Assembly: GCA_963924565.1 (NCBI GenBank)
Contig: OZ004613.1
Location: 19,902,001 to 19,966,000 of the forward strand
DNA: 64,000 nucleotides
Direction: 5' to 3'
Origin: Ascidiella aspersa
Taxonomy: Eukaryota
The notes below the pieces were generated by a model. That model worked only from the letters and a program-made list of their open reading frames with translations. It did not search any database and had not been told where the DNA came from. Below are positions 1 to 64,000 of the stretch, one piece after another (position 1 is the first letter of the stretch; each line of letters opens with the position of its first letter). The position numbers and the translations under genes are program-made.

Positions 1-252
1 TAAATTCGCATCCCATAATAGCTAAGTGATAAATAAACCATGTTTACCAAATGCAATTTCTCATACAAACGACAGTGTACTGTATATCGTTTGAATCGTA
101 ACTTCCGTAACACAGTATTTCTTTAGCGACCTAGGTTTACTTCCTTTGTGATGTCACAGTGCACTTTTTTACATTGCTCTCACGATATGTTACAAAAGAT
201 CTGTTCAATCATCTTTTTAATATTTGTAATAGTAAACTAAAAGACAGAACCA

Positions 253-3200
253 ATGGCAAACTTAATTTCAAGCCTAATTTTAGGTTTAAAGCGAAGTCGG
301 CGACTAAACTGTTACGGTTTCATTTGCAATATCTTTACTTCGTATGCATTGCTTTCTTGTTTTCATGCTGGAACATTGGGAGGAGGTCTCTTTATCTGGT
401 ATTACTAGGTTTTTAAAATATTTCAATTTGAAAAGTATAAGCTATTGTACAACCTTGAATAGTATTATTTTAGAGGTTATCTGTACAACAAACAGATTTA
501 ATTGCTATAGTTACAGAATTGCCGTTTACTACAAACATGTGGTTGCGTACCCTCAACTTCCCTACCTTAGCTCGATTGGAGTTAAACAACCAGAAAGGGG
601 TTTGTTTACTTTGTTTCTAAACGTCGCTGCTGTAACCGCCATAATGCAGAGATATGTTTTCTACAGGTAAGTGTCAAATTTGTATGCAGGTATTACGTTG
701 CTTTAATATCGCTCTAGGCTCAATACCATGTCAGATGAACTATCTTAGCGTAAGTTAATAGTTAAACAACACATCGTCACAGAGCAACCTTTTCCGCTTT
801 TTTGGTGTAAATTATACAGGGCCGATATACGGTACTATCAATCAAATGTGATATTTAAAACCTGCAAAATATTCACGCAAAGAACGAGAAAATACATATC
901 TACCGACTACGTTGGCACTAACTATACCCTTAATTGTTGAGAGTTGTTTTATAGTATGCGTGGTCCCTTTGGGCTGAGAAGATTCCCGCAAACAACCCAG
1001 ATAGTCAAAAAAACTTTGCGCAAAGCGTGAAAAGATTTTTTCGGTAATAAAGCCTAAATATATGGGACATTGTCTCGTGCTTATATAGTTCAAAGCCGGT
1101 CGGATGATTCAGGTTAACCCACTGAATGACAGGGTCGGGATGTATAGGTTTTCGTAGAGGTAAATTTCATGGTTAACGAGAGACTAAAATCTATACAAAG
1201 GTAGTAGATTCAGGCAATGAAAGGGTATTTGTAATACACTTGTTTAGGTATGTGGTTCTGGCAACCGGCAAATGGTGGGTCAACACTCTTGCGTTATGTG
1301 TTGGTGTCATTCAAGCGTTTGGCATGGTGATGCTTGGAACTTTCTCAGTAAGTATAAATTAGTGTTATAACGACTTAGTCTCTGTTTTTAAATGACTTGA
1401 CTTGAGTCTTTTGGATAAATTAATTTACTTACCTATAGTAAATATATAAAATAACTTGGTTGAACGTAGGTATTTTTACTCTATTTTATTATAATCGGGG
1501 TATTTAACCTTATGTTTGCGCATAAAACAATTTTCTTGCGACATGCTGCTATTTTTAATTGGATTGCTTATACACAGATGACTAGGCTATACCAATTTTA
1601 ATATATTTTATAGTTTTGTTTTATGTCAATGGCTTGACGTGAAGTTGACTTGCTTTCGTAATGAATTGACTGGGACTTTTATTTTTTTAGTGATTAAATT
1701 AGCAATAATAAGATTTGCCAATTTAGCCTACAGCTGCCAACGTACAGCAACTTTAATTTAGTAATTTTGAGGGGAATAATTTCACCTTCAACAAATGCCA
1801 TATTTAGGTTTTCGTTATTTCTGTTCAAGCGCAAAATACGTTTTCTTGTTACAGTGGATTGAAGCTCCGTCGTTTCATCGTTCGGGCTCCAGAGTCGCCA
1901 TGATAGGAATGCTAATCTATTCTATGCTGGTTTGTGTTGTTACCCATCACCAACTAGTTATGAAATCTGTCCAGCAATATTATGTACTTGTCACTAGAAT
2001 GTGCCTTCTTGTGATGCAAGTCTTGTACTTTACGTTATGTATCCTTTCGAAATTAAAGCGCGTGTTATATAGGCTACTATCAGACATATATTTATATATA
2101 AACAAGATAAATCTGTATATTTGAACTTTATATAAATATAAATGTAAGTTGGTAAATATTTTGAAGAGATGAGACGCCTAAACAAAATTCCTATACTGAA
2201 TATAAATACGCAGTTATTTATGAAGCTTTTGTGCAAAAGGTAAGATATTTTACTATATATACATATATATATATTATATTTATATATATATGATATATAT
2301 TTATATATATATTGATAGGGCGAATCCGGGATAGATGTTGAGAGGGGTCATTAAACTTTTCAGAAATACAAAACGTGACATCACAAAACAAGTATACGTT
2401 AACAAAAAGACTTACTGTTATCGAAAAACTTAAACTTGTGCGCAAATGAGAAACTCGAATTTAAAAACACTCAGAAAATTTCAGTATTTTCAGTTTATTT
2501 TGTTAAAATTCGCAAAACTTTCATCTAGAAATATAGACTTGCTGACGCATTGAACATACAAAAGATTCAAAACAGTAAAATAGTTTTGAAAAACGAGTTG
2601 AGAGGGCCATTGAACCACAACAGTGTGGTTGAAACAGAAATCACGGTAAAAGTTCGCGCCATAAATGGAAAACATATACAGTGCGATTATCATTTTTAAG
2701 CTGGAGACGAGGTGTTAGGCCATTGGCCTAAAACTTTCAGGCAGAATAAGCCATAAAGACGGAGTTTTTTTAACGTGGACCCATATTTTGGTTCGCTTGT
2801 AACAGGGTGGGCATTAGATTTTTTTAGAGATAACTTCACAAAACAAGTAGTCTTAGGAACCTGAGCTGCTGTTTTCAGTCGAACTCATCCGCAAATATGT
2901 TACCGAAATCGACGTGAAATTCATCAAGAAGAGGGCAATTAGCGATTTTTTATTATTCTCTTTTCTTGTGAAAAAGTTTTTATATTTTAAATCATACACT
3001 AAGGTTTAGTTTGGGCTTTCAAGGTTCCCCGGCACGTATCTCCAAGGATTCCACGCGCGCCAGTTTAATAATTCCGGCATTAGGCAATACAAACACATGT
3101 TTATGGTATCAATGCAACGAGTGACCACAAAAAAACACTATATTAAGTATAATATATATCGCAAAAGTGCAAAATTTGTTCACATATTTGAATTAAAATA

Positions 3201-3974
3201 GAAAAAACATTCGTTTGGGAATGACCACCCTTGGATTCGCAGCATATCGTAATGAGAACATAGTGACGCACTATTGTCTATAAAGGTGACTAATACAGTA
3301 GATGCATACTGAACAATAAAGTTAACCAAAATATTGATATGTTTATCTCACTTTTAAGATAAAATTTAAAATTTAATTTACTTCCTGCTATACGTTTCAT
3401 CGGAATCAGTTAGGTCAGGGGTTCTTAAACTTTTTTTACCGCGGACCCCTAAAATTTTCTTTTAGCTCGCACGGACCACTGTAGGCAAAAAAAAAATGAC
3501 GTCATAAATTGACGTCACAGTACAAATAAACTTCATACATTTGCTGATTTTGGTCCAAAAATGATAAATTAAAATGGCGCCTAAATACATTCAGTGCAAA
3601 TCAGTTTAGTTTTTAATTGAATTGTTTTTTTTATAAATTGATTACTTCATAAGTATACTAATATTTCAATTAGGCTTTCATGGACCCCCTAAAGCTAGAT
3701 CACGGGCCCCCAAGGGGTCCATGGACCCCAGTTTAAGAACCCCTGAGTTAGACGTTATATTGCGGCATAGGTTGGTGCCACTAACTGATCTAATTGTGCC
3801 TTCCAGGTGTATTACAATCCTGCGTCTGCTTATGAGTGGGTAACCATCTACTTGGGGTTAGGATTCTCACTGTCATTGGCTTTTGATTTGTCAAAAGTGA
3901 AAGAAGTCGATATGAGCCTTCGTATCGGAAACAAACTCCAAAACAACAAGCAGGAGGGGATTGAAAGCTACTGA
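253..3974 (+). CDS. DRAM/TMEM150 (Frag1/DRAM/Sfk1) family multi-pass membrane protein, 6 exons
   Basis: Phase-consistent exons 253-398, 511-666, 1248-1347, 1855-2038, 2214-2239, 3807-3974. Family-like motifs YRIAVYYKHVVAYPQLPYLSSIG..PERGLF, FGMVMLGTFS, H in APSFHRSG and SAYEW, plus several hydrophobic helices. DRAM versus TMEM150 orthology not resolved. Confidence 0.85.
1369..1700. mobile_element. Degenerate copy of the GACTT-repeat MITE family
   Basis: Shares aatgacttgacttgagtc, tgtttgcgcataaaacaatt and gaagttgacttgct blocks with 14813-15304; ends eroded. Confidence 0.6.
2039..2213 (+). other. U12-type (minor spliceosome) GT-AG intron
   Basis: 5' splice site GTATCCTTT at 2039; branch-like TTCCTATAC at 2188-2196, 17 nt before the CAG; no polypyrimidine tract; reading frame is restored. 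Confidence 0.8.
2252..2312. repeat. Imperfect (TA)n microsatellite
   Basis: Run of tatatat with interruptions just after the 26-nt exon. Confidence 0.8.
3416..3745. mobile_element. hAT-type MITE, family A copy 1
   Basis: TIR CAGGGGTTCTTAAAC...GTTTAAGAACCCCTG; imperfect 8-bp TSD AGTTAGGT/AGTTAGAC; close copies at 28346 and 63769, diverged copy at 43290. Confidence 0.9.
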
Positions 3975-4888
3975 CAAGTCGTTATTCATTTACACAAAAT
4001 ATTTTCATTATAGTGTAAAATTTTTATGTACAAGACTTAAGACTTTGTCTAGAAATGATCAGCTCGTATAAAGACTTGTGTTAAACATTTGTATTTGTTT
4101 CGCGTCGTGATTAAACAATATCACTTTTAGTTTAATATTATTAAATTAAAATATATTTATGTCCGCATTGTTATTTGTAACTCACCACTGCAACAAGGCC
4201 AATGCCATATACCTAGGCTTATATATGTTAATAGATTTTAGTAGAGCAAAGTCGATTTGACAAATCGTTCTCCTTCCGACTGTCGTAAATGTAACATCTC
4301 CGTTAGAAGCTAAAATAAAATCTGTAATATAATCGTTTTTGTTATTTGCAGTTTGTTTACTCCACTCGATTCCGAACTAAACTTTAACCAGAACCTATCA
4401 AAAGAGATGCGCAATGCCAGCATACAAATTCCAAGAATATATATTATAGCACAAAAAAGTTCGAGCTTTCCACTAACGGCCGATGTATCACTGAGCTGCC
4501 AATTATTCGTTAAACCTTTTTCAGTCAATTATGTCAAAATCAGAACTAGAGCTAAAATAGGGACGTTTCGGAGACCAATAAGTAATTAAAATTCACTTTG
4601 TATTCTGCATGATTTCCACAGGGGATATGCATTTCAAGATATCATAAACAATTTGTATTCTGATAAAAAATTGATTTGACAATGGACTCGCTGTAACCTT
4701 GCTGCTCAACGTAGCCTTGAAAAAATCCTATGTGATCACAAGAAACATTTGCGACACGTAAAAAACACTTTATTAGACTTTCATTTAATAAAAAAAACAC
4801 CCTACACTAAACAATAAAATACAACAAAGTGGCGCCAATAGCAAAATGATCGAAGTGTAGTGAATGATGGATACGCAAGAACATAAGT

Positions 4889-7800
4889 CTAAAGGCCATG
4901 CAAGAACTCCTGAAATTCTTCGGTGGACGGCTCGACGACGTCATCGTTTCCAACATCAATGCTTTCGTCGCCTTTCAGGTATTCGTTTCGATCGGGCAAA
5001 GAATCCAACGCCGAAATGTCGGTGTTCTCGCCTTCTACTTCGGTACTGTGGTCGTTTTCTGATTCAACCAGCGATCTCGACAGTTCCAAGGCGCCACCAC
5101 TGCGCATCGCCTCGTTAGCGGTCTTTGAGTATTCAAGCATGACGGTAACGGTCTTTCCTTGACGCCGTGCAGCCTTCCTGGCCCGCTTCATGCGCTGTTC
5201 GGGAATGTGCACTTCGCGCATGTGCTCGCGAAATTCGTCCTGGCAGTCGAACTGGAGGTCACACGCCTCGCACTTCGCCCTCTTTCCTTTGCAGTTATCC
5301 TACGGAAAAAAGTCGTGAGGTTGGCGGCGTCAAGCACTACAATAAAATTCAAACGTAAACAACTTTCATTCACACGTCACAAAACCCTTTCAAAGTTAAC
5401 AATTTTAACACCGCTCGGGACACTTAGAAATCTACAAACTTAACGATTGAATTTAAATACAAGGTTTGGTCTAGGTTGTCGCAACTACCAAAACACTTTC
5501 TGAACTTCACTTTCATAATAAATGTGATATCTGTCGAAAACGAATCGTAGTCCGTCAAGACCGGTTTTGATTTCGAACCATATACAAAACTTATTAGAAA
5601 CCTCAAAACGCAACAACTTAACCAACCATGTGTTTGTGAAGCAGTTGGGGTTTAGGGAATTTCTTCTTGCATTTTTTGCAGACAAGGTCGACCGGTGCAA
5701 CACAGGTAGTCAAATGCTGCTCGTATCTTCCAAAACTAAACAAATAAATATGCGGTGATAGACATTCATTTCACTGCATTTACCACCTCAAACAGAATGT
5801 CAGTTATAACGAAGAAAAAAACATGTACATTGTTTGTAACCTTTACACAGCTAATGTTTTTATTTAGTGCGAATAAACAATAAAAGCCAACTCCACCTGA
5901 TATACGATTTGCCGCATTTCTCGCATTCGTGAGTCGGTTTCGTCGTTTTCACTTTCAGGGAATAGATGCCATGCTTATACCTTCTGTGAAAGCTCAATGT
6001 CTTCTTGTAGTTGTATTCTAAACCACAGATGTCGCACACTTCCTTTTTGGCCCTGATATTAACATTACTTCCAATCAGCAAAAACATACTTCTATTCTAT
6101 TTACAGATGTTAACAAAACGCATTATTAACGATTAGAATTGTTTAGCACAAATGCAAACAGCGTAACTGTGATAGTTCATATTGCATTTTTTCTGATTCT
6201 TACATTGGTTGATGGGTCACCATGTGGTTATCAAGGGTGCACTTTTGAGTGAAGCGTTTGTCGCAAAGTTCGCACGCGAAGGGTCGTTCTCCAGTGTGTA
6301 GCCGTTCGTGTACTCTCAGATCCTTCTGGTTCCGATACTTTCCGTCGCAGAATTGACAAGCGTATTGCCTTTCGTTGTGGCTCCTGTAGGCAAAACAAAT
6401 TGTAAAACAAATTATAATAATTAAATTAAGAAAATTTAGATTTTCACCTGTAATGCTTCAACAGTTGAACGCGGGTTTCTGTGACTTTCTTACAGTTTGA
6501 GTGTGGACAAATAAATGGTGGTTCTTGCGGAATGTTTGCAAGCCGTTGCATTCTCAGCGCCTTGACTGCCTTTTTAGATTCGTCATCAGGATTGTAGGAG
6601 TAGTTAGCATCAACTAATATTTCTAAAAATAATATATGTTGATAAACTTTAACACTAAAAAACGATAAACAAATTAAAAAAACAAACTGTAAACTAGTTT
6701 ACCAAACTAACTAATTAAGAAACAGAAACATATAACAAATAATTATTTTTTACACATAAAGAATTTGATTATAAAAACGACTTACCATGTTTTTCTAAAA
6801 GGTGTTTAACTAACGCAACATTGTGCTTATAGGTTATTCCACAAATTTCGCAAATTACAGTTACAGGATTCTTCGTTTTGGGCCTAAAAAATAGCTTATT
6901 TTAATAACAAACAAAATATTCTTTTTTGGCATTTTATGTGGACTAAAAGGCATAAATGGTGACAAACTACTTTACATTTTTCATAACACGCAAAAATAAC
7001 AAGCAAAATAAATAGTGTAAAGTGGGCTTCTAAATAGTTCCAAATTATGGTCTAAACTAAACTAAAGGTATAGCCTTGTTATAAACATCATTAACAAGTA
7101 TGCATTACGTTAAGATTGATTTTTTGTGGTAATATAATTTCGCCTTGGAAGGAAACTTCATATCACAGTGGTCACAATCAAATGTTTCTCCTTCAAAGTG
7201 ACTCATTAAGTGTGACTTTAATTCCTTGCTGCTCAAAAAGCATTTCTGGCAAACATCGCATCCATGCAGTCGTTTCAGATGAAAATCCCTAAACAAATTA
7301 AAGACAAAATTGTACGAGTAAAAGTGAAAATCATTAAGAGGCAAACATTTTAACGATATGTTTGTACATACTTGTAGAGAATCTAATTTTTTTGCATATA
7401 TAATTAATGAAAATTAATAAAAAGGAAACAAAAAATAATTGAATTTGGCCTACTTAAAAAAGTAAAAGTTTCTTAAAATAATTCATACTAATTATATTTT
7501 AATAATCTTGCTTGCTGTTTAAACAGTTTGGGCACATAATTATTGATACCTGTAGTGTTTCCAGGTATTGTTATGATTGTTTCCATTAAAAGAACAACCA
7601 TCCCAAGGACATGAAAATGGCTCCTCATCTGGAATAATTATGCCTGAATGACTCATTTCATGCGCCTTCATCTCATGATAAAAGAAGAACTCTTTGTTGC
7701 ATTCTTTGCAGACGAATTGTTTTTTTTTGCTGTGAACTCTAAATCAAAATAAGAATGGTTTAAAATTTACCAAAAAAATACTTTTCAAATGATATTGTTA

Positions 7801-10800
7801 TAACCTTATGTGGTTTAACAACATCAAATGAGAGCCATACTTTTTGCCAAAAATATACAAACTTATCAATTCACCCTCCCTACCTGTAATGTTTAGTAAG
7901 TTCCTGTCTTGTTTCAGTTTCTACATTGCAAGACTCCTTTGGACAAATAAATGGAGGATCATTGGGAAATTTAGCATATTTTCTTTCAGTATCGTTGTCT
8001 TTGTCTTTCTTCTTTTTTTTAGTTAAAACTGGAGCTTTACGTTTTCGCTTTTCTTTTATTGGTTCATCATGATCACTATCACTTATCTCAGGTTCACTGT
8101 TGTCCATTGCTTCAACTGTGACTTCTTCTTGAATAACTTCAGATGTTTGTTCTACAAGAACTTCAATAGAAGGCTCTTCTATTGGCACATTATCTTGAAC
8201 CACTGGGGGATTAGGAGGCTGCTTTTTCGGCCTACCTCGTTTTCTTGATGGTGTAGTGTTTTGTTTGAGGGTGTTGATACTTTTTTGGGGCGACTCTCGT
8301 TTTGTTACCTCTTGGGATGTTCTTTCAAGAAGGGTATCTAGAGATTCTTCACTGATTTCATGATTGTGTGTAATGCCTTCCATGGGAGTTCCAGCAGCCT
8401 TCACAGGACTTTTTTCAACTGATGATAAGAGTACACAATTGTTGAAATCACCAATAGGTATTCATATGCATTTAAAACAATAATTTTAGTTTTTATTTTG
8501 ATAAAAAAATTGAAAGAATTTGAGACCCATAACAGATATATGCATATTGTTAGAAAAAAACAAAATTTATAAGCCAATTTAATAGGAATTGTTTGCCAGG
8601 GTAATGAACGAGTCACACAGTGCATATGGGCTGAATAGATTTGCTTTTTAACACAGAGACAGAAACATAGGAAAACTTTGTTAAAGTTTTGTGCAAAGCA
8701 TAACATTTTTTGCATTAGATTTAGAGCAGACGAAACATATAGTTTGGGGGTAGCAACATGGACCGGTACCCCTCAGATCCCCCCTTCCAATAACACTTGA
8801 GTTTTTCGGACCCCCCCCCTTTTCGTAGGTGATAATATCGTTTTTTGTTCGTTTTTTTCAGTGTTTAAACTCACCGTCCGAAGCTGCGTGTTTTTTTAAT
8901 GTAATTGGGTCACACGTCTTAAGCTAATGCGAACCAAAATCAAATGCAAAACGCGTTTTTTCGTTTCTTGTTTGGTCGACCAGGTTGGCTGATTAGCAAG
9001 TGTGTGTTTGACAATTAAGAACAATAAATCAAGCGGTCTCCGCCTTTTTCTCGCTTATGACGTTGAGTTAGGCGGTGCTGATGTTTCTCGCTGTTTGCTG
9101 TCCGCGTTAATATCACGTGTTGGTGTAAGACAGGGGTTGGCAACCTACGGCAGCTGGCCGGTGTATTTTATCGGGCCCGCTGCCTCTTAACTATACACGG
9201 GTCCATTTCATATACTTTTCGACTATTTTAACTACGTGAGTGCGAAAAATTTTCCCGCTTCGCGTGAATGATTTTTCTACAGCCGTTTTTTTTATATTTA
9301 ATGCTGCCTTTTGAACTAGCTCAGCGCTTCTTTATCATTGTGCCGTAGAAGGCTGCCAAGTGCGTCGCGGACAAACGAAAAACGTATTCAAAAATATTAG
9401 ACATATATTTTTATTTTTTTATCTTTTAGTTTCGGCAATGTACTAAAACTTGCAGTTAATTTAAAAGAAATGCCGTTATACCAAATAAAATCGTGCTCGC
9501 TTCGCTCGACAGGTGTGCCCTCTCTTCAAAAGGTTAAAAACACTGATTTTGATTAACTATTGAAGTGGCGTTTTTATGTTGTGCTAGTCGAATAACACCC
9601 GGGAAAACGATCTTCGTTTAGTATTGCAGGTGGCGAAAGACGTGCTTGTAATTAAGCGTAGTCCCGTACGCGGATCCACCAAAATCAATCACATATATTT
9701 CACGGTCTTGTTTTCGATTTACTCCTGAAGTTAACGATTGTACACTAAGCCGTTTCGCAGCTGGCACCTGACAGGAGTGTCGACGCACGTGTTCGCTTTG
9801 CGCCTAAAGGTTCTCTTTTACTGAAAGTTAATCGGTTGTTTCTGGTGACTTTTTTATTATTTATGACGTTATTACAATCGCTATTTTATGAGGTCATATT
9901 CGTCACTATTTTATGACGTCATTAACGTCAGACGGAAAAACGGGAATTCCCCAAGTTGAAAATTCGGGACCTCCCCCTTTTTAAATTTCTGGATACGCCC
10001 CTGCCTGTATGTATATATATATATGCTTTGAACTGTTTTTTTTTGAACTAAACAATGTGCTTTGCATTTATCTAACTTTTTTTTAGATTGGCACAACATA
10101 AAATTATTTGGCCACATAGTCACAAAGTCCCTATCATTCTACCATACTGGCGTAAGCATATTTTGCTTGTGATTCCAAGTTTGACGCAGCATTGTATTAA
10201 CTGGGTAAATATCCCATTAAACCTGGGCACAGCTGTGTTTTGTCTAGTTAAACTATAGGGATATAAGGGCCAACATCATTCACAAACATTGATCGCGATA
10301 TGCTTTCTATCCCAGTGGCAGTATTTCACCTACCCAGATTTTACACAAATTTTTGGGCACTCTTAAAATGTTTGGTACATGAAAAAACACAAAGAAAACA
10401 TAAGAGGGAGTATTTTCCAGCCAGTACGCAACCTCCTAATAGATTTACCTTCTAGTTCCGGATCCTTTCCAAACATGAAAAATGTGTCACACACTTTCAT
10501 AAATTCTTTTTGATCATCAACTGATTTTGGAGTCAAACCTGTGTAGATGTAATCTATCCAAATTGAGAGTCCTAAAAAACATGCGAATTAAAGCTACTTT
10601 GCCAGCAATTTTGGTGTTAAAATAGCTAATAATGGAGCCGAGGTAGTCCTACCTTTTGCTGAAACTTCACTGCAAACGACATACGGAAATTCTGTTTGCG
10701 TTTCATCAATAAATGTTTCAAGAATAGGACAAGCAGCAAGAATAACACACTTGTGTGCAAAAAATTTTTCACCTAAGAAATATGAATAAAGTATCAGTAG

Positions 10801-11650
10801 CCCAAGTATTAGAGTTTTCCAACCACTGAATTTTATTTACTATAACAAAGTTATGTATCAAGCAAGTTAATTGTATCTCTTAGTCATTTCAAATACAAGG
10901 TAAGTCTGTGAAAATGGTTATTGTACTGGTTTGACAATATATATGAAAGATATTGATTCCAAATTATTTGTTGTGATTAGGGCTTCTCTCCGGGAATGTT
11001 TCAATGGGAAATTCGCGGGATTTCCCACGAATTAACGATCCCGAATCCCGGGAAATCTTTTTTATAATCCCGGTTATTCGGCAACATAGCAAAACTTAAA
11101 AAAAAATGTCATTTTTGACTAATATAAAGAAAAAATGTGACCAAACCTATTAAAGTCGTTGCTTGAGTTGCTTTTTTTTGTGCTTACCAGTGGAAAAACA
11201 TAATTAAATTTATTCCACCAATAAAAATGCGCCTAGTATGCGCGTGTTTTCTAAAAAAACAAATAAGGGTGATGACTTTAATACGAGAACGCCTTGTAAG
11301 ATTGCAGAAGCAATACTACAGAACATAAATGATCCTAATTAAACGTTTGGAGCTAATATAAAGTAATTTTAATCATCATAATGACGTAATTAGGGCACGA
11401 AAATTTTGTCAGGATTACTGGGAAGTTTCATTTGTTAATCCCGTTTCCCGGGAGTGAAAAAATCCGGGAAAAAGAGGAACCCCAGTTGTGATATTAATTC
11501 CGTACAAATCATATAAATAGCCAACATACCTCCAGCCCCCAATGCCATGTCACAAAGCTTATCATTGCTTTTTAATCTGTGTAGATTTTGCATTACATTT
11601 CTGCAATGAGTATCTGCTGAGGGTAAATCCACTAAGATTTTTGATGACAT
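4889..11650 (-). CDS. BTB/POZ + AT-hook + multi zinc-finger protein (ZBTB-like), 12 coding exons
   Basis: Phase-consistent exons 11650-11530, 10772-10653, 10571-10449, 8418-7884, 7738-7550, 7288-7109, 6883-6786, 6622-6448, 6383-6204, 6052-5897, 5735-5627, 5299-4889. BTB motifs LCDM..FFAHKCVILAAC and IDYIYTG; AT-hook RKRGRPKK; about 13 fingers including an HTGERPF linker; acidic tail. Confidence 0.88.
9130..9545. mobile_element. Degenerate hAT-like MITE
   Basis: Starts CAGGGGTTGGCAACC and ends AAAAGGTTAAAAACACTG; no clear TSD. Confidence 0.45.
10978..11484. mobile_element. hAT-type MITE, family C copy 1
   Basis: TIR TAGGGCTTCTCT...AGAGGAACCCCA; perfect 8-bp TSD GTTGTGAT; inverted homolog at 14114-14620. 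Confidence 0.88.
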
Positions 11651-11863
11651 GTTGAGACTGCAGATAAATTGATTGTATCGAATAAGGCTTAACTGTGCCT
11701 ACAAAATAAAGTTTGGAAAAACATTATTTTTGGATAAGCTTGTTATAAAAAATATATCATATTATCAAAAAAATTACAAAGCATTACTTATATACCAATA
11801 CATATATAAAGTAAGAAAGAACCCTTACCAAACTCATCAACCAAAAAAAAACTTTCTTTTTTG

Positions 11864-12368
11864 GCACTACATCGATTTGGTACATAGAAAGTAACCCAAA
11901 ACAAGATCTACAAATACCGCAACGGACATCATTTGGGTTACCGTTTGCTGGATGGGTATAAGTCAAGCATTAAAATAGATATTATAATACTTTATCCGGC
12001 GCTCTTTCACTATTGTACATGAAAAGTTATGCAAAAAAAAAAAATAATAATAATACCGCATACCACAACGCATATTGTTCGGGTTAGCGTTTGGGTGGGT
12101 CAAGTAATATTATGTTTATTATTAATGATAACTTGACCCAACCTCAACCAAACTCTAACCGGCACCCTAACCCAAACAATATGTGTTGTGGTATGCGGCA
12201 TTTGAAGAAAATTTTTTTTTATCAATTTTTACGTACAATAGTGAAAGAGCGCCCTTTATCCACCCACCCCCAAACATTAACGGACACCCTAATCCAAATA
12301 AAGTGCGTTGCGGTATTTGTAGACCGTTTTTTTACGTTACTTTGTGTACTGAATATAGAAAGAGCCCC
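11864..12368. mobile_element. Older foldback MITE (family D relative) interrupted by a younger copy
   Basis: Inverted arms tctacaaataccgcaacg / cgttgcggtatttgtaga flank the 11998-12253 insertion. Confidence 0.65.
11998..12253. mobile_element. Foldback MITE family D (GG-start TIR, 8-bp TSD, Merlin-like)
   Basis: Near fully palindromic, GGCGCTCTTTCACTATTGTAC...GTACAATAGTGAAAGAGCGCC; TSD CTTTATCC. Superfamily assignment is inference. Confidence 0.88.
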
Positions 12369-12415
12369 CCTTTTAAGTTAAGAACCACTGTTATAGATAT
12401 AGAAGTGCAGGTTTA

Positions 12416-12618
12416 GGCGCTGGTCTAGAATCCTACCACAGTTCTAAAATCAACGCACAAAATTTGAGTTAGGGTGCGGGTTAGCGTTTGGGTGTGGGTG
12501 GGTCAAGTATTATTATATTCTTTGTTTAATAATAATACTTGACCCACCTTAACCCAAACGCTAACCCGCACCCTAACCCAAATGGTGTTTCGTTGTGGTA
12601 GGATTCTAGACCAGCGCC
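12416..12618. mobile_element. Foldback MITE family D, second subfamily
   Basis: TIR GGCGCTGGTCTAGAATCCTACCACA; perfect TSD CAGGTTTA; same internal gggttagcgtttggg / acttgacccacc core. Confidence 0.9.
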
Positions 12619-12940
12619 CAGGTTTATTAGTCCATCAAACCGAAAACAAGTTTTAGTCAATTGAGGAAGATAGATGTGTTTGTAACTATTGTAGGTGCTA
12701 TATATAGCTATTTTCTATGACTCCAGCAAATTTTTTATTCGTTAACCTCTCGGTTGTTAATTTTAGTTCTTTTTTACCCGAACTATACACATTGACTTCA
12801 AGTAGTGCAGGAGTATTGTCACGTGATGTCATACATGGACTGCTCAGCTCACCCTTTTTGACTACAAAACAACCAAGCTCTTGAGCCCAGTTAAGAAAAA
12901 AAAAAAAAGCTCAAATAAAAATATAGTTATCTTCGAAACA

Positions 12941-13086
12941 GTTTACTCATCGATTAAGTACTTCGAGAGCGAAACTACTAAAATCTTGTTCTAGTTTTTT
13001 GGCTGCAAAAAGGTCGATTTGAATGGCCGCACGAACAGAACGTCTAACTGTTTAGCTGATATATTCTAAAGTAGAAATTAGTAAGT
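12941..13086. promoter_or_regulatory. Probable bidirectional promoter and first non-coding exons of the ZBTB-like gene and KTI12
   Basis: Repeat-free CpG-containing segment bounded by divergent donors (minus GTAAAC at 12946, plus GTAAGT at 13081); both genes have an acceptor just upstream of their ATG. Trans-splicing is an alternative explanation for those acceptors. Confidence 0.5.
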
Positions 13087-13435
13087 GCAAAAACTAATAT
13101 AATAGGTCATTTATGTGTATAACTTTTTAGATTTACGCAACTCGAAAACACTCCTAATAATCTTGACAGTTTGCGTTTCAATAACTTTATAGTTCCCGCT
13201 TTTAATTTGCCATGAATGACTTAACAACAAGGATACGGTTGATTGACTTCGAACTACACATTTTTGTCCAACACAATGGAAACTTAGTCCCAAACTAAAC
13301 CAAACTTATGTCTCGGTAAACAAAACTGTACAGGTAGAACATAACAATTACCCTAACTACAGGCAAGTTTAAATTGACAAAACTTGCAATTAAGTTCTGT
13401 CAAATTGTCGTTTTACTTGATCAATTAGCATCTTG

Positions 13436-13707
13436 GGCGCTCTTTCACTATTGTACGTAAAAATTAATAAAAAAAAAAAAATTTCTTCGAATGCCGCATA
13501 CCACAACACATATTGTTTGGGTTAGGGTGCGGGTTAGCGTTTGGTTGAGGGTGGGTCAAGTTATTATTAATAATAAACATAATATTACTTGACCCACCCT
13601 CACCCAAACGCTAACCCGCACCCTAACCCAAACAATATGTGTTGTGGTATGCGGTATTATTATTATTTTTTTGCTAAACTTTTCACGTACATAAGTGAAA
13701 GAGTGCC
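13436..13707. mobile_element. Foldback MITE family D, inverted relative to 11998-12253
   Basis: TIR GGCGCTCTTTCACT...AGTGAAAGAGTGCC; perfect TSD GCATCTTG. Confidence 0.9.
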
Positions 13708-14113
13708 GCATCTTGTCTAGTTATTTACCAAATTTTCAGGTGTGCAATCAGTCTTGACCCACCCAAACCCAAGCGCTAATTCACACCCTAACCCCGTGTT
13801 GGAAAGTAAGGCCTGCGTGGGGGATTTATCAATTTAGTTTCCAACTCGGCCGCGGTCATAGCCGCCCATTTCATGTAAAATCAACAGAAAATGTGATCAG
13901 CCGCGAAAAATCGCTTAAATGTGCTTATCTTTCGTCGCGCAAAGGTTTTCAGTATAGTTCTCCATTCTCAGCCACGCACAAAATCCAAAGTTTTCAATCT
14001 GGTCCTAACCCAAACAATGTTAGCAAAATAAAGGCCCGAAAAAAATTCTGCTGTAGGAATCTGAACCAGCGCCCAAATTTATTTAAAAAAAATATCTTGT
14101 ATGCAGTGTGCAC

Positions 14114-14620
14114 TAGGGTTCCTCTTTTCCCAAATTTTTTCATTCCCGAGAAACGGGATTAAATAATGAAAATTCCCAGGATTTCCGGCAAAAAAATTAT
14201 TCCTAATTACGTTATTATGATATTTAAACTAACTTTATATTAGCTCCAAACATTTACTTAAGCCCATTTATGTTTGTAGTATTGCTTCTGCAATCTTACA
14301 AGACCTTCACGTGTTAAGGGCTGAACCCTATTTAGTTTTTATTCAGAAAATGAGCGCATGCAGGCCTTTTGCAGGGCCCATTTATTGGTAAAACAAATTT
14401 ACAATTTTTTTTGCTGTTAAGCGCAAATAAAGCAACTTAGGCAACAACTTGTAATATTTTTTTTCTTTATATCAGTCAATAACGACAAGGTTTTTAAGGT
14501 TTTGCTATGTTGCCGAATAACTGGGATTATAAAAAAAATCATAACATTCGGGATGGTTATTTTTCCTGAAATCCTATGGGAATTTCCCATCACAACAATC
14601 AATCCCGGAGAGGAACCCTA
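14114..14620. mobile_element. hAT-type MITE, family C copy 2
   Basis: TIR TAGGGTTCCTCT...AGAGGAACCCTA; perfect TSD GTGTGCAC. Confidence 0.9.
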
Positions 14621-14812
14621 GTGTGCACCTGCTACAGAATGCAAGTTAGGTCAGGTTTAGAAAGAAAATACTGAAAACGTTTTTTTTTTCATCTGCTTAA
14701 AAGGTTTTAGCTGTAAAAAAAATGCTGTAAAAGGCAATTTCTTTTATTTACATAATATATAGTCCCAACCAAGTCTGCGTTGCAAAAAGTCATTATTGTA
14801 CAACCTCCACAG

Positions 14813-15304
14813 CAGTGTTTTAATGACTTAAGTCAATGACTTGACTTCACTGTTTTCCAATGACTTGACTTGACTTAAGTCATTTGGGCGAAATGACTTG
14901 ACTTGACTTAAGTCTTTCAGGCAAATGACTTGACTTAACTTAATTCTTTCGGGCAAATGACTTGACTTGACTTGAGTCTTTCGGGCAAATTACTTAGGTT
15001 GAATTATAGTGTTTTCTGTAAGTCTTTTTTTAATAAAATTGAGCTATTTATTCAAATGTTTGCACATAAAACAATTTGCTTGCTATAAGTTGCGTTTTTC
15101 TCATTTTTTAAGTCAGTTATTGCTCATAATCGTACAAGATTAAAAATTCCAATAGTTCAACGTTTTATTTTTACGACAAGGACGTGACTTGAAGTTGACT
15201 TGCTCTAATTATGACTTGGACTGGGACTTGACTTGTTATTTATTCAAAAAGACTTGACTTGGACTTGAGTTAAGTCATTTCAAAATGACTTGTTTACAAC
15301 ACTG
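14813..15304. mobile_element. hAT-type MITE with subterminal GACTT repeats (family E)
   Basis: TIR CAGTGTT...AACACTG; perfect TSD CTCCACAG; tandem aatgacttgacttgactt units. Confidence 0.88.
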
Positions 15305-15385
15305 CTCCACAGTGCCATGAAATACAGAATCGGTCCTAAACTACTACATATACCTATTTTCAGAAAATAACTTAGTGATATTAAA

Positions 15386-18117
15386 ATGCCTTTAGTTGTA
15401 ATATGTGGCTGTCCGTCAAGTGGTAAAACCAAGCGTTCTCAAGAACTGGCTTTACACCTATCCACAAAATACCCAAACCACAAAGTTTCTGTGGTGAAAG
15501 ATTTGGGCTTAGATCGTAATATTGTTTATGCTGATGCAAAAAAAGAAGTGACAACCCGCGGTGGTCTAAAATCTGCTGTGGAGCGTGAATTGAGTGCAAG
15601 TACTGTAGTGATAGTGGACTCCCTAAACTATATAAAAGGTAAGTGGTCATTGAAAATTATAGTTTCTGAATCCTTTCCTACTTGAGGTTCGGCTGAACCA
15701 TCCAGTAGTTTAAAATACTTACTAATACTTGTTAAAATTGTTCTATGTTTTCCATTAGTGACCACTCTGTGTAACCGCTTTCAAATATACTGAGTGCCTT
15801 TGTTTAATTATCAAATTCAATCAGCCTTTTTAGGATTGTAGTGCAAGGATAAAAATTCTAGCGTATAACGAAGTTCGTTTCTGAAGGCACTCAGTGTATA
15901 TTATTATAAGTATGCTGTAATTGTTCCCAGCCTGTCTGGAAAGAATTGCATATTTTAATGAGATCTCTGGGTACACGTCTGATGTCTGTGCCAGGGTGCA
16001 CCTAAGGTCAAAAGCGCACAGTCTGCTTGTAATATACATGCAACTTCTATTTTTGGGGGTGCAAGTTAAATCTTTTGAAAAAAAAAAAATTTGCAGGTGT
16101 TATTGTCATACTTTCCAGTGGTTGCCTGTTACCTCTACAGCAAAGCTTGATCACATTAGGTATCCATGTGGATTCCCTGTCTTAGTTGCTTTCACATAAT
16201 GATACTTATTCATAAAACTGCTTTCTTTCTTTTCATAGGTTTTCGCTATGAACTACATTGCATTTCTAAGTATGCTCGAACCACACACTGTGTTGTTCAT
16301 TGTGCAGCTTCAAATAGCAACATACTGAAGTTTAACAATTTGAAAAGTGAAGGTGAAAGGTATTCAGAAGCAATTCTTCAAGGTGATATGCATATTGCCT
16401 AGCAACTGAATATTTAACCAAAAAAATCACACTCTGGTACATCAATTTCGATATATGGATAGCTAACGACTAGTTTTACATACAGCACACCAATTCCATG
16501 AAAAGCTTAGACACTGTTTGGTAGCAATTAAAACTTTAGTTCTGGGTGATCCACGGTTGACAGCATTCTACACTCATGCCTGGGGCGGATCAACGATTTT
16601 TCTTTAGAATGTCATCAAAAAGTAACAAGGAAAGACATATAAGCTCTTTATTCCATTCTTTGTTGAGAATAATGGTCACAAATCCCTTATAGCGTTATAT
16701 ATATTTTCGGATAAATTTGTTTGTTTTATCCGCATAAAGTTGTATGTCTGTCGAAAAAAGAAATAAATCATAAAGTTTTGTGAAATGTAAATGAAATCGG
16801 GAAAATGGTGAGAATCTTTCCAGAATCCCGGTATATTTTATATATAGGTCATTTTGTAGGTGGCAAAAATAGTAATTTAAATTGGGTCTTACTTTCTAAG
16901 TTATGTTCATATTAAAAAGACGCACCGGTGAAATGTGGGGATCGACTGTTCAATGGCGATTAACGTGTTTGCTACCCCTGGCAGGCTGGCATACGATAGA
17001 ACTGTTTTGTTTTCTTGCCAAACAATAATTGCATCTCACATTTAAAGAATAGAAAATAAATTATGTAAAGAATGCCAAATATATTAATATCAACTGAATA
17101 CAAAGCCCAAACTATTTTCTGAATTTTTTGGAGTGCTGAGAAACATGTTATAACTTATTATTTTATTTTCAAGTTTGGCCTATTTTTGAAGTTTAAAAAA
17201 TAAAGTCAACTGATTCCAAATATGTTAAATGTCCAACTTTAGTTTAAATTCTGACACTATTTAAAAATTCAGTAAAATTAAACCCATTTTTGTGGTAAAG
17301 CTTTGTTTTTTATTGATATAAAGCTTTTTTTCATTCATTTTTAGTTAATGTTTTCTTTAAAACTATATACTTGTGGTTGTGAATTTAGAGCTGACAATGA
17401 GGTTTGAAACTCCGAATTCAATGGCGCGATGGGATTCACCTCTTTTCACAGTTCAAGTAAATGATGATCTTCCTTGTGATAAAATATGTGAAGCGCTTTT
17501 CCAGGCCAAAATTCCTAAACTCAACATGTCAACACAAAATCCACCACTAATGTCACCTACATTTGTCCATGATGCAGATAAAATGCTTCAGGTATGTTTT
17601 CAAAGTACCGAACTTAGTAGTGTTAATTGCCTAAATGCCACACTTGAAAGTTTAGCTGTTTTTTTAAACATTTTTAAACAACTGGAATGTAAAGCACATT
17701 TTTGCGAAAGTTGAAGTATTTTTTTTAATTATTTGCATAGATGTAGTAAGTTTGGTTTTTATTTTCTTGACCACCCTTGTTTAAAAAAACAATTCTTAAA
17801 ACAGGGCAATTATGAACTGGAGTAAAGACATAAAAATATTCTCCTTGCGGTTTCAATTGGCGTGATTAGTTCATTTATAATTTGTTTTGAAGAGCATTGG
17901 AGCTGCGATTTTGTCGGCACAAAAAAATGCTTCGCCAGGGGAAACTATCCCCCTTCCCGTTATCAATGAAACTTACACCATAATGACAACCATCAGCATT
18001 GGAGACATGAGAAGACATCGAAAGCAATTTCTTACGTATCTCAGAGCAAATCCTGTAGCGAACATTGACGACATACCGCGCACTTTTTTGAGCTTTTTAA
18101 GTAAAGCTGTGGGCTGA
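15386..18117 (+). CDS. KTI12: Protein KTI12 homolog (Elongator cofactor), 4 exons, about 274 aa
   Basis: Exons 15386-15638, 16239-16382, 17389-17591, 17893-18117. P-loop MPLVVICGCPSSGKT, DSLNYIKGFRYELHC, MRFETPNSMARWDSPLF. Confidence 0.95.
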
Positions 18118-18986
18118 CGTTTCTGATTCGTTGAGCTGCGACTATTGCGATTCATGTTTTGTCGTGATACTCGTGAAGCATGGTTTTAGGCGAAAGCCAA
18201 ATTCTGCGCTGGCGGAAAATTATGGAGGTCGGACAAGGTTGTTATTTAATTAGTTTTCATTAGGGTAAGAATCTCTTAACAACTCAACTAAAACCTTTCT
18301 AACCTTAAATGAAGGTTTTTATTCGTTTGCGATTTTTATCGGGGACGGTCGAACTTGTTTAGAAATTTGTCAATCGATTTTTAAACCATGACCAAAATAT
18401 TTTTTTTTCTGTAAAGTATAACAGCTTGCAACTTGTTGATTTTAAAATTGTGCGAATCGCTCTGTTTTTGTCCTAAGTTGATTTTTCACATGTAATTCAG
18501 ATAGTTTCCCCTCTAAAACTTCGTATCTATATGTTCAGATGTCCACCAACATAGGCTATGAAGAGATATCGTTCTTTCAAACAGTAAGCGACTAAAGGTG
18601 CAAATTGTCATGCAATACGCAAATAAAAATAAATCCACAAACACGTCATTAACTCAAGAAAAACAAGAAAATTGTTTATAGATAAAAAGCACAGTAGAAA
18701 TGGCTGACGAAACGCTTAAGGAACAGTTAGAAGCCAGATAAGGAAATGTTATAGTGTGCTAAATTTATGTGTAAATTGGCCAACAAATTCCCAAAAAGTT
18801 CGAACTGATTAGATGGTTTCAAAATAAGATGAATTGTGCGGCCGCCGCGTTATCTGCCAGCGAAGCAAGCTTTTTCCTTATATCGTCGTGATATTCCTGC
18901 CGCTGAAACACCACCACGCGTTTGCATTGGAAAGCTTGTTGGACTGACTTGTGCCAATCGAATTTGCGCAAAAGCCACACAAGAAA

Positions 18987-21900
18987 TCAGGCACATCCGT
19001 TAAACTTTGCCATGATCTTTCGCATCCACGACTCGTACGTGCTCACCAGAGCGTAAACTCCCACATGACCCGGGGTACCACAGTAGCCAAAGCCGAATGA
19101 CGTCACACCAGCGAAGTACCACCCACCATTGGGTTTGCGACAACTCAACGATCCGCCCGAATCTCCCTGCAATGCAATGTAGAAAATTTTATAATGTCAT
19201 GCGTTTTCTAATATTATTAAAATTATAAACATGGATTTTAACTTTTTTACCTAAATATTTTTACTCAAATTGCTAAAAAACGGTGTTATGTCCGTTGATG
19301 GAAATTTCTTATGCACTGTTGTGTTTGTTTTATTTTTTCTGTACATTTGTCAAAGCCTTACTTTACACGTGTCGACTGATGCGGCCACCGGGTCACCAGC
19401 GCAAAAATGATGCTCTTTTATTAAATGGCGCTTATAGTTTCCACCGAGCTTGCGACACGTCTCAAACCCCAAAACTGGCACCTGGGCTTCCATCAGCTGA
19501 CGGCCCCCGTTTGCTGTAAAAAAGAAAACAAAATTATCCCCTGGAATACCAAAAAATATATCAGTTGATATTTATGCAAGCTGTGTGAAAGAAGCAGCGG
19601 CTCTAATGGCTTTTTATATCGAATTGATAGATGCCATTTTTGCCGAAGTACTTAAGCCGAAAGTTAACCTAAAAAGACCTAAAAGGTTAATCGCAGCTAG
19701 CCAAAATACGTAGTTTCTAAACTATACGTTATTTCCTGGGGCGGATCCATGGCAAAACAACGATTTGTTAATTTTAACTACCGGTACCGAAATACAAAAT
19801 AATTCTTAAGTCGCGCGAAGCCTTTTTCGACATTACAGCATGCATAACCCATTTCAAGGGTTTTTTTAAGCTAAAGGCGCCGTGTAATATATTCACCCGA
19901 GGGCGGTAGTAAGCAGTGAACATCTCTTTTTCTTCTACTTTTTAGGCCTATTTCAGTAAGCGACTATACCCAAACGGGCTATGTGTCAGGCATAATAATT
20001 ATAAGTAAGACAATGTCCTTACCATAAAAATCCCATCCAGTTACGTAACAAAGGTCGCCAGGTCTGGGTTTGTTGAAACTGCTCAAGCATAGAGGTGAAA
20101 CGCTGGGGGTGGGATCGGCAGGCCAACGAAGCTTAGCAAGCGCAATGTCAGCTGAAATAAATATTTGCTTAATTGAATTGAAAACACCAAATATTTTTTT
20201 TAAATTGTTATCCCGATTTTAGATTTCGACAAACAAAGCTTTTCCTTACCGATTGGCGCGTTTATGTTCGAGTAGTTATCATGAAGAAAAACGCTGGAAA
20301 GATAGTATCTTGTGCCTATGTGTGACGCACGGTTCATATCAAGCAGAACGCTCCATTCATCGCCCGGATTGTCATGATTTATAGCAAAGCGCCTGATAAA
20401 AGAAAACAACGTTAACTAACCACTACTATTTTTACGTAATTATAAATAATTTGATGTGACTTAGCAGCTGTTACAGATTTTTTTGTCATTTTGTCGAGTC
20501 CAGCATTCCTACAAATTGCTTTCTTATTCTCCAAATATTCTTACCCTTTTTGAACATAAAAAGTTATAACAAAATATCGTCCTAAAATACCCAATTTTTT
20601 GTAGACAACAAAAAAGGGGAAAATGTTTGTTCAGTTAGGAATAGAACACTAATTAATACTATTTGCAGCAATCGATCGGAATTAGTTGTTGGCGCCTAAT
20701 AGAAATTGGAGTAATTGTGCTCGTGCATAACTTGTTAATCTGTCGTGCCGAGTATGTGAGAAACAATATTTCCCAGTGTTACATTGACTTAAGTGCATTT
20801 AAGTGTTTTTAAATGACTTAGATTAAAATAAAAAGTTTTCGTCAAGCAATTTAAAAGTTTAACATTTATTTTAAGGTTTAACGTTTATAACAAGGACTTG
20901 ACTTGAATTTGATTTGCTCTAATAATGACTTAGACTAGGATTTGACTTGGGCAACTCATTGATTGGATTAGGACTTGGCTTGGTATTTATTTAAAACACT
21001 TGTCTTTAAACAAGTTATTTTATAAGTGAATAGGCTGGGACTTTACAACACTGATATTTTCATACCAATTATAAGTGAAGATGCATAACTTACGTAGAGT
21101 TAGTACAGTGTCCCGCGGTAACAACCCATAGGGATGCTATCAATGTGGATCCACACAAATGCTTCCAGCTACAGTTTCCCCGACAATCGTAATGCTGCCA
21201 ACTTCCATGCCACGGCCAACCAAGCCACTTTGATTCCTGCAACATCAAAATATGTTGTAATAATCCATTGATTCTACGACTATAGGCAGAGCTGTCAGTG
21301 ATTTTTCACCGAAACTTAGTTTAATTTCAAGGACAAAATAACGTTTCATAAATGTAAAATTGCTGTCAGAATTATGTTAAATTATGCATTTTACTTATGT
21401 ATTTACTACATACTCAACACTACGAGATATCTCTTATTTTTAAACTGGGCTATATTATGCGTACTAAAAACAATCAAAGCTAATTTTGTTGTGGTTTAGG
21501 TGAAGGTTGCCCTAGATGGGACGTTGCCTGAGTCGGGACTTGGGGATTATATCAACTTGCCATTAGGTAGCCCTAATTCCTAATTATTTTTTGAAGCACC
21601 CAATGGTAGCCATCATTTTAACACAAAAACATTTCAGTAGGCTGACAGCGTTTTTGCAACATATCAATCTAAAGAAAATAGGGGTGTTTTCTTGCTGGTT
21701 TTATTATTTTTATATTTGAGTTATTTCATATTTGTTAAAGTTGTATAAAATGCATTTTTTACTAATATATGGGTAATTTACCAGGCTTACTTATACAGGT
21801 AAGTTTTTCATGTTATCTTGTACCTATAAGCAGCCAATATATCTTCTGTATATGGTGATGTGGGGTGCGTAACATGGGACAGGACGTTCCCAAGTGAGGA

Positions 21901-24900
21901 ACTATTTGTTGCAACCTACATTTTGGGTTATTGTGACAAAAAATGGACTTGCCATTACCTCTTTTGGAGAAGCAAACATTTTGTTATAGTTCAAAAGTTT
22001 TCAACTAACAAATTTTAATATGGTTCGTTTTAAATTTTTTATGTAGGCTATGACGTAAAACATTTATACGATTTCCCTATCCATAAAATACGTTAAGAAA
22101 TGCACCTGGTTAAAATGGATCATCGTATCAACATGTTTGTAATAAATATTACAAATGCAGGTAAAACTTCACTTAACAAAAAACATACCTATTCGAATTA
22201 AAACAAAATTATTGTTTAAAAGTTCACTAAAAAACCAACGAAACAGACAAGATTTGGCCTAGGTCGTGTGCGTTGAGAGCAATCAACACAGGCAGAATAT
22301 TTGTATAATGTATTCACAAATAAAATAAAGTTCCAAGACAGTTACTCTTTGACACGCACTTGTCCTGCTAATTTAAAAATATGAATTTTCGCTTATCACA
22401 GCACATTCGTTCTAAGATTCTATGAATTGTTCTAAACAGGCTAGTTTTAAACTTATGTAAGTGTAGCAGGTGGAGTTCAAGTTGTTTTTAATGCTTGTGG
22501 TACAAATTGATCAATTTAAAACAACGGATTCTTCCTGTCCCATCTTGCGAATCACACTGTCCCATCATATGAAACTCTGATTTCTAAAGACGGGACACAA
22601 CAACGTTTTTTCTAAGACGATTTTATGAAAAAAGTTAGAACGCTAGAGGCAAAGTTATAAGTGTTTTTTAAGCGTAAAGGGCAGAGGTATCAAGTAGGCA
22701 TGATATTATTCAAAATTATTGTTATAATTGAGAACTACAATCATTTGAAAAAACGTGTCCCATCATGGGCAACCTTCCCCTACCTGTCCACCAATTATCT
22801 TCACAGAAGACGCTGGCTGTCTAGCATTGACGAGTTTGCTTCTGACACCGCACTGTAGACCGTCCAACACATGCTGCTTGGTGGCATTGCAGGGTCCCGG
22901 AGAACACTGTCGCATGTTCTCCGCACTGCCGTCACACCCTAATGAGTTAAGGTGGATGAAAGTTAGAATATTACACTAGGCCTATTATTGATAGTCAGAA
23001 ATAGAGATTCAACTTAAAATTTGCCTCAATGAAGCATAACAAAACTAATCAAAAATAACATTCCGCATAATTATTACGTGAATTAAACTTGCTATTTCTG
23101 TAACAAACAAATTTATATTTAGGTTACTATAAATATATTGCAAGAGATCTGATTAACATCCGACAGACAATGTGTGTAAGTTAAGAAAACACAGAGCAGG
23201 AGGTATACCGCGTATGCCAGGGCTGCCGTTTTTGCAGTATCGAGTTCTCTTTTTCACTCCTCCAATACCACAAGTGACGCTGCAGCAGGAAAACGACGTC
23301 CAGGTGGACCAAACCGGACAAGCCTGAAATAGGAAAAAAATGGAAATCCCATGTTGTGGAATAGCTAGGCCTATAGTTTTTTTCTTTAATTTCCACTTGC
23401 TTTAAATTTATTATTTTTTAAATTGTTTGAAACGCGACTATATATGTATATTGGTTTCACTGAGAATAATGTACTTCCTAGTTAATACAACGGTCTTTGT
23501 AAGCAAGAAAAAAATTGGGCAGTAACAAGAAAACAGTTAAAAACCTGAAAGTTACAACTTTTTCTTTCAATGGACTTGCCGAAGCAAGGTTCTGCCGTAC
23601 AATTCCGGGTCCTAGTTCGAAAACCCCAGTTGCAACTTTTCGAACAAGATGAGTATTCGCTCCATGCGTTCCAGGTTGGACAAGGCTGCAGTCAAAAAGT
23701 ATATTTTTTCTAAAACGATGAATAACAGTTACCAACGTAAGATTACGCAGAAAATGCAATAATTACGGCAACTAAAGAAGGTGTAAGGAATTGTAGTTAA
23801 AGGTAAGCGAATGTTTCCCACGTTCAAGCTTTTTACCAAAAAAGTTGTAAATCTTCTTATAATTTACCTGAGTCGGTGTACAGGCCTCGTACATCATGCT
23901 ACGTCCCTGGCACCTTGAGTAAACATGGATAAAGTTGGTCGTATGTAGGCATTCTCTGGTTTTCGACCTGTATCCGACCTGGCTACCGCAATTCGCCGAG
24001 CACGACCCAAACTGAGTCCATTTTGACCAACATGGCGGAGTGTAGCATTCCCTATAGTCCACAGAAGACCCAGGGCACCCGAATGATACACCTAAAAAGC
24101 AATAGAAAGGTAACACTTAATTTTGTGTTTAGCATGTATCCTTTAATTGCGTTAAAAATGATTATAACAACTTTTGTCTTTTTGTATTACACTACAATGT
24201 AGACTCACCGGTAGCTTTTATACAACGCCGAGTCCTGTAAGTCATTCCGCTTCCGCAAGTTTTGCCACATTTCGACCAAGGCTGCCAGTTGGCCCAGAAC
24301 ATTCCACACGAGTTTGGAAACTTACAATTCTTTGTTTCCCTTGGAATCCTTCCACTGCAGCGGGATGGAGCAACCACTACAATTTGTAATAAAATACGTA
24401 TTCACGAATAATTAAAACAATTCTTCGTATAGTTAATATTTTTAAACGCTAATTCATTTCTAATGTTTTCATTTAAAAAACAACCAACTTTAAACCTTTT
24501 TTATCTAAAAAGGGTTATAGATAATTTTCACGAAAAAACAAGCTAACCTTGGAGAGCCTGACCATAGGACAAAGTGGCAGTTATTTTTAAAACATTATCG
24601 TCTCCAGGAATGTCAGTGTTGCGGTGTCTGAAATTAAGTTATATGTTACAAACCTTACAAAATATATAAATACGTGTCAAAAGTACCATAAATCGACATT
24701 TAACAAGACGAACTCACCGAAGCGTGCATTCTTTCACTCTACTCCGAGTTCCGGTGCCGCAAGATTTTGAGCAGGAGCTCCAGTTTTTCCAGTTACTCCA
24801 ACTTGGGCAAGCTTTGTTGCTTAAACACAATCTTTCCTCCCTAGTGTGACTGCTGCAAGGTCTGAAATGTAGACAGGTTGATATAATTGTTAATTTATAA

Positions 24901-27900
24901 TGTATTGCGTAGGCTAATACCCTTGTAGAAAAGTAAGATTCTTTATTACCATTTATGTACGTAATGAAAGTATAATATAATTACTCGAAAGGATCACCGA
25001 ATTATAATTACATTTGATCTTGACGTAAGCATTTTCTGTCTCTATGTTGTCTCCCATGGCCGCATGGGGCGCTGCAAGTACTCCACATTCCCCAATCCTG
25101 CCATCTAAAACGTTATATAGTCCGGTTACAGTGGCAAACTATATGTATCATCGTTTTTTTTTCAAACTATATGTATCATCGTTTTTTTTTTGTTTTTTTT
25201 GTTACATTTTTTTAGTTTAGCTTAACACATTTAACTTTAAAACATTAGTTGGCCTTAAAACTATTAATTAATGTTGGCATTGCATAAGTACAGAAACTAT
25301 TTAATAAGTGCAATACCAAAGTTTCTAAGAAATTATAATTTCAGAATAAAGTTGTACATAGACCTGCATCTTTAACTTATAATAAACTACAAACGAATCC
25401 TTGGTATACAAATATAAGATTTAAAGGATTGTTGGTTGTTCTATCGCAGCTTATAACCGTACCTTGTTGTATCCCGTACAACGACGTTGTTGCAGCGTCT
25501 CAAACAACGGCGGATTTCTGCAACCGCTAAATAAACACCGTGGTACAGTTTACAACATATGAATGACAAACCATGTTCTCTATTGTTTTAATTGTTTAGT
25601 AAAAATTGCACACAAAAAGAAAATCCGAATAATTTTAAAGTAATAAAAAGAAGTTATTTACAAACCTTCTAAACAGGTTGTTTCCAAACTTCGTCCAATA
25701 CATTGCCTGCTTCTTCTCTGAAAACCAATAGCGCCGCATATAGAAGAGCTGCACCTGGACCATGACCTCCACGACGACACGCTATGAATCTTTAAAAACG
25801 TTTTTGATTGGTAATATTTTAAGAAAATCAGTAGCCCGACGTTTTACTATTTTTGTATTCTGGTTCTAAACGCACCAGTTCGTAACTTAGGTTTTGCAAA
25901 CTCCCAAGGGTTTTCGGAAGGATTTCCAGTGGGTATTTGATGGCGGATAAGATATTCTATGTTGCATGGCATACCACTGATTTGTTAAGAATTTATTGCG
26001 AATAACTATAGTAGTTACCTTTTTACCACTTTTATTTGGTGTGAACTTACTTGATGTATTTTTTTAACTGGGGGCTACTTGAAAAGGTAAAAGTTCAACA
26101 CTGATTTACAAAACAATACTCAAAAAAACTTTATACAACATAAAAACAACTGGTGCAGTCAAAAATAGTTAAGGGTACCGGTATTACCCTTTCCATAAAG
26201 AGAATTTAAAAGCTAAAGGCAAAGTCATAAGTGCGTTAAACTAGCATTTTCTAGGCTTTTTAATATAGGCATGAAAAAATATTAAATATCATTGAAATTA
26301 TTGTTGTAATTTAGAGCTGTTATAATTTGAAAAAAAGTCTTCCACGGACTTCGGACAGCCTTCTCCGAACCCCAAGATTTTATGGTCCAAAGACAATTGT
26401 CTACTTTTGACAATAGCTGCTGTACCCAACCTTACCTACATTAACCTAATTAGAAGCCGAAGGTATTGAACATTCTAAAAACGGCATGAAACCGATTTGA
26501 CTCTTTGCACCGCTTCAGTGGTTATTTAAGAAGTCATTTTATGACACCATGAATATTATTGTAACAAACCCATACCAAATATGTTAAACTGATACAGTAT
26601 CTTTTGTCACGATGTCCAGTTGCGTTACGTGCAAATATTGAAAATCATAATATATTTATCCATTCACCACAATCCCAATAAATTGTTCACCCGAAAAATC
26701 ACTTTTAACTGGACACACGTCTGCCAGGCAGCCATGGATAGCAATGGCGAGTTCCGCATGCTTTATTTGTGGAAACAATTCCGCTTTCGTGTAAGCTTTA
26801 CTTAGCTATGTAATAGCATCGTCCACCAAAAGCAGAGACAAGTTTTTCGACTTATTTGACTCATAACGTTGCACACAACAACAACCTCAAGGTGTTTTAT
26901 GCGACCAGTCTCAACAAACTGATGTAGGTGTGACTATTTATTTAGATTTAAAGAAAGCCGAACTCCCATACCAAAAACCTTGTTGTAGGCCCTACAGTAC
27001 CAAATCTATAAGTTATATGCAAACTCGCAACAGAGGTTTCAAGCGGTGCATGCTGGCTTTTAATGCAATGGATACAAGGTAAATCCGCATTTAATTGGAC
27101 CCGAGTGTACCGGTTCAACAGTGGACGCATTCTTTCATAGTTAGTGTTGTCTGAAGCTTTGCGTTATTCAAAATTCAAGTAAAATAAATGTTCCATAACT
27201 ATATAGGGTTTGGTTGTGCCATCAGTACGATAAGCTTTACCAGTCGTTATTGAATTTTTCCAGTGGTTATTGAATTTTTCGTTTAGATATTTATACTTAA
27301 GTAAAACTGGTAGTCTTTGTGTTCTTAATATTAAAAATAGTTTTAGAAAAGCAAATGAAAGAAGGGCGTGATAACTATAACACTTTGCTAGTGACGTATA
27401 GCACTAGTGCAACTTTGACATCATAATAATCGTAATGACCGGATGAAGACTAGACGTTGCGAATTTCTCAAAGCCGTAACATAGTTCATGTTATGATCAA
27501 ACAGATAAAGGCGTCGTAATGTTTGGTTTAAACATTAGGACAAAGTCCGACCACGGTAATATTACAGCAATGTCGCCAAAGGCAAGAGGCGCGAAGTTTC
27601 GGGGAAGCAACAGATAAGCCCTTTTTTAAATTTGCTGTTGGGCGTTTTAATGTTGGATATTATATGACCTAATCTTAACTGATTAAATCAGCTGGGGTTA
27701 CCGCCCATGACAAATTAAATTCTTTAAATTCGTAAGGTGGAACAAACCATAACGACAGCTTAATTTACTGGCGATCAAATGTTATATGATACACTTAATT
27801 TCTTAAACAATGAAAAGTATTTTAGATGCCCCATATGTACTTCAGCAACACAAGTTTGTGCCAGTTGTAATTGCTATTATATTTGTAAACATCCGCAATT

Positions 27901-30296
27901 GATAAGTCTCGTCCGGTTTTCCGGAGCTATTTTTATGAACCGTTAATCGAAGCTTGATATGGACGTTCCAAACAAAAAAAAAATCGGTTATTTTAACTAT
28001 TCTAACGATTTCTGGCACCATGTTTAGCCTCAGTTAGTATCAACAGAACTAAAAGCTCTTGGTTAGATTAATTTCTAGTAAAACTCTATATTATTATTGA
28101 GCAGAATCAATATTTTCTTACCGTATTGCGTTTCGTTCGCGATCGTTGTTTGATATCTTCCAGAATGAATTTGCCTGAAAAAGTTTTAAATTTTTTGATA
28201 AACAAATGCAGTTTTTCAATTGATTTTAAATCGTAAAATACTTGACGTTTAATTAGAATACCAAATTCAAGTGATACCTAGAAAAATTGTTGTTAATGTA
28301 ATACCACAATTTAATTGCCGGCGAAAGTAGTCATATAGCCTAATCCAGGGGTTCTTAAACTTTTTTTACCGCGGACCCCTAAAATTTTCTTTTAGCTCGC
28401 ATGGACCACTGTAGGCAAAAAAATTCAAATATGTCGTCATAAATTGACGTCACAGTACAAATAAACTTTTTAATTTTGCTGATTTTGGTTCAAAAATGGG
28501 AAAGTGAAATTAAGTCTAAATACACCCAGTGCAAATTAACACGTTTTGTTTTAAATTAAATTGTTTTTTTTAAACAATTAATTACTTCATTAGTATACAC
28601 TAATATTATAATTAGGCTTTCATGGACCCCCTAAAACTAATTCACGGACCCCCAAGGGGTCCATGGACCCCAGTTTAAGAACCCCTGGCCTAATCGCTTA
28701 TAATGTTCTTTACTTAAAAAAATAAATTATTAAGAAAGTATAAGCATTCAGAACTTATATATTAAAGATGCATGGCTTTTTGCAAGCATGCCCCAATTTT
28801 TTATTAGGTGACGCTTTGAAACAAATAAATTAAATTTGTAAGTAGTAAATTTGTTTAAAATAGACCCTGCTCTATGCCAATTGTCGATAAAAGAACAACA
28901 AGTGGAGTGGGCTAAATTAATATCGACTTCTCTAGAGTTTAGCAAACAAGTCGTTTAAAAAGCTAAAGTTTATTTGCATTTTTTTTAGATTTTTTGCTGA
29001 ACTTTTTTGAGTCTTTTGTCGCATGTATTTAACATAAAGTTTATTGCACATACAAATTGGTTTGGACATGGCCTTATGAGTTTCCTTGTTGATTTTACCT
29101 ATAGGATTAATAATATCACACTTTGTCTCGTTTGGTACCCAAAACCGTTTATCGAAAAAAGCAAAACGAAAGTTGAACCACCATTTTTAATAGCCTACCT
29201 AATATTTACAAAATTATCAGGCTTTGAAAAATTGTTCGCACGTGATAAACAAAACCCTATTCTACTACCTTGAGCAAGTTGCGTGAGAACGGTGCTTATT
29301 AGGCGAGTTTTTAAAAACATTAAGTCGCTTTCGCCAGCGAAAATTCCCAAACTATGTATTTCAGATATAACCACAAACCAAGAGCACATACTTGCCCGAA
29401 GGAATTAAATTCAAGCTTCGGCATTACACGTTTGAAATGTAGCAAAAAAATGGCTCTGTGGCTTTAAAATTGGTTTAACCTTTCACGATGCCGAAAGGAA
29501 AATTTGACCAAACTCAGCGAAGTTACAATCATTTTCGAAAGCACTATTTTAGTATAATAAATACAACATATGCAACCATATAACATTTTTTGAAAAGCCA
29601 TCTGTGAAGTGAAATTTGTTCTTCGGTAAATGTTGGTGACTAACTATAAATTTACTGAAAAATCGTGGAAAACAACTAAAGACTGTTTTGATATTTCTTC
29701 TTATATTTTCATTTTTTAAAGCAACGTGTTGTGAAGAAATGCATTCCTTTCACATTTAACCCTCAAATTGTGCAATTTGGCTCTTATTCAATGCTGGATT
29801 GGTAAGCGCCGTTGGCTACAGCAAAATGATACTTCGCAAGACCATTACGTGCCTCAATTTGAATCATATTTGTAATTCGAAAGTGTTGCTAACATATTTG
29901 ACAGTATAGTTTGTTGAACTTTTGCTTTTGTCATAAAAACAAAATTGAAAAACTAAGACATCTAAAATGTTTAGCAGTCCAACAAAAATATTTAGGTATT
30001 TTGCGTTGTACTTTAAAAGCTTCAACATTTTCTTAATAATTAGGTGTTTTCCATGTTATATAGAATTTTTTTTCTAATAAAGGCCACATTACAAAATTAC
30101 CTCGGGCTGTTCTAAACACTTCGATTTTTTCCAAGGCGAATAAGTTTCTTTCTTCGTCCTGTAGCTTGGCCATAAACGTCGTTGTGTCCATCGAAAGTTT
30201 ATTTCCAACAATGCTAAGGGTGGCCGGTGATGCCCCATGTGAAAATTTCGAGCAACATAATATGGATCCCAACACCAACAAGGCTAACATTTTCAT
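18987..30296 (-). CDS. Secreted mosaic trypsin-like serine protease with 7 thrombospondin type-1 repeats
   Basis: Protease exons 22938-22784 (K|IIGGQ), 21236-21094 (TAGHC), 20392-20250, 20151-20023 (DIAL), 19513-19362 (DTCK), 19166-18987 (GDSGG): intact triad and S1 Asp. Seven WxxWxxCSxxC repeats in phase-consistent exons 25789-23209. Linkage to the signal-peptide exon at 30296-30101 through exons near 29500, 27100, 26800, 26080 and 25940 is tentative. Confidence 0.8.
20774..21053. mobile_element. Family E MITE copy
   Basis: CAGTGTT...AACACTG with TSD ATATTTCC/ATATTTTC; gacttgacttg motifs. Confidence 0.75.
21851..22783. mobile_element. Degenerate MITE remnants with ATGGGACA-containing termini (Tc1/pogo-like)
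   Basis: atgggacagga near 21875 is inverted to tcctgtcccat near 22533; gtgtcccatcatgggcaaccttccccta at 22755-22782 abuts a splice donor. Confidence 0.5.
28346..28687. mobile_element. hAT-type MITE, family A copy 2
   Basis: Perfect 15-bp TIR and perfect TSD GCCTAATC. Confidence 0.92.
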
Positions 30297-30827
30297 TACA
30301 CTTGTTGTTTTTTTAAACTAGGATTTGTGTTTTTAACAATCAATGATAGACCTTCTCGCCGCCGTCTGTAAAAGTAAAACGAATTCCTCAAAATTTTTCT
30401 CTAAACATATTTTATAAGAAAGACTACACGTAATATTTGCTTTGACTGTAGAAGATTAAGGAAGTCCAGGCTTCTTAAACTGGTGCGCAACCCACCGCAA
30501 AATTTATGCGGGACGAATAAGCGTGATGTAAATGTTTTTCTTTCGCAAAAGTCGAAGTAAAGTTGTCTTGGCTGTCCACATCGCTCTGTTTATAATACAT
30601 AAAGGCGCGGCGCAGTCATAAAATGAATTAGCCAATATTTAATGTATAAGTTTAATTTATTGCAAAAATTACCTCGGTTTATTATGTATATGGCGGAATA
30701 CGCTATCACGAATCAATATGTTCCATTTTGTTTCAAAATGATATGCGACATATAAATTCAGTACTGATTTCAGTACAACATTTTTATTTTTTTCGAAATG
30801 AAATTCAAGTGGCCTATAATCGATCAT

Positions 30828-33800
30828 TTAAATTTTCACGTGGATAAATCCTGGCAAGACTCTTCTCAATTTTCCTCTTAGGAATGACTTCTCGAGGACC
30901 TTGAGCCATTTATATAGCCTCGGCACAGAATTCAATTTTCTAGCTAGACTATACCGCAGAAATTTACCGATAAGCAGGTCGAAAAGCGTTTTTAATCCCG
31001 TGCAAAGAAGGTGGCCAAACGGCGCAACTAAACAGACTGGATATTTGGATCTTATGATGTTGTGCGAGCAGACAACTTTTGCATGTATATTTACGGTTAG
31101 GTGGCGAGTACGTGTAAAATCTACGAGGTATTGCAACGCGCGGATTATGGGGTTTGAACCTAAACTAACCTTTGCTTACAGATTAGAGTTACGAAATCTT
31201 AGTATAGATTCCAAACTTTTTAATTTTGCTTAATCGTTTACCGAACAGCAAATTTCTTAAATTTATTCTTAAAGTTAAAAAAATAGCACAATAAACCTGT
31301 TTTTTATCCATAAAAATAAAAAAATTAATAATCTATTTATTTATTTAAAGTTATCAGTACATTGAACATTTTTTAAACAATTTATAAACACATTTTTAAG
31401 AATTTATTACAACATTTTGGCCGCTGTAATGCCTATTGGGCGTGGTAAATTTATCTTCTGTGAAAAGCACGTAAGCCTGATTGACACGATAAACAGTTCT
31501 TGTTCTCAATTTGACCGGTGATTAGCGAATACTTTGTAACCAAAATTAGCTACTGCAGACATAAGTTGTCATGTGGGAATTATTTTGGCTGAAAGCCGCT
31601 TTGCGTTTATAATCTTGAATTAAAGTAGGTGGTTAGCAATTATCTGTCAACGCAACGGCTCAAGACAATCTTAATACGCAAAGTGTTACCTGCCAATATA
31701 GCAAGCAATTATTAAAATAAATGATACGTGGCATAAATTATACGTTGAACTAGTTAAAAATGATTACCATTCAAATAAAGATGAAAACCTTACTTGAAAG
31801 GTTTATATTTGATGATATCGTAATTTAGTATATAAAAATGATTTGCGTTGGTTAACGATTTGTAAAGAACAGAGAACAAGGGGGCTTGGGTGCATCCCAA
31901 TGAGTTCTTCGTAATCTAAAGTTTATGTTTTACGCGCAACAGGGTCTACAACTCGCAAATCTTTGGTAGTCTCTAAATATAGCCTATTAGTGTAACATTA
32001 CGTCTACTTTAAATAAACATTTTGTTACCGACGTTAGCAACACTCCCATTTAGCGAATAGAGATTAGGATAACGATAAAATACTCACACGATAAAATGAC
32101 TACAAAGCATAGCTCCCTTAAATGTGTTTAAGTTTATTTACCTGGCCTTTCAGACATCGCCTTGGTGTGCGCCCTGCTGCTACTACCACAACAACCCAAA
32201 AACTAGTGTTGTACCGTAAATCTTTACAGACTTGCGACCGTTTGAGATAATTTTTATTTGATTTTGCCTTTGATCATTGCGATAACCTTGACTATACCTT
32301 CTTCTTGTATATTGCCATAACGAGTTTTTCCCACTAAAGCCGCCAATTAATATCGGATCTCTTGCATCACCACATATGACATATTTAATCCTTGCCTTGT
32401 CTAAACAGATTTTAAAAGCGCAAAGATTGGCCAACGCCCTGAAGAGAATCCCCATAATACGACAGCATAATTCTCCTGCATATAGTTTTGCGGTAAGTTT
32501 TTATGTTTTAGCCAGCGGTGGCAATAAAACTTAGTTAAAGTCAGATTTTATTAATATTAATGAAATAACATAATGTTGCAGTATTATAACTTTTATAACC
32601 GTAATTTTATAAAGCAGTTTATCAAATCACGTGGCAATCCTGAACTCTCGAAGCTGTAATGAAATAAAGAAATAAATAATTGAAAAACGAAAGCTTTACG
32701 TGGTGTCTGCTCGCTCTGCGCTTTATGTTTAACTTGCAAGTAAAAGTGAATGCGAGAAAAAATGAGTAAAATACGCTCGATGAAAGAAAGATAAATAAAA
32801 ACTAGAAACTCGCGCAAACAAATATCAGATTCGTATAAAGTTGGTTTCTCTATTTCGTGAGATTTAACTAACAAGTCATATTTCAGAAAAAGAAAAGCAA
32901 TACAAAGCTCAGAACACTTTTACTTGTTCATATAGCCGTATTTAAAATGGGGTTTCATGGTATTACTATTTAATCGTTTGTACACAACCTACTATAACTC
33001 TACATTAATTTCGGTTTCATAACTTGCAAAGGAACTCTTTCGGTTCTTTGGGAAGAAAGGAAACTCGCATACGCATATGTTTAGATATTTGTTAAATGTT
33101 CCACTTAACCCAGGGGTTCGCGCTTTGCAACCTGCCGTCTCAAGCCAAATGCGGCCCGCAAAGCGAAAATATAGGCCAGTGACATGTCACTTTAAATACG
33201 TGGTGCTTTACCACTAAAACTATTGTTGATATTACCTTGCACGTGCTTATGTTTAATATAGTCTATACTTATTTACGCATTGCGTCCATTTTTCTTTTTG
33301 GTGTAGGGAGAAAATTTTCGCGGAAGGTATAAGTACCGTTACTTTAATCATTGTCAAAATAGTACCTTGCGGAACTAAATGCACGGAATATTTTTTTAAT
33401 CAAACCAAAACATGTTTCTCATATCGCCTAACATTCGTTTTTGTTCGACATGTATGGATAACAGCCTTTTTTAATTTAACAGGAAGATCGAAAGCCAAAC
33501 GTATAAGACAAGTGCCAGCAAGAATTAAAGAAGAGTACATGTATATAGCATTTCTTATATGTGCTTTAATAACATAATTGCTCCCCATTTATGAAAAGTC
33601 TTTAGAAGCATAAAATAGAAGTTAACTTGCTCAAGTTTATAATGCATGACTATACCTAAACTACCCTTTGCCATTTTTGTATATCACCACATTTAAAGAA
33701 ACAGTAACAGCGAAACCGTGTTTAGCCTATACATGGTAATTACAGTTTACAAATTTATGTATACAAGCACTGTCCCTATGTCAACGGGTGTCTGTTGGGC

Positions 33801-35809
33801 GAAGACGCACGTGGTAGTTACCTGCAATCAAGCGTTCTTAATGATTGCAAAACGGTTATCATTGCAATTAAGTTTATTTTATTAATCCTTAAGTTTAACG
33901 TTTTTAGGAAGCAATAACTCACAGCGTACCGTTCAAGACGATTTGTATAGGGTCATGGAAGTTTACGAAAAAAAATAATTTATCAAGTCATACAACCAGT
34001 AGGGCATGTTTGCCTGTCTCTTTTAGGTGTATTTACCAAACATAAAAATTCTCAGAAGCATTCAGACCGTCGATGTTAAGCTAAGCGCGATATGCTGGTG
34101 TGCAAAAAAATCAAACCCAGATGGTGGACGTCGTAAGTTACTTACTGGCCTCTGTTTACAGCTCAGAAGATTATAATCAGGCCATAAGCCTTTGCAAATA
34201 ATTCTTAGAAACGACCCACACAAAGTGTTCAGTGTCAACTGCTATATTTCTTCTTGTTTTGCGCCGGATTCCTCGGAGGATTAAGTGTTCAGCGATCGAC
34301 CGAACAACAGCATCGGCCAAAGGGCATTCGTCGGTGACGTACATATATATTATAGCTACAAAAACGGACTCTTTTCCAGTCAGTTCGAACATATAACGTG
34401 GGCAGCGTGTGTTAAATTTGCCACGCAACTTTCACAATGGCAAGGAATAGTGCTGAGGCTCATCCAGAACGGCGACCGGCCTCCCAATTATAAGTTCAGT
34501 GGAACTTTTCAGCAATTGCATAAAGTAGGCGAGTTTTTATCACATAGGAAATCGAAAAATATACTTTTTTTTTAATTTTGACAATATGTGGCTTCATGTT
34601 TTGACCATTAAATTCTGCTAATCTCCGTGAATAACAACTCACATGCAAGCTTTTGCATGTTTTTGAAAAATAATATATACGAACAACGAAACACCTGCAC
34701 TTTAAAATTACTACAAACATATAAATGTTTATATTCATTCTTATGCATCTAATCAATAGGCATTTAGGCGCGATTTCATGTAGTAAACAATGTGTGGGTC
34801 TGCGAAAATACTGTGTATAGTCGAAGTATTGATTTTAAAACGGAGAATTATCGATCCACAGATGCAGAAATATGCTGGCGTTAAATAAATAGCCTGAAAA
34901 CTAGCAATGTAGACATGAAACTAGCAATGTAGCCTAATCCTTATCTAAATCCTAAAGAAATTGCGTTTCGCGACCTGCAATATATAAAACATATTTTTTA
35001 CTTCGCTATAATTAGGCTTAGCTCATTGATTACACGATATTTTCAAGGGCCTACAAAGCACAATATCTAAATTACAATAATCATTATAAAAGCTAAATTC
35101 GCAGTAATAACAACGACAGAATAATATAAAATCGTCTTAATTAGACCTAAGCATGTCGGAATAAGTGCTAAATTATTCAGAATAATCCCTAAGTTATAAC
35201 GCCAATGTTTAGTCTTATTAAGGCCTTATTCTGAACTGTGTTTTATTTTGACGCTGATGTTGTTCTAACTTCGGTCTTAAGGCTTGAGTCTCTTTCAAGA
35301 AATGTAACTTTGAAGCCTATGTAACAAATAATTGCAAGCAATTTAAAAGAAATATACCCAAAAATGTTTACGCTTGCTTCGCTCGTCAGGTTCACCGCTA
35401 CGTTTTTAAATGTCTCTATTTTTTCGCTGAAGTAAAAAGGTTAACAAACACTGGGTTAAATTATGCGGTATACGTCTATGCGTGATCTTTGGTATAAAAA
35501 AAATCAATTCATAAATATTGTTTTAACGTTTAGTATTTGCTGCGAAAAACTTATGAAGATGTTTTTAAAGAGTCATGAAGATGTTTTTAAAGAGTCTTTC
35601 AAGTTTGAATTGTGACTCATCCGCGAGTCCTTTTCGAATCCTCTTTCGGATGTGGCAAGCATGCAAACCAACTTTGCGTTATCGACAAAATCGAAAATTG
35701 TAAATGTTGATATTCCCAAAAACCTCGAACCAGTCAAATATGTGGTCCCAACTTCACAGAACACCTTGGAGCCTAGTAAAACGTATATGATGAAAATTGT
35801 CAAACGCAT
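30828..35809 (-). CDS. Putative uncharacterised secreted protein, exon structure unresolved
   Basis: Signal-peptide-like start MRLTIFIIYVLLGSKVFCEV at 35809; exon-like ORFs with acceptors near 34428, 32438 and 31121, the last running about 97 codons to TAA at 30828. A full in-phase model could not be built. Confidence 0.4.
35553..35596. repeat. 22-bp perfect tandem duplication
   Basis: atgaagatgtttttaaagagtc twice. Confidence 0.85.
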
Positions 35810-37279
35810 TGCGAATATATTGTGACTATAAGTTTATAGGTATAGGACAACACTTGTTGGTTTTGATGGTTATGAATTTGGGACAGTCTCAACTAAATCG
35901 TCAACTCACGCCAGAAGAACATATGGAATTAGACGAGTAACTGTCGACTTCCTTGCTGACGTGCAATGTAATATGCGAAGGGGGGGGGGGGGCAGTTTCT
36001 GTGAAATTTAAAAACAAGCTTAATAGTGAAAATAACGGCCCAAATAGACGTTAAAAGCGACATGCTTTATTTTCAAACGTTTCGGCAATTTCTAATGCCA
36101 TCATCAGTGATGAAAAAAAAGAGTTACGTGATTGTGCCGCAACATTCTATTCTTCTATATCGTCTTCTACTCGATGTCATTGAAAGCGGATGCAAAGCAG
36201 TAGTTCTTAATAGCACTTTAAATTTTTGAGCGTACGAGGAGTAGAGATGACGTCCTTATGACGTGTTGGAAAATAACTTTCGGCTGTATTTTGTTTAATT
36301 TTTTCACCGTTTACTGGTCTATTAGTTTTGCAATACGCCACTTTTATTGAATGTGTTTCACTGATGCCAGAATATAAGAACGACGGCTTGCAAAAACCGT
36401 TCGAGTTTAAGTAATGAAATCGTTGCCCAGGTTTATACTATACAACAAAGTATGTAACCAAAAGCAATTTTTAAAGAAATAAATTAAATTTTTCGTCTTG
36501 TGAGATTCAATTACTACCTTTGCCCAGTTTTTTATATAATGCATCAAAGTATGTAACCACAAAGCAATTTTAAAACCACTCACAAACGTAAAACCTTAAA
36601 GCAAATACGTAATCCCGGTATCATATCACGTCCAACGTAAGCAAAATCTTGTTTGAATCTGAAAATGGATTAAAATTAAAACCAACGCATTGAATGTGAA
36701 ATTTTGCGAACTCTATCTAAATTTTTCGCAGTGACAGAAATCAAGAAGTTCTTAAACATAAAAGTTTTAAGTTGGAAACATTAAAATTTATTTTTATTAA
36801 CGCAATATATTTAATTTTAATTTGATTTTTGTGACGCTACCGATCCTTCTGTTAGTCGACGATGACTCTGCTCTGCCTGCCTCTTTAAGATCCCATGTCA
36901 GCGGCCGAGCCGCGAACAAGTGCACGCGGACAAACTTTCTTATATATATACTACTAGAGTATGTTGCTAACGCCATGGCAACATAAAAAACTCAAACTCT
37001 CCAAAGTATAATTTATTATATAGTTAATGTTGTTATTTAGACTAGAGAAATTTGTGAATCTCTACTAGAAAAAATCTGTGAGATATCCAGAACCGTCAAG
37101 TATCCTTAGAAGTTGAATATTTGCCAAACTAAACTGAATAAACTTGTCGCGGCCGCGCACTTTGATTGGATTTCAGTCGTAAATTTGCGAGTTTGCTTGA
37201 GAACAACAGATATATGTGGGCCTAGTCGTTTTAGGACACAACTTTGTGATGACACTCCAAAAAATATGTATAGAACAAA

Positions 37280-37542
37280 ATGGAAAATACTTTGACCAAA
37301 TTTTGAGTCAAAGCAGGATAAGGTATGACGTAATGCTTAATGCAGCTACTCGCAACAATAAAACTATTTTATGTATTTTTAGGCATCAATTGACCTAGGA
37401 GAATAGATATAGCCTAATATTACTTGACCCACCCCAACCAAACGCAAACCCAAAGAAATAGCTGCACGAAGCATTACGTCATATGTTATCCTGCCTCGGA
37501 TATTCCTTATCCTGCCTAACATTTGGTCAAAGTATTTTCCAT
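37280..37542. mobile_element. Degenerate foldback MITE with family D core
   Basis: atggaaaatactttgaccaaat...atttggtcaaagtattttccat, inner inverted tatgacgtaatgctt, internal tacttgacccacccc. Confidence 0.65.
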
Positions 37543-39121
37543 CCACCCAGGGATTTATGTCTGCTAATTAAAAAGCACATCTCATTGAATCATTAATTTG
37601 CAATCAAAGTTTTATTTTTGACTCTCCTGCAAAAAAGAAAAGTGAGCACATCTGGTGCAGTTAGCTATTAATAGAAAATTTTCCTGACATTCTTCTAAAA
37701 CCAAGCTGGTGTGTACTGTACTGTATATCTTGAACTCAATATTTCGACCTTCTCTAATATTGCGTGTATACCATGTAAGATGTATGCCTTTAATGCAGAA
37801 TAAATTTCCGTGGTAACAAGAAGACGCACCGGGAGATATATGCAGCCTATACCATCTATGTTCATTATACTGTAATTATTATCAATACTATCAAATGATA
37901 TTTAGCGAAACAGCTAAAAACAGGTTTATTAAATACAACCAACAGCACACATCAAAATTGTAGGGCAGCCGTTTTCATGAATATACTACTATTTATCTAT
38001 AATAAATGTTTCTTAATTTGCGGCTAAAAACTTTTCCACTATTTTATTTAAGACTGAGTAGTCCAAGATAGGAGACATAATATTTTTTGCGTTTCACGGG
38101 TCACAAAAATGGACAATAAACTCGAAAAAGATGGAAGCTTCCTTAGCCTCCCTGGTATATTTTTAGGATTTTCTATATATGTTCTGTAGTGTAGTGTACA
38201 CTGTACACGCTACTTTGGGAATCTCCTCAAAATGGTAGGCAAATTAAAAAACTTTTGGGAACAAGTGAATCCAAAAGTGTTAACATGTGACACGTGTGCC
38301 ACAATTAAAGTTTTAATTTTCTACCATTTCGCGAATCTTTTCTGTTTTGTTTACGAAGCAATAGCCAAAGGTTATTCACAGCAAAGCGTAGGCGATTCAC
38401 GTGAACTTACACGATGAAACACCCAAAATCAGCAAAATATTTACAGCCGTAGCAGCATTCTTGGTCGCGATCCAGCACGACCGACCAACAAATAATGAAC
38501 ACTAAAAAAACTTTTGTGTCTACTAGAATACGTAGATGGTTTTCTTACCAGCAGCTAAAATAGGATAAACGCAATCATTGGTAAACATATCAGGCTATAG
38601 TGAACATTTGTAAAGTTAATACCTATGAAATGAGAATTTGGTTCCTAACTTTAATCGCCATCATTGCAGAGCAAATCCAGATAGGATTGGCCCTCCTAAA
38701 ACAATTTAAAAAAAAGTATATTGTTAATTGTGATAGCTACTTGTATCTATCCATACATAAACTATATAATGTAATTTTCACCAGATTTGTGTCAAAAAAT
38801 GTGGTTGTTGAAATTGTTAGCGTGACAAATCCAAAGGGAAAAAGTGTAAGTGTATATGAAAAACAGTTGAAAATACAAAGAAAGTTGAAAGCTATGGAAG
38901 TAAAAAAAATATTTGCGAAGTAAGTTATGCCATTAACAGGCAAATTTACATTACATGAAGAAGATAATTTTTTTCATAAATTAAGTATATTTAGTATTAG
39001 TTGTAATTTAACGCGCAGCCTTTCCACTTGACTAAACAAATTAAATTTACCAACAAAATCTTACGATTTAAAAAAAAGATTATCAGCAGCAAGCATTTGA
39101 AAAGGCAAAGCGCTCAAAAAT

Positions 39122-39246
39122 TTATCCATATAAAAGACCGTTGTTGCAAGTGCCGCAGCATTGCCACCTCCATGAAGGACGAGTGCAAAGACCATTTGCT
39201 CGGACAACTTCGCAGGTGCTAAATCGGGAGTACCTGTGGCGGGCGG
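39122..39246 (-). CDS. Alternative terminal exon of the PCSK5/6-like gene encoding a second PLAC domain
   Basis: Acceptor tttccatttctag, phase 1 matching the donor at 43865; translates (CTD)AARHRYSRFSTCEVVRANGLCTRPSWRWQCCGTCNNGLLYG* with full PLAC cysteine spacing. Confidence 0.8.
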
Positions 39247-39617
39247 CTAGAAATGGAAAAGAGGGTAAATGGCGATTTGACAACAGTTGAGCTTAAAATT
39301 TAAATTGTAAAACGTAAACCTTATATTCATAGCTTTACTCCACCATCCGAAGAGGACTGATTGCCATTTAAGAAAACCTGATAAGTTGGAATCAACCGCA
39401 GCAATCTCGTAGCTACTGTTTGCTTATATTCCGTCTACTTAAAGGAGTTTTTAGCGGCTTAGTGACAAATAATGTTTAGGGCCTAGACTAGTAATTCGAA
39501 AGATGTTATAGGTCATTCTGTAAATATTAAAATAAATTACTGCCAATGACAAGGGTCTTCAATTACTATTTGTTGGCAAGCGGAGAGATTTTTTTTAATT
39601 CGTATGAGGTACAATTT

Positions 39618-39675
39618 TTCTAACACTATATTCATATATTCTAACACTATATTCATATATTCGAACACCATATTC
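39618..39675. repeat. 21-bp tandem repeat, about 2.7 copies
   Basis: ttctaacactatattcatata repeated. Confidence 0.8.
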
Positions 39676-41086
39676 TTGCTTTATGTGGACTCGTTAACAA
39701 ACTTTTTTTGTTTAATCATCAAGATTTTTCAATTATTACTCTGCGATGAGCTTCACCAATTATTTTTTTGGAACGATACCTATGGTAAGTCAGCGAAACT
39801 TGCAAGGTAAACTTGCAATTTTAGCGAAAACTTGCAATTTTAGTTGTAAATGTGTATAAATGGATTTTTAGGGTCTAGAGAAGTCTTTTAACATATTAGT
39901 ATATCCTGTTATAATTTATACATGCTTGGGTATGTTGGAGCATTTTGTTACGAAGTCAATAAGGTTTCATGCCACTGTTACAGCATATCATGCAAACTTG
40001 AAGTAACGAAAAAACGAACAGAGTAAGGAATGAATATATCGAAAGAGGAAATTTTTATAAGTTTTATTAGGATTTACAATGATGTAAAATGTGATTCATA
40101 AAACGCTAATCGTAGCAGACATCAACGGTGCGGAAATTAGGTCCAACACAATTTCGTAGAAAAGAAAAAAAAATCAGCTTTTTAGGAATATATATAAAAT
40201 AGAACTTCAATATATGACAAAAGGGAAAGTAAGGCACAGATGTCAGAAACATGTTGCCGATAAAAAAATTAAAAAAATACGAAAAAATACTGTACACATA
40301 TTTCAAGCGAACAAAACAAAACACTTAAATCATGTCAAGCATCATAGATGCGGTTCGAAGAATAGACATATTTTCGTTCTTATAAAAAACAAGTTTTTGC
40401 TTGCAGATAAAACACAGCATCAAGTTTAACCAATTGCTGCTAACCAAGAAATCTCAGAGCAGCATTGAGGTGATAGATCTCTGAAATGCTGAGCAAAGGG
40501 TTTATTGAAAATCGCAACTTTATAAAATAGGTTTCTAGCGGTTAATACGAGGTAGAAACTAAAAATGGCAGAAATATTTCATCGCTGGTTAAGTGGATAG
40601 TGTTAAGGCAGAGGAGGCAAGTGATACACAAAAATTCAAAGATACATGTTGTAAAAATATAGTAAATCGAAAGCAGTTAACCGCTTCCGGTAAGAAACTG
40701 TGGATAGCACAAGTAATTACCACAACTGCATCTAAAAACTATTTGTTTTCCAGATAGATTAAAAGTGAGTATTTCATACAGCGCATTAAAAGCCTGTGAG
40801 TTATTCGTCTTGTGAGAAGGTTTTACAGAACAGTATATTTTGACAACACATGTAGACCATCAATACATAAAGAATATGAAAAATCGCTAAAAACAAGCAA
40901 AAAATAATGTCATGAAGACAAAATTAGTAATTTCTTAGCAGCAACATTTAAGCGTTCTGTTGCTAGGATATCTGAAACTGTCTCAAAATGATCATTAAAG
41001 TTTGCTGAGAGAACTTTATCCGAAAGTCACTTAAGTTAATGAACAAGGCAACGGTTGGTAGTGCTTAAATTATCACGGGTTTATAT

Positions 41087-44000
41087 TCAGTTTGACCCAA
41101 GGTAGCCGCCAGTCGGCTCTGCATCGGTCGCCGAGTTTGAAGACTCGCCAGAGTACTGTTCGTCATCTGGGTACTTGCCGTAAAACGAGTCAACGAGATT
41201 TTGCATTATAATATCGTTGTTGGTTTCGGTTAAGGTGGCGAATGTGGTACAAGTATGGCAGCAGGTTTCTTTGAAAACGGTCATGTTACACCAGAGAAAG
41301 CGCAGCACCAAGAAGCAAGGGTTGGCCACGTACGTCTTGTTGTAATCTGTACGCGTTTTAACACTGACGGTTAGTAAGGTATTACGCGCCCAGGCAACGT
41401 GCACAGTTAAGAAAGAAGGCAGTAACTAAAATAGGTAAAATGTCAAGGAGCTGCGTTATTTTAAATGTTTGAAGAGAAATGTGAATACATCATGTTGTAT
41501 TCGGTGCTCTCACTTTTAGGGATTTAGTTTCAAATTGGAACTTTACGCCCCTTTTAGGGACAAATCTGGGGATTTTGGTGATCTAGGGATTTTTTGGGGG
41601 ATTTTTAGTCTTATTTTGCAAATCGCATTGTATGATTTGTTAACTAGTTAAGTAAAAGTTAACCGAATTGCAATTTTGAAAAAAAAAACAGGTTCAGAAT
41701 ATACGAGCCTACTTGTTTCTGTTGAAAGTTGATTTGAAAAGTTTAAAGAGTAACTGAAACTGCTTAGCCTATGTAAAACCTGGCATGAATTTGTTGCTTG
41801 TTGCGTTATTGTACATTAAGCATTATACCAACTTATAGTCAATTTTTCTTAATGTGGTCAGGTGAAAGATATAATTTTAATTAAAATGGCACCAGGTGAA
41901 GTACGTCCACACATTGCTGCACAAATGAGTAGCTGAACATAATAAACAATAGTAGGCTAGACCTGTAGGCTACACCAGGGTGGTCCAAACCCAGACCCGC
42001 AGGCCACATGTGACGTCATTGTTCGTGGCCGCGAAGCAATGTTGTATACATGCGCACCGTTAAAAGTTGAATTAAAGAACTCTAAGTGACCAACGAACAG
42101 TACTGCAATTGTTTGGGTATGATTACACCTATCGGGTTATACCATTAAATAAACCAGTTTTTGCGCGAAAACATCTTCGTAATTTGACGAGTGTGTAGTT
42201 TGCAACATCTGTCTTAAAATTTTAGTAAGGTCCGCACGGTTTCCGCAAACATTCTACGACAGTGGTTCTTAACCTTTTCATCTTACCTATCGGTAAAATT
42301 TCAAAACAAATTTTGCGGACCGATGGACCTTCAAACATCAAAATCAACCCAAAATGCAAATATGGAAACTTCCATACAATGAGCAATTTGCTGCTGTTTC
42401 TTTGATATCATACGTGTTATACGTGGTTCTATTAAAGTTTTTCACATACAACTGGTCCTAAAACTAAAGACTTAAACGAGCTGTAGCCTACTTCTAAACA
42501 GTTGGGCACAACACTTGCATTGTGTTGTACGATAAAGTCTAAAGTAGACCATTAACTCTATGTTACGCCACAACTGTTGCAAATTACGAAGCTGGCGAAG
42601 TTCTAAATTTAATGGACAAGCCTTCAACATCTTGCATTTTGTAGTTGAGATTTAAGATTGTAATATATTTGGCGGACCGGCGGTCGAGAACCACTGTTCT
42701 ACGCTTTTAAAATGCAGTCATCTATATTAAAAGTTTTGTCAAATACGCAAATTTTTCGCGCTTTGCGCGCACCATTTTTCCCAGTCTTATAACACTCGAT
42801 TTTATTTGCGCACAAGTTCGACGATAGTAGCAAGTTTCTGGAGCTTATATGTATTTAACGATGCTTTGTGACGTCATTTAACCATTTCATACCCCGACCA
42901 AACAAAAATCGTTGATCCGCTTCTGGTACGCATGTAGCCCACTTTATGTGCCCCGCAAAATATATGCAAGATATATCGTGGCCCGCGATGCTGTCAACCT
43001 TCGACCACCCTGGGCTACACAATGCAGTTATTAAAAAAAGTGGGAATATCTACAGCTCGCTTTTAGCATGTAAACAAGGTTAATTTGTCTGTCATTTGTG
43101 TATAGATAAGGTAATGTGATCACATAGATTAACGTGCTAATTATGGTTTAGGGATTTTTCATGCCATCTGGGGATGTTTTGACATAGCTTCAGGGATTTT
43201 CTGGTTTTCATTTGTGAGAGCCCTGTTTGTATTTTCATTACAATAACCACACCACCAAAACTGATCTACATTTACAACAGGCTGTAGAACAGGGGTTCTT
43301 GAAACTTTTTTACCTCGGACCCCTAAATTGCTTTTTTGTTTAGCGTGGCCCCTGAATGGCTTTTTGCTTAGCCACGGTTGACAAGCAATTTTCAGAGAAC
43401 ACGACATAATTTGCCGTAATACTACAAATAGACCTCAGAAATCTGCCGATATCGACCAAAAACGTGAAAGTGTAAAGTCTACATTCAGTGCAATACCGTA
43501 ACTCTTATTTTTAATGGATTACTTCTTAAATATACACTAATATTTTCAATAGGTCTACATGGACCCCTTAAGAATACCCCAGTTTAAGAACCCCTGCTCT
43601 AGAAGGTGTTTTGCAAATTAGATATGGGTTAATACGGGATTAAAAACTAAAATATTGCTAATAAAAATATTTTGTTTTTATGTGGCAATCTTTTTCACCC
43701 GACAGACAGAAACTATCGCGCCAGACAAATAGAGGATAAAGCGCCTACATGCAGTTACACTTAAAGAGCATCGTGGGCCTACATGCAGTTAGACTACAAC
43801 AGCATCGTGCAAGCTAATGCTTATATTCCTAACACCAGGCTTTGTGGTGTTTCGACATGTCTTACCGTCGGTACATTGGCTGTTGCACTGCCCGCGTGAT
43901 AAGGTCCTGCCTCTCTTGCACATGGTACAGTTGCCGCGACGTGGCCCGTTGCACTGGCGACAAGTCGAGTGACACCTGGAATAAAAAACACGTATGAGCA

Positions 44001-47000
44001 AAACTGACGAACGTCGAATAGAGTCACGTTAATAATAATAGTTCGCGTTTTATTTTGAGCCTCAAATACTTAACGGTCATCTGTAACAGGGTCGGCCGAG
44101 GTATTTTATTCTTTAATGTCAATCAACCGATCCATATATCTTTGCAAACCACAACACAAAAAAGAGCAATACGAGAAAAACTAAAGTACAAAAAGCAAAA
44201 ATATAGATAAATAGTAAATATTAATTGTTATTTACGACAATGTTGCACCAATGTAAAAAAATAATGGTGTGCGCTGGCAGTTAAAAGTTTAGATGACACA
44301 TAAAGGTTTCGACATAATTATGTGTAAAACAAATTTCCCGCTTTGAAGGCTAAGTTAAATCCAAGTACGACAGTACGTGTTCTGCATTACGAAATGATTA
44401 GAACCATTATTATCGACCTAGGTGTTTGCACATTTTTCATTGCAACCTGAGCATAAACCATATATAACGTATTCTTTTTCGTTATAGCCCAAAATGTTTT
44501 AAACGACCTTTACATAACACAGTAATTTAGAAAAATAAAGAAAACCCCAATGTCGTAGATAACCCTAATGTCGTAGAAGCCAGGTTACCTTCTGCAAGAC
44601 TGGCGACGCAGGTCCGGATAAAACGACTATAAAACCGTATATAACGTTATCTTCTTCGTTAAAGCCAAAAATATTTTAAACGACCATAATTGACCAAAGC
44701 CAAATTAATAAAACCATAATGTCGTATAATTGCCGAGTGTACCTCCTGCAAGAACGGCGACGCAGGTCCGGATAAAATGATTCCGGGCAAACTTGCATGC
44801 ATCGGCGTCCGGAGAGAACGTAGCCTTCAGCGCAAGACATGCAGTTGTTCGGGGAGCCGATGCAAGTGCGACAGGTGGGGTTGCAGATGCCACAGCCAAC
44901 CTTGATCGACACAAGGTAAGTACCAGGTCGACAGGACGGACGACAGGTGCCACTTTTGAATCTGAAAAAAGGCCGGTAAATTTTCAGAGTCGTTTTGGTA
45001 AAACATCGTGCCAACCCAAATACTATGAAATAGATTACCGTATTCGTGTTGATAAACAATACGAATTTAAAAACCGAAAAATTACTGTGCAAAACTTGGT
45101 GAACCTTTTCGAAAACTGATTATTAGGAAAATATCAGTTTTATATAATAATCAAGAAACTAAGGAATAAAAATGTTAATTTTGGAGCATAATGGTTGGAG
45201 GTTGTAGCAAGACGTAATAAGAATATCAAAGCCCATACAGATGTAGGTATCATTTTGAACGTTTCGAATAAAACTTTATTCATTTTTAACAAAGAGAGAA
45301 GGCAAAAATGAATAAAGAGTTATTTGAAACGTTTAAAATGATACTTCTTTTGTATGGGCTTTAATATTCTTAAAAATGTTACTGTTTTGAGTAAGTTTGT
45401 TCTCATTACTTTTATCATTGTTTGTTTTAATTACTTTATCTATGCTACGTCGGGTCTGCCAAATAAGCATTTGGTTCTTGATCTGAATAAATATGGTGCT
45501 TCAAATTTGCCTATAGCTCATGACAACTTACATAAATCCAGCGCGGCAAGAGGTGCACTGGCTGCTGCGTTGGTGACATGTTTCGCAAACATCGTCGCAG
45601 ATGCGGCAAGTCTGTGAAACTACAAAGGCAAATGGAAAGTGAGTAAAGCAATAGATGCAAACCTTGGTCGGAAAGAGAAGAAAGTAACACTACAATTTCA
45701 CATGGTTTCCGATTAATAACATTTCTAATATTGATTAACGAAAATTAAACCAAGTAACTCACTTGGCTCCAGGTAGGTTCCCTGACTGCAAGTTCGCACG
45801 CAAGCCCCGTCTACAATGGCGAAGCCGGGATAGCAGGAAGTACAGTTGTGCGAACCTTCGGCGTCGCAAGTCTGGCAGCTTCGCCAGCAATGCTGTGATG
45901 AATTAGCCAAGGCAACAGATATTGCAGCGAGATATTAATTCATAACACTACAAGTAGCCGTTTAAATTTAAGGAAAACTGCCGCATTGTCACCATTTAGC
46001 TATAAAAACAAGTCTCTTTAGTGCTTTATTGTTCAGTATTACGAAGTTAGATTTAATTTTTCAATATGTATGAAAGAGGAACAATTGTCACTATTCGTTC
46101 ACAGTTTACGTCTAGCGAACGTCATAACAAAATGTAAATGAACGTAAAACGAGAGACAACAATTCTTTATCAAAAAGAAAATATATAATGTTGTCAGTGT
46201 TATAGGAGTTTGACAACAGAAATCAACGTTCACTTCGGTAACAACTAAAATTTGAAGCAGAATTCGTCGTCCTACCTGGCAAACTTGATTAGAGGGATCC
46301 ATAAACTGGGAACTCTCACATGCGGCGATACACTCGCCTCGCAGACTCGCCACATGGCGGCAGCGCGTACAATCACGTGCGGTTGGACCACAGCAGCCCA
46401 CACATTCCTCATGGCAATGATCTTGCGGGTAAGCTTAAAGTAAATAAACAAAATCACCAAAACTCTTCCACGCTAACTGGGCGTGGAGAAAATCAAATTT
46501 AAGAGCCTAAAAATCGCGTTTAATAAACTTCAAGTGATTGGATTTGTTCAAGCAGGACATTTTCAATAGCTACAAACGTTTAAACCAGTGGTTCTCAACC
46601 GGGGTCCGCAGCATCCTAGGGTGCCATTTCGAATACTCACGGGTGCCAATAGATATTTGAGAATCTTTAAGAATCTGATTTTTGCTTAACTCTTGTAGAA
46701 TAAATCCAATTATAACTTCCTAACACTGGTTTAAACCAAAACGACAAAAAAATCACAAAAAAGCTTTACCTTCACACATGCTGAAATTAAACTCAGGTTG
46801 TGGATGCGAGTAAGTTCCGTAGAAAATAAGTCGCCAGCTTAGAAGTCGACCACCCCGACTTGCATCCCTGAAAAACCACGACGCCTTTTTATTATTTTTT
46901 TTCAGTTGCGCTATTTTAACTGTTATTATCGACTTCGAGGCAATCCCAGCTGAACTAAAATATACACAAGGGCCATGTGCACCTCACATCTAAAGAAACT

Positions 47001-50000
47001 TACCAGAAACGCAAAAATCCATTATGAATCGGGGAAAACAATAAAATATAGTTTGATATGTACCTGTAGCTCATCATGGCTTTGGTGTCCGTAATTTTAA
47101 GATGCCAGACACCCATCGGGTTCTCGCCCCAGTGGTGGGTGGTCATGAACTCCCAGTCCCGGAAGCCAACCTTGGATCGGTCGAAGTTCCTAGAAATAGT
47201 ACAAAGAACCTTGTCAAAGCTTCTCACAACTAAACGACAAGGTGTTAGAAATTGGAATACATCTATACTTTAAGCCACATTAATCCTCGTTCCGACTACT
47301 TTGTATAAATTCAAGTCGCGCAGAATTTCCTTTGTTCGACCCTTAAGGGAGCAGTTAACAGTTACTGGTCTATTGGTAGATGATAGTAAAATTTCGAAGA
47401 TCCATACACATTAAATTTAATTAGTCGTCGAATCGAATATTTTATTGGTATGAAGATTATTTTTCCTCAAGCGTCCATATGTATGTTTTTAAAACATCAT
47501 CATTTTGGGGGTAAGCGTTTGGGGTTAGCGTGCTGCAAAGGTTAGCAATTAGTAATTTTAAATTAAACTAGCAAAGTTTTTCTGACTTATGCCTTTATCC
47601 ATAAATGCGGTAACTAATCTATAGGCGACTGAGCGCAGACCAGGAGCTATCACTTGGCTTGAAGCTAAAGAAGCAAGATAAACCGGCTTCACGCCATCCA
47701 AATTCGTCGGATCATTAATACACATGCTTGTAATTCTCAATTAGTTTAAGATTCATGGCACTTCCGGATGGACTCTTACCTTCTCTCCAGAATATTTGAT
47801 ATCGTGCCTGACGGTGACGTAAGAAATATCTCGAGTTCGCCTCGCCGCGGATGAATAAGCGTCAAGCGCAAAACCACGTGCTCCAAATATGCGATTTCAT
47901 TGTCTGATCGGTAACAAGCGCGGGTATCCATGGAAACGATTAAAGATTGATGCAGTGGAATATCTCTGTTAAAAATATTTTTAAGAGAAATGTTGTTATC
48001 TGTGTTGCAATGCCTCGTGTCAATACCCTGACATAATTCGAATAAAGTAACCATGTTGAAATGATCTGGCCTAAATAGGGAGTGTTTTGGGTAAAGTGAC
48101 CTGTGTTGGTCTTAAGTTATTCAGAAAAAAATAACTTGGCTTAGATTGAAAAGGTCTTCTTTACAAATGTAATTAAAAAAATAAAACTTTACAAATGTAA
48201 TTAAAAATAGTTATTTACCTCAACGTTTTGTTTTTGTTTTTTCTTATTCGAAATGTTGCTCAGGATCGAATCAGTTGCCCAACCGTTTAACATTTATTTT
48301 GATGTTAATGATTTAACTTAAGCTTGACTTAAATTTGCAGTGAGGATAGCACCTCAACCTGCGCAGTTGACACCTAGGCTCGGTATTAACTTTGTTTTGT
48401 TGCAAATAATTCTTGGGCATAAGTTACCCAGCAAACGACGTATTTAAACCACTGATGGCTTTGTTAAGAGTAAATGTAAAATGTAACGCTGTATTCGTTC
48501 AGTATACGCTAAGTGTAGGCGGTAGGGTTTACAGTACACAGACTAATACGCAGACATCGAAGACACATTTTGAGCATTATACAACAGATAAACAGACGAG
48601 AGTCGAACTCACTTTACCAGTCTTTGCGCCGGTCCCTGGCACTCCCGTTGCTCAGGCACGGCCTTCCAAGTCTTCGCAACGTGCGTCATGGCCGCCGCGT
48701 CCAGCAGGCCGAAGCCGAAAACGTGGGAAACGTTAAAACCTGCCCCGTTCACGGCCCAATCGTTGGCGATGAGTCCACGCGAGTTTGAGGTGCGTACAAT
48801 AATGTGCTGGACGTCCCTCCAGTTGAGCATCGGGTTTGCCTGTAGCATTAACGCCACTACACCAGTGGCCATGGGTGCTGACGCTGATGTGCCTGTGTGT
48901 TGGTGCGTGCACGACCGGCGAAGGTCGGTGGTGATCTGCAAACGAAGCGCTGCGTTTATCAGTCGCCTGTATATTTCTACCTAACGGCGGGTCAGACCAA
49001 ATTCGAAAAGGCCGATAAAATTTAATAGAATGTTGTTCGAACGGCCGAACGTGATTAACTTACCACCGCCAAACCATGATTATTACGTTGAAGGGAGCGG
49101 GAGACTATAAAAGAGTTTCACTGTCTTGCTTCTATCGTACTATTCATTCTGGTAGCTGTATTTATTTACAGTGTAGAAATTTCGTTGTTTTTAAATTTCA
49201 AATCGGAATACACTTATGCAGAATTAGAAAAACACTACGTGGCGCTAAATCACTATAATGTCGTCTGCAAACATAACATAACATAACGGTATTCTTCTTC
49301 AAAGAAAACTGCTTGAGCTATTCGGAAAAAAAACAACCAAACAAGCCTAATGTTATTGACAAAGATGTGAGTCAGCAAAATAGTTTGCTATATACACCTT
49401 TTTATTTAAATGACAAAACAGTGAGCGAACATTGAGTGAAGTGCGAACCGTGACAACCGAGGATGCAACTCGAGAAGATACGGCTGCTGTGCTCATTCGT
49501 ACAGCCGATTATGCGAACTTGACTCCTTCACACTTCAACTAATTATTGGCATCTTTCCACAACACTTTGCAGCAAGGTTAATGGTTTTATTCTCGTCATT
49601 TGAGTAGACTGGCTTTAAAGTAATCTAATACGGCGTGTCGCCCGAAGGTCAACTGATTTTAACTGCAAAACGTTGTACATAAACAAACGCTTTAAAGTGA
49701 AAACGACGTTCACAATAATATTGGACGTTTTCTTGTAACACGAATGTACGTTATAATGGCATTGCAACTGTTCTGTTGCATAATGTCTATAGAAACGACA
49801 TCAGCTCATTCAAAAACATTCATTAATCCCAAAAAGCGCGCATGGCTATTAAACACGGACGGAAAACAGCCTTATGTTTGTCAACACGTTTTAACAGAAG
49901 CATTAGGAAGAAAAAGCGGTCGCGATGATGCAACTTTGGGGAATTTTGTGAGTCAGAGATACAGTCCATCGCAGACTATGGAGCAACGGCAACCCAAGAC

Positions 50001-53000
50001 GCGAAGCAAACAACAATTCCGTGCCCTTCGTTCTTGGACAGGTATTTACCGGAGCAGACTGGCGCGCGCGGATCGCCACAGGAATGCCAAGAGGTCGCTC
50101 CTCGGTCGCTTAATCTGTGTTTCCGTCGTCGCCGTCGCCTCACGAGGCCGCCTGTGCTGGCCCATTAAAATTGCACTGGCCTTCATTTATTCAAAAGTAC
50201 GCCTTTTGAACTAACCCAAAATCGCAGCATATTAATGTCAGTAAAACAATTTCACCTATAATCATTAATAAAGCATAGATATGCTGCTGCTTCCAGGCAT
50301 AGTTAGTGTATACTAAAGAGAATGTTTTACGGTACTTACTTGTAAAATAAGTCTGTTCAGTATATTAATAAAGCATTATAAGTTCTATTGATGTCAACGT
50401 TTTAAATTTTGTCGAAACTTTCAAAAGTGATGAATTAACCGAATATAAGTTACATACAGTTGAACAATACGACTTACGCCAAAATAGTAAAAGCGCTGTA
50501 GACAGCAAATATTTAAAGCAAAGTGAGCCGGCCAGGTAATTAATCGGAACCAAGAAACGTGGCTCGACAAAACAGGCAGAAAAGCGGCGATAATATGTCC
50601 GAGGAGACACGGGGCGCCCGTCAGTAAGCGTTTGTCAGCACTCTGACGCACGACAGGCGACGGGCTTCGGAGACAAAGGAGCCGCTTCGGGGTCGCCGCG
50701 GTCGACAGCCAACTCAAGAGTGGCACTCAACGTTGGCAAAATCGTTAATCAGCCCCCTGCTCCTTGATAATTTCGGAATTTTTCGGGTGAAGGGAGAAAA
50801 TGCGAGTGGCTGCTGGTAGTGCGCGAACAACAGATATGCTTTAATAAGCTGTTGCTACCAGGCATAGTTACATCAATCTACAAAAATATATAAGTATTTG
50901 ATTAATATGCTCTAATTAGGTTAACCTCGTTCAAACGCTACAAGCAAACACCGTAGCCCGCTTTATTGTGGTCGCATGTTACTGCGCAAATAGCAAGCCG
51001 GGCCTTCACTTGGTTATGACTTACGAGTAATTGACGACGCAAACATTAAACCAATATTTACACGCATTTCTTTTCCAGTAAGAACAAACGACAGTTTGAT
51101 GTGATAAAAATGCCATCCTTGCAAAATAAAGCAAGATAACAAAGCCACAAAAGAAAGATATTTTCTGTACTTTTATGTTATGCAAAAACGTTTCTCGTTT
51201 TTTTTTTCTAGAGCTAATTACTGTAGTTTATTCTTTGTTTCTTTCCTAATTGACACTAGTCTGTCTGTAGAACACCATGAATATAGTACGACAGAAATCC
51301 TTTGGGGCGCTGCGCTTACGAATGAGATTGCGTTTTGATTCGCTGCAATTGCACCGTGTAACCACGCAATAAAGAAAAAAAGTAAATATTAGCAAAACAC
51401 AATGTAGTGATTCTGTTCTACTGCGACATAATTTAACGCAAGCAAAAAAACTGTATAAAAGCAAGCCAGCTATATTATAATGGAATACAGGCTGTAACCT
51501 TATGGTCATAGTGTGTGGTTTCTTAGATAGCAGAAATGACAAAGACTTCAATACAACAGGCTTAACAAACCTAAATATTACATTATTTACATATTGCGAT
51601 TTATCTCGTTACTCTTATTATAGGATTAATTTAGGAAATGTTATATAACGTTCCTACTTTCAACTGGACTTTTGTTGATTACGACAATGAAGTCGTTTTG
51701 AAATTTTCAGACCAACATAAAGACCCAACACAACAAGTTTTTGAAAAAACTTGACCCGACGAAGGCCTCGAGGAAGCGGAAGCAATGAGCTCTATGACAG
51801 CGTCGTGGCAATAAAATGGCTAGGATGCTGACCTTTTTGGTAAGCACGAAAACACTAGAAGCCTAATTAAACATTGCAAACACCGCTCGTTCACGATGCG
51901 CAATGTACGTCAAATGTACTGGTTCTTTTTAACGGAGCTTTTTCAAAGCGCCTTTATCTTGAGTTGCGTAAACATGGCTGGAAATGTTATGTTACGCAAA
52001 TTGTAGAAGTAACGGTATACAGCAGTGCATACTACAGACATGTAAAAATGCGTATGGCAAACTTAAGAAAGTAAGTTCTGCAGACATCACGTAAAATCTC
52101 GAGCAGACAGACCCAAAAAGTCTGACACGGGGTCATCCATTAAATGCGATAATCCGGGCCGAGTCTGTATAACAAACTTTTCCGTTCAAATATAACCACA
52201 TTCCGATGCAATGAACCCGTTCCTCCGTGTCACAAGGAATATGCTGGTTGAGCAACCAAAGAAATCGTGCTATGTTGACCAAAAGTTAAAATGCGCATAT
52301 AATATAAAGTCATATTTTTCATCTACAAAAATCAAATAAAGTTACCTTTCTTCGAAATTTGTTTTTGCGGATTTGTCCGCTCTGCCACTAGCCTAATATA
52401 AACACACAAAACGAGATAAGGGAGCTCGAGTTATGTCTGTTAGACAACGAATGAACGGACGAACGCCACCGAAGAATTTCGCCGCGCGTGCCTTCTGATA
52501 TTTACACACGCAGATTCTGCGAAATAAGGCTTCATTATTATTACGCAAGTGTAGGGAATAACTAAAATCAATCAAAATGTAGCAGTGGTTATCTGGAATT
52601 GACAAGTGATTAACGTAGTTTTTCGACATTCGAAGGTAATAGGGATTAGGGAAGTCGGCAAATCTCACATCCAATGTACAGATAATTCAAACCAACATTT
52701 AGCTCTTGGAGCCGACTTAACCGCACGAAAAGCAAGTAGGTAAATATTTTTGTCTTTGGGCAATATTTACTTTAATGGGCCACCTTTGGACAGGTGAATT
52801 GCGCATCATTAAGTCAACAGAATGTTTAGGCGCACAATTTGATAAAGATGCCTCGAATAAGGTCCAGGTATTGGGAATATAATCGTAGGTTTCCATACAG
52901 AAAAAATCTTACCACTTTGCCTTCATATATCTCCCCACTGCTGTAGGTTGAGGCCAAGGTAGATGAACAGCTTTCAAGATACCAGGGCCTGTTGCCGTAT

Positions 53001-56000
53001 TGGGAAACACTGCAAAAAATAAAAGAAATCTATACTGTATTGTTGAATTAATCTCGCGATTACACTTTGTTTTCACAGCTGGACATGTGATAATATTTTG
53101 ACTACGTCATTGAAGTGCTTCCACGAAACTCCAATTAAAAAATATTGTTCGACAAAAGGGCCAATCACAAGCTTTATGCTGGTTCCGCCCCAAAAATCCT
53201 CGCTATGCTGTATCTGAGGGAACGCGTATAAACATTACAAGGGAACAGGTCTAAACCTTTTAACCGAAATCAAACAAGCGAATAACCAACAATAAACAGA
53301 TATACAAAAAAGCCTAAGTTAAGATGTTCGATGTTTTTACAGAATGAACATTTAAAGTTGTGTTGTTTTTCATTTGGAGTGTTATTTTACTGCCTTATCG
53401 ATAAAATGTTGAAAAAATCCATCGTCTCGTTGATCCCGTAAAGTTCTCGCAACTAATGTAAGTGTCCAATGTTTGAGGTCGCATTAACCATAAAAATAAC
53501 ATGATTTAATATTTATCACAAAACACCCACCTGCTAACGCCGATTGTGTAAATGCTGTTGATATATCCGTCACAAGAGCAACTGTCCTTGTTGTGTCCTC
53601 CATTTCCTGATGCCCAAATGTAAATGGCACCGAGTCCGTTTCGACCAGTTTTCGCACCCTTTTCAAACGCGTGCTTGGCCATTGCACCAGGGCCTGAGGT
53701 TTAGGTAATCAATTTGGAATATTATTTTAATGTCAAGCTGCAATACAGCAAAGGTCCACATCTCTTATGTGAAATAACGATATTTTAAAGCATTATGGTT
53801 TGAGGTTGTAGTAAGACGTAATGAGAATATCAAAGCCAATACAGAAGTAGGTATTATTTTGAACGTTTCGAATAAATCTTTATTCATTTTTAACATAGAG
53901 AGAAGGCACTGATTGTCTTTCTGACGTCTGTCTCAGCAGTATATATAAACTTACAACCAGTGCTTCTCTCTATGTTGAAATTTAATATAGAGTTATTCGA
54001 AACGTTCCCAATGATACCTACTTTTGTATGGGCTTTGATATTCTCATTACGAGGTAATAATAAATCTTGCAAATCATCACAGCTCAGAGATTTCACGTAA
54101 ATTAGGCGGCGACGGTTTGCAAAGTTAAAAGACGAAAAAATGAACTTGTAGCGTAACGAAATCTCATGTTTTTTCGGTTAGGAAGCTGGCAAATGCACCT
54201 TCCACTGTAGTTCCGTCGTCGTCTGGCCCCCAAGAAGAGCTGTAAATGTCGACGTGATGAATCGCGTGATTGAGTGATTCAGCTTCAACCCGATCAGTGA
54301 CCTCGCCGTCCAACATACGAACACCTGTTGAAGAACATATTTAAGTCGCCAGGAAATGGAATACGAAACGCCGCACTTATCGCAAAGACGTTTTTCGCTG
54401 ATATTCGCTCAGATAAACAGGTGTGGATCGCAATGCAATCTCTATGGTTATATATTCACTGCGATACATTTTATGGCAAGGTTGCAAAATGCATAATTTT
54501 GCATAGTGCTACAAATATTGAGCTAGCCACTCGTGTATGTAAAAAGTCTACTTATAAACTCCCCGACTATCCATTCTACCGCCTTGTTTGTGAACACGTT
54601 AGTGGTTTAGCTGCATAATATCACTTGATGGGGTTACCTGGTATTAACATGCAAAGAACGTCGTATATAGAGGACAGTGATAATGGTGAACTAGTAGCTA
54701 TTACTAGCAGTAGATGTGACAGCAATGACCTAATGGAATGGACATTTCAAACTCTTGTTTGCTATGTTTACTTCAAATAAACAATGTCTTGAAGCAAATA
54801 TTTGCTTAAACGACTGAGGACAGATACATGTTGCATCTTGTATATTTTTATGTGGTACCTCCAATTTTTGAACCATATGCCACACCAACACTGCATATAT
54901 AGTTATCATTTTCAGCTGAGACTACACCAGCACATCTGGTCCCATGCTTGTTTTCATTGCGTTCATCATAACGGGGTGTGGGGTCATTATCATGTTCATT
55001 GAGGTCAAGTGATGCATCAGGATCCTGAAATCAAAATCAATAAAACACTTATTTGACCCAGCTTATTTAAAATGTTATTTTAACTCCTATTATAATATTA
55101 TATGAAATGTGCATAATAAATTTATTTTTAAAGAGTTAGGATTTTGCAAAAAATAAATAAACACAAACATAGTTTTTTTGTAAATCAGGGTGCTGTCGTT
55201 CAATCCCATCGTCAAGGATTGTTGCAACGACACCTTCTCCAGTATAACCCGCTCTCCATGCATCCACAATTCTCATGCTACAAGGGCAAAAAGTTGAGTT
55301 TCTATCTCCACAATGCTGCAAAAGATAAAAAAATGGGTTTTTACACAATAAGAATAGCACATGTGCTACCTGATATTATTTTGATCATGAATTATTGCAC
55401 AATTAGACAAACACAACAAAATTAGTTCCTAAAATTTAAATTTGTTTATTACCATATACCACATTTGAGACCAAGAAGGGTCATTCGGAGATCGATTTAA
55501 CAAAACTGCATCACGCTTCACTCGTTTTACTACTTTGAGGCGCTCGACTGCAATTACCTTAGAAGTAAAGTTGTTATTGTTTTACAATAATAAGGAAAAA
55601 TATCTTATTTTTCCAGTTTATTGTTACCTCTGGAGCTCCTGCTAATTGTTTAATCTTATGTATTTGTCTGTTAAATTTTTCAAGTGAGCGCTTTCGAATT
55701 CTTCGGTTTACAAAAATGTACCAATCATCCAACACTGGCATCTTAAAAATGGAATAAAAAGGGTAATGAAAAAAAAATAATAAAACAGGTTGCGGTAAAG
55801 TAAGCTTACTTTGGTTTGATAGATAAAATTAAGCCTCTTAGCTAAAGCTTTTGCAACAGACTCCCCACCAGATATTTCCACTGCGAACTCATTTAAATAC
55901 ATGTTAGGTCTTTGTTCTTCATGATACAGACTTTGATGAGTGTGGTGTCTTCTTTTGGATGCAAAAGAAGATTGGAATACAAGGCACAAACACAATGAAA

Positions 56001-56058
56001 GAAATAATAATGCAAAATGAATGTTGACTCTCCAACGTGGGTGAGGTTTGGAATCCAT
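41087..56058 (-). CDS. PCSK5: Proprotein convertase subtilisin/kexin type 5/6-like (soluble PC5A/PACE4 architecture), 18 coding exons
   Basis: Phase-consistent exons 56058-55810, 55741-55628, 55557-55453, 55315-55169, 55024-54859, 54324-54199, 53693-53531, 53009-52913, 48935-48613, 47965-47780, 47189-47064, 46867-46770, 46433-46276, 45892-45763, 45619-45532, 44961-44743, 43975-43866, 41346-41087. Signal peptide, RVKR cleavage site, [28 protein letters not shown] domain, 5 furin-like repeats, PLAC. Probably a pro-ortholog of PCSK5 and PCSK6. Confidence 0.92.
41976..43012. mobile_element. Middle hAT-type element of the nested stack
   Basis: TIR CAGGGTGGTC...GACCACCCTG; perfect TSD GGCTACAC. 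Confidence 0.88.
42260..42696. mobile_element. Inner hAT-type MITE of the nested stack
   Basis: TIR CAGTGGTTCT...AGAACCACTG; TSD TTCTACGA/TTCTACGC. Confidence 0.85.
43290..43596. mobile_element. hAT-type MITE, family A copy 3 (diverged)
   Basis: CAGGGGTTCTTGAAAC...GTTTAAGAACCCCTG; TSD CTGTAGAA/CTCTAGAA. Confidence 0.85.
44453..44780. repeat. Tandem duplication of a PCSK5-like exon 3' end and its donor
   Basis: Two ~155-175 bp units, each containing tatataacgt..ttcgtta..aaacgacc, aatgtcgta and ctgcaaga..ggcgacgcaggtccggataaaa. Confidence 0.85.
45186..45372. mobile_element. Foldback MITE family F copy 1
   Basis: Arms taagaatatcaaagcccataca / tgtatgggctttaatattctta; homolog at 53790-54051. 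Confidence 0.8.
46586..46728. mobile_element. Short hAT-type MITE
   Basis: CAGTGGTTCTCAACC...AACACTG; perfect TSD GTTTAAAC. Confidence 0.75.
53790..54051. mobile_element. Foldback MITE family F copy 2
   Basis: cgtaatgagaatatcaaagcc...ggctttgatattctcattacg; shares the left flank with the 45186 copy. Confidence 0.8.
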
Positions 56059-57025
56059 TGAAAATGAGGTCACCTAAAGTCCAAAATTCTCTTACAGGAT
56101 CAATTTGCTTCCAATAGTACAGAGCAATTGACTTCCTACAATCAGTTGAACAATTTCCTCTCGTGAAGTCTTTTCTTGGTTTTACCAGGGGAAAGTTAAC
56201 AAACTGCTTGCTTGACAATGACCTAAAAAATTATGGAATAGAGTAAATAGACAATGAAATTGCATATACGTTAGGCCCTGATCTTCTGCAATAAACGTTA
56301 ATCTGTAAAGTAATCCTCATCTATTTTGAGTGTTGTTTCACTGTTGCTAACTTCGTATCCTACGGCTGCCCCGTGATAGAACCGTTATAACTATAATAAA
56401 TTTATTTCAATGTTTAAGCGTATAAATCTGTCGATCTTATCCGTCAATAATACCTCATTGACACACTTCGCAGGTCAAATCAGATGTTCAACTAAATTAT
56501 GCGTGGTCGTAGTTAGTTGCCTGACAATCACAGTCGGCAGCTAAACTAGTGAAAACAAACCCGCACTACCAAAAGTCTCCACGCCTGTCTGTAGTTTCTT
56601 CAATCGGTCGGCTACTACAAAGGCGTCTGGTCGACTCGGAATGGCCTGCAAATTTAAAGCGCACCACATTTCGCGTCAATTGTCGACAACGTTCTGCGTG
56701 GAGCAGACTCTCGCCTGTCGCGCGCCTAGAGAATGGCTTTTAGGGATTGAACCAACGAAAAAGGGGGAAAGACGAGACGGCAACTAGTAAAAGCACTGGC
56801 GACGAGCAATACACAATTAAAGGTAAAGCAACGTGTTATTTGCTTACATTGGATAAAATGTCTTTAACGTTGAGTAAAATCGTAGGAACTGCTCATTACT
56901 GGAATCCGGCTCTTGTCACAGGAAACCGTGTTGAATAAGTGCACATTTAAACTTCACGAAAGATCGCTGGGCCAAATACAACTTTGGTTATGATACTGAT
57001 ACTGATATTAGCTCTTTAGCTAAGT

Positions 57026-57278
57026 CAGGGTGGTTCAAGACAACATATCGGGTCGCAATATTATTCGCGTTGTTTGCGGGACACACGCAGTAAGCTACAC
57101 GAGAGTGCTGTTGATTGTGAAGTATAAGCAGTTTATTTTAACCATTTAAACACAATTTATTAATTGAAAGTTAATCCTTGATTAGTCATTTAGATTGTTG
57201 TCGAATAAAACAATGTTTAAACAACTTCAGCAATATTTTGAGTCTGGCCTGCGGCCAGCATGGATTTGGACCACCCTG
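57026..57278. mobile_element. hAT-type MITE related to 41976-43012
   Basis: CAGGGTGGTTCAA...TTGGACCACCCTG; TSD degenerate. Confidence 0.65.
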
Positions 57279-57923
57279 TACTAAGCAACTAAATGTGCGG
57301 GTTGGAGTAAATACTACAAAGGCTGGCTTTGTATGGTCATCGTATGGCTATTCAAAAATCAAAATTATCCCGAGATGCACTTTGATTTGGTAACAATAAG
57401 GGTTTCAAATAAAATAATATTCTTACCCCAACACATGGAATTATTTAAAGAAAACGTCAAAGATACATCATTACGTGACGTCATAAAACAGCCAACTTCA
57501 AGAAACGCGGTTTCTTAGCAAATGCGGTGCGCAAATTTGAAACTGAAATCTTAGGCTAAACTACATTCAAAGCAACGGCGACAAAGCATTTATGCGAAGC
57601 GAACCTTGTTTACTTCGTATATTTAACTGGCGTATTCGGACCTTTGAACTGTTGGCGTGTGGCGTCGGCCTTCAAAAATGTCTAGTTTTCTAAAAAGAAA
57701 TCACTTACTATTTTTTTGGTATCATTGGGTGACATTTAAAAAAATACCTCCCGAGCTGACTATACCAGAACAATAAATCCCCTGTGCTTCCGAGACAAGT
57801 CGCATCTATCTTTTGCTGTATGTTATCAGTGTTATCACGCAAATCCAACCAATCGATAAATAAATATGTTTAAAAGTGCTGGTGGGGTTGGGGCGCCATC
57901 ACCCGGTTGTAATTGATAATGAG

Positions 57924-58753
57924 TAGGGCGATTATTTTCGACTTGTCAAAAAAACAAAAATATTTTGTTAAAATTTACACGTTAGGTCAAAATCTTTTAG
58001 AAAATTCACAGAAAAAACTAAAAAAAAACTGTGGTTCAGTTTAATATTGTATCAAATTTAACATTTTAACTTTAATATGCAGAATTAATCACGGAGGCCT
58101 GGTTTATCGGAGTTGGTCAGTTCGAACTTCCGTATTTGCTTCAGATATTGAACAGGGGACGTGGCGTTGTTTTGCACAATGTGCGCACGTTTTTAAATGC
58201 GTTAAAAAAATAAGCGCACTTTTTTCAGAATGTGCGCACATTTTAAAATGCTTTTAAAAATGTGCGCACTTTTTTCAGAATGTGCCACATTTTTAAATGG
58301 CTCAATAATGTGCGCACGTCAGAGTGAAGAGTTTTCATTTAAAATGTGTGCACATTCAGAAAAAAGTGCGCACATTTTTAAAGGCATTTTAATGTTGGCA
58401 TCCCCGTCTCCAGATAGTTGTGTATCTCTGATTTGGACAAATGCAGTGAACAACATTTGCTGTCTTTTTTGGTGGTTAATTGCAAATATTTTCTAGTTTG
58501 ATAAATATTCCGTCTTAGCAGTTCTTTTTACCTTGTATTTCAACCCCCACAATTTTCTAAAATAACTAACCTTCTGCTTTTCTTTGGCATTTTTATTATT
58601 TTTGTTTTATTATTATATGCCAAAAATATCAACTCAGCATTAAAAAAAACGCTAATTCAGTCATTTATACAATGCATTGTTTATAACTTTATATCAATGT
58701 ATTCCTACCAGGTCAAAATTGTTAATTTATAAGGTCAAAAAACAATCGCCCTA
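57924..58753. mobile_element. hAT-type element with an internal AATGTGCGCAC repeat cassette (58153-58407)
   Basis: TIR TAGGGCGATT...AATCGCCCTA; TSD ATAATGAG/ATTATGAG. Confidence 0.75.
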
Positions 58754-59106
58754 ATTATGAGGTAACTACAATTTTAAAAAAACATTTGTAATAGCCGTGT
58801 AATTAATTGACAGTTTCTTTTTATTTCAAGTGAAACATTATTGATTAATATGTACAACGAAAACCAGTTGCGAATCTAAGAAAATATTTTCATTTGAAAG
58901 AACATACCGAAGTGTCTTTACTCTTTATACATCATAAAAATTGACTTTGTGTGATCACACCAGTGGTCTAGAGATAGATAGTCTGCGATATTTTTGTAGA
59001 GGCGACAAAACGCTGACACACTTTACTAGAAAAGATGGTCGCCTTTGATAACATAACGTGACCTACAAATGGTGGAAAAGGCCGCTGGTCAAACGAAGTT
59101 AGCCCA

Positions 59107-62100
59107 TCACACGATGCCGTAGAACTTGAGAGAGCGATCCATGCCACAGGAGGCGACAAAGCGCGCGTTGTTTCCGAAGCGCACCCCAGTGGTGAGGGCT
59201 GTGTGCTCCGTGAAGGTCTTCAGCTCCTGCCACTGCTTGCACAGGTAGATGCGAAGATCGCTTCCGGCAACTGCCAGGTACGAGCCGGACTGGTCGAATG
59301 TGAGAGACTTGACCTGTTATAAAAGTGTTTTTTTGAAGACAACGATTAGGGCGCAATGCTATGATTGGGTAAAGAAAGTAGCAAACATTAAAACGTAAAA
59401 AGTCTTTAGTTTCCACCTAAGGGTTATAATTTAACTCGATTGTCAACCAGGGTGGCGCAGCACCCTTGGATGCCATTTCTAATGCTTTTTGTGTTGGATT
59501 AGACCGGATAAAAAAAGTTGTTTAAGAGTTGATGTGTGCTGTTCCAGTTCCGATGTTGTGACATTCTAATGAATTACCAACGGTAAAATCTTGTAGGGGT
59601 GCCGCAATCTATTTATTATTTTTGAGGGGTGCCGCTAGAAATAAAAGGCTGAGAAACGCTAATTTAACTTATATCGTATAAGCATAAAAGTAAAAAGAGT
59701 AGGAAAACGTGTTGACGCTCAAGCAGAGTTAATGGTCAAATAACAATTTCTACAGTAACACAACGCCGCAGACCTCGTATCCCTCGTCCATAGTGATAGT
59801 CTTGAAGTTCTTTAGTTTGCGCAAATCCCAAAGCTTGACGGATGAGTCCTCGGCGGCCGTGGCCAAATAGTACCCGTTCTCGGAGAAAGCGATGTCGGTG
59901 ATGGGACCAGTGTGGCCTGGAAAGTTGGCCACATTCGTACGCTCCTGCAAAACAATATTGCAATTAGGAATTACGCCTGAAACACTAACTAACGACGGTT
60001 AAGATCTGCGCACCCTGGTATTTTATAAAATCTTTTCAAAACCTCATATGCAAAATTACACGGAATTTTACAACATTAAACTTAACATTGTGATTAACAA
60101 CTTATCCTGATCAAAAAACAAGTGACAAACCTTTAAGTCCCAAATCTTGATCTGGTTGTCAACAGTTCCGGTTCCGAAAATTAGACCATCGGGGTGAAAT
60201 TGGGCACACGTCAGTGCTAGAATAAATTGGCAGTTATTAAATCGTCTAGCAGTATTAGAAATTTCCCACTGTAAGAATATTTCGGATGACTGTAGTATTT
60301 TAATTACAAATATGTTAAACCATAAACACAAAAAAATTGGCGGCATTTTGGTGTTACTTTTGAAAATATGCATTATATCTGTTAAATTTAATTGATTTCA
60401 TTGAATCAAATCGACGTTTTTACTAGGCTGCAAAGAGTCATTTTACAATCTTAACAAATTTAAGCACGAAAGACAGTTCATGCACGGTTGCAAACAGTTA
60501 ATTGCCTAAATGTATTTGTACAACCGATGAAGTTTGTTCCGCAGTCAGTAAGTCAGTGATTTTGTTTGCTTGAGGTGCGCTTAATTGTTTTTTTTTTGCC
60601 TTTGGACTTCTAGGGATTATATCGTCGTCGGACAAATGGAGCGGCGACATCACACTGTGCGCTAGTTTCTACCAGGGCTTTGGAGCAGTCGTAAATGTTA
60701 AACGGCTCCGGCTTCAGAGCTCTCTTTTATCATAGGCTAGCTCCAGCTCCGGAGCTTATTGAAACCACTACTCCGGCTCCAGCTCCGGCTTCATTACTTT
60801 AAAAACTGAGGTTTAAGGCTGAACGCTTAATTTGCAATATCTAGCGTTTAAAAATATTCACAAACGAAACACCACAATGGTTAGTTAGAAAAGGTGCGCC
60901 AAAGAGGCAACAATTCTTAATTTCGTGCCATTTAAATTTCACGTAGAGCTCCGGCTCCGTTAAAAATGTACGGCTCCGGGGCTCCGGCTCCGGCTCCACG
61001 CTCCGGCTCACAAGCCCTGGTTTCTACACGGGTTCGGGCACATCTTGAACAGCGCAAAACCAAAAACATAGTTAGCGCAATTATGTGCGTGACCGTAAAT
61101 ATCAAAAAGTTATAGCCTTGGTATTTTTCCTTTACCGTTGCGAAGTTAGGACTTTTATGCCTAATCGCATTTGCAGTATGTTTATTTAATAGCCCACAAT
61201 TTTGACAGAGTTTGCAAAATACCGCGATCATTGCAGCGTTTTTATACCAAATCAGTCTTTATTTTTAAATGGGTTACGGGATTTTCTTATATTAGAATCA
61301 GTTACTGCGTGGCCGTAGGACTCAAATTAAAGCCAATGTTGCGAAGTTAAGACTTTTAAGGTCTGTTTTCAAAAAGGGTGAAATTATAAACCGTAATCAA
61401 ATTAGCCGTTTGCGAAGGCGCCGCTTCATTAAATCTTTACCCGATAACCATTTTGCACCGAAAATACGTATTCCAGTGAAACATGCGCAAATAAAAAAAC
61501 ATATATTTATCGAATGTGTACAGCCAGGTAGTAAAACTTTTAGGGTGAAAGAAACATTTTATGCAGCAACGTTTTCTGTTCGTAGCCTAAGTCATGCAAA
61601 TGGTGGTACACGCAAATCGATAAAGAGTCGGTTTTACATGGGCGTACAGCCAAATGGTCTTCTCTTAATCTTAATGAGTCTCGCCAATAAACGATTTTTC
61701 TCACAGTACTTTACTGAGTTTTTCATTGACTGACACAGAGAACAATCATTTTTAAATTTTTGGTTATAACACGAGGCTAGTAAATTTGGACATGGTACAA
61801 CGTTATATGCAATAGTGGTGATAGCATAACATGATGGATTCTTACATTTTGTTTAACTAGAAAATATTTAGGTGAACCTGGCACATAATCGCGCTTATTA
61901 CAGCGGTAATTAATTAATATCACCGGGACAACGTCAGTAGTCTTTTACGAGTTAAAAAAACTTGTATATATTCTATATAACCTGGGCAAGGCCACGTATT
62001 TCGTCTAGCAGTGTTTTGTCCGTGTATGGTTCTAGGTGAGTCCGCGAGCACCCTTAGTTTTCAATTTTTAATACAATACTATCCTGGTTGCGTACATAGT

Positions 62101-63396
62101 TGAATGCTAGTCACATTAACTTTCACATATCCCAGATGTAACAATCGCGATACACATATTGTTTGCCGACCTTTTCACGTTATGGAGTTTTGCAATCTTT
62201 TCCATTATGAAGTAAAATCTTGAGCTTTTTTGACAAATGTGCTTTAGGTTATTCAGATATAGTTTCGTGGGTAATGGATGACTTTGAAGTCAATTCGTAT
62301 AAAAAATAGTTTGACAAAGTTACATTAATTAGATTAGGCTATTTTAAAATATTTAACAAGTTGAGTAAATAAGAAAAAACAGAACCGGGTTTCGATTTAC
62401 AACGGTTGAGTTGGTAAAGTAGACCTACAAAAGTAAGCTTTGTCGTCGCCTAAAGAAGAAAAAGTTTGTATAGAAGCAAACCATAAAAAGGTTGAAGAAA
62501 ACTCTTGTGTAAAGCGACGTGGCTTTGATCCCACCAATTAAATAAATGATTATTGAATTTGTTAATCTCTTTAACGATAACGAATCGATAGCTAAGTTGC
62601 TTTTTTAAGCTCCTTTTTTCAGCATTGCAACTGAATACCATGCAGAAAAATGGAAATTGTTGTTAAATTATATAAGCATTGATGGATTTAAAGCTAAATT
62701 AAATGCAAGTGTGCATATCAAAAAATAGCCATACTATATCAATTGAAAGACGTTATATATTAAAATGACAACGTCTGAAATGTGTTTATTTCGTTACGAA
62801 AGTGTCGTACCACTGCCAATGGCGTCATCAGTTACTTTGCAAAGAGTTCGTCCAGTTCTGATGTCACTGAATGCCCAGTGCTGATCTTCACTGCAGCTGA
62901 GCAAGTAGTCTCCAAGTGCGTGCAAACTAATACCTGGAGCAAACGCATCATTTCTTTATCGTGTTAGTATTTCCACGGGAGGTACAAAATGTGAATGTTG
63001 GGAATGCGTTGACACTTTCAAGGTAAAACGTTATGTATTTTAAAACCAGCTGTATTTTAAAAACAAAAGACAGTAAACACAATATACATCTACCAGTAAG
63101 GTAACCTAGCATATTGTCGTAAATTGTACTCCAAAGTGCTCGTGAATGTACTTAAGTTTGGAGCGTTTTCGGCTCAATCAACTTAAATTAAACATTTTAA
63201 ATACACTGAAATTTGATCAGGGAATGAAAACATATATGCTACAATTTATAGAATACTGTCATAAATTACACTTATAACACAACAATAACAAACCAGTGAC
63301 TGATTCTTTGTGTGTTTTGATGATTGTCGCACAATGACCATTCTGCACTGACCAGATTCGGACTGTTGCATCAGGAGAACATGTAAAGGCAATGTC
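59107..63396 (-). CDS. PRPF19: Pre-mRNA-processing factor 19, 3' part (WD40 repeats); 5' exons lie beyond the window
   Basis: Exons 63396-63294, 62933-62811, 60216-60131, 59944-59774, 59313-59107. [75 protein letters not shown]. Confidence 0.96.
60673..61019. mobile_element. hAT-type MITE with GGCTCC subterminal repeats
   Basis: CAGGGCTT...AAGCCCTG; perfect TSD GTTTCTAC. Confidence 0.88.
61856..62008 (+). mobile_element. Possible Helitron/Helentron-derived short element
   Basis: Starts actag..aacctggca and ends with decayed hairpin cctgggcaaggccacgt followed by CTAG; degenerate. Confidence 0.4.
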
Positions 63397-63768
63397 CTGG
63401 AAATTATTAAAAATTAGTAATCAAGATATCAGCAACTCTGGTATCGCTGAGCGGCCCTAGCCCTAACGGACTTAAGGCTAAGCATAAAACTTCTGAAGTG
63501 CGTAAAACATTAGGGTTAAAAAATTAATAACACATTATCATTTAAACCAGAAAGGCAACCTGCATGGCGCATAGTCCTGTGGCTGTGGGTCGCATAAATT
63601 GTGCAACATTTGGCGAAGGCCAAAACTTATACACAAAACCAGTTCGTTTTTGTGCCCGAAGAAGAATGCATGGGCATCCCACCCAAGATTGAGACCAGGA
63701 CTGCGGATTAGGTTTGAAACAAACAGAGTCTGGCTCCGGCTCAAGCCAAATAAACTGACTCTGTACAG

Positions 63769-64000
63769 CAGGGGTTCTTCAACTTTTTTTATCGCAGACC
63801 CCTAAAAATTTTTTTTGGCCTTGCGTGGACCACGGTAGGGAAAAAAATAAAAAATTACGTCATAAATTGACGTCACAATACAAATAAACTTCATAAATCT
63901 GCTGATTTCGGTCCAAAAATGTGAAAGTGTGAAATGGAGTCTAAATACATTTAGTGCAAATCCGTTTTATTTTTAACTAAATTGTTTTCTTTGAAAAAAT
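63769..64000. mobile_element. hAT-type MITE, family A copy 4 (truncated by window edge)
   Basis: CAGGGGTTCTTCAAC start and acgtcataaattgacgtcaca core shared with 3416-3745. Confidence 0.88.

Follow-up and report, generated by a model that had tools for sequence, protein, structure and literature searches.

A probable PCSK5/PCSK6-type proprotein convertase gene of Ascidiella aspersa with two alternative last exons coding for PLAC-type endings

The window analyzed here, a stretch of 64,000 nucleotides from contig OZ004613.1 of Ascidiella aspersa, carries on its minus strand a gene for a secreted proprotein convertase, probably of the PCSK5/PCSK6 type, with two alternative last exons (Table 1). 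The gene body encodes, in this order, a hydrophobic leader, an S8 pro-domain, an S8 catalytic domain, a P domain and approximately five cysteine-rich exons of apparently furin-like type; as deduced from the frame, the start codon with the hydrophobic leader probably lies at 56058. In agreement with the original prediction of a proprotein convertase, Pfam searches matched S8_pro-domain (E = 6.3e-4), Peptidase_S8 in four of ten exon frames (best E = 8.3e-15) and P_proprotein (PF01483) in two (33.8 and 43.9 bits versus a cut-off of 21; E = 3.6e-8 and 2.7e-11), all family scores being obtained exon by exon and not on a joined full-length isoform protein. Furin-like or Furin-like_2 was found in four of six exon frames, always under the cut-offs when exons were scored singly, and the last common exon matched (phmmer) the repeat arrays of PCSK5-like representatives. 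The motifs DDGIE, HGTRCAG, SGNGG and GTSASAP, which we take to be those of the Asp/His/Ser triad and the oxyanion Asn, are readable in the exon frames. The cysteine-rich exon preceding the last common exon ends at 44743, followed by gt, and a contig of run X3 (see below) continues from 43975-43977 into letters identical to the window from 44745 onward; the 5' end of this exon is placed provisionally, the sole guides being an AG and the reading frame.

Based on summed exon scores among 150 listed representatives, a bird PCSK5 ranks best and a paddlefish PCSK6-like protein fourth, a ranking made without a tree. The catalytic exon has 7427 matches at E<=0.001 among protein representatives, with best identities of only ∼60-72%. 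Only one of the 150 listed representatives ends in a PLAC domain of the form CC.[TS]C, and a close orthologue was not found among them. The 308.6-Mb genome contains four P-domain loci, and this gene is the only one with a PLAC nearby.

Table 1. Features of the convertase gene, in window positions.
Feature	Positions	Strand	Evidence
Common convertase gene body, both forms	43866..56058	-	Exon-wise Pfam; catalytic motifs readable in frames
Cysteine-rich exon before last common exon	44743..44961	-	3' end from X3 contig; 5' end from AG and frame only
Last common exon: furin-like repeat, PLAC Cys1 plus two residues	43866..43975	-	Sequence; X3 depth ∼214
Proximal alternative last exon, coding: PLAC Cys2-6, two N-x-T sequons, 53-residue acidic tail, stop	41087..41346	-	Sequence; X3 joint
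3' UTR, proximal form	39920..41086	-	X3 record 20, X4 stranded reads, AATAAA
Distal alternative last exon, coding: basic PLAC Cys2-6, 7-residue tail, stop	39122..39246	-	Sequence; X3 joint
3' UTR, distal form	38250..39121	-	X3 record 17, X4 reads, AATAAA

The six cysteines of the PLAC domain are divided between exons, with Cys1 in the last common exon and Cys2-6 in either terminal exon. The common exon reads ag/G TGT ... GAC G/gtaag and ends in ...SQCTD plus one base, hence in phase 1, with its donor GT at 43865-43864. It is this split, after Cys1 and two further residues, that makes an exchange of PLAC endings possible; at the three other strong PLAC loci of the genome, a single open frame contains the complete domain. 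Isoforms X1 and X2 of the paddlefish PCSK6-like protein differ by three extra residues located exactly two residues after PLAC Cys1, which suggests that an exon junction occupies this position there too, apparently common to the fish gene and the one described here.

The donor at 43866, the two phase-1 exons (41346-41087 and 39246-39122) and the peptides given for them in the original prediction all hold. The proximal exon begins after ...acag with the split codon G+AT, and has 85 open codons and a stop at 41089-41087. The distal exon begins after ...ctag with the split codon G+CC, continues with ARHRYSRFSTCEVVRANGLCTRPSWRWQCCGTC and the tail NNGLLYG, and stops at 39124-39122; as had been noticed, it is missing from the track of open reading frames, its frame containing just a TTG-started ORF of 53 aa, below the default of 60 aa. 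Both exons had been proposed to complete a PLAC. Each indeed supplies five cysteines with the 8/8/2 spacing also found in three other PLACs of the same genome (L001-L003) and in a PCSK6-like protein (P0041). When scored alone, without Cys1, the distal peptide exceeds the PF08686 cut-off of 26.4 bits (28.2 bits, E = 3.1e-6), while the proximal one stays under it (21.3 bits, E = 4.3e-4), so that the proposal is borne out by the domain model for the distal exon only. The two peptides were also said to share little beyond their cysteines, and their best local alignment has five identical residues, one of them other than Cys. The announced contrast between a basic and an acidic ending was found as well, with a charge of +4.8 for the distal and -6.2 for the proximal exon peptide; the proximal tail, first put at ∼50 aa, measures 53 residues and alone carries -8.6. 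Neither ending contains a membrane-span-like stretch, the maximal Kyte-Doolittle mean over 19 residues reaching 1.39 for the proximal ending (within its PLAC) and -0.24 for the distal one.

Each terminal exon has the features of an alternative last exon: its own stop, a 3' UTR (traversed by contigs for at least 1.1 kb in the proximal and at least 0.87 kb in the distal form) and AATAAA. The proximal acceptor has a weak pyrimidine tract (8/18) with a TACTAAC box upstream, the distal one a strong tract (16/18). On the proximal side, AATAAA occurs at 40068-40063 and again at 40506-40501, X3 record 20 is unbroken across 39920-41346, and stranded reads of run X4 extend over 40023-41204 with zero reads in the bin 39826-40022. 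On the distal side, X3 record 17 (1501 nt) covers 38250-39246 and extends past 38250; its size would carry the 3' UTR roughly 474 nt farther, to about 37776, AATAAA being present at 38048 and 37930, and X4 reads lie over 38447-39037.

The kind of run X3 is not on record, and we classed it as a transcriptome by its behaviour (depth 72-136 on exons, 1-10 in introns); runs X1 and X2 are DNA-like, with flat depths of 109 and 61. The two junctions that had been put forward as a check are both present in X3 contigs and both absent from X1 and X2. Joint 41346/43866 skips 2519 nt at a depth of 72.6 and joint 39246/43866 skips 4619 nt at a depth of 136.3, both with the ends CT..AC, which is GT..AG in the orientation of the gene. 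Each corresponds to one Logan contig from this one run, with 30 letters on the common-exon side versus a 31-letter threshold, 30 letters being what a k=31 graph yields at a branch. No third joint from 43866 is listed in the runs examined. Both 3' UTRs are also represented in the stranded RNA run X4, in the orientation of the gene and with the first mate + only, at mean depths of 2.6 and 1.8; joint reads were not listed in the approximately 6/100 of its raw reads that were sampled, at a depth below 5. Both terminal exons are thus joined to one donor at comparable depth, and we therefore consider them a real alternative-last-exon pair, providing one catalytic body with two PLAC endings. Both are in use, spliced from the donor at 43866.

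These data bear on two simpler explanations of the layout. The distal exon could be a dead duplicate or part of another transcript, as its lack of an ORF annotation and a TSP1-type exon farther downstream on the same strand (23775-24116) might suggest; yet the X3 contig joining 43866 to 39246 extends beyond the stop codon by at least 1 kb of UTR and represents the deeper of the two forms, and the distal frame is intact and the better PLAC match, so that we regard this possibility as very improbable. Even less credible is an assembly or haplotype artefact in which two alleles of one exon were placed in tandem. The species is polymorphic, since most X4 reads (112 of 142) agree with the window to 95-99%, but DNA-like contigs of X1 and X2 cross both exons at single-copy depth, X2 record 9 covers 38250-41533 free of gaps, and the two exons are unlike in both DNA and protein.

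The depth of the common exon in X3 (∼214) almost equals the depths of the two forms added together (136.3 + 72.6 = 208.9), and these forms therefore make up nearly all transcripts, in a rough distal to proximal proportion of 65:35. This ratio looks alike in X3 and X4, and thus gives no sign of regulation. Such constancy would suit a reading in which both joints are real but there is no targeting switch, one form (the proximal being the likeliest) having arisen by lineage-specific neutral exonisation; so would the proximal PLAC score under the Pfam cut-off. Against this, the proximal exon has stayed open over 85 codons, spaces its cysteines exactly 8/8/2 as PLAC does, has a polyadenylation signal of its own and ends about one third of the transcripts, and we judge neutral exonisation rather unlikely.

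When all six frames of the whole genome were scanned for PLAC, 22 matches were obtained at E<=10, among which the two exons took fourth and fifth place. They are separated by 2.1 kb and directly follow the one convertase locus, out of four P-domain loci, that has a PLAC association, a combination of rank and placement far beyond chance expectation. The proposal that one arose from the other by exon duplication did not find support: the local alignment of the two PLACs has a score of 34, the lowest of 15 pairs, which was reached by 313 of 1000 Cys-preserving shuffles, and the DNA of the two exon regions is linked by short chance repeats only. Searches of the same genome for a paralogue of either exon found none. 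An ancient duplication behind the pair is possible. The distal PLAC is closest to that of the paddlefish PCSK6-like protein (score 71, 12 identical residues, 0 of 1000 shuffles), the proximal one to a TSP1-linked PLAC of the same genome. The distal exon has the higher PLAC score and a PCSK6-like best match, and from these and the paddlefish isoform junction we infer that it represents the ancestral, PCSK6-like ending; the peptides behind this call are some 30 residues long, and a single vertebrate PLAC was used. The proximal exon would then be a second, very divergent PLAC of obscure origin. A word search with each exon peptide, covering proteins whose length is 0.55-1.75 times that of the query, a range that full-length kin exceed, returned no candidate, and searches of solved structures gave nothing under E = 0.1. 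A metagenome scan returned a single locus (L027), which we rejected as a chance match: its contig has 51% G+C, and the match lies antisense inside an ORF of 237 aa within a dense array of microbial-type ORFs.

Growth factors and matrix proteins are matured by PCSK5/6-type convertases, whose location decides which substrates they cut. Alternative C-termini are a known means of setting this address, and isoforms of Drosophila Fur1 constitute a case similar to the C-terminal isoforms of BLI-4 in Caenorhabditis elegans. According to one report, BLI-4 has many C-terminal isoforms produced through alternative 3' exons, only some of them with the Cys-rich domain (PMC10538796); whole domains or a transmembrane segment are thus present or absent there, whereas here one small domain is swapped for a divergent copy. 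As in the gene studied here, vertebrate PCSK5 joins one catalytic body to C-terminal variants through multiple mRNAs (PC5-A and PC5-B), and a sorting signal lies within the 38 C-terminal residues unique to PC5-A (PMC2121096). The end of PC5-B, in contrast, is a long membrane-bound extension, while both endings found here are soluble PLAC modules. For human PCSK6, two papers describe a cationic part of the Cys-rich domain of PACE4 that tethers the enzyme to heparan sulfate proteoglycans (PMC9296861), and an alternative terminal exon that, as here, swaps the extreme C-terminus of a PLAC-ending convertase (PACE4-FL versus PACE4-altCT) and alters its location, PACE4-altCT being kept inside cells (PMC9001653). 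PACE4-altCT is described as arising in tumours, whereas the endings of the present gene are both complete PLAC partners and both abundant in RNA samples. The module itself resembles PF08686 of ADAMTS/papilin-type proteins and PCSK5/6, a C-terminal module of six cysteines, here split after Cys1 and two residues. No description of alternative PLAC exons in a convertase was found in the literature searched, which lay outside subscription journals; in a preprint on Helobdella convertases (10.1101/802215) the words 'splice' and 'isoform' have no occurrence, and the whole word 'PLAC' is absent from PMC8553125.

The account toward which we lean, with moderate confidence, is that of a convertase with competing PLAC endings, the distal one ancestral, which give one catalytic unit two addresses. 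The donor at 43866 is spliced either to the proximal exon at 41346, with its own stop, 3' UTR and AATAAA, or, with this entire unit skipped, to the distal one at 39246, and either route completes the six cysteines of the C-terminal PLAC; the outcome may be set by a competition between proximal cleavage and polyadenylation, combined with the weak proximal acceptor, and splicing to the strong distal one. By analogy with PC5-A/PC5-B and PACE4, the two endings could give the enzyme two addresses, outside the cell or in the secretory pathway; such a switch of targeting or tethering seems plausible to us. The distal PLAC, basic (about +5) and presumably unglycosylated, would help to tether the enzyme to polyanionic matrix or to proteoglycans of the cell surface, and the proximal PLAC, predicted to be N-glycosylated and followed by a tail of about -9, would favour a non-tethered, differently sorted form. 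The switch might instead be intracellular, with one form of the enzyme sorted into regulated secretory granules and the other secreted constitutively. The PC5-A signal cited above is a precedent, and the exchanged portion described here is similar to the PC5-A end in size and position; the strong charge contrast suits matrix tethering, known for PACE4 (PMC9296861), at least equally, and granule sorting seems to us an improbable alternative.

The practical weight of the competing PLAC endings is modest, pending conservation and differential use. The PLAC domain is not known to have a clearly assigned function. Two versions of it on one enzyme, unlike in charge, glycosylation sites and tail, form a clean pair for probing its role, including what it adds to sorting, to the binding of heparin or matrix, and to the range over which the enzyme acts. 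It is conceivable, though doubtful, that PLAC exchange goes back to early chordates, in that an ancestral PCSK5/6 gene already had its PLAC split after Cys1 so that alternative PLAC cassettes could set the extracellular address of one convertase, these roles being later divided between vertebrate PCSK5, PCSK6 and their isoforms; if so, the gene would be a natural experiment on the role of this poorly understood domain. The apparent common junction with the fish PCSK6-like gene offers a hint at how the vertebrate C-terminal isoforms may have arisen.

The convertase gene carries a genuine alternative-last-exon pair, backed by RNA-like contigs, through which a PCSK5/6-type enzyme ends in either of two versions of the six-cysteine PLAC domain (PF08686). 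The original prediction of two PLAC exons exchangeable behind one shared exon was borne out in its exon ends, its phases and its two completions of the domain: Cys1 lies in the shared exon, and the proximal and distal exons each contribute five further cysteines, spaced 8/8/2 in both. When single exon peptides lacking Cys1 were scored, the exons being left unjoined, the Pfam PLAC match stood for the distal peptide (28.2 bits versus a cut-off of 26.4) and not for the proximal one (21.3 bits, E 4.3e-4). The two exons rank 4 and 5 among 22 PLAC matches in a six-frame scan of the whole 308.6-Mb genome.

Features of the window, with the evidence for each
Feature	Position	Strand	Details
Prp19-type WD40 gene exons	59102-63420	minus	WD40_Prp19, E 2.8e-24 and 1.6e-9; directly upstream of the convertase
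Proprotein convertase exons	~56058 to 43866	minus	exon-wise Pfam scans
Last shared exon	43975-43866	minus	ends ...SQCTD plus one base, then gtaag
Proximal exon	41346-41087	minus	after acag; phase 1; 53-residue tail
Distal exon	39246-39122	minus	after ctag; phase 1; 7-residue tail
Open frame with thrombospondin type-1 repeat	23775-24116	minus	TSP_1 at E 0.0033, under the cut-off; possible exon of another gene with TSP1 domains, on the same strand 3' of the convertase
KTI12 homologue, two exons	15371-17711	plus	E 2.1e-24 and 8.6e-16
Exons encoding C2H2 zinc fingers, plus a long low-complexity run of acidic/basic residues	4892-8461	minus	

In composition, the window is animal DNA rich in AT, with a G+C of 0.32-0.41 and zero N. 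Based on exon-wise Pfam scans, the gene encodes an S8 pro-domain (E 6.3e-4), a Peptidase_S8 domain matched by four exon frames (best E 8.3e-15) and a P domain (33.8 and 43.9 bits versus a cut-off of 21), with several furin-like Cys-rich exons 3' of the latter that, singly scored, all fall below the Pfam cut-off. Among representative proteins, the best overall matches place a bird PCSK5 first and a paddlefish PCSK6-like protein fourth, the top identity of the catalytic exon being only ~60-72%, and no close orthologue was found in this library; a genomic fragment (P0018) is 72% identical to the catalytic exon. The genome holds four P-domain loci, and PLAC matches lie nearby only at the convertase of this window. 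The strongest P-domain match of the genome (G000:C2:27011674-27011931, 69.5 bits) lies inside an uninterrupted open frame of 728 residues, unlike the intron-rich gene studied here, and may represent an intronless convertase paralogue.

Use of both exons was followed over 38250-44150 in four sequencing runs: X1, X2 and X3, from one study and of unrecorded kind, and X4, raw-read RNA under the same species label. Depth in X1 (~109) and X2 (~61) is flat and single-copy across exons and introns, so that both behave as DNA. X3 reaches 136.3 over 38250-39246 and 72.6 over 39920-41346 versus 1-10 over unique intron parts, and therefore behaves as a transcriptome. Both predicted junctions are present in X3, each in one contig: a 1501-nt contig starts in the distal UTR, passes 39246 and continues straight into 43866, and a 1457-nt contig leads from 39920 past 41346 straight into 43866. 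Both skipped stretches are CT..AC-ended, that is, GT..AG on the strand of the gene. The shared-exon side of each joint measures 30 letters, one under the rule of thumb of the tool; as this is k-1 of a 31-mer graph branching where the forms share an exon, we take such an overlap to be expected rather than suspicious. Processed DNA copies as the source of the joints were ruled out, since neither 43866|41346 nor 43866|39246 occurs in X1 or X2. Another X3 contig continues beyond the shared exon with sequence that matches the window exactly from 44745 onward, which fixes the upstream junction 44743|43975 and the reading frame. The position-weighted X3 depth of the shared exon (~214) is close to the sum of both ends (136.3 + 72.6 = 208.9), so the two forms make up nearly all transcripts, at a distal:proximal ratio of roughly 65:35.

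In the ~6% of X4 that was sampled, first mates lie exclusively on the plus strand across 38447-39037 and 40023-41204, with mean depths of 2.6 and 1.8, and no joint attained the three reads required for listing. A first mate on the plus strand denotes minus-strand RNA in most stranded libraries, and both UTRs thus appear to be transcribed on the strand of the gene. X4 differs from the window at 40528, 40567 and 40593 in the proximal 3' UTR (3 of 3-4 reads each), and 112 of its 142 aligned reads match the window at no more than 95-99%, indicating that X4 is from a polymorphic or different population.

The intron of the distal form (43865-39247) encloses the entire proximal exon and its UTR, where an AATAAA lies at 40068-40063 and X4 coverage ends between 40023 and 39826. 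At the proximal acceptor the pyrimidine tract is poor (8/18) and preceded by a TACTAAC box, versus 16/18 at the distal acceptor. Such a layout is ordinary for an alternative-last-exon pair; proximal splicing and polyadenylation would be in competition with distal splicing. The intron between the shared and proximal exons also contains a very high-copy repeat (42190-43174; X1 word depth up to 76,270 versus ~109 for single-copy sequence), with X4 RNA reads on both strands and many variant copies appearing as short "skips" with replaced letters.

The predicted contrast between a basic and an acidic end was recovered: the distal peptide has a pI of 9.4, a net charge of ~+4.8 and zero sequons, versus a proximal tail with 9 acidic residues and 1 basic (~-8.6) that follows a PLAC with two N-x-T sequons. 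Tyr and Ser-Gly motifs beside acidic residues in this tail presumably resemble sulfation or glycosaminoglycan sites. Neither ending has a membrane-span-like stretch, so the pair is no switch of the PC5-A/PC5-B type, in which the PCSK5 isoforms are soluble versus membrane forms. A function for the exchange can be proposed by analogy with published convertases whose C-terminal parts have been linked to where the enzyme goes. In PACE4 (PCSK6), a cationic part of the Cys-rich domain is reported to act as a tether to heparan sulfate proteoglycans (PMC9296861), and PACE4-altCT, which arises from an alternative terminal exon, is kept inside cells (PMC9001653). We favour a reading in which the basic distal form would be tethered and the acidic, glycosylated proximal form freer or differently sorted. 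Nearly as likely, the endings would act in sorting inside the cell, in the manner described for PC5-A, with a granule-sorting signal in its 38 unique residues (PMC2121096). C-terminal isoforms of convertases are a well-known theme, and C. elegans BLI-4 is described with many, the Cys-rich domain being present in some only (PMC10538796); the apparently new feature here is that each of the two endings completes a PLAC, with charges of opposite sign. The literature searched contained no account of one PLAC being exchanged for another.

Sequence comparison gives no support to the simple exon duplication proposed as the origin of the pair. The proximal and distal PLACs align with a score of 34, the lowest among 15 pairs and reached by 313 of 1000 cysteine-preserving shuffles (raw counts, per pair, over the 15 comparisons); a direct-repeat search of 38900-41600 gave short chance matches only, and our own-genome search found no paralogue of either exon elsewhere. 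The distal PLAC is closest to that of the paddlefish PCSK6-like protein (score 71, 0/1000 shuffles; 12 identical residues, 7 of them non-Cys), the one vertebrate PLAC compared, since a terminal PLAC occurs in just one of the 150 representatives. The proximal PLAC is closest to an own-genome PLAC that follows a TSP1-like stretch (score 68, 0/1000 shuffles). Between isoforms X1 and X2 of the paddlefish protein, the difference is three residues inserted exactly two positions past PLAC Cys1, separating P0156, P0159 and P0161 from P0041 and P0151 at the very point where the PLAC of our gene is split. The insertion hints that an exon junction lies at the corresponding position there and, together with the PCSK6-like match, marks the distal exon as probably the ancestral ending. 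The proximal exon would then either descend from a very ancient duplication, with much change since, or be a PLAC taken up from another source. Word searches with the exon peptides gave no match among proteins within the length window of the search, and a lone metagenome match was rejected as chance. Elsewhere in the genome, two near-identical weak PLAC-like frames of 18.1 bits each (G000:C1:12355628 and G000:C1:12393998) lie 38 kb apart, their near identity and spacing suggesting a recent tandem gene duplication.
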